From the NCBI GenBank assembly GCA_977017575.1, contig CDRNVI010000003.1:809254-873253 (forward strand): a DNA stretch of 64,000 nt, in the 5' to 3' direction. The translations under genes and the position numbers were made by a program. Positions 1-64,000 of the stretch are shown here, piece after piece. The notes under the pieces were generated by a model. The model ran no database searches and was not told the origin of the DNA. It saw only the letters and a list, made by a program, of their open reading frames with translations. Origin of the DNA: Paramoeba atlantica. Its lineage: Eukaryota; Protista; Discosea. Every line of letters begins with the position of its first letter. Position 1 is the first letter of the stretch.

Positions 1-1803
1 TTAATTCCTTCGGCCGAGGGCGTGCAGCAAGGTGATCCCCTAGGTCCCCTCCTGTTCTCTTTGGTTTTGTCGGGGGCAACGGAGGAAATCGCATCGCGTA
101 CAAAGCTCCAAACACAGTTATGGTATCTCGATGACGGTGTGATCATTGGCGAACCACAGGAAGTCCGGAAGGCACTAGACGTTCTCGCGGAAGTGGGAAC
201 TCAGTGGGGACTCTTTCTGAACCTCTCAAAATGTGAAATCATCACCCCCCCTGCGTCTGCCCACACCTCTGCTTTTTTCCCCGACATTCCTAGCGACAAA
301 ATAAGGTATGACGGAAACTTTGATATCCTTGGGAGTCCGGTGGGCTCTCCAGAACACTGTGCGAATTTCCTAAGGACACACGCGATCGAGCCAGCCCGCG
401 ATACGTTGGAAGCCATTTCCCTGATAGAAGACCCGCAAGTGGCCCTCGCCCTTATAAGGCAGTGCGCCGGATTCTGCCAAATGGTATACGCACTGCGTAC
501 CACCCCTCCCCAAGGCCTCGGAGAACTCTGTCGTCAGCTGGATTTTCACCTCATGCGCGCTGTGGAACACGCACTTTTTCCTCTTGATCTTCCCGCCCTT
601 GACCAACTACAACGGCCCAAACGTTACGGGGGATTCGGCCTTCGCTCATCGTTGCTTCACCACTCGGCCGCATACGTTTCTTCTGTGGCTTTTGCCTCCG
701 ACAAGGATAAGTGGGATGCAGCCGAAGCTGAAGGGTTTCTTGATTCGGCACGCGAAATAAATCAAAAAGTTGGGACTGTCCTGGTCGATCTGTATACTTG
801 ACGTATCCTCAAGCCAAGCTCACCAGACTACCACAACGAGGCACGGGACGCCCAGTCACGCCCGGCGAAAAGAAAACTTTCCCATTCCCTCCGCCACCCC
901 CTTTTACCCGACACCACAGAACCAGAAACCATCGTACCACGACAAAAACACCTGAGCCACGCAATCGCTGAACAGGAGTTCTATGCTGCTTACGCAAGGG
1001 CAGACGCCCGAACAAGGGCACGCTGGGTTTCTCAGTCAGGTAAAGGGGCCGGAAACTGGGTTTTTGTGACACCCTCAAAGCAAAGAGGGTTGGCTTTCAC
1101 CCCCACGGAGTTCCGGACGCTATCACGTTGGTGGTTGGGGGTGGATGTTTTCCCAGAGGATAGGCCTTGTCCCGCCGAAGGCTGTGCCCTCCCTCTCCTC
1201 AAGAACGGTGAACACGCCTTGCTCTGTAAAAATGGGCATGGCATCATCGCCCGCCACAACTCCCTGGCACAACAATTCACATCTTTCTGTTCCAAGGCCC
1301 AATTGGGACCACGGCGCGAGATGAGTCTCGGAAACCGAGGCCCCGGAGGAGCTCTCACGAGGCCTGCGGATGGCTTCCTGCCCACTGCATCCTTGGCAAA
1401 AGGGACTCTGGCGCAAGGCATGGTATTGGACTTTGCGGTCACCCACGCCCAGCAATTAAAGTATTTGGACTCAGTCCGTAATGCTAGCTGGGTGACCCCA
1501 GGGTCTTTTGCCGCGCACTATGCCGAGACCAAGGCGCGACAGCGACAAGAAGCAGACGAAGCCGGGCATCTCTTCACAGCAATGGTTGTAGAGTCCTTTG
1601 GGTCCTGGAGTGAAAGTGCCCTAGCGTTACTCCGGGATATCGGAACGCAACGGGCGAATGCGTCCAAGGGGTTTCTGTCACGGAGCCAAGCGCGAAATGA
1701 ACTCTTGACGGAGCTGAATGTTACGCTCATGCGTTCGCAGGCCCGGATGATGGTGTCACGCATCCCCGTGGCGGATCCAGCGGGGTCTTTGGTAGGGGCA
1801 TAA
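1..1803 (+). mobile_element. CRE-like non-LTR retrotransposon (alpha family), 3' part: RT plus REL endonuclease, interrupted by one in-frame TGA at 799-801
   Basis: RT motifs QQGDPLGPLLF and WYLDDG; Zn-knuckle CP..C..H...C, then RHN, RPAD, LDFAV and ES.G REL motifs. The frame continues through the TGA into ORF 1066-1803. Confidence 0.9.
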
Positions 1804-1877
1804 GCCCCTACCCACTGTGTCTTACCCACCTATTCTCAAGCCTTGCTCTCATGAGTGAGGTTCTCTAATGTGAGCCC

Positions 1878-2333
1878 GGATGCTGGTCGGGTCGACAGAG
1901 TCTATACTCACGCCTAGCCCGCGAGGGCTAGGTACCCCAAGTGAGGTAGTACACGGGCAGTGAATCTCCTCCCCGTCGGCCAGCATCCTGTTTCGTGACC
2001 GTGTCGCTGTCGACACAGGCCCGCGCCTGCGCCCTCCCATATAACAAGGGAAGGGTTCACAAGTCAGGCCGTGGAGAGGTCGAAAGACCCGGTCCGGAAC
2101 GCGCGAATGGATTGGGCATAGATTGCTTGTTTTAATTTTTACTGTTTTTCTTGTTTGTAGTATATACTTAGGGGAGACTAAATTGCTAGTTTTGGGCTGA
2201 GAAAAAAGGTACATCTGTGGACAGAAAAAGAATTGCTAATTTGATTGTTTGTTTTCAACTCGTATACCCCCCCCAATGGACCTACTTGGTTCGTCTACTG
2301 GGTCAAAATATAGAGGCAATGCCGCGATTCATA
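1878..2333 (+). other. Conserved structured 3' UTR of alpha CRE family, copy 1
   Basis: Near-identical to 2863-3333 and, inverted, to 9757-10594; always directly follows an alpha REL stop codon; multiple hairpins with GNRA loops. Confidence 0.8.
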
Positions 2334-2394
2334 CTTCTCCCCCCTTATTAATCGCAAAAAAAAAAAAAAAAAAGGAGTGTCTTTTTCTTAGTCT

Positions 2395-3333
2395 TTTCTT
2401 GGGGAATCCCATCGTGCTTGACTTCGCGGTCACCCATGCTCAGCAACTAAAATATACGGACAAAGTCCGGAACGCTAGCTGGGTAACCGCGGGGTCGTTT
2501 GCCGAGCATTATTCCTCCATGGAGAAGGGTAGGCAGCGCCGGGAAGCCGTTGACGCCGGGTGTGACTTTACGGCCATGGTGGTCGAAAGCTATGGCGCCT
2601 GGAGCCCCAGTGCTTCAGCAGTGATCCGCAAAGTTGGGGAACGTCTTTCACATGCCTCGTGTGGGTTATTGACAGAAGGGGAAGCCACGAGCAGAATCTT
2701 TACGGAGCTGAACGTCACCCTCATGCGCCTTCAGGCGCGCATGATGGTTACTCGTTTACTTCCTGAGGATCCGCTCTCTCCTACGGAGGTGTAAACGTTC
2801 GTAAACGTCGACCGCGCCCCTTTTGGCACGGGAACACGTTTGCGCCCATGAAGAGCTGGTCGGGATGCTGGTCGAGTCGACAGAGTCTATACTCACGCCT
2901 AGCCCGCGAGGGCTAGGTACCCCAAGTGAGGTAGTACACGGGTAGTGAATCTCCTCCCCGTCGGCCAGCATCCTGTTTCGTGACCGTGTCGCTGTCGACA
3001 CAGGCCCGCGCCTGCGCCCTCCCGTATAGCAAGGGAAGGGTTCACAAGTCAGGCCGTGGAGTGGTCGAAAGACCCGGTCCGGAACGCGCGAATGGATTGG
3101 GTCTGGATTGCTTGTTTTTATTTTTACTGTGTCTTATTTGTCGTATATACTTAGGGGAGATTGAATTGCTAGTTTTGGGTTGAGAAAAAAGAAAAAGAAA
3201 ATATACTTCTGTGGAAATGAAAAGAATTGCTAATTTGATTGCTTGTTTTAAATTCATATACCCCCCTAATGGACCTACTATTTACTTGGTTCGTCTACTG
3301 GGTCAAAATATAGAGGCAATGCCGCGATTCATA
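2395..3333 (+). mobile_element. 5'-truncated alpha CRE copy (REL C-terminus 2395-2794 plus 3' UTR copy 2)
   Basis: VLDFAVTHAQQLKY..VRNASWV..GSFAEHY..ESYG homologous to 1066-1803; same UTR. Confidence 0.85.
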
Positions 3334-3369
3334 AAAAGGAGTGTGCCAAAAAAAAAAAAAAAATTGGCC

Positions 3370-3570
3370 GCAAGCACATAACGAAGCGGTTAAAACGTTA
3401 TACGAAGCACAAGTACCGATTTCACAACCATATACGTATGTCCCAAGAATCTCACATTCTGGCGCCATCAAGAGAGATTTGATGTGTGGTTTCTACCAGG
3501 TACCGCTCTCATATGAAGCGCGGGCGTTCTACCGATTTAAATATCGCGGTATGGTATACACAACAGCGCA
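3370..3570 (+). pseudogene. VIPER-like RT fragment
   Basis: AIKRDLMCGFYQVPL..FYRF matches KRDLACGFWQV / KRDLSCGFYQV in the elements at 35207 and 47251. Confidence 0.75.
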
Positions 3571-3574
3571 AACA

Positions 3575-3896
3575 TGAACATCAGAAAAAGTGTGGAACCA
3601 GCTCCTTTCCTATTACCTCGGGTATTTTGCAAGGGGATGTGCTGGCTCCGTATTTATTTATCATGGTTCTCGATCGCATCCTTCACGCGGCATTGAAAAA
3701 TAAAGATGATGGACTAACGCTGAGCTCCGCCGGAACCAGAAAACGTGGATATAAATCAACACGAGTGACTGATATTGATTACGCTGATGATTTGATCCTG
3801 TTTTCCGACTCCAAACGTTCATTAGAAAGGATGGTCGACAGCGTCGCTACTGAAGCATCCAAAGCTAATTTGAGTATAGCCGCTGGAAGCGTGTAA
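3575..3896 (+). pseudogene. Non-LTR RT fragment (family unassigned)
   Basis: GILQGDVLAPYLF and DYADDL RT motifs. Confidence 0.75.
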
Positions 3897-3899
3897 TAG

Positions 3900-4663
3900 G
3901 TAGCAGTGGATGTGTAAAGCTGCTTGAGGCAGCTTTTCTTCATTTACGAGAGTTAACTGCGGATCTCAGCTTAGATATCAATTTCCGGAAATGTGAGTGG
4001 TTCCAGAAGGCCCCTCCCTGTGCTACCCAACCACTTCCATTAGAATCTTTGGGGGTAAACTTTCGGACGGATGCCATTAAGATTCTTGGTGCTTACATTG
4101 GCGCCGACCAGGTGGTAGAAAGTTTGCTTCTTCAAAAACTCGAGAAACACAAATGTCTGTTCCGCAGACTCCTAAAGATGGGTCCGAGCAACCTCTCACT
4201 GGCCATTTTGCGACGCTGTACAATTCCGCGACACGATTATCATCTCCGTGTACACAGACCGAATGCCACTCTTCATTTAGCGCAGGTTTTCGACACAGAG
4301 GTGGGTAAGGTCTTGGAAAAGTGGTGCGGAGCTGACTCCAATGCTTTGCAACTCGCAGCACTTCCAAAAAAATTTGGTGGTTTAGGTATCACATCCACGA
4401 TTCTGAAACACAAGTACTTCTTTGAAGCTGCCCAAACATCTATCGAAGAGCACCCAAAACCCATTAACGCTCCGGTAGGTTATAAAGGTAGCGACAAAGG
4501 TCAGAAGAAAATGCAGGATCGAAAAGAGGTGGCACGAAAACTTCTGAAGAAGAACTTAAACACGGAGTATGAAAAGCAAGTCGCAGAACTTAAGAAACAT
4601 TCGCATTTAGAGCTCATTCTGAACCGAAGCAAAGAAGCGAACTTACATTTAGAGAGTAAGTAA
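3900..4663 (+). pseudogene. Gamma CRE-like RT thumb/linker fragment
   Basis: IKILGAYIG..KLEKHKCLFRRLLKMGPSNLSLAILRRC homologous to 26366-26861. Confidence 0.8.
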
Positions 4664-4679
4664 CTTACATTTAGAGAGT

Positions 4680-6172
4680 TCCTCGCGTCAAACGATCCTC
4701 AAGAACTCGCTAATGCATACGAAAGACTCAAACAGTTACTCACAGAAAAACGGATTGAGCTCGCGCCGCAAAAATGCGTTTTCTTTGAAGGCATGAACTG
4801 TATTGCTATGCCAAGGCAACTGAAGCAGGACGGTATCATTCGGGAGTCCCACACCACCAAAGTCTTGGGCGCTTACATCGGAGAGGACGAGAAGGTCAGC
4901 CAAAAACTTATCCAGAAGCTCGAGAAGCATCAAACGATGTTCCGTCGACTTAAGACCATGGGGGCCAACAACATCTCTCTTTTGCTTTTATCCAAATGTG
5001 TTAACGTTCGACATCGTTACCACATGCGAGTCCATAATCCGGATAGCTCCTTGCAGCTTACACGCAATTTTGACAAGGAAGTCGACAATGTTCTACGATC
5101 GTGGCTCGACACTGAACTGTCGGAAGAAAAACTGGAATGGTTACGCCTTCCCCCCAAAAAGGGCGGGATCGGTCTTACGCCTTCGGAACCAATACGCGAG
5201 GTTCAGTTTTCAAAGTCGAAACAAGCTGCGCTGGAGCGCTCCAAACATCTTTCAGCTTCAACCAGCATTTTGACTTTGACAAGTGGATCTCAGGGGTCCC
5301 AGAGACCTTCCATTGATGAGTCCGTATCCGAAGAGCTGCATCATAACTTAGTACGCGACAACCTGATGAAATGCAAAGACAACGCTGTCATCATCAAGGC
5401 AGCCAGCGAAAAAGGAAACTCCTGTTGGCTAAACTCCTCTGCTAGGCAAATCTCCTCTCAGCACTTCACGCTCGCTTTAATGCCACGCCTAGGCATAGCC
5501 CACCCATCATTACCGACGAATCTGAAATGCCCTGGGTGTCAGATACTGTTGTCTGCTCAGGACGCGATTGCACACGTCACAGGTTGCGTCAAGTGTATGG
5601 GTAACAATGCGTCAACAAAACACAACTGCATGGTACGCAGGATTTACGACTTATGCATAAAAGCTGGAATTCCGTGCGAAATGGAGCCTAGACCATTCTC
5701 TAGTTATCGCTGCCTGAAATGCAACGAGGTGGTGGAAGGAGAGAGGAAGTCAGAGCATCAACGGACATGCGGTTCTCCCTCCTTCCACCGTTCCGGACCG
5801 GATTTGGCGATATACTGGGCAACGGGAATTATCTATTACGACTTCACAATCCTGCATGAATTTGCCCCATCGAATGCCGGCAGAAGCGGGGCGCAGTTAA
5901 TGCGAGATGCAATTAAAAGGAAACACGCCACGTACGTCAAAACAGGTTTGATACCGTTTGAGCAATTTAAATGCATCCCCATGCTTTCTGGAGGAGCGCT
6001 TCATAGCGGCACTAAGATTCTCCTTAACTCGCTTGCTGATGTGTGCGGCTTATCACGAGAGTTCGTAATACATGATCTCGCCTTGCGCTTGCAAGAGTTG
6101 AACGGGTCGATCGCGCTTTCTCAGCTTCGGAGATTCATTGACCCTCGCAGCGACGAAGAGTCTGCCTTTTGA
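4680..6172 (+). mobile_element. Beta CRE/SLACS-like element, 3' portion (RT thumb plus REL)
   Basis: KVLGAYIG; CPGC..H..GC..C; KHN; SGPDL.IYW..YYD motifs; homologous to 43679-45385. Confidence 0.85.
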
Positions 6173-6387
6173 AGAAGTTCTTTTTCGAACGTAGTTAATA
6201 AATGAAAAAGTGGAAATATTAACCCCTTTTTGATCTAATCTCATATGTAAACCTGGGTGTGTTATTAACTGAAGAGACAGGAAGTTTCCTTCTTGCTGCA
6301 AAAAAAAAGACAGCACGGAACAATCATATATACAAATGTCTTGGATAAAAAAAAAAAAAAAAAAAAAAAGAGAGTACGAATAACTAT

Positions 6388-7400
6388 GTGAATCCTTACC
6401 TTTTCCGCTACACCCTAATGATGCGACTTGGAATAAGTCTACCGAAAGCGCCAATAAACGTCGTATGCCCGGGATGCTGTGGTCCAGAAACATCTTCTAG
6501 TATTATTCCACATATCGCAGGATGCTCGAGATGCTCAGGTATGAACTGCACTCGTAAACACTCTCACATCGTGCGCTATCTAGCTGACTTGTGCGCGAAG
6601 GCAGGACTTCCGTGTGTTATCGAACCGCGAATTCACTCCTCATTTTATTGTACAAAGTGTAAATGCTCTATTTCTGCGGAGGTTTCTGACCAACATCCAT
6701 GTAAGGCGCGCAGGATTCGATCTGGCCCCGACCTCGCTATCATGTGGCCCCATATGGGAGAAGTCCTCTATGATTTCACAGTGGTTCACACTTGCTGCAA
6801 CAGTTACAAGAAACAAACAAGCAACTACCTACTGCAGCAAGCCCAGGAAAGGAAGTTCAAGAAATATGTGACAGAGAAAGGTGTGGACAGTGAGGCATTT
6901 CGTTGCATCGCCGCCTCAGATTGTGGTGTGTTGCACAACGACACAAAACAACTATTAAAGGCGTTGGCTCAGCGCGCGAATCGAAAATATGAAAACGTGC
7001 GTGAGGCTTTTCAGCTGGAACTTGAAAAGCTATCGGCTTACACGGTAATGTCTCAACTCCGAGATTACATCACCGATGAAAAGTGGATTGGGAGTTTACG
7101 ACTCTAAAAGAGTTCACTACCACACGTATATCTCCGTACAAATAAGTATTGATTAGTTGCCTTCGAATATATTAGGTCCTTTCGAATATATTAGATACTG
7201 CTACTTCTGCATTGATTCTTCATCACGTTTGACAACAATTGGCGCGTATACAATAATTGATCCGGGAACTGTTCTTTTTTACTTTGAGGCTTTGCTGGTT
7301 TCGAGGGGACAAGTGTCATCCATGCTGTTCCATGCTGTTTTATGCTGTTTTATGTGGTCCAACATATATTCAGCTCGATCTTTTTGTTTCATTCAAAACC
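6388..7400 (+). mobile_element. Gamma CRE-like element 3' end (REL ORF 6388-7107 plus 3' UTR)
   Basis: CPGC..H..GCSRC..RKH, SGPDLAIMWPH.GEVLYD; homologous to 26877-27878. Confidence 0.85.
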
Positions 7401-7544
7401 AAGGCCAGAGAACAGGAGGATAGACCATATTCCTTTGTTTTTTTGAAGACCTTTGTTTTTTTCTTCCTTCATTCCTTCACTGCCATTGTATACTACAACA
7501 AGACGTTAAAGTCGTAAAAAAAAAAGACTAAATCATTGATCGAC

Positions 7545-8180
7545 TAAAAATAGTAAACGCAGAGAAGCATGAAAGTTTTTCGTCCTCCCTATCCTACCTG
7601 GAAACCAAATCTCCTGAAAGAGCCGAAATTCACGCTGCCCTATTTGGTTTGAGTAAACTAAAAGAAGTTGAAAATGTTGTTGTACACACAGATTCGTATT
7701 ATGTGTGGAATTTTGTAAATATGCGCCGAAGGAAAGATCGACTGGTTGGTTTTGAAGGCTCGAATTCCGATCTGCTTAGTTTTCTGGATAGTTTTATTCG
7801 ATCAGCGCATTGTCAGGGGAGAACCATCACCTTTATTAAGGTCCGAGGCCATTGTGGGAATAAATGGAATGAAGAAGCGGATACCTTAAGTAAAAAGCTC
7901 GTTAGTTCGGAACCTATTTCTAAACGAAGAAAAAACCTGAACCGAGGAAATGAATCGGCCCACTCCGAATATGAGTGGATAGCGTGCCTTAAAACAATAG
8001 AAAAGAAAACCACGAACCCAACCCGTGAGGAGCGTCGGATGCGGCGTAAGAGAAAAGGTAAGTTACTAGACACCTTTTTTTTAAGTTACTAGACACCGCG
8101 TCTTCGCTTGCTAACGCAGAATTTGAACAAAGCGAAAAGAAACATTTCCGAACATCCAACCTGTAAACTCAGTGGTGTAC
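7545..8180 (+). pseudogene. RNase H (type 1) fragment, probably from an RNase H-bearing non-LTR element
   Basis: RAEIHAAL, VHTDS, FIKVRGHCGNKWNEEADTLSK are RNase HI motifs; the 5' part is missing. Confidence 0.75.
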
Positions 8181-8321
8181 TCAAAACGAAAGTAATGGAA
8201 AAATATATCTACCAATAGGGCGCACGATGGTGTGGGAATCAAATTCTATTAGTTCTAGTTTTAGGAGCATATATTTAGTGAAGCTTGAACAGTTTCTCAA
8301 CTGAAGGGTAATGCCTTCAGT

Positions 8322-8349
8322 GTTGTGTGTGTGTGTGTGTGTGTGTGTG
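8322..8349. repeat. (TG)n microsatellite
   Basis: Direct reading. Confidence 0.9.
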
Positions 8350-8599
8350 CATTGTGCTGTGTTCTCAAATGAGCAAAGCACTATCGTAGGTCAAATATTA
8401 AATATATAGAATTATAAGATTTAGCTTACAAAGACGCGTAAGCTTAGTTAGAACTACCCCCATACAATGGGGGGTAGCGCCAATACGAAATACTTATAGA
8501 CATTTCCAGGTTAGCGTATTTATTTATCTATTTATTTATTCATTTACTTGTAAGTTCTGTTCTAGTTATTTTTGGAGGTAGTTTCTCTCACGAGAGAAG

Positions 8600-9070
8600 G
8601 AAAAAAATGGTATACGAAATGGCGCGATTGCCAATGGGACATGCATGTGCACCGGAATTGCAACATATTCTTACTGCAGTTCTCGCGGGGCATCCTGATT
8701 ATGCGCGGAATTCATACCCACAAAAAGGAGACATTGATATATACCTTGACGGTTTTCGATGGAGTGGTGCGACATGTCAGAGGGATGAGTACGAGATATG
8801 GGTTGAAAACAGAGCTAAAAAGCTGGATATGACTTTCAAACCGTCGGACTCTGTCAACGGCACGGCTTACGACTTCCTCGGCGTTTCTTACAATCATAAA
8901 GATAAACTATTCCGTCTGTCCCAGCGCTTTGTTAAAAAATTGCCGAAAGACATGCCCGTAAAACTCCCTTTTCACGAATTGGAGACTCTAACTGCAAGAT
9001 TAATATACGCAAGTTCAATATTAAACATTCACTGCATTTTTTTTTCAAGTTCAATATTAAACATTCACTT
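8600..9070 (+). pseudogene. VIPER-like RT fragment
   Basis: YEMARLPMGHACAPEL..DIYLDGFRW..LIYASSIL matches the VIPER RTs in this window. Confidence 0.8.
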
Positions 9071-9693
9071 GCATTTTTTTTTTTTTGAATTTTTTATCTA
9101 CTTTTCGAACACTTTCGCACACTTTTCACACTTCACCGTACTTACTCTCCCCACTTCACTGTACTTACTCCCCACTTTCCACACTTTCCCTTAACCCTCT
9201 CATCCATCCCCGTCCTTACCCCCTACCCTATACCGACTCGTCCGCGCGAGCGCCCATGTGGTCCAGAGCCTCCGCTCCCACCCCGTTAGCAGTATCAGAT
9301 ACTTTGTGTTGCTGTACGAGGGTGGGAGACGTGGAGGTAACGAAGCGCAAAGACGCCGTCGCGCCAAGGGCAAAAAGCGGGAAGAGAGACATGGCGGGAC
9401 GGACGCGGAGACGAGGGAAAACGACGCCGCAGCCCATCCGTCTGGAACTCTGCCCCCACCCCGTGAGCAAGTATACAATACTTTGGGCTGCTGGCACGGG
9501 GGTGGGGGACGCAAGAGAGAAAGACAGAAGAACAACGAGCGCGCAGAGGCGGGAGGAAGAGGTGGGGAGATATGACGCGAGGGGATGATGGGATGAGAGA
9601 GGGAGGGGGGATGCCGGCAACAGAGTGAGAATTTGAGGGGGGTGCCCTCCCATGGTCCAGAAGATGTTGTAGGAAAGAAAAGGAGAAATAATT

Positions 9694-9731
9694 CAACAAG
9701 GTACAGAAACTGTATCTTTATCGTTAAAGTT
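9694..9731 (-). other. Full 38-nt spliced-leader (mini-exon)-like sequence, preceded by a second copy of its first 12 nt (9732-9743)
   Basis: AACTTTAACGATAAAGATACAGTTTCTGTACCTTGTTG shares the GATACAGTTTCTGTAC core and TTG end of kinetoplastid SLs; it is not followed by a GT donor. Confidence 0.85.
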
Positions 9732-9756
9732 ATCGTTAAAGTTTTTTTTTTTTTTT

Positions 9757-11500
9757 AGACGAACCAAGTAGGTCCATTGGGGGGGGTATATGATTTTAAA
9801 ACAAGCAATCAAATTAGCAATTTCATATTTTGGAGCCCAAAACTAGCAATTCGATCTCCCGTAAGTATAAGAACAATAAAAATAATAACAATAAAAGCAA
9901 GCAATCTATGCCCAATCCATTCGCGCGTTCCGGACCGGGTCTTTCGAAAATATGAAAACGTGCGTGAGGCTTTTCAGCTGGAACTTGAAAAGCTATCGGC
10001 TTACACGGTAGTGTCTCAACTCCGAGATTACATCACCGATGAAAAGTGGATTGGGAGTTTACGACTCTAAAAGAGTTCACTACCACACGTATATCTCCGT
10101 ACAAATAAGTATTGATTAGTTGCCTTCGAATATATTAGGTCCTTTCGAATATATTAGATACTGCTACTTCTGCATTGATTCTTCATCACGTTTGACAACA
10201 ATTGGCGCGTATACAATAATTGATCCGGGAACTGTTCTTTTTTACTTTGAGGCTTTGCTGGTTTCGAGGGGACAAGTGTCATCCATGCTGTTTTATGCTG
10301 TTTTATGTGGTCCAACATATGATGACCCGCCCAAGTACCGACTACGGATATTTAAGACAACGTTTTTTATTAAGACAACGTTTTTTATTCGACCTCTCCA
10401 CGGCCTGACTTGTGAACCCTTCCCTTGTTATACAGGAGGGCGCAGGCGCGGGCCTGTGTCGACAGCGACACGGTCGCGAAACAGGATGCTGGCCGACGGG
10501 GAGGAGATTCACTGCCCGTGTACTACCTCACTCGGGGTACCTAGCCCTCGCGGGCTAGGCGTGAGTATAGACTCTATCGACGCGACCAGCACCCTAATCG
10601 TCTTGTTACCCTAGAGGACCATGCCTGTGGGCCCTACTCCTCTTCCAGGGGAGCTTGGGGGTCACTGACGACTATCCGGGAGACCATCATGCGGGCCTGA
10701 GAGCGCATGAGTGTGACGTTAAGCTCTTTCAGAAGGTCATTTCGGGCTTGAGCATCCGTGAGAAGACCTTTTGACGAGTTGGCGCGTAGTGCTCCCACCT
10801 TCCATAAGACCGCCATTGCGCTTTTACTCCACGAGCCAAAAGACTCGACAACCATGGCCGTGAACCCTAGTTGTGCTTCTTCTGCTTCTTGACGTTGTTT
10901 TTCCTTCGTTTCTGAGTAATGCTCGGCGAAAGACCCTGCAGCCACCCAGCTAGCATTCCGGACAGAGTCCAAATACTTTGTTTGCTGTGCGTGAGTGACT
11001 GCGAAGTCTAGTACCATGCCTTTCCCTAGAGTGTACGTGGGGAGGAAAACGTCAGCCGGTCTGGTGAGACCCCCTCCTGGCCCCCGATTTCCCAGACTTT
11101 TTTCTCGCTGGGGAGCTATGTTGGCCTTGCTGCAAAAGGAGGCGAATTCTACACAAAGCGCATTGTGCCGCGTGATGCGGCCATGTCCGTTCTTACACAA
11201 TAATGCATGCTCCCCATTTTTCTGTAGGGGTAGGGAACACCCGTTTGCTGGGCAGGGGCGGTCTTGGCCATAAATGTCCATGCCAAACCACCAGCGCGAT
11301 AACGTGCGGAACTCGGTTGGTGTGAAGGCAAAACCTTTACTCCTTGAGGGCGTGACGAAGGCCCAGCTCCCAGCTCCCTTTCCTGACTGAGAAACCCATC
11401 GTGCTCGGGTGCGGGGGTCGGCCTTGCCGTAGGCTGTAGTGAATTCCTGCTGCGATATGGCTTGGCTCAGTTGCTGCTGCCGGGGGATAACCATTTCCGG
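9757..11500 (-). mobile_element. 5'-truncated alpha CRE copy (REL ORF 10634-11494, 3' UTR copy 3, poly(A) at 9742-9756)
   Basis: RPADVFLP, LDFAVTHAQQ, VESFG motifs; the UTR is split by a nested insert. Confidence 0.85.
9948..10387 (+). mobile_element. Nested gamma 3'-end fragment ending in two 18-bp units; TTCGA duplicated at the flanks
   Basis: Near-identical to ~6980-7370; TTCGA at 9943-9947 and 10388-10392. Confidence 0.75.
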
Positions 11501-11949
11501 CTATTCCAGAAATACACACTTCTGTCTCTTTTCACTGGAGCTCATTCCGGGTACAAAGAAACAACTCCAAGGATGCGGCATAGTAATAATACGAAACAAC
11601 GAACGTACATTATTCTACGGGAAAAACAAAGGTCTTAACAAAAGCCCGTGGAGCGCATATATTATATATATTCCGGCTCGGCCGTCTTATCCGCGTCCAT
11701 AAGTTCTAAACACAATATCAAGCCATTGTGCTGATACTATATTGTTTGTAGATGATACTAAGAGAGCATTTATACATGTATTTAGAATAACATTTATTTC
11801 ATTTCGTTGAAACTATCCGTAGAAACCAATTTGAACAAACAATCCTTCTAGGACACTATCTCCAACGATGCTTCTCAGTGTCTCGTATGTTACCACTCTT
11901 TTCTTATCTATTTACATCAGCTCCCCAAAAATGACCCAATTTTCCCAAG

Positions 11950-12228
11950 TCACTCCTTTAAAGGAGAAACCCAATCCGCTGCGGGTAAATGATGCCGCAG
12001 CTGTGTATAAATCGTATGCGCAGACAGTTTTTCAATAAGCAACTGAAATTGATTCAATGTTGTCTTTTTATCTAGCTTTGCCCGATCCGCAAGTATTTCA
12101 ACTAAATTTTTCGTATTCTCATGCAATAAACCAAAATTCGAAGCTGGTATACACAAAAACTGAGTTTCTTTGAAGATACCTGTTTTCACATATCGATTAT
12201 GTTTTCGCAATATAGACGCTTTAAACAA
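11950..12228 (-). pseudogene. CRE-like REL C-terminal fragment
   Basis: RKHNRYV..FLCIPAS..QLLIEKLSAHTIYTQLR resembles gamma C-termini. Confidence 0.7.
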
Positions 12229-12234
12229 CTCACC

Positions 12235-15200
12235 ACTATCTTTAACCGTTTAAGTTCTTGCAAGAGAAGTTGAAACTCCTCTTTTATTTGTTGTCGGGGA
12301 CGTCCGCTGGCATCCGCCAGTGCCGTAAGCAGAGCTTGTGTGTCCGTGTGCATAGAGCCTCCTGATAATATGGGAATGCATTTAAAGGATTCTTCAGCTA
12401 TTTTGCCGGTTTTAACGTAGGTATCATGTTTTCGTTTACAAGCCTCTCGAAATAGATTGGCGCATTTAACTGCGAGATTGGAGGGTGCTAGTTCATGGAC
12501 GATTGTCAAGTCATAGTAGATTTCTCCACCTGCCCAATGAACAACTAAGTCGGGTCCTGATCGGCGAAACGATTTGCCGCCGCATGTTTTTTCGTGTGTC
12601 CTCTTGTGACTCGGGTCGACGACCTCATTGCATTGTGTGCACCGGAGGGTAGAGAAGGTGCGCGGCTCTTTCTCGCACGGAATACCGGTTTTCAAGCACA
12701 ATTCGTAGAGGAAGTTTACCAATGTGCTGTGTTTGACCGTTGCATTTTACCCTGCGCATTTGGAACATCCTGTGACGTGTCGTATCATATTGTCGGAGTT
12801 CAGCAGAATTTTACAACCAGGACAGACAATGTGGGAAGGTAGATCTGGATGTGGAATTCCTAGCCTTGGCATTATAGCGAGCCGAAAGAGATGGGGTGGA
12901 ATAAGTCTTGCATTTGAAAGTACCCATTCATTGTTTCCTTTATAGGCTACTTTTTCGAGAATTTTCGATATGTCTGAGGTACCGCTCGTTAGCCTTTTCC
13001 ACGTCTTTGAGTGTATCTGAGCTGCGGTGGCTGTTTCGTCGTTGGGAGGTATGCTCGCGTTTTGTCGGTTGTCCGGGGCGTTCGGCTTCCCTAGAGTATC
13101 GGCTCGAGCTGAATTGTTGTTTCTTTGCTCAAGAACCGAATGTCTTGAAGACTCGTATGCTGCGCCCCTGGTCGGTGCACACGCCGTTAAACCCAGTCCT
13201 CCTTTCTTTGTCGGCAGTCGTAGAATTGATATTTGATCTTCGACAAGATTTCCAAACCATGCTTCAGCCACCCTCTCAGTTTCCCTGTCGAAATTGTCTG
13301 CCAAGGCTTCGGAAGCGATGGGGTTGTGCACGCGCATTTGGTATCCCTGCCGCACATTAACGCACATCGACAGCAGTTTGCAAGACACATTGCTAGGGCC
13401 CATGCGCTTGAGACGTCTGAAGATGTCATCATGTTTCTCCAATGATTGTAGCAAGCGCTGACTTACGATCTCGTTATCCCCAATGAACGCGCCAAGAATT
13501 TTTATTGCTTGTTCCTCGCCTGTCACTCCAGCGTCCCGTAACTCTAGTGGCATGCTTTCTTTTCGTATTCCCCCAAACCATATGTATTTTTGATTGGCTA
13601 CGACTAAGTTCTGTTCTGCCAGCAGCTCCCGTAGATCCAGAAAAGCTTCTGTGAGCTCTTTGGGGTTATGGGAGGCTAAAGTGATATCATCTACATAAGC
13701 ACTGATCTTGATTTCCGGGTACTTCGAGGCCAATGTCTCCAACACTGGTTGGAGGAAGGCACAGAAGTACACAGACGATAGGGTTGAACCTTGTCGCACA
13801 CCATTTGTGCTTAGAATAGTCCCCACATGTTTACCGTTGTGTCCGTAATATAGAAGCTCAGACGCAGCCGAATATTCGGCATGAAAAAACCTCTGGAACG
13901 GTTTGAGCGTAGCTAATCCGTAAATCCCTTTGGCGAGGTCGCTTCGCGATGGAGCGTTAAAGGCGTTTTTGATATCAACTGACATAATGCATGAACCTTC
14001 GTGATAAAGGGAGTTCAATGTGTGAACCACTTTTTCGCAACCGGCCTTAGCCAATACTCCTTGTTGTATTGGTGCAAACAGCGGTTGGAGCGTCGACTCA
14101 AAGCGTTGAACCAGGACCAGCCCTGCCAGCTTCATCAATACCTCCCCAATTGCTACTGGTCGGACTCCACCGTTGGCTTTAGGAATGGCGATGAGTCTAG
14201 CTCTCGTCAAGCGTCGCATTACTTCTTTTGAAAGAAAACCGTTTATGAGATCCATGATCATGTGGCAGAGACTCTCGCAGCATACCGGATCGTCTATTAG
14301 GATTCTGACGATTGTATCCGTCGTGCCCGTGGGTCCTGGACTTGCTCCTTTGGCAAGGCGTAGGCCTGCAGATCGCAATTCAGTAGGATTTAAACCTCCA
14401 AGAATCGGGGCATCGCTGGGAAGACCAAACTTATATGGATGTTGAGGGTGGAGATCTTGTAATTTTTGGAGGGTTTCTTCTTCCGAAAGCTGGTGCGTTG
14501 AAATTTTGCGATCTAGAACCTGTGCTGCTTTCCTAGTTGCTCTTTCTATTACTAGTCGCGTTGCCTTCTTGATGGCGCGTTTGTCCATTTTTTCTGTGTC
14601 ATGCGCACTGGATTCCGCTTTCTCGCTGTTTGTCTCTGATTCCATTTGCAACGGTCGTCGACGGTTTCTCCGCGTGCTGGCTTGTGTTATTGTTGCGAGG
14701 GATGTTTTCATTGCGGACAACACACTGTGCCAGATTTTGTGTTTGACTGGATACGTACTCTGAATATACTCGCACATTATTTCGCGATACGTCGTTATTA
14801 CACCGGGCATGAGTTCTGGCTTGACGATGCGCGACGTTGGGATTGGAGTGTGGTCTAAATCATCGTCGCTCCAATCAGGAACGGGTAGAGCGGCGATGGG
14901 CACATGTGGGTTTGCGTTGTTTGGTTCATTGGGGAGATTATTCGGTGTTGGAGGTTCAGTGTGCCAAAATATCTTGTAGATCCTTACATGTTCATGGGAC
15001 GGAATGGTTCCTGAGAATTCTTGTTCAGGCTAGTGGCCCAGTATGCCAGTGTACTGCAAGGACAGTCTTCCAGATCCCTTTCTCTTGTAAACACTAGTTA
15101 CCTTCCCGACGGAAACATTCATTCGCTCTTGATTATCGAAAGCCCATGCAACTGTACACGTAGTGCCCTTCTTGATGTTGCGCGAGGCGTTCCACATTTC

Positions 15201-16766
15201 AACAGGCGAAATCGGATATTGATGCTGCGGGGAAAGTTGCGCTAACGATTCGCAAATTAGGCCGGAGTCAACTTGTTCCGAAAATGTTATTGCCCGAGCA
15301 GAGTTATTGTTTGAGCGCTCGAGGGCAGTAGAATTTCCAGAATTATCTGTCGTCTGCATTGTTTCTTCGCGAGCCGCAGATTGAGTTTTTTGCGGTTCTT
15401 TGACTTCCGACAGTTCATCCACTGCAAGTTCATCCGATGTTTCGAACGGAATCTTGAAAGGAACAGGTAGGGGACTTGGTAGCGCATCGTGCGAATCAAA
15501 CGAACTGAGTGATTCCAGGTGTTGGTTGTCCGAATCCTCAGGTGGAGACTCGCACTCGAAGAAAGGAAGTTCGGAATTTGGCGTGTCCTGCACTGCAGTG
15601 TTCGAGGAGTTTTCAGGTGTATGCTGCGTTGGTGAAACATCTTTTGTTAGTTGTTTCCTTGGAGAAGGTGTGCCTGTGGTTACCGTTTGTTTCTGTGCCT
15701 TCTTGATGACGATTTTTAGCGAATTTTGGCCCGCTGCTTGCATTTTCGCGCGCCCTGTCTTATCAAGAAGCCATTCCTCATTTGCACGCAAGTCTGCGGT
15801 CGACTGCTCTAGACCTCGCGTGTTGTGCGTTCTTCGTTGGCTGCCGTAATTGTTTCTCGGAATTCTATGGTCCATAAATTCGGTGTCTTCGTAGGGATCG
15901 TATGCATATATATTGTAATTGTATCCGGGATTCGTATTCTCTTCTTCTGTTGCAATCACTGTTGTATTCCCTCTGGTGTTGGCAGTTGCGATCCCATTTG
16001 TGGTAGCAGTTGTTTTTGTCGCAGTGTTTTCCAGCTTGTTATCCCGGCGAGAGGTATCTCGAGTTTCCAATGGCTGCTCAGGTGGATCCTTCTCTAAGGG
16101 TGTTGCTGATGAAGGTGTCCCTGAGGGTGTCGCTGCTGAGGGTGTCGCTAATGAGGTCGCCGTGCTGGCACCCTGTATCGATTGACCGGTTAATGAGGGC
16201 AGCGTGCTCGCTAGCAAACTTGCTATGGGCTTCAGGGTCTGAACGACAGTTTTCGCTGAAAGAAGTGTGAATCTAGGGCCCTCAGCTCGGCGGATCCGAA
16301 TGAGTGATTGTTTTCCTGCTTCAGCTGCTTTCGCTTTGCTCTCTCTTTCTTTTCTGTTTTCCTCCTCTCTTTCCTCCTCTTCCGCCTCGATTTGTTTTTT
16401 CAGCTGATAGAACGACATGCGAAAACCCCGCTTGGATGCACTTTCCTGGGTTAGCGGTGAGGGCGGTTGAGGGGGGGCTTGTTTTTTTGGTGTTTCTATC
16501 GGCCGTGCTTGTTTGTTCGCCGGTTCTGTGGGCGACGAGGGTGACTGTTGTGACTCCCGTTGGGGTAAGATTAGTGCGGGCGATGGAGGCGGCGGCGGAG
16601 GATGTGACAGCGGTGTCTCCACGGTAGGCTTCTTCTTCCGACGTGTGGGGGGGAGCGGCTGGACGACGGGAGCTACCCCCGTGTCCTTCGCTTTGGCACG
16701 CGTGAGCATGCCCATTTAGAAAGAAAGATTTAAGTTAAACAACAAATCTATTCAACAAGGTACAGA
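12235..16766 (-). mobile_element. Near full-length beta CRE/SLACS-like element with SL remnant at its head; in-frame stops at ~15030 and ~12747
   Basis: RT motifs SPGPTG, IPKANGGVRPVA, DIKNAFN, GVRQGS, AYVDD, ILGAFIG; REL SGPDL..IYYD; ORFs 15030-16715, 12747-14903 and 12186-12722 share one frame. Confidence 0.9.
16753..16766 (-). other. 14-nt SL remnant TCTGTACCTTGTTG, ~40 nt upstream of the beta ATG
   Basis: Exact match to the SL 3' end. Confidence 0.7.
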
Positions 16767-17202
16767 GTCCATGTTGTTGAGTATGTGTCGTGGGCGTTTG
16801 CTTCTCGAGGTGAGGTTGTGTCTTTGGCTGGACTCTGGATGTGGTTTATTCTGTTTCGGGATGCGTCCTGTACCGGGATCCACAAGTTCTACCCCCGCCT
16901 TTCTATTCACGTCTTGCACGGAAGTGGTGAATCCCCGTGTGGGATGCTAATCCCCAAGTGGGACGTACGAAAACATGTAGTCCTTTTTCAGCCCATGATG
17001 AAAATTTTAGAAAATGCCCGTAATATTTTATTTATAACATTTATTTATAATATTTAGTATTGCAGGAACTCTTTGAGTAATACATGTAAAAATGTGAAAT
17101 CGTTTTAATGCACCGTATTCATACATGTATGGAAGTAAACGATGGATAATTATGTGTAACTCATTGTAATCCTAGCCGTATTTTCAAAGCAAAAAACGCA
17201 CA

Positions 17203-17958
17203 ATGAATGACCTCCCCCCACTATCTGACTCTCGCATTGGACGGTTTGTGGCCGAGAGTCAGGTTGGCGACACTATCGCGGTTTTATGGTCCTCAGACAA
17301 AGTGCCACGTGGAGAAATGTGGAAGGGAGTGGTGAAGAAGATTGGCGAAGAGAAAACAACTATGTTGGTGGACTATGCGAAATTTGGCGAGCTTACGTTT
17401 CCTCCGACGAATGCTCGATTACATGGGGTGGAGAAACTCGCCACTGACCCTTACTCCGCTGCGATGGAGCGTGTTGAAGGCCGAGAGACTGGAACGTTCG
17501 AACCGCTTGAATTATCTACGTACGCGATGTTCATCGAGGCACCCTCGGAGACGCGAGATCGTAGTTTTGTGGAATTGGACGCTCATTTGCGTCGCTACTT
17601 TGGTATTGGAGCTGCCGAACGCAATGCCCCACGCTATCACCAAGACGAGCATCGGAAGAACGATTTGTTGCTAGCATTTTTGGCTTGGGTGCGAAACTCA
17701 ATGAAAATGGGACTTGTATGGAAATCAGACGGGAACATGGCGGTCGGGGACAACATATTGGCGGCGTTGGTTGCTTACAAAGTTCGCGTTCAACATGGGG
17801 ACTGCCGCGTCTTCGCACAGGCTCTTGAAGAAGCAAAAACGACCGGGGGACTGCGGGGAAAAATTCTACCTGCAATGATCAAAGCCATGGATACAAAAAA
17901 CGACCGAACAGGGCGAAACGCGGGCCCGATGACAAAACCGCAAGGGAAAAAATTCTGA
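17203..17958 (+). CDS. Gag-like ORF of VIPER/TATE-like element D
   Basis: First ORF of a gag-YR-RT/RH cassette; N-terminal Tudor/SH3-like barrel pattern; no CCHC seen. Confidence 0.65.
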   Translation: MNDLPPLSDSRIGRFVAESQVGDTIAVLWSSDKVPRGEMWKGVVKKIGEEKTTMLVDYAKFGELTFPPTNARLHGVEKLATDPYSAAMERVEGRETGTFEPLELSTYAMFIEAPSETRDRSFVELDAHLRRYFGIGAAERNAPRYHQDEHRKNDLLLAFLAWVRNSMKMGLVWKSDGNMAVGDNILAALVAYKVRVQHGDCRVFAQALEEAKTTGGLRGKILPAMIKAMDTKNDRTGRNAGPMTKPQGKKF

Positions 17959-18054
17959 CTCGAAGAATTCAACAGAAATTTAGTCCAAGAAACAATAGAT
18001 TATATAAGGGGCAATATAATAGAACTATCAACATTAGGGGCAATAATCTTTACA

Positions 18055-19203
18055 GTGAAGAATATTCTGGAAATATATTTATTAAGGGGCATAAAAAATC
18101 AATTTCAAGAAGAGGGAAACGAAACATACGGAAATCAAACGGAAACCACAACCGGCGCCGGCACTACCAGTCATGTCCGAAGTACTCAGTACAAGCAACC
18201 TTCCACGAGCAACAGGGCTGTTACAGGGATAGTAACAAGATCAAGAGCAAAGAACTTACTGGAGATCGAAGACCTCTTCCTCGACCGCGTGGAAGGCAAC
18301 AGAGAAACAAAAGCCGCGATTCCTACAGTCGACGTTCAACAAATGATCGTTCTAGGCCAGGATCGTCTATTAGAAGAGAAATCCAACTCGCGCTGGAATC
18401 ACCTTTCCAGCGTGTACAAACAGTATACAGTTTGGAAGGAAAACCTCGGAAACGACGTTCCAAGCGAAGATTGGTGCATAATATGCTTCTTGGAGTCGAA
18501 AATGAGACTAATCAATCCGCAAACTCAACGGGGTACCATCAGCATCCAAACCGCACATACGTATGCAAAGAGTCTGATACAAATCATATTCCGATCTGGG
18601 GGTCAATTGCAAAAGTCGACAGTAACAGCCTATATGCGATCCCTTCAGCGTCAAGGGGCTCAAATACCGGAGCATCAGGCGCCCCCGGCTACACGCGAAC
18701 AAGTATTGGAGGCGTGCGAATGGCTGCTTCCGGACGAAGCCGCGGGCCTGACCTTGGCGTGGAAGACATGCAGCAGAATAGACGATGTCAAACATCTGAG
18801 GAAATTAGATTTACAAGTGGTAGATCTCGAGCGGAGAATACTGGGAGTAACGTTTCCGACTCACAAAGGGGATCCCTTCAGAGTAGGGACTGCTATTCCA
18901 ATGACTTGCAACTTGACGGAGTGGAAAATCTTCATGGACCAATTGGACAAGCTGAAGCCAGAAGACAAGTTCACGACTTTATCGACGCTGAGAGCCAATG
19001 CCGTGCTGAAGCGGGTGAAAGTAGAGTTGTCGGCACATTCTGTAAAAAGAGGGGCTCTAGTATCACTCCTCAGAGAGGGAGTTCCACTGTCGGTAATACA
19101 GCTGTTGGCCAAGCACAAAGATCTGGAGACATTGTGGATATATCTCCCTCGACTGGAAGTGGCCTTGTCCCTAGGGCTACAGGACGCGACAAAATTACTG
19201 TGA
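18055..19203 (+). CDS. Tyrosine recombinase of element D (frame open from 17959)
   Basis: LAWKTCSRIDDV (R), HSVKRGA (HxxR), AKHKDLETLWIY (H..Y) catalytic residues. Confidence 0.85.
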   Translation: MKNILEIYLLRGIKNQFQEEGNETYGNQTETTTGAGTTSHVRSTQYKQPSTSNRAVTGIVTRSRAKNLLEIEDLFLDRVEGNRETKAAIPTVDVQQMIVLGQDRLLEEKSNSRWNHLSSVYKQYTVWKENLGNDVPSEDWCIICFLESKMRLINPQTQRGTISIQTAHTYAKSLIQIIFRSGGQLQKSTVTAYMRSLQRQGAQIPEHQAPPATREQVLEACEWLLPDEAAGLTLAWKTCSRIDDVKHLRKLDLQVVDLERRILGVTFPTHKGDPFRVGTAIPMTCNLTEWKIFMDQLDKLKPEDKFTTLSTLRANAVLKRVKVELSAHSVKRGALVSLLREGVPLSVIQLLAKHKDLETLWIYLPRLEVALSLGLQDATKLL

Positions 19204-20957
19204 ACCCAGAAAACACCAAAGGACATGACAAGAAAACTAAATCAGCGGTTTACATACTAAAACGTCAATTACAAGGTAGGTTCCCCTTGCACATCGGTAA
19301 GATCACGCTAGACAGCGATAACATTATAGGCGAACCGAATCCCGAACCTATCTACGTGCATAATTCAACGGACATTGCTAACATTGCAACGAAGAAAATT
19401 GAAGACACAAACAATCAGTCTATGTCTCGCGGGCAGCTCACCCGACCACCGAGCGTGCGAGCGTACAAAAATCAGGGAATAATAGCTCCTATCACAACCA
19501 CAAGACTGTCATATTCTATACTGAACAATATGAATGACGATGGCAGCCTAGACTTTTTACATCTACTACAGAACGTCAACGCCTTTCACGCGCACATGCT
19601 GCGTGCACCTAAAGGCAATCGACCAGTGTCTCGATTTATGAGACATCATTTACCAGACTTATTACGCATGGGGGTTGTAGAGAAGACCGAAGGACCGATA
19701 GTAGTACATCGTACCTTTACAGTTCCGAAGAAAGACTCCACACTTCGTCTAATCTGCGATTGTAGGAAACTCAACCGAGTTTTCGAATGCCCCCCCGCAA
19801 TGCACCTACCATCCATACATAACGTGATTGAAAATCTGCTAGATTCGGAATGGATGGCTCACGCGGACGCACGGAGTTACTTTTACCAATTCTCCCTCGC
19901 TCCCGAGATCCGATCCTACTTTGGAGCGGTTTTAGGTCACGCTAGAGGAGAAACATGCAGTATTCAATTTTCTTCCATGCCCATGGGATGGTCATGGGCC
20001 CCGGCTATTGCACAGCGAGTTTCAAATCGCATTGTCCGGGACATTGGATTGGCCTGGGTAGACAATTTTCTTTTGTTCGGAAAATCCAAGTCAGAAGTAG
20101 AAAACCATGCAAAAGAATTTCGCGCCCGAGTCCACGCAGTTCAACTAGAAGTAGATGATCTCACCATGAAGCCACTACAGCAAGCGTGCGTACTTGGTAT
20201 TGAATTTGATCTAAAAAATAAGAAGTACCGCATGTCAGAAAAGTGGACTGAAAAGGCGTATTCAAGATACAATGACATAATCGGGAATGGGACGTGGACA
20301 GCTGTGGAACTGTATACGCTTTCTGGTTTACTAATGTGGAGGGCCACGGTTATGAAAATCCCACTATGCACTTTTGCACACCTTCTTCAAACACTAGGAA
20401 AAGTTGCCAGAAAAGTGCACGACGAAAAGTCTTGGGAGATCTCCTTCTCTCCGACCGACCACCTGTTAGGCGAACTGACTGATGCATTTTCCGCACTCAA
20501 GCGAAATGTTTGGTTAAAAAAGATAGGTCATATACCCAAAGAAGAAAAGGTGGAAGTTTGGACTGATGCCAGTTCAATCGCATGGGCTATTCTGTTGTTC
20601 AATCAAGGCATTCTCGAAACTGCAAAACAGGGCATGACAAAGCCCGGAGCCCATATATTCTACTCAGAGCTGAGTGCGGCTCTTGGTGGAATTATGGCAG
20701 CAGTCAGAAAAGGACATCGGGACATTCTATTGAACGTCGACAACGCGCCTGTGGCCATGTCCCTCCAGAGGCGGGCAAGCACTAACTTCACTGCCAATAG
20801 GTGGATGCAGTACATCCCATCAAACACTAACCTGGAAGTAAAGTGGGTACCTACCAACGCCCAAATAGCAGATCCCTTCACGAGAAAATCCAGCGCTGAA
20901 GACTTGACACCACTGCCCTCCATCGGTACTTATATTGAGAGCCTACGGCGCCCGTAG
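18432..20957 (+). CDS. RT-RNase H (pol) of element D; frame open from 17829, overlapping the whole YR ORF
   Basis: FTVPKKD..RLICDCRKLN, DARSYFYQF, MPMGWSWAP, WVDN; RNase H WTDAS, SEL, VDN, IADP. Confidence 0.9.
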   Translation: MEGKPRKRRSKRRLVHNMLLGVENETNQSANSTGYHQHPNRTYVCKESDTNHIPIWGSIAKVDSNSLYAIPSASRGSNTGASGAPGYTRTSIGGVRMAASGRSRGPDLGVEDMQQNRRCQTSEEIRFTSGRSRAENTGSNVSDSQRGSLQSRDCYSNDLQLDGVENLHGPIGQAEARRQVHDFIDAESQCRAEAGESRVVGTFCKKRGSSITPQRGSSTVGNTAVGQAQRSGDIVDISPSTGSGLVPRATGRDKITVNPENTKGHDKKTKSAVYILKRQLQGRFPLHIGKITLDSDNIIGEPNPEPIYVHNSTDIANIATKKIEDTNNQSMSRGQLTRPPSVRAYKNQGIIAPITTTRLSYSILNNMNDDGSLDFLHLLQNVNAFHAHMLRAPKGNRPVSRFMRHHLPDLLRMGVVEKTEGPIVVHRTFTVPKKDSTLRLICDCRKLNRVFECPPAMHLPSIHNVIENLLDSEWMAHADARSYFYQFSLAPEIRSYFGAVLGHARGETCSIQFSSMPMGWSWAPAIAQRVSNRIVRDIGLAWVDNFLLFGKSKSEVENHAKEFRARVHAVQLEVDDLTMKPLQQACVLGIEFDLKNKKYRMSEKWTEKAYSRYNDIIGNGTWTAVELYTLSGLLMWRATVMKIPLCTFAHLLQTLGKVARKVHDEKSWEISFSPTDHLLGELTDAFSALKRNVWLKKIGHIPKEEKVEVWTDASSIAWAILLFNQGILETAKQGMTKPGAHIFYSELSAALGGIMAAVRKGHRDILLNVDNAPVAMSLQRRASTNFTANRWMQYIPSNTNLEVKWVPTNAQIADPFTRKSSAEDLTPLPSIGTYIESLRRP

Positions 20958-21123
20958 GGAATTCCGCATTTTCAAAGCAAACCATACTTAGCCCTCATCT
21001 AGTTTGCCCATTAGAAGAAAATAGAAGAACGTATAGCACATGGAATGAGTCTAATATTTAATGAGTTACACTTCTGCAAGAATTGAAGAGTTTAGTTTAT
21101 CCTATTTTCTAAAACAGACGAAA

Positions 21124-21426
21124 TTAAAATGTATGTCCCTCGGCTTCTGAAGGGTCCCAATCGTCTGCATCGGCGGCGTGCGCAACGGAGGAGACATATG
21201 CTGCTGTTGCGTGGAGGAGCGAAGACCTGAGACCAAAACCCCCGTTGCGCTTCTTACGTTGGATTTGGTCACGCGCGTGGGAATCCAGAGGGAAAAGTGC
21301 CCATTCCGCGGCTTTTAGAACATTTTCATCAAGGGAATTACAAAGCTCAGAAAGCGCATGAGGGGGTGTCGTGCGAAGTGCGTAGACCATTTGACAGAAT
21401 CCAGTGCACTGCCGGATGAGGGACAT
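21124..21426 (-). pseudogene. Alpha CRE RT fragment
   Basis: LIRQCTGFCQMVYALRTTPP..GGFGLRSS homologous to 22-801. Confidence 0.8.
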
Positions 21427-23789
21427 TTTTTTTTTTGATTTTGCATTTTTTTTTTGATTTAATCGCTATGACACGCCTTGCCCACGCACGCCTTGCTCGC
21501 GCAGACTCTCAGACATCGAAAGGCTTGGGCCTGAAAACAGGTAGACTAAAAGTGAAATCACGAATGCAAGACAAGAGGGGCCAAGAGAACAGTGAGAAAA
21601 AGTGCATAGTCAATGACGTTTCGGGTGACACTTTTGATGAGACTATTCCCCCCACCACGACAAAGACGCGCATACCACGAATAAAAGTCATTGGAGCATC
21701 TACCCCCCCACCGACCAAACCGAAGAAAACGCCACGCATCAGAATCGTCGGAGGAGAACCTCTTCTTTCAAAGATTTGGGCAGACCACGGGACTGACCAG
21801 GCCAATTACCTCCAGGGAAACCAGAACTCCGAAGAAGGATCTGTAGCTCTGCCAAAAGATTGGGCTGGCCATGGCGAACAACACGGCGAGCATTCCGACA
21901 ATACCATTAAAATCAAGCCTAAAACTTTTCGATTCACGCCTTCAAACGCCCAATCAGCCAGCGACCCACAACAAGCAAAAACGTCGGATATCGAAACGAC
22001 TCAAGACTCAAGACTGATCCAGCGCGATATCGAAAATGATGAGCAACTCTCTGAAGATGAAAGTGACGAGATGTCCCTTGACAGCGATTGTGGGGTCATC
22101 GAAGAGCTTGCAAATCGGGGCGCCGTTTCCAAAGCACCGGATCATGTGCACAATGTCGTAGCAAAGTGGGGTAAAGGCACAGCTTGCATAATCGAATGGG
22201 GATTCCGTCAGGAAACGACAAACTACGTATCGAAGGGAGTCGTCGTAGGCAGAACATCTCGCAAAGGACTAATAAAAATCAAGATTTCATATGCACCAGC
22301 CCAAGGCAGCGAAGGTCCAAGTGGATTCCTTTACCTTCCGCAGACAAGCAAAATCAGAATCTGTTCCATACGAGCCACGAAGCTGATTAAAATCGAAGCC
22401 ATCGCGCGGAACTTAGAAGAACAAGCTGAGAACGTATCGAATGAAGATGGTCAAGGAGATCTCGAGCCACTGCCCCCGATGACGCCCATTGATTCATCAT
22501 TTTCAGTCCATGTAGTCGCAATCTTTCGTGCAATACTTCGTGGGTATCCAACTGTAGAACTTGATTCCGAGAAAACTGCAGTTTGGCACAAATTCCTGAA
22601 CGCCCCAAGGGACTCGCTCGCAACCATTCGCCAACTCTCACGGCAAAATCAACGCGTAGGACATATAATCAAGCATACGGACCAATCAGAGGGCGAAAAT
22701 CTGAGCGCCCAACAGAGAGAGGAACTAGGAATCGACCGTCGCTCGATTAGAAATGCTTTAGTGACCGCCCGCGCCGGAAACGTAGGGAAAGCTACTCGAA
22801 TTCTGGACAACGTCTACAAGGAGTCCGCTCTCACAGCAGATGAAAAGGTACAAAAACTTCGCACATTGCATCCGGAAGGACCTAACATACAAATCCCGGA
22901 AGCTGACTTTCCACGAATCGGCATTGTAGAGAAATCGGAAGTCCGTCTTGCGGTCGAAAAACTTGCGCGAGGGGCCTCTCCAGGACCAAGCGGACTCAGC
23001 GAAAGTATGATGCGTTTGCTAGTTGACGATGAAGAAACGTGCCTGTCATTGTGTCACATGGTCCGAGATGTTATCAATGGTGAAATACCGTCAAGCGTGC
23101 GGAAGCGTCTTACTCGATGCCGAATTATTGCTCTTCCGAAGCCACAAAATGGTATACGCCCGGTTGCCATGGGGGACACGATCCTCAAAATCTGCGGGTC
23201 CATTTTACTTCAGCGACATGAAGCCGCACTAGGAAAGTACTTTGCGCCCATCCAACGAGGTGTATTCCACAAGAACGCGTGTGAATCAATAGTGCACGAA
23301 CTACTAAGTGAATACGAGAATGGACACGCATTGATTACGGTTGACTTCAGCAATGCGTATAACACTCCACGTCGTGACGCTATAACCCAGGCACTACTAG
23401 ATAATCCCGTGTTTAAACCTTTCATGCGCATGTTTTATCTGGAATACGGCCTGCCATCTGAACTATTGTTTTTCGCCCACAATGCCCTTTTTGCAACAAT
23501 AGAAAGCTCTTCAGGAATTCGCCAGGGATCATCCCTATCCTCCATGTACTTCTGTGCACTCTTACAAGGTCCTCTTCGAGAAGTCCTAAGCCTATACCCT
23601 GACGTCAAAATAAGGGCCAGGGGGGGCATTCGATGAAAATTCATCGAACGCACCGTGCGTTCGATGACCAGGCGTCCCGTTCGATGAATATTCATCGAAC
23701 GGGCAGTGCGTTCGATGAATCATTCATCCAACGGGCACTGCTGCACGAATTTTTCGTCTCGATTTTTTTGGGGGGAATTTGAACATTAC

Positions 23790-24183
23790 CATCTCGTTTA
23801 CATGTCTGGAGGCAAGGCCCAACTGTCAGCGAAGCCCAAGTGTGCAAGCAAGGCCCCCGTCTGCGAGCAAGGCCCAACTGTGAGCGTAGCCCGCTTCTGG
23901 AGGCAAAGCCCTCCTTTTCGAGAAAGGCCCAACTGTGAGCGTAGCCCTGGGACATAATTATATTTTTTGGCGACCCGCGCGCTCCATGCGGAGGTGGTGG
24001 ATATTAGCACGGCGGGCGGATGAGTTGGCATCACGGCCTTCTTTTTCCATCGGGCACGAGGGAGCGGCAAAATCTCAGGAGCTACTCCTGATTCTTTTGC
24101 TTTGGAGCGTGTGAACACTCCCATGAAAGGTAAAAAAAGTAAATAATCAACAAGGTACAGAAACTGTATCTTTATCGTCAAAG
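23790..24183 (-). mobile_element. 5' fragment of a beta element headed by a 36-nt SL (24148-24183, one mismatch)
   Basis: MGVFTRSKAKESGVAP matches MGMLTRAKAKDTGVAP at 16715; followed by ~19-bp tandem repeats (AAGGCCCAACTGTGAGCG-type). Confidence 0.8.
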
Positions 24184-25005
24184 ATTATTGTACGTGTGCT
24201 TCTCTCTAGATTCGTGGGAAGCAATTTGCGAAGCCCAACTACCTTGATAACAAATTTTAGTACCCATTTTGGCCGCGCGGGGGCCCCCGCGTGAGCGGGG
24301 GTGCGCGCGGCCGCGAAACGGCGAGGGCCCGCGTGAGCGGGCCTGAGCCGTACCCCGCGTAGGATTCCCCTGTGCGTCGTTAGTGGGAAGCAATTTGCGA
24401 AGCTCACTGAATTTCGTAGTTTTCGCTACGCAGGCGTTGTCAACGTATATAGTGAAGTGTAGGATACTGAACGCACGGAAAATGAAAATCAAAAAAAAAT
24501 TCTTGGGTGTTCCACAAAAGTCCTTGACATATGCAAAAGTCCTTGACTTGCACCGTAAATTTCCGTTCGTTGAGTACTCAACGAAAATCCGGCAGTTCGT
24601 TGAGTACAACGAACGTACCCCCAACCCAATATTTTTTGGGTCGCGCACTGAGGACCTGTGTCTGCCACTTCCGCAGGTTTGTGTATTTGTAAGTTATGAT
24701 TTTATCTTTGTAAACTTATGAGGCAATAGTTTTAAGAATCCTTCCGCTTTTTGATAACGTTTCGGATTTGTTTTTGTCTTACGGATCAAGGTAGCAGCCA
24801 GGAGCATGATGCAGACCGAAACGAGCTATTTTTTTACAAAAAAAAATTGCGTTTTCATTCATCGAACAGGACATCCTGTTCGATGAATGATTCATCGAAC
24901 GGGTCGTACTGCAATCCATTCATCGAACAGGATGTCCTGTTCGATGAATATTCATCGAACGGACAGTGCGTTCGATGAATATTCATCGAGTGCCCCCCCT
25001 CCCCC

Positions 25006-26343
25006 ACTTTTTGAATATCACTTTTCAACCTGGAATAACAATCCTTCTGTGCAGAAAATCCTTTTATAAATAAAATATCTTTTTTTTTTTTGACGAAGGT
25101 AACTATATTTAGATATATTCGCCATCATTTGTGCAAAGGGGCGATTATTCGAAAATTTTGATTTTGCTAATTTTTTTTCTAATTATGTAAAGGGAAGGGT
25201 GGTGATCCAAAATTTTCGAGTAGCAAAGTAAAGCAAAAGCTTTATTAACTTTTGCAAATTATCTTCTAATCACCTTTGCATGTGATGTGTGTAAGATACC
25301 AAGTTGTCGCTTGTTGTGAACTGTCCCGCAATGGCGTTGTGCCGTGCGATTATGCCGTGCCCGCACTTGCATACCAGTGCGTGGTCACCTTCGGGGTCAA
25401 GCGGCAACGAGCATTTCTCCAGAGGACAGGGCCGGAAAGCTGGGTAAATAGTATCCCCGAGCCACCAACGCACAAGAGTACGGAATTCAGTCGGTGTGTA
25501 GGCTAAGCCGCTTTTCTTGGAGGGGATTACGAAAGCCCACTCCGAGGCCCCTTCTCTCTGGCCCTCGTTCGAAGGTCGGCACGAGCAAACGACTCCCGAA
25601 ATTCGTAGGAAGCGATGGCATGACTCAGATCGCGTTGGCGAGGAATTACCAGCTCTGTGCTAAGTTCTTGTGCATCGTTATTCGAGTTAAGCGTGGTCAT
25701 CGACAATGCGAGGCTTTTTGATATTAATCCGCACTGTTCGACGACTGCCGTCCCGGTGCGTTTGTTGACCTCCCGAACAGCTTGGGTGAACCCCTCAGCG
25801 TCCTCTGGGTCCCACCGGTCTTTGTTTGATGCAAAAGCGACGGAGGCTACGTAGGCGGAACTCGCGTGTTCCTCCGCTGACCGGAGCCCCAACCCCCCGT
25901 ACCGCTTTTCACGTTGCGCCTGGCGTCGGGCCCCATCGCTCAGAGGGCGAAAGAAGTGTTCAGTGGTACGCTGGACGGCATCGTCTAGGCGTTTGCAGAT
26001 ATCCTGTAGTTCAGCGGTCGGAGTGGATCTGAGAGAGTACACCATTTGACAGAAACCTGTACAGTGTCGGATCAGAGACAATGCAATCTGGGGATCATCA
26101 AGCGTGGTTATGGCCTCCAACGACTCTTCGGCTAAGTCGATTGCGTTTTTGAGGAAGAACTCTCGGCAAAATTGGGTGGATCCAACCGGGCTCCCCAAAA
26201 TATGGAAATTACCTTCCCCATTTTTGTTCAAACCGGGAATGTCGGGGAAAAGGGAAGAACGGTGGGAGGAAGCGGGGTGTGATATAAGCTCGCACTTTGC
26301 CACGTTGAGGTGTAATCCCCATTTTGGGCCGGTTATCGCAATC
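25006..26343 (-). mobile_element. Internally deleted alpha CRE fragment inserted in the right TIR with a ~22-bp duplication
   Basis: WGLHLNVAKCELI, ILGSPVGS, RHN motifs; TCATCGAGTGCCCCCCCTCCCC present on both sides. Confidence 0.7.
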
Positions 26344-28641
26344 ATCGAGTGCCCCCCCTCCCCAAAATAAGAGCCTACCAAGACGACGTGACTCTCAGTT
26401 CCACCAACGTGCGATCACTCGAAGCGGCGTTCCTGCACTTACGCGAAACCACAGCCGAGCTCAATCTATGCGTTAACTTTCAAAAATGTGAATTCTTTCA
26501 GAAATGTGCGTCATGCGAACCCTTTTCATTAGAAAACTTAGGCGATAATCTTTGCACCGAGTCGATAAAGATCCTAGGAGCCTATATCGGCAAAGACAAT
26601 GTGGTAGAAGATCTTCTCCTGCGCAAATTGAACAAGCACAAATGCCTATTTCGTCGCCTTCTTCTCATGGGCCCGAGTAACCTCTCTCTGGCGATTTTGC
26701 GCCGCTGTACAATTCCACGCCAAGACTACCATTTAAGAGTTCACCGCCCGGAGGCTACTCTTTACCTAGCCCAATCTTTCGAGCAGCACATACACGAGGT
26801 CCTGCAGAAATGGTGTGGCGCCGATGTCCAGGCACTCAAGCTTGCAGCGCTCCCGCAATAACTAGGCGGATTAGGCTTGATTTCTTGCACTCTGAAACAA
26901 CAATATTACTTCGCAGCGGCCCGAGAATCTATTGAAGAGCAATTTGAACCCAATAACGCTCCGGTAGATTCAGAGGGCAGCGGCAAGGTCAAAGCTAAAG
27001 CTCAGAGCCGCGCGGAAAAGGCCCGCAAATTTCTTAAAAAGAACTTGAGCCAAGCGCATGACAAGCAATTAATTGAAGTGCAAAAAGACTCAACCTTAAC
27101 AAATATCTTGAAGCGCACCAAGGAAGCTAATTTTCACCTCGAACATACAAGTAACTACGTTAACCCGTATCTTTTCAGATACACGCTCATGATGCGCTTG
27201 GGAATCGGCGTGCCAAAATCACCGGCCAAAATGATTTGCCCTGGATGTTCGAATCAAGAATCTCCTTCAACCATCCTTCCCCACGTTGCTGGATGTTCCC
27301 GTTGCTCCGGCATGAACTCTACCCGCAAGCATTCACACATAGTCCGTTATCTCGCAGAGTTATGCTCAAAAGCAGGCCTTCCTAGTGTCATCGAACCGCG
27401 CATTTACTCTTCGTACCACTGCACAAAATGTAAGTGCACGATTTCCGCAGAAGTCGCCGAGCAACATCCTTGCAAAGCCCGCCGCATTCGTTCCGGCCCA
27501 GATCTTGCCATCATGTGGCCTCACATCGGTGAGGTGCTCTATGATTTTACAGTGGTTCACACGTGCTGTACTAGCTATGCGAAACAAATCAGCTCTGCCC
27601 TCATGCAACAGGTCGCCGACAGAAAGTACAAGAAATATGTGGTTGAGAAAGGCGTCGACAGCGATTCATTCAAATGTCTGGCCGCAACAGATTGCGGCCT
27701 GCTACATGTTGATACAAAGGCCCTATTAAAGGCTCTCTCACAAAGAGCGAAGCTGAACTATGATAACGTGCGCAATGCGTTCCAACTCGAGATTGAGAAG
27801 ATGTCAGCTTACACGATAGTATCTCAACTCAGAGACTACATCCCGGCAGAGAAATGGATGGGAGGACTTCGGTTGTAAGAAGTCAGCGGACACGTCTATC
27901 TGGAATATTTATTTATTCATTTATTTATTTATGAGAAGCGAACCCATGACACAAGCGAAAAGCATTTCTAGAATGCTTAAATCATAATTCGATGCTCCTT
28001 CTTTCCTATCCCCTCCTTTGACACCAAATATTCCCCCTCTTCCTCATTCATTGAATTCATTCCGTTGGTCGCTCGCTTTTCCTATACAGTCGTGACCACA
28101 TTAAGCCAAAAGCACACAAGATAACACACAAAAAAACAGTGATGACGGTTATAAGAGTTTACGAAAAGTGGGCAGTCGTTTAAAAAAAAAACATTCACTT
28201 ATCCCGCTTTTATTGGGCAATTAAGTTTGCAAGGCGCCAAATCGCCCGTGCGAATAAACAATTCATCTGCGATTCTAATAGTTTACGGTAAGAAATTCAG
28301 GCGAGAGCTTATTACGTATAGTTTTACTTATCATTGAAAATGTGACTGTTGATTGATTGATTTCGTAAATTCATTAGAAAAGTTATTAACGGATGTGTAT
28401 GTGCTTAGGGACTATTCAAATACAAAATCTACACGTTTTCTAGAAGTCTACGCATAGAAATTTAACCGAGGGGCTAATATCGGGTCAAATGCCCCGGAAG
28501 GGGGTTATAATTTTCATTGTTCTTTTCCCCGAAAGGGGGTTGTAATTGAATCATGTATAAAAGCTACAATATGTATTCTGAAAATTTACATATTTACTGA
28601 TTACTTACTTGTAGAATCTTTTTCCTTTACGCGTTTTTTGT

Positions 28642-29670
28642 ATGTCTGGAATCGTCCAAGCTGTTACTAGGGCAATTTCACGATCTAGAGCAAACAGCCC
28701 TGAGCCTCAAGCTCCGGAGCCCCAGGTTTCCCGACATAGCCGACGAGGCGGTACCCTCAACCCTGACCAGGTTGAAGCCCTCCTTGGAAACGATGTACGT
28801 TTGCCGATGACGGATGATGCGAAATATGAATTTGCTCATAAGATGCGATTGCTTCTCTCTCGAGGTCATAAGGTTTGGATTCAGGCAGTATGGGGCCACA
28901 AGGAAGAGACCGAGCAATATACAGTAATCGGCCAAGTGTACTTGAAAAATCGCAATGACCCTGACCACTCAGAATTAAAGGCGCGTTGGGATGATGAACA
29001 AGATATGGAGTACAGCTTCCCGTTCCCAGATATTGACTATTACTCATTGGCGATTGCTAAAGTACAAGCTCGGATGCCAAGCGGTGAGCGAGTTGAGCAT
29101 CTTCCTTCTGTAGACCGTTTGACCATCTCTGATCCCAAGAACTTCTCTCCCATTGAACCAAAAACATGGGGTCCATGGATAGAATCCCCAGATGAGTTTA
29201 AGCCACGGGAACTGGTGCGAGAGCTCCGCGATACGAAAGAATACGGCGTACGGTTCAATCCTCCGCTTGTTCGGGAACGCTTATTCGAAATGCTCGTTCA
29301 GTGGATTTATGCGGCGCGCAAGTTGGCAGAATGGACAGACGAAAACTTCTACAACATAGCTAAGATCATTATAGAGGAGCTAAGAAACCATTATTGGGCT
29401 GCGGCCGGCGCTCCAGTTGAGAAAGTACAGCAGCGACTTCACCAGGTGAAGAACCCTGACGACACCTATGGACGTATTATGCTAGAGGAAACTTCAAAGC
29501 AGTCTCGTCGGGTACGTGCGACCCAGCCTCCGCTGTGCTTCAACTGTCGCATGCCTGGGCACTTGCGGGCCAATTGTCCACGTTTAAAGGATTTTCACCG
29601 GGGGGTGGCGAGTGGCGGTACGAAGACACCTGTGAGCTACACTCGTGCCGAAAGACGAACGATCCACTAG
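28642..29670 (+). CDS. Gag of VIPER-like element A
   Basis: CFNCRMPGHLRANC CCHC knuckle; homologous to the gags at 34104 and 46388. Confidence 0.88.
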   Translation: MSGIVQAVTRAISRSRANSPEPQAPEPQVSRHSRRGGTLNPDQVEALLGNDVRLPMTDDAKYEFAHKMRLLLSRGHKVWIQAVWGHKEETEQYTVIGQVYLKNRNDPDHSELKARWDDEQDMEYSFPFPDIDYYSLAIAKVQARMPSGERVEHLPSVDRLTISDPKNFSPIEPKTWGPWIESPDEFKPRELVRELRDTKEYGVRFNPPLVRERLFEMLVQWIYAARKLAEWTDENFYNIAKIIIEELRNHYWAAAGAPVEKVQQRLHQVKNPDDTYGRIMLEETSKQSRRVRATQPPLCFNCRMPGHLRANCPRLKDFHRGVASGGTKTPVSYTRAERRTIH

Positions 29671-30341
29671 GAAACGTTCCCCACCCCGAAAACAACTACT
29701 CGTGCTCCTGCCTTATACAAAAGGCGGGAGAACTTACCAGGCTATTTTACACGTTCATCTCCAAGTTATGTATGGAACGGTGTGCGATATGTCAGCACAC
29801 TGCGGAATGCGCAGCAAATACTCGTGACTCAAACAATGAGTCAAACAAACACTACAGGTACGGGTCGAACTCAAAAGAGGATAAATCGTCCCGCAGGACA
29901 CCAAACGGACCTATCAGGCCCCTTAGCGAAAACAAGAAGGTTGAACTTGACGTGCCAACTCCTCCGTATGGATCCAAACGACGCGCTGGCGCCGGCTCTT
30001 CAGAGGGCAGTATATCCGATGTGGACGGAAACGACGTGGGCCACAAGGGAACGTATTTGGATGCGACTAAACGAGTTCTGCGAGAAAAGAAGCATACGTC
30101 CAACTGCGCTGCACGCAATATTGTTTCTGGATTCCCTAAGCGTTGCGGTAACGACGCGGCTAGCCTACACAAGAAGTCTACACACCATTTACACATGCAT
30201 AAACGAGGACAACACCCCTCTCAAGCTATACTCGAAGGCACTACAAGCGCAGGGGGGGCTGGAGCCACAACGTCAGATGGAGCCACTGACCCCGTATCTG
30301 CTACGGAAATTGTGCAGCAGGATAACAGTCTCACAGACCAT

Positions 30342-30599
30342 TTGATTGATTGAAAAAAAGCAATATATCTCCGAGGAGATGTTACCTCCCTAGGACAAGC
30401 CCCCCCTTATCGCTTGCTAGGAGCTGTGCCACGCAGCACGCAAGTCAAATCCGAAGATTTGACCAGATCGAGCGCGAGCAGCCAGCTTATGTTTTTTAAC
30501 CCCTTTTATATACTACAAGAAAATATTCTTTATGAAATCCGCAGCGAGGCGTCCGAACATTCAATAAAGCAGAAACAATATAAAGCAACAAGGTACAGA
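30342..30599 (-). mobile_element. 258-bp SL-headed SINE-like insertion, ACCAT target duplication, (CAAT)n tail
   Basis: SL remnant at 30586-30599; TSD at 30337-30341 and 30600-30604; the body recurs at 30895-31110. Confidence 0.8.
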
Positions 30600-30894
30600 A
30601 CCATGGCCGTGCTGCTGTGCTGGAAAGCGGCGGCGCGGTGGACAGAGGTCGCCGAACTCTGCAGGGAGAAGTTTCTCAAGGTATCCTCAACCGAGATAGT
30701 GATTTATTGGGGTCGGGCGACGAAATCAACACGCCTAAACCCCTTCCGGCCGTATATGCATGCCGTCATAACGGGTCCGGGGACGCCAGAGCTAGCACGC
30801 TACATAGAGGGGCTTCCGCCAAAACAGAAGATATGCCATACTCCCGTGCGGGAAATGGATGCGGAAATAAGAAAAATTCTAGGAAGAGGGTTTG

Positions 30895-32342
30895 ATTGAT
30901 TGATTGATTTTTAGGCAATATATCTCCGAGGAGATGTTACCTCCCTAGGACAAGCCCCCCCTTGTCGCTTGCTAGGAGCCGTGCCACGCAGCACGCAAGT
31001 CAAATCCGAAGATTTGACCAGATCGAGCGCGAGCAGCCAGCTTATCTTTTTTAACCCCTTTTATATCCCTCCCCCCCTTTTTATATGCTACAAGAAAATA
31101 TTCTTTATGAAAAAACACTTCTTTTGAAGTGAAAAAACACAACACACTCCAAAGATTATGCTGAATGACCTACGATGCCTACGTAGCTGATATTTAACTT
31201 CCACGTTCCTTTTCTACGGTATACGCTGGATACTTTACCCAATGAGACGTTGACCTCATATTGCCTATCAAACGACCACGCGACAGAACACATCGCTCCC
31301 TTTCTGATGTGTTCAGACCACGATCGGATTTCACTTGCCGGGATGGGGAAATCCTGATTTGAGCACGATGCTAGTGTTTCGCAAATTTCCGTCGATTTAG
31401 CGTTCATGTCAAACTGGACCCTGATCGGTGTATCTCGGGGGTTCTGAGACACCGCTTCATCAAGCTGTGGAGAACCGTCGGAAGAGTGATTTGCAGAGTC
31501 TCGTACCTGCGACACCTCTTCTACCGTGTTTTCTTCCAGCTGTTCTTCAAGCTGTGAAGGACCGTCGGAAGAATGATGCGCAGAGTCCCTTATCTGCGAC
31601 GCCTCTTCTACCATGTTTTCAAAAGTTAATTCATATGGCACTTGGAGAGGACTCGGAAGCTCCTGCGAATCCTTCGACCTGTCTGAGTTTGAGAACTGCC
31701 TGTCCTCTGAATTCCGCGGCGTAGAGTTGCAGTCAAAGAAGGGACGTTCGGATTTCGGCGTACTTTGCGGCTCCTTACTTATACCCGAAGTTTGAGTTGG
31801 GGTTAACGGTGTGTCCGGTGTTTCTGAAAATACGGGGCAATGTTCGTGTGTCTTTCCTTCAGAAATTTCTTCCGCGTCAGGTGTTTTTGCCTCACTGAAA
31901 TCTGCCTCGCGTTTTGCTGCACACGGTTTTGTTTCTTGTGAATCGGAACCTCCTCCGGACGCGGTGGTGTTTAGTGTTGCTGAATTGGCTCTGCGAACCG
32001 TGTCGAAATCTGGGCCCGCGTCTGGTTGTAAGGCTGAGCGCGATTCTGGTTGCACGCCTGTTTGGAAAATCGAAGGTGACACGCATACTCCAGAATACTC
32101 GTCACTTGACAGTGAGGGCAGCGTCGCAGACAAAGAAGGCAGCGTGTTTGATATTAGGCTTGCAATGGGCTTTAAAGACTGAACTACAGCGGTGGCTGAC
32201 GGTAACTGGAACATATATCCCTCAGGACGACGAATCCGAATTAGTGAACTGACTTTTTCTTGCCTCGATGCGGCCGCTTCTTGATCTTTTCTTTCCTTTG
32301 CCTTCCTTTCTGCTTCATCCACTTGTTTCTTCAGCTCGCGAA
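30895..32342 (-). mobile_element. 1.45-kb chimeric insertion: beta N-terminal ORF fragment fused to the same SINE 3' end; 14-bp TSD
   Basis: AGGAAGAGGGTTTG at 30881-30894 and 32343-32356; ORF 31156-32364 is homologous to 15030-16715. Confidence 0.8.
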
Positions 32343-32356
32343 AGGAAGAGGGTTTG

Positions 32357-32933
32357 GTACCCACTCAATCAAACGCGGGGCAATAACACATCTATTCCAA
32401 CACGTGGTCGAGGGCCGCCTCACCTTGTCGGAGATTCAGTACCTCACAAAACATTTGAATCTGGAAAGTCTTCTTCGCTACAATGCAAACCAATTGACGA
32501 CCGCGCGAGCCTTGGGGACCCAAAGAGTTTCAGCACTGCTTCCGGGGCTGTGACCCCAGAGATGATCCAGGAGTGTTATAAACAAGTTCCATATTTAAAG
32601 CGACATTCGTTAATTTGCACACGACGTAGCTCTAAGCTAGCTAAGGAAAAGGATTTCGCGATTCCGTTGCATGTCAAACCGAATATTCCGAAACTTGATG
32701 TTAATAAGGTCCGGAAATGGATGTCCCCAGCTGTTGACACGAGATTTCAAGCAGTATGGCAAGAAGCGCTTAAGATGCCCGTACATCCAGAAGAACCTCC
32801 TGCGGTTAAAAGCGGACTGTCTTCCTCAGACTTTCAACTACTTGAAAAGCATAATATCATTAAGAAACTAACGGCGGAGGACGTTGCTAAGAGACCTTCA
32901 ATGCAGTACCTTATTCCATTTACGGTGGTAGAA
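32357..32933 (+). pseudogene. Truncated pol (RT N-terminus) of VIPER A
   Basis: VPYLKRHS..RRSSKLA..KDF.IPLHVK..IPFTVVE matches the pol at 47251; cut at 32934. Confidence 0.8.
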
Positions 32934-33170
32934 TCTAGAAGTATACGTTTAGAAATTTAGGATGATTGACATAATGGCCCTTCGGGGCACATAATATTTA
33001 TATTATGAATTGTTTTTACAGATTGTGGCCCCGAAAGGGGCACCCGTTGTTAGATGTAATGAGATTTATAATTTAGTAGTACTCGGGATGAAGTAATATA
33101 TATTGTTTTTGTGTATAGCGACACTCCTTCTTTTACCCTTTTCAAATTGCGGGTTGGTTCGCGGAGTTGG

Positions 33171-34104
33171 TTTTTTATTAAGACAACGTTTTTTATTAAG
33201 ACAACGTTTTTTATTAAGACAACGTTTTTTATTAAGACAACCTTTTTTATTAAGACAACGTTTTTTTATTAAGACAACGTTTTTTATTAAGACAACGTTT
33301 TTTATTAAGACAACGTTTTTTATTAAGACAACGTTTTTTATTAAGACAACGTTTTTTATTAAGAAAACGTTTTTTATTAAGACAACGTTTTTTATTAAGA
33401 CAACGTTTTTTATTAAGACAACGTTTTTTTATTAAGACAACGTTTTTTATTAAGACAACGTTTTTTATTAAGACAACGTTTTTTATTAAGACAACGTTTT
33501 TTATTAAGACAACGTTTTTTATTAAGACAACGTTTTTTATTAAGACAACGTTTTTTATTAAGACAACGTTTTTTATTAAGACAACGTTTTTTATTAAGAC
33601 AACGTTTTTTATTAAGACAACGTTTTTTATTAAGACAACGTTTTTTATTAAGACAACGTTTTTTATTAAGACAACGTTTTTTATTAAGACAACGTTTTTT
33701 TATTAAGACAACGTTTTTTATTAAGACAACGTTTTTTATTAAGACAACGTTTTTTATTAAGACAACGTTTTTTATTAAGACAACGTTTTTTATTAAGACA
33801 ACGTTTTTTATTAAGACAACGTTTTTTATTAAGACAACGTTTTTTATTAAGACAACGTTTTTTTATTAAGACAACGTTTTTTATTAAGACAACGTTTTTT
33901 ATTAAGACAACGTTTTTTTATTAAGACAACGTTTTTTATTAAGACAACGTTTTTTATTAAGACAACACTTTTTATTAAGACAACGTTTTTTATTAAGACA
34001 ACGTTTTTTATTAAGACAACGTTTTTTATTAAGACAACGTTTTTTATTAAGACAACGTTTTTTATTAAGACAACGTTTTTTATTAAGACAACGTTTTTTA
34101 TTAA
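33171..34104. repeat. Tandem array of 18-bp unit ATTAAGACAACGTTTTTT, ~52 copies
   Basis: Direct reading; a few 19-bp or substituted units; no spacers. Confidence 0.95.
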
Positions 34105-35336
34105 TGCATTTTAATAAAGAATGGCCGGAGGCGTTCGGACCGTTCGGGGCTTTGTTGGCGGTCAAACAAAGACTTCGATCGGCCACGTGTTGTCGAGGAA
34201 ACCTGTTCTTGCCCCCGCAGCGGGAATGGGGAGTAGCCAAACTCCGACCGCGTGCCCTGTTTCGAATGACCAATCTTATGGTCCCTACTAAACGTTTCGC
34301 TATTACTTGGTGCAAGTCGTATGATGAATGTACGAGGCCTCCCAACCCTGTCGATCCGACCCAACCCTGTCGATCTCCCAACCCTGTCGATCCGAGTCTG
34401 CAATACGGGGGACAACGTACGACGCTGAACCCGGAGCAAGTGGCGGCTTTGCTTAGGGGGGGAACAGGCTCTGCAGCGATGTCTGACGAGGATAAGGCGG
34501 AATTCGCGCAAAAAGTCCGGACTTTGATCCTTAAGGGTTACGATGTGTCTGTAGAAGCCGTGTGGGGTCACCATGGGGATGCAGTGCGCGAAACTGTGAT
34601 TGGCAACGTTCGTCTGAAATCCGACGATTCAGGAGGCATTGAAGCCGTTTGGAACGATGATCCCGGCATGGCATACGACTTTCCTTTTCCAGACATCGAA
34701 TATTATTCGTTGGAAATTACCCGGGTGCGAGCAAAGATGCCTGGAGGGCGCAAAGCGGACGAAGAACCTAAGACTCCTAATGCGCCTATCACCGATCCGG
34801 CTCGTTTCACCGCAAACGATCCTCTAACATGGGGCCCGTGGCTAGAATCCGAGGATGAGTTACGCGTACGAGACCTTATCCGTGATTTACGCGTCCATCC
34901 TGAATTTGGTTTGTTACTGAACGCTCCTCCTATCCGTGAACGTCTATTTAAAATAGTCCAAGAGTGGATCCAAGCGGCACGAGTTTTTCCCCTATGGCGA
35001 GAGGAACATTTTCTCGAAATCGTACGCACAGCCATCGAAGAACTGCGAAACCACTATTGGGCCTCATCCGGAATTCAAGTCGAACGTGTACAATTAAAAC
35101 TCTACAAGGATGATGACACTAAGGATGCGTACTCGAAGGCAGTTGCGGAGGAAAAGCTGCGCCACATGAGTGTTTCAAAAATCGCCACTAATCGCCCGGC
35201 CTTTCTTTGCTATCGATGCCACAAGCCAGGTCACTTTCGCGCCAACTGCCCATTAAATCAATCTTCTACGCGTTCGACCCCGGGTTTTCGGGGCGGGGTG
35301 ACGAGCGGCACAACAGGTGCAAAGAGGAGCCAATAG
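34104..35336 (+). CDS. Gag of VIPER-like element B (true start may be internal, e.g. ~34266)
   Basis: CYRCHKPGHFRANC knuckle; EELRNHYWA motif shared with A and C. Confidence 0.88.
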   Translation: MHFNKEWPEAFGPFGALLAVKQRLRSATCCRGNLFLPPQREWGVAKLRPRALFRMTNLMVPTKRFAITWCKSYDECTRPPNPVDPTQPCRSPNPVDPSLQYGGQRTTLNPEQVAALLRGGTGSAAMSDEDKAEFAQKVRTLILKGYDVSVEAVWGHHGDAVRETVIGNVRLKSDDSGGIEAVWNDDPGMAYDFPFPDIEYYSLEITRVRAKMPGGRKADEEPKTPNAPITDPARFTANDPLTWGPWLESEDELRVRDLIRDLRVHPEFGLLLNAPPIRERLFKIVQEWIQAARVFPLWREEHFLEIVRTAIEELRNHYWASSGIQVERVQLKLYKDDDTKDAYSKAVAEEKLRHMSVSKIATNRPAFLCYRCHKPGHFRANCPLNQSSTRSTPGFRGGVTSGTTGAKRSQ

Positions 35337-36856
35337 GCCAGGTTCCCCACCCCTTATATCGCTCGTGCCCGTCCATCAAGCAGGGTATTCCCCGGATGTC
35401 GGTTAAGAAGTTGAGAGAAATGATGAATGAGGCGACTGGTGATCGATTCGATGAGACATTGGAGACTTTATTACGTTTACCGGAACAGGCATCCACCATT
35501 CCGCTATATAAGTCGTTTTTGCCGCACAATGACATAAAGGAATTAGCAGCGGCGGGTTTCATTTCCAGAGTATCAGACGAAGAAGCTAAGGTGCGGCCGT
35601 CTTTGGATTGGGTGATACCTTTCACAGTTGTGGAACCTGGTGAACATGAACATTCCGAACGTCGTCGTTTTATAGCGTGGACGCAGGCAGATAATGATCG
35701 CATTAAGGAAATATATGAACCGTATGTCCCCGTTAGACATGCAGCGTATTATCTGCACCGCGCCAAAGAAGAAAGTGCCGTCAAACGGGATTTGGCGTGT
35801 GGGTTTTGGCAGGTCGCAATACCAGAGGAAAGTCGTCAAAAGTTTCGCTTTAAAGACGCAAAAGGGGATCTATACGAATTGACTGTAATGCCCATGGGGC
35901 ATCGGTGCGCTCCCGAGTTAATGCACACCTTGACAGCAACTCTAGCAGGTGACAGAAATTACTGTACCGAAAAGCACGCGTTCTTTTATTCCGGACTGGA
36001 CGTTTATATTGATGGTATCCGTTTTGCCGCGCGGGATGAGATAGCAAATAAGTACGCTCGTTTTGTGGATGATAGAGCAGACAGATTAAATGCCTTGTTT
36101 AAAGATCGTGGAGAGCCGCCCGCACAGATTTACACATTCAATGGAATCAAGTATTTTCACAGACAAGGGAAAGTGGCTTTAGGAGACAAAATTTCGCGGC
36201 GATTGCGACAGGATGACTTTGCTGCAGCCACTTATGCATCTTTGGAATCGGGGGTAGGCCGCCTTATTTTCGCCTCCGCTGTAATGGGTGTTCACCTTCC
36301 TCACTATCACTTGGAAATGAAAATTGTTCGTCGTCGGATTAATAATCTAAATCGCGACCCTACTTTGCTGGATAAGCCCGTTTCCTTACCGACACCGGTG
36401 CGAATCGCACTTTCGGAGTGGCGAGATAAGCTGTTGTATAAAACTCCCGTCGATCCACCTCCACACCCAGACACGGTGCCGCATAACCATATTTTGTGTA
36501 CAGACGCATCCTCTACGGGATGGGGTGCGGTCCTGTATTTGGATTACGGGCAAGTCGTTTGTGCTGGGTCGCGGTGGCCACCTGTTTTTGAGTATGAAGT
36601 CAATCGCGCAGAGGCACGCGCCGTTCGCCTCGCCTTTGGAAAATTTGGCCATCACTTTGGTAGGGATACGTGTGTAGATGTCTTCGTTGATAACACTTCC
36701 TGCGTCGCGGCATTAAATCGTAAGATGTCTAATTCGGATGGTATTACGTCGGAGCTTCGCCGTTTGTTGGATTATTTAAAGCGTAAAGGGTTGGTCGTTA
36801 AAGCCCAGTATATTTGCTCGAAGGAAAATCCTGCCGATCCGTACAGCCGCATGTAG
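35207..36856 (+). CDS. RT-RNase H (pol) of VIPER B, intact, in the -1 frame relative to gag; no YR present
   Basis: PFTVVE, RRRFIAW, KRDLACGF, MPMGHRCAPE, YIDG; RNase H CTDAS, EVNRAE, VDN, ENPAD. Confidence 0.9.
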   Translation: MLSMPQARSLSRQLPIKSIFYAFDPGFSGRGDERHNRCKEEPIGQVPHPLYRSCPSIKQGIPRMSVKKLREMMNEATGDRFDETLETLLRLPEQASTIPLYKSFLPHNDIKELAAAGFISRVSDEEAKVRPSLDWVIPFTVVEPGEHEHSERRRFIAWTQADNDRIKEIYEPYVPVRHAAYYLHRAKEESAVKRDLACGFWQVAIPEESRQKFRFKDAKGDLYELTVMPMGHRCAPELMHTLTATLAGDRNYCTEKHAFFYSGLDVYIDGIRFAARDEIANKYARFVDDRADRLNALFKDRGEPPAQIYTFNGIKYFHRQGKVALGDKISRRLRQDDFAAATYASLESGVGRLIFASAVMGVHLPHYHLEMKIVRRRINNLNRDPTLLDKPVSLPTPVRIALSEWRDKLLYKTPVDPPPHPDTVPHNHILCTDASSTGWGAVLYLDYGQVVCAGSRWPPVFEYEVNRAEARAVRLAFGKFGHHFGRDTCVDVFVDNTSCVAALNRKMSNSDGITSELRRLLDYLKRKGLVVKAQYICSKENPADPYSRM

Positions 36857-37096
36857 TCAAAATGAATTGAAAGTTCATCTAATTCAAAATATAGGTAGTT
36901 CCAAAAATATAGTATAACTTATTTATAACTTATTTATAACTTATTTGGTATATAGAATCATCAAAAAAAAAAAAAAAAAAAACAAGTTATTAAGTGTGTG
37001 GGATAAGGCAGACCGTTTTCTTGTATCTGGAGTAGGCGCCACATACGAGTAGCAGTACCTGCGAGTGGGTATGTGTTGGACTGGCGAATGGGTGGT

Positions 37097-37778
37097 CCCC
37101 GCGTTGGACCCGTTCGCAAGCTCGTTGAAAGGGAGAGGTAAGTGTATGTTATTGTCATGGGATATTTATGTTTTGTCTTTTGCGCAGCTGTGACATTGTT
37201 TCATCTTTTTTGACATAGGAGATAACTTGGAATCATGTATAGGTTTGTATATGAGTTAATCGAATGTCTTTGCGAACAATATGAAATTTGTTTTCCTTTT
37301 CTAAATATATTATGATGTAAAATTCTTGAAGTTTACGGATAGAATTTGACGAGAAATATATTTTCGAAGTGATATGGATAGGATGCCCCGCCGGGGGGCA
37401 TTGTACCTGTTTTTGTTTTAAACAATAAAATTGTGTTAATACTGATATACAAATATCCCGTAGTACGATATTCGAATATTTATAATTCAATTACTCAGGT
37501 TTACTGTTCTCGACAAAAGTTTCCCCTCCCACCAGCCCCCAAACCACTCCCCGCGTTGGACCCGTTCGCAAGCTCGTTGAAAGGGAGAGGTAAGTGTATG
37601 TTATTGTCATGGGATATTTATGTTTTGTCTTTTGCGCAGCTGTGACATTGTTTCATCTTTTTTGACATGGGAGATAACTTGGAATCATGTATAGGTTTGT
37701 ATATGAGTTAATCGAATGTCTTTGCGAACAATATGAAATTTGTTTTCCTTTTCTAAATATATTATGATGTAAAATTCT
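37097..37778 (+). repeat. 230-bp direct repeat pair (37097-37326 and 37549-37778) at the 3' end of VIPER B
   Basis: Near-identical by direct comparison. Confidence 0.9.
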
Positions 37779-40370
37779 GTTCACGAACTCCTCAAGGACC
37801 GCGATTCCGGACACACTATCCTGACAGTAGACTACTCGAACGCGTATAACACTCCACAAAGAGCGGCCATTGCACGGGCACTGCAGCAAAACAGCGCTTT
37901 CAAACCATTCATGCGGATGTTCTACTGCGAATACGGCGACCCCTCGGACTTGCTTTTCTTTGCGAACAACCGCCTCCACACTACGATAAAGAGCACGTCC
38001 GGGGTACGGCAAGGCTCTGCGCTTTCCTCTCTTTACTTTTGTGCACTACTACAAGGAGCGTTGGTGGAACTCGCCGAGTTATTCCCCGAGGTTAAAATCC
38101 GCGCCTATATGGATGATGTGACGATGTCGTCGAAAAACCGTCTTTCCCTAGAAGCAGCCTTTCTGCAGCTGCGTGAATTATCATCCGACATTGGCCTCAA
38201 TATCAACTTCTCGAAATCAGAATGGTTTGATCACGAAGCTACTAAGCAAAACAACGAACAATCATTGGCTCTCAGTTCTTTAGGGGTATCCAAGTGTGAC
38301 AAAACTATCAAAATTCTCGGCGCCTACATTGGGCAACGTGCAGAGATAAGTGCTCTTCTCGTCCGAAAACTTGAGAAACATCAATGTTTATTCCGCAGGC
38401 TACGAAAAATGGGTCCTAGCAACATCTCCCTCGCCATGCTGCAACGATGTGCACTCCCGCGAAACGATTATCACCTTCGAGTTCACCAACCGGCAGAATC
38501 CCTGGATATGGCACAAAGATTTGACACAGAAATTGCTGATATTGTAAAATATTGGTTCTTCGCAGATGACACTTCCATTCAACTAGCGTCATTACCGCAA
38601 CACTTGGGTGGCCTTGGGCTAACTCCTTCTACTCTGAAGCAGCGATACTATTTTGACACCGCACGAAAATCTATTGATGAGCAACTAATTACCCCTAAAG
38701 CTCCGGTAGGTATTCGCATGTCGAAAGATCAAAACAGAGACACGAAACCGATGCAGCAAACAGCTCGAGTACATGCATCCAAAGCCATAAAAAAAAGAAC
38801 AAAAAGATCTAGCAACAGACCTACGCAAAGACCCACGATTGGACTCCATTCTGAAGCGAACCACGACGTCATTTCGCCACCTACAATCCACTAGCGGATA
38901 TGTGAATCCCTACCTTTTCCGATATACCATTATGACCAGGTTGGGAATCAAGCTTCCTTCGATGCCGGAAAGAGCCGAGTGCCCGGGTTGTGCTGCTGAG
39001 ATGAGATCGGACGAAATCTTCCAACATATAATCGGATGCACAAAATACGCAGGAATGAACGCAACAAGAAAGCATTCATCTCTTGTACGGTTCCTAGCAG
39101 ATCTGTGCTCTAAAGCGGGCCTCCCCTCTGTGATTGAACCGCGCATGCATGCTTCCTTTTACTGCACAAAATGCAAAGCGCACATTTCTCCAGAATCGAT
39201 TGAGAAGCACCCTTGCCGTGCCCGAAGAATACGCTCTGGCCCCGACCTCGGTATTATGTGGCCACACATGGGTGAAGTACTGTATGACATCACCGTAGTT
39301 CACACCGGAAGCTTAAGCTATCGGAAGATGACTGAAACACAGCTGTTGCAAAATGCGATTGAGAGGAAAAGGAAAAAGTACGTTGAATCCGGCGGCATCG
39401 AAGAAGATTACTTTAAGTGCATTGCAATGACCGAAAGTGGTTCTTTGCACGAACACACACGGAATCTCATAGCCTCTTTTTTATAAAGAACACCTTTTTT
39501 TATAAAGAACACCTTTTTTATAAAGAACACCTTTTTTATAAAGTAGGAAAACAAGAAAAATTGCTATACGACGAAAAGGTTTTTTTTTTTTGGAAGTCTT
39601 TTTTTAAGTGGTTTATAAATGCGTACGCCATAACTTCAGCGTATACTGTTATCTCTGCCTCCTTTAGGGCCTAAAACCTTTCCCGCCTTCATACCCGTTG
39701 CCATGTCCACCTCCTTCTATGCAGGCGCCACGTGCAAAACCGATTTGGACAGGTACTCGGACCGGTTCAAGGTTATCGCTTTCGAGCTGAAGAGGAGATT
39801 TCGCGCTCGAGGAAGATAGATTTTTGACGACGGTTAAAACGCTCTCGCTCTCTTTTCCCATGGGCAGGTCGTATCGAAGACGAGCAGAAAAGGGGTTTCG
39901 GCGCTCGAGCCGCAGAACACAAGCCTTATTCAAGGGGCACAAACAAAAACGAGCCTGACCAGCGAGGCCTTTTTCGAACCTGCAAAACCCAAGACGAGCA
40001 GAAAAGGAAATTCGGCGCTCAAGTACAAGAGTATTGACGAGTTTTTTAAAGACCAAACCACGGCATTGTCGAGCACTGACGCTCCGCGAGGAACGAGCCT
40101 CCGCATCCAACCTCTGTCTCAGTCGCATGGGGCCTTTGCCCCGTGGGGTCATGGAAAGGGGGGGGACTATGTAAAGAAAAAAAGACAACAAGGTACAGAA
40201 ACTGTATCTTTATCGTTAAAGCCTCCCTCGCTAAGAGAGCGAACCTTAACGTTCCTGAAGTTCGTGAGGCATTTCAGCTTGAGATTGAAAAACTCAACGC
40301 TTATACAATTGTCTCACAGCTCCGTGACCTCCTACCGCGAGCTTCATGGCTCGGTTCCATGAAAGCTTGA
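37779..40370 (+). mobile_element. Gamma CRE-like element 3' half (frameshifted), split at LIAS|LAKR by an SL-headed insert
   Basis: GVRQGSALSSLYFC, AYMDD, REL SGPDLGIMWPH; resumes at 40226 with SLAKRANLNVPEVREAFQLEIEKL. Confidence 0.85.
39477..40219 (-). mobile_element. ~740-bp SL-headed retrocopy with an 18-bp-repeat tail; AGCCTC target duplication
   Basis: 36-nt SL at 40186-40221; TSD at 39471-39476 and 40220-40225; tail (AAAAAAGGTGTTCTTTAT)x~3.5. Confidence 0.8.
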
Positions 40371-40540
40371 AAAGGACGATAGGACACAAGTTTGCGTGAT
40401 AATCTTTTTTGTTGGTGTTTCAGAAATGCGAAATTTGATGAATGTACCTGATTATACAGAAGAAGAAAAAAAAGAAGTCTGATTTACGACCATCGTTTTT
40501 TGTTTTTTAGACCTTTAAAAAAAAAGACCAACGTTTTTTG

Positions 40541-40668
40541 TTAGACCAACGTACGTCCAAGAAACTATTTGCTACGATAGTTTTTAAAAAAAGACAAAAT
40601 AGATGACCAGTCCAACACCGTGCCCTTTACAACGACGAAAATGAATCAAACCTACGTTCCAAGGAAAC
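40541..40668 (+). repeat. ~127-bp fragment of the beta 3' UTR (second copy at 45506-45633)
   Basis: Near-identical direct repeat. Confidence 0.85.
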
Positions 40669-40696
40669 TATATCAACTTTTACGTAAAATCTCCTA

Positions 40697-41485
40697 TCAT
40701 AAAACCTTCTCAATCTTCTTGTCCACTACCTTTCCCCGGCTTATGTGATCAGCCGGATTATCCAATGTAGATACATACTTCGCTTCAACACAAATCCCAT
40801 TCTTCTCAGTCTGGCGCAAAATCTCTCGTAGCTGCGTTGAAACGCCCTCTGATTTAGACAATCTCTTGTTCAACGCTGATTCGCACGATGTGTTGTCGAC
40901 GAAAATGTCAAGGCAGGTTTCACGGGACGAGTGTACCACAATTTTTTCCAGGGCCAAGCGGACTGCCATTGCTTCCGCGCGATTTACTTCATAGTCGAAA
41001 CCCTTGGGCCACGACTCACCGGTTATCAGCACCTCCCCGGAATCGAGGTATATAATGGCTCTCCATGTCTTCACCGAGGCATCGGTGTAGAGCCTATGAC
41101 GGTGAGGAACAATATCGGGGTGCGGAGGTGGAGATCGGGGCAGATTATCCAATAGCTCATTACGCCATTCGGCCAGAATGGTGCAAGTGCCTACGGGGAG
41201 ATCGACTAGCTCGATTAAATGCGGGCACCGATTTAATAAATTAATTCTTCGCTGTGCGACCTTCAAAGTAAAATAAAAGTGCGGCATGTTCAGCCACAGA
41301 ACTGCAGATCCATAGAGTAGACGCCCCACCGCTGCCTCGAGATCAGCAAAAGACAGTTTGTGGAACTTGTCTTTGCGCAGTTTATTGACCACTCTCGGTC
41401 CCAGGCAGACCGTATGGTTTTCATATCTAGCGAATAATTTTAGTAATGCATCTATTAAGGAAATGTTATAAGATGTTCCTCCCAC
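40697..41485 (-). pseudogene. VIPER-like RT C-terminus/RNase H fragment
   Basis: LEAAVGRLLYGS, LYTDAS, EVNRAEA, FVDN, DNPAD. Confidence 0.85.
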
Positions 41486-41580
41486 GGGTGAGAAAACGCA
41501 AAGGATGTCGAGGCCAAATTACAATTAATAGAGTGCTAGTTTATGCGTAACCCTGGTTTCGTTGTTGTTGTTGTTGAACT

Positions 41581-44500
41581 GGGCCGTTTGACTCCGAAGA
41601 GTTAAGACCCCTCGACTCTCCAAGTGGGAAGGTCCGATATATCGGTCGAAGTCAGCCACAGCAAGCTGTGACTGGCGCTCCACTATATCAAAAACGCCAT
41701 TCTGTCGTCCAGGTTTTTCAGTCGAAGAGTAAACAGCTCTCTCCATCTCAAAAAAGTATCCAACAAGAGCACTGGAAACCAACTCTTCACCACCCGGAAG
41801 GGAGCATCAAACTGAAGACTAACACTGCAAAAACAACAGCCTTCACCACAAGCAACAAAGAGCTGACGTACGCAGACGCAGCCAGACCCCCGCCAAAAGA
41901 TCCTGAAACTCTTGATGAGCTCGTAATGCGCCCATTAAATCCGTCATCCATAATCATGGAAAATCTCCGTCGCAAACACACACAACAAGAGGTTCCAACA
42001 GCTCAAAACGGTTACGAGAACGACGCTTCACGAGGGCAACATGGAAATCACCACGAGGCAACATTATCAAGCAGAGTCCCAATCGTCGAACATCTTAGCG
42101 CCGACATTGAGTTTACTCCATTTACGAAGGCAAACATACGATCCGAGGAGTTAAATAACGATGCTGAATTCCACGAATGTGAGTCTCCGACGACTAACCG
42201 ACCCAGCGAAACCCCATCGCCACCAAGCCCCATAGGCATTGCTGATGAACATCAGGGCGCGTCGGCTATAACCTTTGACGGAAAGATCAACAGCGAAGAT
42301 TTTGAGAACATCATCAAAACGATAAAACCGGAAACACAGTTCCCAATCCCCTCCATAGAAATTATCCAATCTCTCTCACATGTCAAAAAAGGATCGGTTT
42401 GCACTATTGCTTGGACCTTCGATCGGCAATCGAACCTTAACATCTCCGAAGGAATAGTCACAAGAACAAGTTGCAGAGCCAACAAAAAGAAACTCTCCGT
42501 TCAATACAAAGGTATTAAAGGTCACCATATGGGCGAAACATTCGACGGCTTTCTTCCGCCACAAGAAAACGTACGGATTTATCACATACGTTGGCACCAC
42601 GCACTACCAGAATCAGATGAGACTGGCATACACTCAGAAGTAGATTCCACCTCCAACAAAACAGCATTTCACATACGTGATTGGCAAGGTGACGACGTCG
42701 ACCACCTTCCCATTCCCACGGCTAAAACGATAAGTCCAGATTTCGTTCCGAGAGTGATTGCCATTTATCGAGACATCATGCAACTGTACCAACAGAGCGA
42801 TTATCCGCAAAGAAACAAGATCTGGCATCAGGTCCTATCCGCCATGAAACTCTCCTTAGCAGAGGTTCGACTAACAAATGCGAAGCAAAGGCGTCGCAGA
42901 CCTCCGCAAGACACGTACACAGACAAAGCGGAAGAGGAGTCAGAAGTCAAAGAAGATCGTAGGGCTATTAAACGAGCAACTCGTCTCGCTTTGGAAGGTT
43001 GCACCTCCAAAGCTACTAAGGTACTAGATCGTTCCTTTCAACGTCATTCCCTAACGGATCAAGAAACTATACAAAAACTACGGGCCTTGCATCCGGAACA
43101 AACCTGCAAATTTAAAGTACCTGAAGATGCCCCGATTATTGCTGCGATCTCTCCCTTCGAACTCCGCAGTGCTAGCAAACGGCTAGCGAAAGGAGTCAGC
43201 CCAGGACCCACCGGTACAACTGAAAGTGTAATTAGGCTGCTAGTAGACGACGAGCCCTGCTGCGTGAGTATGTGTCATATGATGGGAGACCTGATAAACG
43301 GATTTCTTTCACGCCAGGTCATGAAACGGCTAAATAGGGCTCGCCTGGTTGCAATAGCCAAACCTGACGGAGGAGTCCGTCCTGTTGCAATTGGCGAAAT
43401 TTTCGGTAAGCTAGCCGGCCTGATTCTGCTGCAGAGGTACGAGAAATCACTTGAACCGCTTTTTTCTCCAATGCAGCAAGGAGTATTTTCGCAGGCAGGT
43501 TGCGAGAGAATCGTCCACAAACTACGCGACCGATATCTTGACGGATACACTATTCTATCGGTTGACATGAAGAATGCATTCAACACCCCATCCAGGGACG
43601 AAATGGCGAAAAGCGTTTTCGCCTTCGCAACACTGAAGCCCTTCCAGAGATTCTTCGCCGCCGAATACTCCATCTGATTTGCTATATTTTGATCCATCTG
43701 ATTTTCTATATTTTGGGTCAGATGGCAATCTTGCAAGCATTATACCGAGCTCAGCTGGAGTGAGACAAGGTTCCGCCTTAGCAAGTTTGTACTTCTGTGT
43801 GTTTTGTCAACCAATCCTAGAGACATTGGCGATGGAGTTCCCTGGTGTAGAAATAAACGCCTACATCGACGATTTAACCCTCGTTTCACGTGACCCAATC
43901 GAGCTTGAAAAAATATTCTTTAGACTGAGAGATTTGCTTAAAGTAAAACAAGTGACGCTTGCCGAAACAAAATGTGTGTGGTTTCAAGGGGTGTCAGGAA
44001 ACAGTATACCTTCGTCTCTTCAAGACCAAGGATTAAAAACCGAATCTGACGCCGTCAAAATACTGGGTGCTTACATTGGCGATAATGAATCAGTTTGTGA
44101 ACGGCTCATTCGACAAGTCAACAAGCATGAAAACGGCTTTCGAAGGCTTGAGAAAATGGGCATGAACAACATCTCTCTACTGCTACTGTGCAAATGTGTA
44201 AACGTCAGACTTCAATACCTCATGCGCGTTCACGAAGCGGACAATACGGATATTGCCACGACAAAGTTTGACCAAAAAGTTGAGAAGGTCGTGGAATCCT
44301 GGGTAGGACCTCTAACGGTCGATCAAAAGAAAATCATTCGCCTTCCACTTAGAAAAGGAGGTTTCGGATTAACAGCGTGCAACCCCAATCGAGCAAATGC
44401 TTACGCAGCTTCGCGTTTTTCGGTTCTAGAGCGCCTAAGTTCTTCTTCAGCTCGGACCGGAACTGACATGACAGCTACTCACAATTGTATTCCCAAGAAA

Positions 44501-45727
44501 ACAAACTTGAAAATTGCACCTGTTGACAATGAAACTTCTAGCGCGATTCAACATGAAAAAGTTTGGAAAGAACTGCAGCTCGATCCCGAGATCAAGCCTA
44601 TACTTCAAGCGACTTCATTCAAAGGTAACAATGACTGGTTGACTTCACATGTACGTTACATACCATCACATCTCTTTAAGCTTGCGGTTATGCCTCGGTT
44701 AAATGCTCATCATCGGAGCCTTCCTTCCAACCTTCTCTGCCCAGGGTGTGGTATTGTTCTTGACGATCGAACCGCTCTTACACACATTCCAGGATGCGCT
44801 CAATGCTCAGGTTTCAACACCACGGCGAAGCACAATGCACTTGTTACATTTCTACAGCGACTATGCCACAAAGCTGGATTGCCATGTGAAAAGGAACCCA
44901 GAGCTTTCTCGTCATGGAAATGTCTGCAGTGCGGAGATATAATTAGTCCAAGCAATCACGTAACTCATCAGAAAGTTTGCACTGGAAGACGGCTATGCCG
45001 ATCCGGACCGGATCTCGTTATTTATTGGAACAACGGCGAGGTATACTATGACTTAACCGTAATACACGAGCTTTCGCAGAGCAATAGGTCTAAAAAATGC
45101 ATCCAACTAATCAACGACGCGATCAAAAGGAAACACAACACGTACGTGCAGACGAATATTATACGAGAAGAATGCTTCCAATGCTTGCCTGTTCTGTCCG
45201 GAGGTTCTTTACATCGCAACACGCAAAGTCTGATCCATGCGATAGCAGATGCCGCCTTACTAGACCGGCAGGGGGTTGAACAGGAATTTAAACTACTGGT
45301 GCAGGAATTAAATGGTCTAGAAGTTTATTCCCACCTTCGGAAATACCTAAACGAAGAAGGCGCTACGCAGGAATTCAGTCTATAAATCAGCTCATTAGTT
45401 TTTATATCATAATACGAAATATTACACAGCTTGCAAAGTCGCGCAAGCCTTATATAAGCCTTAAAAAAAAATGAAGAGCGGTTGCGAAAAAGTAATACAC
45501 GAATTAGACCAACGTACGTCCAAGAAACTATTTGCTACGATAGTTTTTAAAAAAAGAAAAAATAGATGACCAGTCCAACACCGTGCCCTTTACAACGACG
45601 AAAATGAATCAAACCTACGTTCCAAGGAAACTCCACTTGGAGAGGAGATTCTTCCACTGAAGGAATCTAATAAATAAAACAGCTCCAGGGTAGGAGGGGT
45701 TCGCTACTCCCCAGCGTGGTTTAACAA
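41581..45727 (+). mobile_element. Beta CRE/SLACS-like element with a 20-bp TSD; single frameshift at ~43675 associated with a short tandem duplication
   Basis: ORFs 41668-43677 and 43679-45385 carry the full RT and REL; (GTT)5GAACT at 41561-41580 and 45728-45747. Confidence 0.9.
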
Positions 45728-46387
45728 GTTGTTGTTGTTGTTGAACTAATAGTCCACGTTTTGAAATTTAGCCGAGGGGCTGTTATGTATTTGCCTGCTG
45801 GCCCTTCGGGGCACATAATTTCTTCAAATTATGACTTGTGTTCTATAATTACATGGATTGGATATTCTACTATTTCTTATATATCCTTGTTAGGTTGTTA
45901 GTCGTACTACGTTTAAGTTTTTGTGCCCACCCACCAAGCCCCCAGCCATTTGGCCGAGGGTTCCGGTGGGGGGGGAACCCCGTTAACAACATGACATATG
46001 ATTTTTGGTTTTATGCAGGCTTTCTTTTGAACGAGGTATAAGCGTGTGAATTCTATCTACTATACGTTCTTGGATTTCGGGACGATTTGGATGTGTGATT
46101 ATATTAGTCATAGTTGTTTACTTATATTTGTTTGTTTACGTATATGTTTTCATGGAGCCCCTCGGCGTGGATTTCAACAACAAGTTTACTGGTTTCGTTA
46201 TGATCTTTATAAGTTTACGATTTGAAATTCAGGAGGGCAAACATTATGCTCCATACTGTTGTAGTTTTGGGCTTAGGAATATTATTCGAATTATATCACC
46301 GTTTTTTCTAATCATGAACAATTTGACATACACACAATTATTTGACTATTTTAGAGACTATTTTCATCCGAACGTTACCACTAGTTT

Positions 46388-47380
46388 TTGTTTTTCATGT
46401 CGCACCAGTTGTTTGGCACTCCTGGTGCCCCTGAAGGGATTGAGTCAGGGATCGAACAAGTTCTAAGTACGGACCAAGTTGCGAATTTGTTGCGAGACGG
46501 AAATGGAGTTGATCCCATGACTGAGAATGAAAAACAACAGTTCTCCAAGAAAGTTAGGACTTTGCTGGAGAAGGGATTTAAGGTGCAAATACAGGCAACA
46601 TGGGCCGAGCGCGGTGAAGATGTGAATCAAACTGTTGTGGGTAAAGTATACCGTAAGAAGGCGAAAAACAGTGATGAGTTTGATATTTGGGCCCTGTGGG
46701 AGGATGGTCCTGACAATGAGTATGAGTTCCCCCATCCGCTGATTGACTATTTCGCACTTTCTATCGTTAAAATTTACAAGGCGATGCCAGGTGGACAGCC
46801 GCGTGATGAGCAGCTAGCTGCGCTGGAAGGAATGCAAGTTCGTGACCCATCTAAGTTTTCTTCATTTGTTCCTTTGACGTGGGCGGCTTGGATCGACTCT
46901 CTGGATGAATTTAAGCCGCGAGAGCTTGTTCGTGAGCTGCGTGAAACTCCGGAGCTGGGAGTTCGCTTCAATCCTCCGGCACATCGTGAGCGCTTGTTTG
47001 CCATATTGGTAAAGTGGATTTATGCAGCTAGAGTGATGGAAGGATGGAAAGATGAGCAATTCATTTGTATCGCGGAAATGCTCATCGAAGAGCTTCGAAA
47101 TCATTATTGGGCAGCAGCGGGAGCTCCTGTAGAACGTGTTCAGCAGCGCCTTCACAAGGATGATGATCCTCAGGATCGTTACGGACAAATCATGACAGAG
47201 GAACAGCTGCGTGTGAATCGCCTACCACGGGTTGTGAAAGGAGCGCGTGTATGCTACAATTGTCGCCAAACTGGTCACGTTCGCGCTCAATGTCCTCGTT
47301 TGCAAAGCGGGGCACCACAACCGGTTTTTCGTGGGGGGGTGGCGAGCGGCGCCCAGACGGGCGTAAGACGCACACAATAG
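46388..47380 (+). CDS. Gag of VIPER-like element C
   Basis: CYNCRQTGHVRAQC knuckle; EELRNHYWAAAG. Confidence 0.9.
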   Translation: MFFMSHQLFGTPGAPEGIESGIEQVLSTDQVANLLRDGNGVDPMTENEKQQFSKKVRTLLEKGFKVQIQATWAERGEDVNQTVVGKVYRKKAKNSDEFDIWALWEDGPDNEYEFPHPLIDYFALSIVKIYKAMPGGQPRDEQLAALEGMQVRDPSKFSSFVPLTWAAWIDSLDEFKPRELVRELRETPELGVRFNPPAHRERLFAILVKWIYAARVMEGWKDEQFICIAEMLIEELRNHYWAAAGAPVERVQQRLHKDDDPQDRYGQIMTEEQLRVNRLPRVVKGARVCYNCRQTGHVRAQCPRLQSGAPQPVFRGGVASGAQTGVRRTQ

Positions 47381-50059
47381 GATTTGTGCCCCACCCCGAC
47401 AAATGCTCGTGCCCGACCGTTGAGGATACGGCGGGTGAACTTACCAGGCTCTTCTCCGAATTCATCTTTATTCTTGCGAATGGAAAGTGCAAGTGCAGTG
47501 GAAAGAACGGATTTACCGAGACTTCAAATTCGGAGGGGAAAACACGTGTTCGGAACGGCAGCGCCTTTGGCAAGGGAACAAACGAGATCAAACCTTTTAT
47601 GCGATATACTCGGACTCAACCCAAAGGATCCGCACGGTCAGATCGTTCGGAAAGCAATCGAGCCCATGTGGGCAACAAGTACGTGGGGAACGAGGGAGAG
47701 GCTGTGGCTCCGGATGCAAGACTTTTGTGCACAACGTCACCTATCTCAAAACGCGCTCAGTGCGGTCAGGTTCGTAGACTCATTGAAACTGGCGACGTCG
47801 ACACGACTGGCCTACGCAAGGAATCTGCAGACTCTTATTACGCTCATGGGGGCCGAAGCAACCCCATTGAAGATGTACGGAAAGGCGTTGCAAGCGCAAG
47901 GCGGACTAGAACCACAGAGACAAATGCTTGCAATTACTCCCGTCCTTCTAAGACGGTTGAGAAGAAGTCTAAAAACATCCGAGAGCATGACGGCTCTTTT
48001 GTGCTGGAAAACGGCAGCTCGTTGGACGGAAACGGCGGAACTTTCGACAGAACAGATATTAAAGGTTACTCCCGAAGAGGTGGTGATTTACTGGGGAAGA
48101 GCAACGAAGTCAACGAGAATGAACCCCTTTCGACCGTATATGTACGCGATTGTGACGGGCCCCGGAACTGCCGAGTTAGCGGACTACATGAGACGAATAC
48201 CCCAAGGGTGCAGAATGTGCTACACGGAGGTATCTCGAATGGACAGCAAAATACGCGAAATCTTGGGAAATGGCTATGGGACGCATTCAATAAAAAGGGG
48301 TGCAATCACGTGGCTGTTCCAGGAAGTGGCTCAAGGGAATCTAACGATATCAGAAGTTCAGAACATGACCAAGCATTTAAATGTCGAAAGTCTGTTAAGA
48401 TACAATGCAAACCAAGTAACGACGGCCAGAGCGCTCGGAACGCAACGTGTATCGGCGAGACTCCCGGCATGACAGCTGAACTGTTGGAGCAAGTTTACTC
48501 TGAGGTACCGTACTTGAAACGGCACTCGACTACTTGCGCGCGGCGCTCGTCTAAGCTGGCCACGGCAAAAGATTTTGAGATACCATTACACGTGAAAATG
48601 AATACACCTCTAATGGATCTAAAGGTAGTGAAAGGATGGATGGACTTGCCAACCAAGATGCGCTTTCAAAATGTTATGGACGAACTTCTACACGTTCCTG
48701 AAATAGCTGAAAAAGAGCCGAAGGGACTCAATTCTCTACCTGTGTCCGATATTGCGCTTCTTTTGAAGGCCGGTATCATTTCTCAAGTTTCTTCTGATGA
48801 ATTAGAGCGTCGTCCTACAGCTCAATTTATCATCCCGTTTACTGTAGTGGAACAAGACGAATTTGGTCACGATCGGAGGAGATTTATATCTTGGTCGCGC
48901 GGGGATAATGACCGGTTGAAAGATTATGTCCCTGATGTTCCCCTGCTTCATCCTAGTAAATATTTGCATCGAGTTGACGACGCTATAGGAGTGAAAAGAG
49001 ATTTGAGCTGTGGATTCTATCAAGTACCACTTCCTCTAGCTGCGCGTTGTAAATTTCGCGTTTCATCAAAAGGCCGTACTTATGAAATGAACGTTCTTCC
49101 GATGGGGCATAGGTGTGCCCCAGAAATCATGCATACGATAACTTCCGCCCTTGGGGGACTTATGTAGCGCTAAATCTGCTTTTACACGAGGAGCTATGGA
49201 TGTGTACGTTGATGGAGTTCGGTTTTCGGGAACTGTGGAACAAGCGCAGGAGTACGCACGCTTTGTGGATAAACGGTGCGATGAGATGGGAGGAAAATTC
49301 AAGGAGAAAGGCCATGACCCGACACAGCGCTATGTATTTAATGGAGTTCATTACGATCACGTCAATCACAAGGTCAGCCTGGGACCACGTGTGGTGCGTA
49401 AGTTGCAGAATGACAGATTTTACTCGTTAAGCTTCAAAGATCTGGAGGCGGCGGTGGGGCGCCTTCTGTACGCATCTGCTGTGCTTGGTATAGTCATTCC
49501 GCGATTTCATTTCGCTGTCAAGATTGTTCAGCGACGAATTAATTTGTTGAATCGATGTCCGTGGATAGGTAATAAGTCTGTTGACCTTCCACGAAAAACA
49601 CGTATTATTTTGGCACAATGGAGGGATGAGGTAGTATTGAATACTCCGATTAAAGCTCCACTTCATCCAGATTTCGTTCCTCACAAACATCGTCTTTACA
49701 CAGATGCTTCTCGCAAAGGGTGGGGAGGGATTCTGTATCTGGATACAGGAGAGGTTTTGATAACAGGCAAGCCATGGGAAGCCGGAACAACGTATGAAGT
49801 AAACAATGCTGAAGCTACGGCTGTAAGGTTGGCTCTTGAAGAATTCGGTAAGCATTTTGAAAGCGGAACGTGCCTGGATATTTTTGTGGACAACACTTCA
49901 TGTAAAGAGGCACTGAATAGGAAAACTTCTAAGTCGGACAATATTGCACGTCAATTGCGCATGGTTTTAGAGGAAGCGAAAAGGAAAGGGATACGCATTC
50001 AGGCACGTTACATTGCCTCGTCAGAGAATCCAGCAGACCCGATTAGCAGGAAATTTTAG
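47251..50059 (+). pseudogene. Pol of VIPER C (-1 frame, overlapping YR; one frameshift at ~49155)
   Basis: ORFs 47251-49167 and 49151-50059: KRDLSCGFYQ, LPMGHRCAPE, YVDG, YTDAS, ENPAD. Confidence 0.88.
47384..48472 (+). CDS. Tyrosine recombinase of VIPER C, in the gag frame after the TAG
   Basis: CWKTAARW, THSIKRGA, TKHLNVESLLRY catalytic motifs; uninterrupted. Confidence 0.88.
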   Translation: MCPTPTNARARPLRIRRVNLPGSSPNSSLFLRMESASAVERTDLPRLQIRRGKHVFGTAAPLAREQTRSNLLCDILGLNPKDPHGQIVRKAIEPMWATSTWGTRERLWLRMQDFCAQRHLSQNALSAVRFVDSLKLATSTRLAYARNLQTLITLMGAEATPLKMYGKALQAQGGLEPQRQMLAITPVLLRRLRRSLKTSESMTALLCWKTAARWTETAELSTEQILKVTPEEVVIYWGRATKSTRMNPFRPYMYAIVTGPGTAELADYMRRIPQGCRMCYTEVSRMDSKIREILGNGYGTHSIKRGAITWLFQEVAQGNLTISEVQNMTKHLNVESLLRYNANQVTTARALGTQRVSARLPA

Positions 50060-50262
50060 CCTGGGACTTGCGAGAAGTTCCCCAAGGAATATCACGAGTG
50101 CTCGGGTAGTGTTAAATGTGACTAGTGATCGGGTTGGTTGGCTGCGGGTTGCGCGGACGGGAATCCCCGTTCACAACGTTATTAGTTTATTGGGTACTCT
50201 TTTAGCATTGATTATGATAGGTTATGACGATCTCACTTAGTCTCTTGGGTTTATTTCCATAA

Positions 50263-50314
50263 ATACAGTTTCTGTAGATACAGTTTCCATAGATACAGTT
50301 TCTGTACCTTGTTG
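50263..50314 (+). other. Stuttered SL fragments heading the NeSL/R4-like element
   Basis: ATACAGTTTCTGTA + GATACAGTTTC + cat + AGATACAGTTTCTGTACCTTGTTG. Confidence 0.8.
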
Positions 50315-50361
50315 AATTAATTTTCATCTTTTGTACTAACTGTTATCACCCCTACAGGGGC

Positions 50362-53300
50362 ATGTCACTCCACACCACTACCTCTGCCCCCCAGGCGCAA
50401 GGCGACCTCCCTCGAGGATCTGCTGGCGCAAAACCTTCACGCAAGCATACCTTCAACTTCACACAAAAAAGTGCGATTTCTGTAAAAATAAGACACTCAA
50501 CTTCCACATCATGGCTCTATTTCCCTGACATCCACGCGGCGGCTTGTTTTCTAACCAAGAAGAGGCACTTCAATGCCGAAATTTCAGCGGAACTTTCCTT
50601 AGCACGAACCCTTCGAAACAGGAGCAAAGCGGTCTGATGGTATATTAGTAGAAAAATGCACTTTACAAGACGTAATGAACGAGGAAGCATGCGAACATTT
50701 CGTATTCCGCGAAATTGCACCGCCACACAGGATATTCCGGCACACTAGCTGGGCGACAGCACACGCAGACGCATCTCTACAGCTAGATAAACAGTACTCT
50801 TGTCCTGGAACCCTTGGACGCGCCATCAAGAAGAAACTGGCTGGGAACAACATTTCGGGACTTGCGGCGTTCGACCTAACCCACGTCCACACTAAGGAAG
50901 TACACGATGAAGGCTCTTGGGAAAGAACTAGGATTGAGTACGGCGAACCTTTCCTGATCCGGAAGCCCAACCAGGCGGCGGCACAAGGAACGCGGACAGT
51001 GCGGCAACAACCTTGTGCCCACCGCTGCTTGAATAAACGCACCTGTCTCCACCCGTGTTGCAAAGTTGGGATGGAACCCGAGCTCACCAACAATCGTCCA
51101 GAGGAACCGGGTGGCCACGCACCAAACAGAAGTCATCCGCTGCCTCGTACAACGGACGAACCAACCCCCAACCACGAAGCTCGACCCAGCCGTACTCAAC
51201 CGTGTGCTCATCGATGTTTGAACAAGCGCATATGCCTCCACCAATGTTGCAAGATCAGTATTGACCCCGAACCTATGGACCACCCCTCACCTCACCCAGA
51301 TATGCAGAGAGCAGATAGTGCAATCCAAAAGTCTGATGCCAGGCCTGATGCTACACCATGGCTTCGAGATGAACAAACGTCTAGCACATGCGCGACACCT
51401 CGACGATCATGTAAACACATTTGCCAAAACAAGCAACAATGTAAGCACATGTGTTGCAAGATTGGGGTAAAGATCGACCCTAAAAGACTTGAATCCCTAA
51501 ACGAAGAAACAACAGTAATTGCCACCCCTCCCTCACCCGCCCCACGCACTCAGACACCGCCAGACAGAAATCTGCATCACATAACAAGGTCGGAAGAACA
51601 AGAACTCTCGCGCAGGCCCTGCAAGCACGTATGCCGCAACAAGGCTGAATGCAAACACCAATGTTGTAAGGAGGGAGTACTCAGCCGCCCTCAGGACGCT
51701 CGGCAGGAACCCACCCGCTGGAGCCTACGCAACCTCTTCTCGTGGAATCTGTCTAACAACGAGACAAACGGACAAGCACCTGCTGGTCACAGCGAAAGAT
51801 CCGTATCTTCTGAGCCCCAAAGACAGGTAGAAACCAAAATAGGCGCCGCACGGAGTTCACCACGAGATCAGCGCCACGAAAGACGCTCCACAAATGCCTC
51901 CGAAGAAACCCGCATCAATCAGTCTCCACGACAACCAGCACATCCACCGGTGAACAACGTAACCTCGGAACCAGCGCCAACCTTCGGAACTGAAAGTAAC
52001 ACACAGACGCTTACCCAGACTCTCCCACCGCGGGGCGGACCACGGCAGACCCACGGGCCGAATGACAGCACGATCCTGAACTCACAGAGGAATAGATCTC
52101 GAAATGAAAACGTATTAGACACCGAGACGGCTGAATACTTGTTAAGCACCATGCGTACGATCGAAGGAGGGCGGGTCATGATAAGCCTCTCACAGGACCA
52201 ATGGCAGCTGGCAATAAAGAAGGCCATGGATAGATGTAAAAAGTACTTAAAGCCTGCATCAACCCCGAGCGAAGCCCTACTACATACGGAATTACTGACA
52301 GCTTGCATGGCGGTCTCGGTTTATGAAGTTGTACGGGAACTCGACCCCACCAAAGGGTTCAAATTGCGCTCCAAAATTGGCCATGCGAAACGCCCCACAC
52401 GACCCCTTAGCTATGACCGCTCTGCGAAGCAACTAGCAGGACACATCCGTCAACTGAAACGTACTCTTTCCTTTACCCACGGACGCTCAGAAAGGGACCG
52501 CTTGATCGGCAACATAAAAGAAGCGACCAAAGCGCATAAGCTGTACACGGAAGAAGCGAAACTAGTCAAACAAGAACGAGAGAAACGCTGGATGATGGAC
52601 AGGTTCCAAAGAAACCCTTGGACAGCAGCCGGAGAGTGTCTTGACAAGAACGAGCAACTGGTAAATCAGCCGGCAACCTTTCCAGACTGCTCGCAAGCAG
52701 CTATCGAAACATTTTTCCAAGAATCGTTAAGCACAGACACGGAAGATCATAGTCTACCTCCAACAAACCTCCTTGGCCTGGATCTAGAGAATGCAATGGA
52801 ATGGGAAGCAATCGACGTACCAACCATAGCAGTGGCAATCTCCTCGAAACGCCCCTCGGCTGCCCCAGGCTCCGATACCGTGGGAAACGCATTTCTTCGA
52901 CGCTGCGAAGAGCTCTACCCGTTCATCGCGCAAGTCTTCAATGAAGTACTGAAGCATTCGGTCAGCCCTCCCTATTGGAAACAGGCCGTCACCCGACTCA
53001 TTCACAAAGGCGGAGCTCCCAACCAATTGTCCAACTGGAGACCCATCAGTCTTACGAGCTGCCTTGGTAAGTTACTCCACTCCATTATTGGCCACAGAAT
53101 CTTGAGCCATGCTGTGACGACAGGAATAATTGACACAACCATACAAAAAGGATTTTTGCCAAACGTAAATGGAACTATCGAGCATACCCAGTCACTCTGT
53201 GAACTATTGGACTTTCAACGACAGCATAAACGACAATACTGCCTTGGTCAATTTGACTTAAAGAACGCGTTTGGTTCTCTCCCACACTCCATTCTCTTTC

Positions 53301-55075
53301 AAGTCCTAACGTGGGCAAAGGTATCACCTCAAATCATCGCGTACATCCGCTCCCTATACCATGATGCGACTATCCGGATCAAATGTTCGGAAGGGCTGAC
53401 CAAACACATCCCCGTCAAACGAGGTGTTCTCCAGGGCGACACACTATCCCCCGTACTATTCAATCTCGCCATGGAAGTGGTTCTACGATATCTCCGATCG
53501 AGCTTCCCTAGCTATGGTATTAAATGGGGCAACCAAGAGTCGTTCTTAAAAGCCTTTGCAGACGATCTGGCTATCATCACGAACTCGGCTGAAGAAATGC
53601 AACACGTGACGAACGCCCTGGTGAACATGCTTTCCAGGTTAGGCATGCGCCTTAACGTACCGAAATGTCGTCTCCAACACATGTCTGTAGCAGAAGGCGG
53701 ATATAAGACCCACAGACCCCGTATCTTGGCATACGGTGAGAGTATTCCCAACGTTTGCGACAAAGGAAGTCAGTTCCTAGGTATGACACTCGCGCCGGGG
53801 GCCCAACAAGGGAAAGTACTGTTCAAAAGTCTCCTAAAGCAGCTACGATTTTGGTTGAACAATGTATCCAATAGTGCCCTAGATACCCCCGCTCGTCTCT
53901 GGGCCTATAATAACGTAATCATATCTCGCCTGCGATATGTGCTCACGGTCAATCCAGGAATCACACTAAACTTTATCCTTCGACTACAAAAATATGCGAC
54001 GAGACACATTCGAAAATGGATAAACATGGCCAAAACAGCTACGAGCGAAGTTCTGTACTCTGAACGCGGCTGGGCTCTCACCAGCCTGTCTAAGCTTTGG
54101 TTACTCTGCACAGGCACAGCAGTTGAACAGATGAAAAAATCTCGTGATCCAGCAGTGCAACAAGCGCTGAGATATCGCATCCGTCGTGAACACGACAAAC
54201 GTTCTTCCGGACAAGTGCGACCAGTCGTCGAGTTGTACGACCGCAGTGGAAATCACGCATCGACACGGCAGTACATTGAACATGAATACGAAAGACATCT
54301 CTCAGAAGCTGTGCAGCGTCGAGCACCAATCGCGGGGCAGTGGTTTCGCATGGCTACAGAAGACGACCTCGCGAAAGACTTCGCTGCTGCTCTGTGCAAT
54401 ATTAAAAGTACGTCGCTCTCCAGATTTGCTTCATCTGTTCTGACACAGACACCGCTTCCGACCCGATCCGCCTTACACCGCTGGGGCCTCAGTTCCCACA
54501 CGAACCGTAAATGCCCCACTTGCACAGAAGACGTACAAACTGTGCGCCACGTTCTAACAGGCTGCAAGGCCGCCCTGCAACAGGGGCGGTATACTTTCCG
54601 TCACAACCTCATTCTACACGCCCTTGCAGATGCTATTCGACAATCCCCCGAAACCGCACAGTATCACTTTGACCTCGCTCACCATCAGAATCCGCCAACC
54701 TGGCTGAGCGGGCAAGAAACGTCCCTCCGACCTGATGGATGGGTCCAACTTAAGAACGGTTCTGAGTTCATACTCGAACTGACATCTCCGTGGGAGGAAA
54801 ACTTTATCTCCTCACACGAACGGAAGATGCAGAAGTATGGACATATGTATCTACAACGGAAAATGTCGAACCCAGCCACTTTTCTCCTGGCCATTGAAGT
54901 AGGTGCCAGGGGAAAGCTCAACAGCTCAACTCGAGCACTGAACTCCCTTTTTGGTGGAAACAAGGCCACCGCCTCGCGATGTCGTCAGCATATGGTAACA
55001 AGAGCCCTTAGTGGCAGTTTCAAAAATTTTAATAATCGCGACATTGAGCAGTGGAGTGAGGGCACGTGCTGGTGA
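50362..55075 (+). mobile_element. Full-length RT-REL non-LTR retrotransposon (NeSL/R4/HERO-like); ORF 50675-55075 plus upstream ORF 50362-50637 (probable frameshift)
   Basis: APGSD, LIHKGG, WRPISL, QKGF, DLKNAFGS, GVLQGDTLSP, AFADD; CPTC..H...C, RHN, RPDG, ELTSPW, K..KY. Confidence 0.9.
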
Positions 55076-55369
55076 AGAGTTTTAAAAACCTAGGAGAAAC
55101 TCGTTTTGTGCGAGGATTGCGTGCTAGTCATGCATCTTCTAGGTATCAATCTCTGCAGTTAAACTGCATGAATATCAAAGTGGCTACAGGAAGAGATATA
55201 TCTTCGTAAGCTCATTGAGAAATCAGCAGTCTTCAAATTTCTTATTATTGCTTCCATATATTTTTATATACTAGTTCTACTAGATGTTTTATGAGCAGCC
55301 CGACCTGGATTTCTTAGCAATTTTTCGTTTTTAGTGGCTTCGTTAAACGAGGTGTTTGTTTTCAACTTA

Positions 55370-57216
55370 CAATAAACGTCACTATTCTGAGAGTCGCTAA
55401 AAATGAGAATTGGGCTGTCAAAGTACAACTGGCCAAAATGAGAATGCACTTTGAAAAATGAGAATGGGGCTTCGGCCACACATGTCAACGTTCAATTGAA
55501 TTCGATACTCAAAAATGAGAATAGAAAAAAATAACTTTCTTTTAATCACTGCTTAACTCTCTTCGTATTCTTTGCTCACTGCTTAAACTCGCTGCTTACT
55601 CTTCCTGAACACCCATGGTCGTGAGAACTATCCCGTCCATCATGTTCATCATATCAATGTTGTCTTCGCCACCTTCTTCTTCCTCTTCTTCTGTATCAGT
55701 TTCTATGAACGAATCTTCGACGGGTTCATCGAATCGAGAAATTGCTTCATCAACATCGATGAATCCCTGTTCTTTAAGAGCGGTGTTCGGGTCCAAGCTG
55801 GAGTGATACTTTTTTTGACCAACCCAAGTGCCCTGATTTGGGATGTACCCCCCGCTTGCCCAACATGAGCGAATCTTGTCCCGAGAAATTGAATTCCATG
55901 CGTTCCTCGCTAAGCGCATCATGACGTCCCAGGTAGGAGTATATTGGGATGGATTCCCACTCTTCTCGGCCTCGTCCTGCACAAGAATTCTGTATTGGTG
56001 TTTGAACATCTTGATAATCCCCAAATCTGCCGGCTGCCAAACATGGGTCAAGCCTTCTGGGCCAAAAAGAACTGAACCTCCTCTATAGCCGTACTCATTG
56101 CTCTGCCGCAACACATCAGGAAGATGGCGATGACCCTCGAAACGGTCCAGTAGCCACAAGAATCTGCCAGACATCAAGGTTTTCATACGTTCAAATATAG
56201 CGGTTGAGTTACGTGCGTCTGCCCATGCATTGCGTTGTATGTGCACGGAGCTGTCGTTTTGATAGCGATGTGCTAAGTTTTTGGGATTTCGCGACTTGGG
56301 ATTCGGCTCCCCTTTCAAAACGAATGATAGTGGCATCTTTTCTCCCGCCATAGAAGTACCAATAAAAATTGTAACCCGGGTTTTGGATTTTATGTTGGAC
56401 ATGGCTTCCGGAGAAACAGTGCCTTTCGTGCAATAGACGTGTTTCGTTCCGTGCGAAATGAGAAGTCCAGTTTCATCAACATTCCAGACTCGGGCATCGC
56501 CGTATGTTAAGGTGTGGAAGCGTACTTTCTGCACGAAGCTTACCACTTCTGTATCCCAAGACGAAGATAACGTCTTCTTTTCTTGAGCAAGACGACGTGT
56601 AAACCCGTTTTTCTTTATGAGTCTTCGAATCCAACAATCTAGCGCATTTTGTTTGCCAACGAATTTGTCCCCAGTGATGCTTCGCACATAAGAAGCAACC
56701 TGCTTTATTGTAAATTGCATGGTTTCCTCCATCCAAGATTCCACCTGCGATTTCAGAGTTAAGTGGCCTCGATGACGCGAGACGCGAGCATGCTTGCTCT
56801 TTGGTTGAGCAGAAGAAATACTATCTAAATCCTGGAACCAGCGGTATACAGTTTTTCGAGGAACATCAATAATGCCGTTTGCAAGGGTATGTTCCATTTT
56901 TGCTGTCAGAGTGTCGCCGGGACTACGCCTCACGAGCTCAATAACCTTAAGTTTTTCCTCGTTCGATAAGCCCATAAAAGAAAATTATTAAAAAGTGTTT
57001 AGTATGATCTGGCAAAGACAAGAGTAAGAATCCATCGGTGAGCGATTGCATTAAAAAACTTTTTTTTAAAAATGAGAATTATGATATGACCTCATAAATA
57101 AGTTCCTGTCAACGTTCAACAGACCAATTCTGAGAATAGTGACAAAAAACGACAAAAAAGCCGTTTTGTGTGTGTCAACGTACAACTGAGCATTCTGAGA
57201 ATAGTGACGTTTACTG
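55370..57216 (-). mobile_element. pogo/Tigger-like Tc1/mariner DNA transposon, TA-flanked, with intact 459-aa transposase (55596-56975)
   Basis: NVDETG, LLDRFEGH, QPADLG DDD motifs after an N-terminal HTH region; TIRs CAATAAACGTCACTATTCTGAGA / CAGTAAACGTCACTATTCTCAGA; TA at 55368-55369 and 57217-57218. Confidence 0.9.
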
Positions 57217-57568
57217 TAGTAGTCACTCATGCGCTTCGTGTTGAAAACTACCACCGCGTTTAACGAAGGGCCTAAAAAAGAAAAATCTCCAAAAGATCAT
57301 GAATAATCTAGTTTTTGGGGGGTAAAAGCTCGAAATTTTACACCGAATTTGGGCCGTTTTTGATGCCTTACCAGTAGGGCTAGGAGGCGCACCTGACAAA
57401 AAAACATCGTAGAATGGTAGCTGAGGCCCCAAACTTTTATACTCCCCCGGAAAATGAAAGTCCAGAAAAGGAAAATTCATTTTTTCATTTTCATTTATTT
57501 TTGATCAGGGTGGAGAAAATATGAAGTATGGCGTTGAAGTTGTGGAGTGGAGTCATAAAAACGTAATA

Positions 57569-57620
57569 CAGGGGTGTAAATTTGGATGTGGGGGGGTCTA
57601 AAATTTGTAAAACTTGGCCA
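57569..57620 (+). mobile_element. TA-flanked TIR end CAGGGGTGTAAATTTGGATGTGG (inverted partner ends at 63838; degenerate sister at ~63143-63200)
   Basis: 23-bp perfect inverted match, both ends bordered by TA. Confidence 0.7.
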
Positions 57621-58620
57621 ATTTTGGAAAATAATAGCGCATTCGAGAGGTCTCGAACAGGGCTCATGAACGTAACAAGGCCGAACTATGCACAAGGGGG
57701 TATTGCCCCCTAGACAAAGCGCCCCCAAACGCTATTTGCAACTTTCTAAAACAATAGCAAATATCGAAAAAAAATATTAATATTTGCTATTATCGTCGAT
57801 TAATCTCAATCACAATACAGCATCGCTTTCGAAAGCTCTTCATGACATTTTCAGGGGCCTTGAAACGCTGCTTCGATCGCAATGTTGGGAAAGTTCAAGA
57901 TGATGTCGGTGTAAAGGGGAGACAATCTGACAATGTACTACGTAGGAGTGAGCAGATAGAATAAGATAAAAGCTTTTGGTATAAATGATTTTTCGCCCAA
58001 GTCATTGGAATTACTCCTTATCATTCCATAAATGCTGGTAGTTTATATGTTTTATAGTTTCTGCTCGACGCATTCGATTTTATGTCGTAGGTATGTCGTC
58101 CACTGATTGACATACATTGTATGCTGACACGTACTTTTCCAACTGAACTGGATTCCAACGTTCTTTGCGTCTCTCTGCCTCAGGGGCCGAAATTTCTTTA
58201 TCCCCAGCGATGATATAGTGTTATTGCTTGGCGTCCACTTTCACATCCGTGCCCTTTTCGGAGGCGCCATAATGCGAGTTAAAGTAAGAAATTTTGAAGA
58301 ATGTGTACTTAAGTGACCGATAAACATGATGAAAGGAAAAAAAGGGAAAAAGGAAAATATCAATCAAAATCCATTTTCCCTTATTTTTGGCCAGGGGAGC
58401 AATACGTTTTGGGAGTCGATTTTGGAAAAATATTGTTTTTACGTTTTTTTGGTCATCCCAAAAATTTCGGAAATTTTGACCTTGTCGGACCCCTCCTGCG
58501 CGTACTAGGGGGGGTTACCCCCAATTATGGGGGTGGAAAATCATCGCCGCGGCATACTTTACCACTTCCCTGCGATCGATTTTGTAAAGCAAACAATTCT
58601 AAAAAAACTTTGGCGACGTA

Positions 58621-58728
58621 CCCCCCTAGACCCCCCCTGTCCCCCCCCCCCCCTGGACCCCCTCCATAGACCCCCGCCCTGGACCCCCCTGGACCCCCCC
58701 TGGACCCCCCCTGGACCCCCCCTGGACC
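58621..58728 (-). repeat. (GGGGGGTCCA)n-like G-run repeat, G-quadruplex-prone
   Basis: Direct reading of repeated GGACCCCCC(C)T on the plus strand. Confidence 0.8.
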
Positions 58729-58909
58729 CAAGTTCCACTTTATATTTTCATTCTTTTTGTTCACATTTTTTTCAATAATCGAGGGTAGAGCGGTAGTTAT
58801 ACAACCACCGCAATACTTCTCCTCTCATTAATTTCTATAAATATAAATTATAACAAAAAAGATAATTTATACTTATACAGTATAACTACTTATACAGTAT
58901 TTATAGTTA

Positions 58910-59222
58910 CTGTGATCCCCCCTTTATACTTCGCTGGTCAGACCCCCCCCACCCCTTTGTACTTCGTTTTTTGTGTGCCCCCACCCGAAGGGGGGACGAT
59001 TTTTTTTAAATTTTCGTAGTTTTTCATTTTTTTTGGAAAAAAACAAGAACGTTCTAAGTCTTTCCTTCTAGAAAGGAAAGTGATATAAAAGGAAAGCTAG
59101 GAAAACAGGATGAGCCGCGCCGCTTCGCGGCGCGGCTTTTTTTTACAGCCGGGAAAAAATCCAGACCCCCCCTTTATACTTCGTTACTGCTCAAAATGGG
59201 CGAAGTATAAAGGGGGTCACAG
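58910..59222. mobile_element. 313-bp MITE with TA TSD
   Basis: TIR CTGTGA(T)CCCCCCTTTATACTTCGC at both ends; internal 10-bp GC hairpin at ~59113-59137. Confidence 0.8.
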
Positions 59223-59366
59223 TATAGAAATTAATGAGAATTGTTAGACCAAAAGTCCTGATTGATGATCCTGTCCGATGAAAAAAAGCTATTTTTCTGC
59301 CATAAGCTATCGTGAAGGTGGGCAGCGGGCGCAGCGACGCGGGGTTCTTCTTCCCCCGGAATGGGT

Positions 59367-59752
59367 CCAAATCCAAAAAAATCCAAATCACGCCGGATCG
59401 CTCCGGATGGTCACTGGCAAGCCAGACCCTTCACAGACAGATTTGGAAGTTCCGAGGCCGACGTCCTCTACCAGTTTCCGCTTGTCCAAGGCGGCACCAA
59501 CGTGCTGTTGCCAACACGCTGCGTCGACGAACTGTACGACAACACGGCTTACCCAAGAGGTGTAAGCCGGGTAAGGGAGCTGGTTCCCTGAGGGGAGGGT
59601 CCGGGACGGTCCTCCGAGTACTGGACCTAGTCGGCTATCAGCCCAGCCTCTTAGAGTGAGGCCGCCAGGAATATTGCGATGAGCGGGTTTGAACTCGCCG
59701 TCTGAGCACCATGTGCTTCAAACTTTGAATTCTTGCCACTCCGCCACCTCCG
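59367..59752 (-). mobile_element. 386-bp tRNA-headed SINE-like insertion with a 12-bp TSD
   Basis: A-box TGGCGGAGTGG and B-box-like GAGTTCAAACC in the first ~80 nt; CCCGGAATGGGT at 59355-59366 and 59753-59764; (TTTGGA)n tail. Confidence 0.6.
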
Positions 59753-60017
59753 CCCGGAATGGGTGAAGAGGGTCATGGGCCTCAACCCCATACTTTAACG
59801 AATTTTGATTCATAATTTATAAAAAAAGTATGTTTTTGTATCAATAATGTATTTTTTTAAATGCCCCTAAATGACCCACTTATAAAAATTAATTAAATGG
59901 GGAGTAGAGGGCCAGAAACGTGTGTAGTTTGCGCACGTCTGGAAGAATCTAGTCTAGATCTGTGATTCCTGATCAGAGAGATACTATACTACGAGTTTTT
60001 AACGACACAGATTCGCT

Positions 60018-62006
60018 ATGCGGAGGACGGATAAACCGGAGCATCATAATATAGCGCCCCTTGACCAACGAGCAAGTAAGGAGCTGAATATGATGTCCAA
60101 GTATTCATGTGTTTCAAAAGTGACATTCTTCCTTGTTCACATGGCTCTAGAGCTTTTGCAAGCCTTTGATTTCTGCCTGCAGATATTTATATCCAGAAAC
60201 CTTGCCCATATCCTGTTTGTGATTTTACCTGTGAACGGAAATGCGTTAGTAGGAAATTCACTTGGTGCAGATCAGATAAAAGAATTTTTGGGTGAGTTGA
60301 ACGGTATAGCGCTTCTGTGCGCCGAACTTGCATTTTGCATGGAAATCCGTACTGGGGCGTACCTTCTACAAAATAAAGATAGACCACATTTTGATTTGAA
60401 TGAATACGAGACATTTGAAGCACGAAAAATAGCGTCGCAGCGCGTATCACAAAATTCATTATCAGATAAAACAGGACACTCCGGTATGCCATTCAATGAA
60501 ACGCGAAATACAGGTACCATGAGTGAAAATAAACTATCTGACTCTGCGCAACATTATCGGTGTCATTGGGTACGGGGTGCCATGATGCAACCGGTACTAG
60601 ACGCTAAGGTAATCGATGCCGTTACAATTCGCATAGAATTGCGCGACCTCTTTTATCAACTTCCTATACGACAGGCGTATGCTTTAGAAAACTCGGCCAA
60701 AATAGTCGATAAAATAGTGAGAGAGATCCAACTAATAACAATACCTTATTTTAAAGTGGAAGTTGCTATTTTCTGTGAGGCAGGTCGCAATGTACACGGA
60801 GCACATAATGATTGTGTTTTCTTTAGATTTTCACATCCAGCGACAGTAAATGCACTAAATCAATTTCTTGGAGAAGATACTCGCCACTGGATTCGCGTCA
60901 ATGTGAGCGCTTCCGATACCGGAGGTTTATGCTCCGTTACAGGGATCTGCCGTGTCAGTAGGTTTGCGAAACATTTTGCCCTACCCGTTCAAATTATTTA
61001 CGTAAACAAAACATGGTTGCATTACGACTCTTTCAACGAACAATTCTGTGAGTTATTACGTCGTTTCCTGCTTAAAGAATTAAAGCAGATTAACGTGCAT
61101 TTCACAACTCGATCTCTTAGTTATGTTCTTTTTTTTACGACACCCGACCCTGTGAAATTATTGAACCAAACATCCATTGAGATGGATTTACTACGTCGCG
61201 TAGTGCGACTTGCCGCTCGTTCAGAAGCGAAGGTGAAGCCTGCTATGTCACGACTTAAGACCCGTTTAAACAACCCATTTGATTCAGTAATGGACTCCAC
61301 GGGAGTGCCAGTGGTTCCTGTACCGACGCGAACCTGTGATCGATCGCATCTAGGTGACCTAGATTCGTCATATGTCGTAGGGCAAGCCTTCGATTGTGTC
61401 ATTTTGTGTTATGTGCCCGGTATACATCTGTTATTCGTCGTAGATCAACACGCGGCAGACGAGCGTGTTCGACTGGAGTTATTTCTCAATGATATGCGGA
61501 GCATATTAGGCAGAAAGGTCTACAATCCCCCAAAGGTCATGAGTGGACTTCCCCCGATTACATTGCGTAATTCTGGAAAGGGATTACTCTTTCTAAGACG
61601 GTGGGGATACGACTTCGAGGCCAAATTTCCAGATCGCATTATTTTGCATCGAGTACCTGAACTCCGGTTTCTTATGGACTCTGGCCATCCTTCACTTGTA
61701 TTAAGTATCAAAGAGCTGTTAGACGCTTTGGTTGAGTGGTTCGACAGCACAACTGTTTTTTATCATCTTAACCCGCCACTCAGCATTCTAAAGCGGCTTA
61801 TTTCGCGCTCCTGCAAGGGCGCACTGACTTTTAACAAAACCTTAACTATCGAAGGTTGTGATGCTCTTTTGGATGACCTAAGAAACACCAAGCATTGGAT
61901 GCATTGCGCACATGGTCGCTTATCATACGCTGAACTCACCAAATTTTCGTTCAGCATATTAGATAGTAAGGAAATAAATTTCACAATTCCGCAATGTTCA
62001 ATATGA
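60018..62006 (+). CDS. MLH3: MutL-family mismatch-repair protein, MLH3-like, with a divergent N-terminus
   Basis: C-terminal DQHAADERVRLE endonuclease motif, SCKGALTFN and CAHGR, typical of MLH3/PMS subfamilies; MLH3 preferred by eye only. Confidence 0.7.
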   Translation: MRRTDKPEHHNIAPLDQRASKELNMMSKYSCVSKVTFFLVHMALELLQAFDFCLQIFISRNLAHILFVILPVNGNALVGNSLGADQIKEFLGELNGIALLCAELAFCMEIRTGAYLLQNKDRPHFDLNEYETFEARKIASQRVSQNSLSDKTGHSGMPFNETRNTGTMSENKLSDSAQHYRCHWVRGAMMQPVLDAKVIDAVTIRIELRDLFYQLPIRQAYALENSAKIVDKIVREIQLITIPYFKVEVAIFCEAGRNVHGAHNDCVFFRFSHPATVNALNQFLGEDTRHWIRVNVSASDTGGLCSVTGICRVSRFAKHFALPVQIIYVNKTWLHYDSFNEQFCELLRRFLLKELKQINVHFTTRSLSYVLFFTTPDPVKLLNQTSIEMDLLRRVVRLAARSEAKVKPAMSRLKTRLNNPFDSVMDSTGVPVVPVPTRTCDRSHLGDLDSSYVVGQAFDCVILCYVPGIHLLFVVDQHAADERVRLELFLNDMRSILGRKVYNPPKVMSGLPPITLRNSGKGLLFLRRWGYDFEAKFPDRIILHRVPELRFLMDSGHPSLVLSIKELLDALVEWFDSTTVFYHLNPPLSILKRLISRSCKGALTFNKTLTIEGCDALLDDLRNTKHWMHCAHGRLSYAELTKFSFSILDSKEINFTIPQCSI

Positions 62007-62282
62007 GGAATTTTAAATCGTGATTTATATTTCTAATTTCCTGCTTACTCTTGTAGTATGCTGGTGAAGAGCGGAATATAATGATCGATTGATAGGTTAA
62101 TATTGACATGTTTCCATCTTTACATACCATGTTTATAGAAAAAAAGTGTATATAGAAAACTTTCTCAATAACCACTTGTGGGAACATTAGCTACCTTTCA
62201 ATCTTTTATTACTCTGCTATTTTTTGCCTTTTTATCTCTCCTACTTTTTTGATCTTGCCACACAAGCATACTCCCCCCTATA

Positions 62283-63030
62283 CAGTGGTGTTCAGTGTCT
62301 TTTACCACCCCCTACAGGTCTTGTATTTTGTCCGATTTTGGAAATATTTGGTATACCACCGTTTTTCGACCCAATCGTTCCGAATCCGAGGTCCTTTTCA
62401 CTCGAGCGACCCCCTACCCCCCCTAGCCAGGTAGGGGTCAAAAAAGCTAATTACAACTTTTTTGGGTTCATTTTTTTGAATATTTCGGATTAGGAACAGT
62501 AGTAAAGCAGGTCAGAAGACGTGGAAAAGGAGTGCAAAGTAATCTCTAGTATTTAGTCATATGCACTTTAGCCTCCTTGACCAAAAGAAAACGTTTACTA
62601 TAGTCCCAGAAGGCATTCTTAAACGTTTCCGGTTAATCTTCAGAAAAAAAAGCGAAAAGTTTCAATGATAGACCCGGGGCTAAGTTTATGAAGTTCTTCG
62701 AGTGTCTTATAGAACTTAAGTCGCTCTCAATCGATTGCGAGTGCCGTGCGCATCTCGGGGCACACGAGGCAGGAAGGTAAGCACACGGGGCGGTGCTTTT
62801 TCGTCATCAATCACCAAAATGTGCCAATTTTGAAAAAAATGTACTCTGTGAAAAGAAATCGACTTTTTTGCAGTTTTTTTCCCGGTTTAGGTATGATACA
62901 GGTGTCCACGAGTGAAAAGGACCTCGGATTCGGAACGATTGGGTCGAAAAACAGTCCCATACAAAATATTTCCAAAATCGAACAAAATGCAAGACCTGTA
63001 GGGGGTGGTAAAAGAGGCTGAACACTACTG
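62283..63030. mobile_element. 748-bp Tc1/mariner-type MITE with ~120-bp imperfect TIRs and TA TSD
   Basis: CAGTGGTGTTCAG... versus reverse complement CAGTAGTGTTCAG...; the long inverted match runs to ...CCTTTTCACTCG. Confidence 0.8.
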
Positions 63031-63419
63031 TACTTCCCCGAAAACTCCGGGTACACTTATTATTGTCAAACGTTTTGACAATAACGTAAGTTTTGACAAA
63101 AACGTGCTTTGACAATAATAAGAAACTTCGTATCATACATGGGGATGTAGCTAAATCTGGGGGGTCTAAAATTTGTAAAACTTTGCCAATTTTAGAAGGT
63201 AATGTACCCCCCTAGTTGTCACACGTTACCCCCCCCCCCCTAGTTATTTGTCACTTTTTGGCCCTTCAATTTTTTTCGTCCACTATCCCCCATAGCAACC
63301 TGTCACTTTTTTAGCTATTTTTTTACAAAAAAAATCTTAAAACGAATAAAAAAAGTGATCTGTCACCTTTTCACGAAAAGTAGTGTCAGGTAACTAGCGG
63401 GGTAGGTAGGTAGGTACAC

Positions 63420-63660
63420 AGAGCCATTTGTCTCCGAGGAGATATGGCTCCCTAGTTTCAGCCTAGGTGCTCTGTGCGGATGCTGATGCTCGAAGCATCT
63501 GTGCGGGCATAACTCAACCATAGAAGGCACACATCCGACTTATCCTCCAGCAAAGGAACCATAGAAGGCACACATCCGACTTATCCTCTAGGAAAGGAAG
63601 CCAATTATTACAGCTCGGGTAGGAGGGGTTCGCTACTCCCCAGCGTGGATTAACAAGTTA
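63420..63660. repeat. Short retroelement 3'-end relics: TCTCCGAGGAGAT-type SINE end and the beta terminal motif GGGTAGGAGGGGTTCGCTACTCCCCAGCGTGG.TTAACAA
   Basis: Matches ~30365-30395 and ~45688-45727 respectively; a local ~33-bp tandem duplication lies between them. Confidence 0.6.
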
Positions 63661-64000
63661 CTATGACCCCCCTTTAATAGAGACCCCCCCTCAGGCCCCC
63701 CTTTAATAGAGACAAAATTGGGGGAAGATTTTTTTTGGGGGGGGTTTCGGGGGGGGGGCGAAGGTGGAGAGTCTTGGAGACATTTCTCCCGTGAAATCCT
63801 ATGAGCTCTCGACCTCCACATCCAAATTTACACCCCTGTATGATCGGACGGGGCTACGATCCTAAATGTGTTCAGTATATAAAGTTTAGAAGCTAAGAAA
63901 ATAGAAGAAAAGGAACCCAAGTTTTAAACGCTGAGAAAGAATTGATTTCCTACTGAGAGTTTGTATTAGAAAGCTACAAAATCATTTATCCAATGGATTT

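Follow-up and report, generated by a model that had tools for sequence, protein, structure and literature searches.

Sequence comparisons among VIPER-like putative tyrosine-recombinase (YR) retroelements of a putative kinetoplastid make it quite probable that their RT/RNase H is expressed as a Gag-RT/RNase H protein by programmed -1 ribosomal frameshifting. In the window (i.e., the complete stretch of 64,000 nucleotides analyzed), three elements, designated A, B and C, carry a slippery heptamer, a short spacer and a predicted RNA fold at the end of gag (Table 1). The original prediction, i.e., that Pol is made as Gag-Pol through a frame of approx. 400 codons overlapping the recombinase (YR) gene, was supported by all sequence-level tests run.

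Table 1. Features of elements A, B and C, in positions of the window
Element	Feature	Position	Strand	Remarks
A	gag ORF	28642-29670	+	342 aa; CCHC zinc knuckle; ends with UAG 29668-29670
A	extra heptamer U_UUA_AAG (T_TTA_AAG)	29583-29589	+	in phase; 1-nt overlap with main heptamer
A	slippery heptamer G_GAU_UUU (GGATTTT)	29589-29595	+	in gag phase
A	-1 frame past heptamer	29589-30353	+	254 codons; truncated copy
A	spacer CACCGG	29596-29601	+	6 nt
A	three-way junction	29602-29687	+	predicted fold; z -2.29
A	S1	29602-29608 with 29681-29687	+	GGGGTG 29602-29607; CACCCC 29682-29687
A	candidate S2, 5' arm CGAGU	29609-29613	+	junction strand
A	H1	29616-29650	+	predicted fold
A	H2	29657-29679	+	gag UAG 29668-29670 in apical loop
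A	candidate S2, 3' arm ACUCG	29698-29702	+	
B	gag ORF	34104-35336	+	410 aa; CCHC; UAG 35334-35336
B	-1 frame ORF	35207-36856	+	549 aa; RT/RNase H directly, without intervening YR
B	slippery heptamer G_GGU_UUU (GGGTTTT)	35282-35288	+	in gag phase; canonical X_XXY_YYZ
B	spacer CGGGGC	35289-35294	+	6 nt
B	three-way junction	35295-35353	+	S1 35295-35300 (GGGGTG) with 35348-35353 (CACCCC)
B	candidate S2	35302-35306 with 35361-35365	+	CGAGC with GCUCG
B	H1; H2	35308-35320; 35326-35346	+	UAG in H2 loop
C	gag ORF	46388-47380	+	330 aa; CCHC; UAG 47378-47380
C	-1 frame ORF	47251-49167	+	638 aa; transframe linker over YR, then N-terminal RT
C	slippery heptamer G_GUU_UUU (GGTTTTT)	47323-47329	+	in gag phase
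C	spacer CGTGGG	47330-47335	+	6 nt
C	three-way junction	47336-47397	+	predicted fold; z -2.66
C	S1	47336-47342 with 47391-47397	+	GGGGTG 47336-47341; CACCCC 47392-47397
C	candidate S2	47343-47347 with 47405-47409	+	CGAGC with GCUCG
C	H1; H2	47349-47364; 47373-47388	+	UAG in H2 loop
C	YR-like ORF	47381-48472	+	363 codons; gag frame, directly behind UAG
C	rest of RT/RNase H	49151-50059	+	out of frame in window

The heptamer and the frame behind it

The letters and coordinates predicted for the heptamers, 6-nt spacers and stems of A, B and C were all confirmed against the sequence, and reading of the ORFs confirmed, for all three elements, that RT/RNase H (pol) lies in the -1 frame. The frame of the gag CCHC zinc knuckle is the phase of the heptamer in each (3/3). 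The layout of heptamer, 6-nt spacer and stem S1 occurs at 14 places in the genome, with at least seven copies outside the three elements of the window; these places represent approx. 10 distinct sequences and approx. 7 subfamilies with gag identities of 45-76%; among these subfamilies, which share the heptamer class, the spacer and the structure, synonymous sites are largely saturated. In every listed copy, the spacer has a length of exactly 6 nt, while its letters differ. Similarly, the nucleotide pattern nnG GNU UUY is constant in gag phase in all copies, while the residues encoded at the site differ between copies (K-D-F, P-G-F, P-V-F, T-V-F, Q-D-F and Q-I-F). The extra U_UUA_AAG heptamer is confined to element A and is missing from the other subfamilies among the copies compared.

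The pattern GGGGTGNCGAG-N30-60-CACCCC, in which N30-60 is too short for the loop of element A, is expected to occur by chance 0.00 times in the window; an RNA-motif scan of metagenomes found no match. In the heptamers other than that of element B, only the A-site half is canonical, as two of the three positions of the P-site codon (GAU, GUU or AUU) re-pair. This P-site re-pairing is non-canonical and counts against frameshifting. Re-pairing of this kind resembles that in heptamers of plant RNA viruses. Across the -1-frame peptide AGELTRLF, A and C show three differences, which, as predicted, are all at third positions of the -1 frame. In a search for further states of the covarying S2 pair among predicted proteins spanning the transframe peptide, only P0026 (from a copy like C) extended to the PHP motif.

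In the intact copies (L002, L003 and L006), the -1 ORF continues past the heptamer for 941-946 codons, up to the C-terminus of RT/RNase H; L002, with 946 codons to the RT/RNase H end, is near-identical to the truncated element A. The nested YR gene has 363-387 codons, and across it the -1 frame contains 0 stops as compared to 12-17 expected in four lineages (0 as compared to 13.6 in element C, where the YR-like ORF is wholly nested in the -1 ORF). None of 2000 codon shuffles of YR reached zero -1-frame stops. Among the comparison frames, the +1 frame of YR contains 19-24 stops and the -1 frame of gag contains 19-31. The phase of substitutions indicates selection in the gag frame up to the heptamer, in the YR frame in the overlap and in the RT frame beyond. 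As substitutions in the overlap follow the YR frame, the -1 frame over YR is kept open without coding constraint; such a frame of approx. 400 codons, overlying another gene and free of selection on its amino acids, represents a clean case of selection on openness alone.

For element C, contigs assembled from other sequencing runs of the same organism have 8 extra nt behind position 49162, and by arithmetic this insertion would bring the rest of RT/RNase H into the frame of the -1 ORF. Reassignment of UAG in this organism was rejected, as in-frame stops of all kinds are absent from ORFs of 940-1466 codons in the window and in other contigs.

Predicted fold of the downstream RNA

S1 and the hairpins H1 and H2 were predicted from each copy singly, and in each case the loop of H2 carries the gag UAG. 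A single hairpin had been proposed for each inter-stem loop; the hairpins named are present, but a second covarying hairpin, H2, encloses the gag UAG. Because of this second hairpin, the core is a three-way junction (S1, H1 and H2) and not a hairpin within a loop. Shuffle z-scores ranged from -2.0 to -4.0 in six copies, with C at -2.66 and B at -1.24; given that the RNA is G+C-rich, these per-sequence scores are modest, with B reaching only -1.24. A search of the window against Rfam found no family at gathering scores.

Alignment of further genomic copies for covariation had been proposed as a check on the fold, and in the resulting alignment both H1 and H2 were found to covary. Overall, 95% of the cells pair, as compared to 38-49% with the partners slid, and double changes occur at six pairs (15 cells), which was reached by 0 of 500 shuffles. 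Pair 70/91 of H2 occurs as four types and is formed in 10/10 sequences. As all copies come from one genome, this covariation is between paralogous subfamilies and represents few independent events. S1 and the U-run of the heptamer never vary and are therefore uninformative on pairing; dual coding (GGVASG in frame 0 and GGGE...PHP...SC in frame -1) could explain part of this invariance.

The three-stem pseudoknot of the original prediction was supported only in part, with S1 and the two hairpins being firm and the pseudoknot stem, S2, being plausible on weak evidence. CGAGY and RCUCG pair in the eight sequences that have letters at all five pairs, with covariation at one position (CG in five sequences, UA in three). 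The compensatory change claimed for this stem is present between A and B/C; it represents a single event, however, and fails in the L003 group, where the arms are CGGGC/ACUCG (with one C.A mismatch) and the connecting loop is only 4 nt. The 5' strand of S2 has a rival pairing partner, i.e., the 3' arm of H2, and the invariant CUCGUG is also coding.

Proposed mechanism and alternative explanations

We propose that ribosomes translating gag would arrive at G_GNU_UUY, where the P site would be occupied by GNU and the A site by UUY, and would encounter, 6 nt past the heptamer, a stable RNA fold in which S1 (GGGGUGG/CCACCCC) closes a junction with H1 and H2, and in which the junction strand CGAGY may pair with the downstream RCUCG to form a pseudoknot. 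The majority of ribosomes would unwind this fold and yield Gag by terminating at the UAG of the H2 loop. A minority would slip back one base into the -1 frame and translate 17-26 codons over the gag tail, then approx. 400 codons overprinting YR (an unconserved linker that would only be kept open) and finally RT/RNase H. As in retroviruses, the resulting Gag-linker-RT/RNase H fusion would be made in constant proportion to Gag. Element B has no YR, and its gag is followed directly by RT/RNase H in the -1 frame; the linker in this lineage would comprise only approx. 60 codons. The data show the sequence features with their conservation and covariation, the continuity of the ORFs and selection for an open -1 frame, from which we infer the occurrence of slippage, its efficiency and the fate of the fusion protein. 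A single, small run of this organism is labelled as RNA; it contained no reads from element C, the sequence of which is present in four sequencing runs of unclassified type.

If RT/RNase H were instead translated separately, by reinitiation or on a separate trans-spliced mRNA with an internal AUG as its start, conservation at the end of gag would reflect protein coding only. Production of monocistronic mRNAs by trans-splicing is routine in kinetoplastids, the -1 ORF contains AUG codons and the invariance of S1 could be explained by dual coding. Expression of pol from a separately trans-spliced mRNA with an AUG of its own had been named beforehand as evidence that would speak against frameshifting; however, AUG positions in the -1 ORF are not conserved, the first -1-frame AUG downstream of the heptamer is 38-133 codons away in the seven copies examined, and five lineages have no -1-frame AUG upstream of the heptamer. 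Separate translation, which appears improbable, also provides no reason for approx. 400 stop-free upstream codons across YR in four lineages and leaves unexplained both the covariation of H1 and H2 and the fixed 6-nt spacing to a heptamer at which the amino acids vary.

Quite improbable, too, is a fold serving another role (i.e., read-through of UAG to yield Gag-YR, packaging or dimerization, or recognition by the recombinase or RT) next to an incidental U-run. While all copies that bear YR have it immediately after a UAG-G and in the gag frame, the UAG is located in the H2 loop and packaging structures occur in retroelement RNAs, element B retains the complete signal without having a YR. Moreover, known stimulators of read-through sit 3' of the stop (e.g., in MuLV), whereas most of this fold precedes the UAG and would already be open on arrival of the ribosome there. 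Conservation also extends to the heptamer pattern and the exact 6-nt length of the spacer despite changing amino acids, and the -1 frame is open starting at exactly the heptamer. The fold might nevertheless have a second role in addition to frameshifting. A change of frame at the RNA level, where polymerase slippage on the T4-5 run would yield mRNAs with one base more or less, would be in line with the homopolymer run at the site and with the A8 at the equivalent place in the C. fasciculata VIPER. This explanation is highly improbable, as runs of 4-5 U are generally known to be shorter than those giving appreciable transcriptional slippage, and as neither a constant 6-nt distance nor a structure behind it would be needed for such slippage.

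Programmed -1 frameshifting could also be one part of a wider scheme, which we raise tentatively and consider rather unlikely, in which one RNA would yield three proteins, i.e., Gag by termination, Gag-linker-RT/RNase H by a -1 shift at G_GNU_UUY and Gag-YR by read-through of UAG-G, and which would be common to kinetoplastid VIPERs. The fold, or a switch between the three-way junction and an extended S1, would set the ratios of these products, and frameshifted ribosomes would bypass the complete YR gene in another frame.

Comparison with VIPER and other frameshifting systems

As in the VIPER consensus, the ORF order is gag-YR-RT/RNase H, with YR in frame behind the gag stop and RT/RNase H overlapping in -1. 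The VIPERs of T. cruzi and C. fasciculata show this same order and position of YR (PMC5146736; PMC6681497 supplementary file 10), and in the T. cruzi consensus the RT/RNase H ORF is in -1 and overlaps the gag 3' end by 124 nt as well as all of YR (PMC5146736; PMC6681497). The CCHC box of canonical VIPER Gag is present in the elements described here; the search used detected no similarity between the Gag proteins of the two. The RT resembles that of T. cruzi VIPER, by eye only; database matches of the RT/RNase H carried no names, and dozens of RT/RNase H clusters exist in this organism. The A/C-type YR-like ORF had no sequence match in Pfam or PDB and is homologous to an ORF of element D (E 7e-13), which scored 25.2 bits against Phage_integrase, under the cut-off of 27.1; the motifs R...HSIKRGA...KH...LLRY are conserved, and an AlphaFold2 model from six sequences (pLDDT 49.6) was too poor for use. 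VIPER termini carry split direct repeats; in L002:3600-11077, no direct repeats of at least 40 nt were found. With regard to the host, a spliced-leader-like sequence with the core CAGTTTCTGTAC is located on the minus strand near 9690-9735. In the gene map of a 36%-identical RT relative (P0029, from Logan), the RT ORF is in -1 with a 4-nt overlap with the upstream ORF, and an RT/RNase H profile scan of metagenomes found no match.

Comparable arrangements were recognized by eye in individual VIPER copies. In both the T. cruzi and the C. fasciculata copy, an in-phase heptamer precedes the gag stop by 7-9 codons, a G+C-rich stem-loop is present and the -1 frame is open to RT. The T. cruzi copy reads tcA_AAA_AAC, GGCCGA and a 10+4 bp stem-loop with UGA in the loop, and in the C. 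fasciculata copy A_AAA_AAA is separated by 6-7 nt from a stem-loop that likewise has UGA in the loop. Differences include the heptamers (A_AAA_AAC and A_AAA_AAA as compared to G_GNU_UUY), the gag stop (UGA as compared to UAG) and the stimulator, which in VIPER is apparently one long bulged hairpin of unrelated sequence and in the elements described here a predicted three-way junction. The VIPER papers examined refer to overlapping ORFs and alternative starts, or to ORF overlaps as usually absent, and describe no frameshift signal. In agreement with the claim that the signal had not been described for VIPER, a search of the literature other than Lorenzi et al. 2006 (the original VIPER paper) found no programmed frameshifting in trypanosomatid retrotransposons.

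How the overlapping ORFs of VIPER and related YR retroelements are expressed had been left open, and a conserved frameshift signal offers a concrete answer to how VIPER RT could be expressed despite the intervening gene. In view of the copies from T. cruzi and C. fasciculata, this answer probably extends to VIPERs in general, including those of T. cruzi, where there are thousands of VIPER/SIRE copies. If true, the signal would represent a natural -1 frameshift cassette for kinetoplastids, which are organisms of unusual mRNA biology.

If S2 forms, the fold would resemble the three-stemmed coronavirus pseudoknot, i.e., an H-type pseudoknot with extra helices between the 5' arm of S2 and the 3' arm of S1; unlike the coronavirus structure, it would have two inserted hairpins, the frame-0 stop within the structure and an S2 of only 5 bp. 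Frameshift sites of plant viruses include G_GGU_UUU (BYDV) and G_GAU_UUU (RCNMV and PEMV-2). Luteoviruses, dianthoviruses and umbraviruses thus share with the elements described here the G_GNU_UUU class and a frame-0 stop near or inside the stimulatory structure; on the other hand, they are plus-strand plant RNA viruses, frameshift stimulation in them depends on a long-range contact with the 3' end and there is no homology.

Retroviral -1 sites comprise A_AAA_AAC with a pseudoknot (MMTV and HTLV) and U_UUU_UUA with a stem-loop (HIV-1). Like retroviruses and LTR retrotransposons, the elements described here have a heptamer at the end of gag that is followed, after a short spacer, by a predicted RNA structure, as well as a nucleocapsid-like gag tail with CCHC, and the Gag-Pol fusion at a fixed ratio proposed here would be a further likeness. 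Unlike retroviruses, they have a putative kinetoplastid host, lack a protease and a DDE integrase, and carry a YR-like gene in frame 0 between gag and pol that would be crossed as a linker of approx. 400 codons.

The elements and the signal at the end of gag

Three diverged VIPER-like copies (A, B and C) and a fourth YR element (D) contribute the reading frames listed in the table. The assignment of these elements to VIPER rather than TATE is based on architecture and not on a tree. The ORF directly behind the gag stop carries the conserved motifs R...HSIKRGA...KH...LLRY and is homologous to the equivalent ORF of element D (E 7e-13), which itself matches the Phage_integrase family just under the cut-off; on this homology, and with the caveat of the sub-cut-off match, we accept it as a predicted tyrosine recombinase (YR). 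For element C, contigs assembled from two further sequencing runs of this organism have eight extra bases (TCACAGTG) after position 49162 and, by arithmetic, an 8-nt insertion there would bring the remainder of RT/RNase H into the frame of the -1 ORF; element C in the window thus represents a broken allele or copy, unless the assembly is in error here.

Reading frames of elements A to D in the window
Feature	Position	Strand	Remarks
Element A gag	28642-29670	+	CCHC zinc knuckle at protein end
Element B gag	34104-35336	+	CCHC zinc knuckle at protein end
Element B RT/RNase H ORF	35207-36856	+	549 aa; -1 frame behind gag; RT and RNase H signatures
Element C gag	46388-47380	+	CCHC zinc knuckle at protein end
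Element C -1 ORF	47251-49167	+	RT/RNase H signatures (in -1 ORFs)
Element C ORF directly behind gag stop	47381-48472	+	363 codons; gag frame
Element C remainder of RT/RNase H	49151-50059	+	
Element D gag	17203-17958		Unrelated YR retroelement
Element D YR	18055-19203		
Element D RT/RH	18432-20957		

Two further features of the window were observed. Just downstream of element C lies an intact 1466-aa non-LTR retrotransposon ORF (50675-55075) with RT, a C-terminal CCHC and a restriction-like endonuclease motif, which is CRE/SLACS-like. On the minus strand at about 9690-9745, a poly(A) tract adjoins a spliced-leader-like sequence (AACTTTAACGATAAAGATACAGTTTCTGTACC..., kinetoplastid core CAGTTTCTGTAC) whose first 12 nt are duplicated, an arrangement consistent with insertion of a CRE/SLACS-type element into sequence derived from the spliced leader.

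Elements A, B and C share one layout: an in-phase heptamer (G_GAU_UUU, G_GGU_UUU and G_GUU_UUU, respectively) and a 6-nt spacer lead to GGGGUG, which a single base separates from CGAGY; next come a variable hairpin with the gag UAG behind it, then CACCCC and, 7-10 nt beyond, RCUCG. The letters and coordinates of heptamers and stems in the original prediction were correct on re-checking. The chance expectation for the stem pattern is 0.00 in the window. A gag search returned 13 relatives, each of them in a single ENA assembly that is apparently the same genome, and eleven of their contigs were retrieved. The signal was found in 14 places, which represent about 10 distinct sequences and about 7 subfamilies with gag identities of 45-76%, all of them paralogues from a single genome. 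All 14 places show nnG GNU UUY in gag phase (the P site holds GAU, GGU or GUU, and AUU in a single decayed lineage), a spacer of exactly 6 nt but variable sequence, and an invariant GGGGUG(G)...(C)CACCCC. As subfamilies differ in the amino acids that the heptamer specifies (KDF, PGF, PVF, TVF, QDF and QIF), it is the nucleotide pattern and not the peptide that has been kept; moreover, about two thirds of the gag third positions just upstream of the site differ between subfamilies, indicating that conservation of the signal does not simply reflect recent ancestry. Dual coding may account for part of the nucleotide invariance.

The RNA fold around the gag stop

Each copy, when folded alone, gave the same architecture, in which stem S1 (GGGGUG/CACCCC) closes a three-way junction with two hairpins, H1 and H2, and the gag UAG, invariably with a G after it, lies in the apical loop of H2. 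The inter-stem hairpin of the original prediction corresponds to H1, while H2, which holds the stop, had been missed. Six copies had shuffle z-scores between -2.0 and -4.0, C had -2.66 and B -1.24, values that are significant only in aggregate; the most stable fold (z -4.0) belongs to the AUU lineage (heptamer G_AUU_UUU; L008:5744-5853 and L009:1648-1758), whose L008 copy has a decayed -1 frame with 11 stops across the YR ORF and a broken RT. The sequence and length of H1 and H2 vary among subfamilies, but pairing is kept. In a MAFFT alignment of the signal region from 10 sequences, standard pairs filled 95% of cells (as compared to 38-49% with the 3' partners slid by 1-3 columns), changes on both sides occurred at 6 pairs (15 cells; 1-3 pairs when slid) and 0 of 500 shuffles attained the observed pairing values, with the structure itself derived from the same paralogous sequences (a bias in its favor) and with few independent compensatory events among copies. 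Covariation across genomic copies beyond the three elements, named in the original prediction as a check, was thus seen in H1 and H2. Overall, S1, H1 and H2 are established computationally.

The candidate pseudoknot stem S2 (CGAGY/RCUCG), the remaining part of the originally predicted three-stem pseudoknot, has moderate support. It can pair in 8 of the 10 sequences, and its single covarying position (U:A in the clade of A, L004a and L008, C:G elsewhere) is most simply explained by one double change. In the L003 group, S2 contains a C.A mismatch and would have to cross S1 with a loop of only 4 nt. The CUCGUG of this region is invariant and also protein-coding. RNAalifold favors pairing of the junction strand with the 3' arm of H2 over S2, and this alternative also shows some covariation; at its informative position, 8 of 10 sequences pair. 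The chances that S2 forms are roughly even.

An open -1 frame across the predicted recombinase gene

The intact copies L002 (near-identical to A), L003 and L006 have a -1 frame that stays open for 941-946 codons, counted from the heptamer to the RT/RNase H C-terminus. Four YR-bearing lineages keep an intact frame-0 ORF behind the gag stop; there it measures 374-387 codons and lies wholly within the -1 ORF. Across the YR ORF (L002, L003/L006, C and L004a) the -1 frame contains no stops, as compared to 12-17 expected, and 0 of 2000 codon shuffles gave none; the +1 frame there contains 19-24, and the -1 frame of gag contains 19-31, matching the prediction from composition. The YR ORF has 65-83 codons starting with AA, AG or GA, none of which follows a codon ending in T. 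A frame of roughly 400 codons overlapping YR was part of the original prediction. Substitution phase indicated selection in the gag frame upstream of the heptamer, in the YR frame only across YR, and in the -1 frame (RT) beyond YR, so the -1 frame over YR is kept open and not conserved as protein, as would be predicted of a linker crossed by frameshifted ribosomes. An 11-nt block, CTTACCAGGCT, lies about 45 codons past the heptamer (29730-29760 and 47430-47460; also in L001 and L004). The A, C and L004a lineages all retain it, and it encodes peptide that is conserved in either frame (LTRL in -1, NLPG in 0); where A and C differ at this block, the changes are synonymous in the -1 frame alone.

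We consider it probable that -1 programmed frameshifting, the best explanation of these sequences, yields a Gag-linker-RT/RH protein: ribosomes would slip by -1 at the heptamer and traverse the YR region as a linker of roughly 400 codons, or, in element B, which lacks YR, pass from gag to RT/RH through only about 60 codons. The original proposal of a Gag-Pol product is well supported by the conserved heptamer, spacer and fold, by the open -1 frame and by the lack of a conserved AUG. Independent initiation of RT/RH appears improbable: no AUG in the -1 ORF is conserved, five lineages have none upstream of the heptamer, and in the seven copies that were examined the nearest downstream AUG is 38-133 codons from it. 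Independent initiation would also leave unexplained the open -1 frame and the covarying structure placed at a constant distance behind a slippery site. Transcriptional slippage is very unlikely on runs of 4-5 U.

The fold could instead serve another role, such as packaging or read-through of the UAG to make Gag-YR. The gag stop is UAG followed by G in the H2 loop, both in the window (47378-47384 and 29668-29674) and in all YR-bearing copies among L001-L008; the YR ORF continues in the gag frame and lacks a conserved AUG close to its start, its first M lying 30-55 codons in. This arrangement suggests that YR is made by read-through or by some other non-standard route. Such a role fails to account for element B, the heptamer and the spacing, and as a replacement for frameshifting it is about as improbable as independent initiation, if not slightly more so. 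As a second role of the fold beside frameshifting, read-through is possible and represents the most interesting open reading.

Relation to published VIPERs and other elements

The T. cruzi VIPER consensus (ORF1 169-1509, YR 1510-2517, RT/RH 1386-4214; PMC5146736) uses the same frames as the elements described here, with YR in the ORF1 frame directly behind the stop and RT/RH in -1, overlapping the end of ORF1. Two copies in supplementary file 10 of PMC6681497 were read by eye. The T. cruzi Dm28c copy (MBSY01000682.1; gag tail ...CCA TCA AAA AAC GGC CGA GGG GCT GCC G...) has an in-phase A_AAA_AAC, a 6-nt spacer (GGCCGA), a perfect 10-bp stem (GGGGCUGCCG/CGGCAGCCCC) with a CGCC/GGCG extension and the gag UGA in the loop, and a -1 frame without stops through YR to the RT motifs. 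Similarly, the C. fasciculata copy (CfaC1_21) has an in-phase A_AAA_AAA, a spacer of 6-7 nt, a stem-loop (GGGC.CGG.CUCG/CGAG.GCCGA.GCCC) with UGA in the loop, and a -1 frame open to RT. The papers accompanying these copies do not discuss such features. Element D also carries an in-phase A_AAA_AAC (17895-17901), which lies 18 codons ahead of the gag stop and is followed by GACCGA as a 6-nt spacer; its -1 frame is open and holds RT, and YR shares the frame of gag. Downstream of this heptamer, RNA folding gave nothing significant (z +0.4). In another data set, a Logan contig (P0029; SRR22388240) encodes an RT/RH with 36% identity, in the -1 frame relative to an upstream 260-aa ORF that ends 4 nt inside the RT ORF.

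In agreement with the original note, our literature search, which did not reach the original VIPER paper, turned up no account of such a signal for frameshifting in elements of the VIPER, TATE or DIRS type; one review describes VIPER as usually without ORF overlaps, and another VIPER paper invokes alternative start sites. Judging from the copies compared, the logic of the signal is probably general to VIPER, with letters that are not homologous. While -1 frameshifting between gag and pol is a well known kind of signal, its occurrence in kinetoplastid YR retroelements would be new, as would a three-way-junction stimulator that holds the gag stop and a linker of roughly 400 codons that overprints a nested gene.
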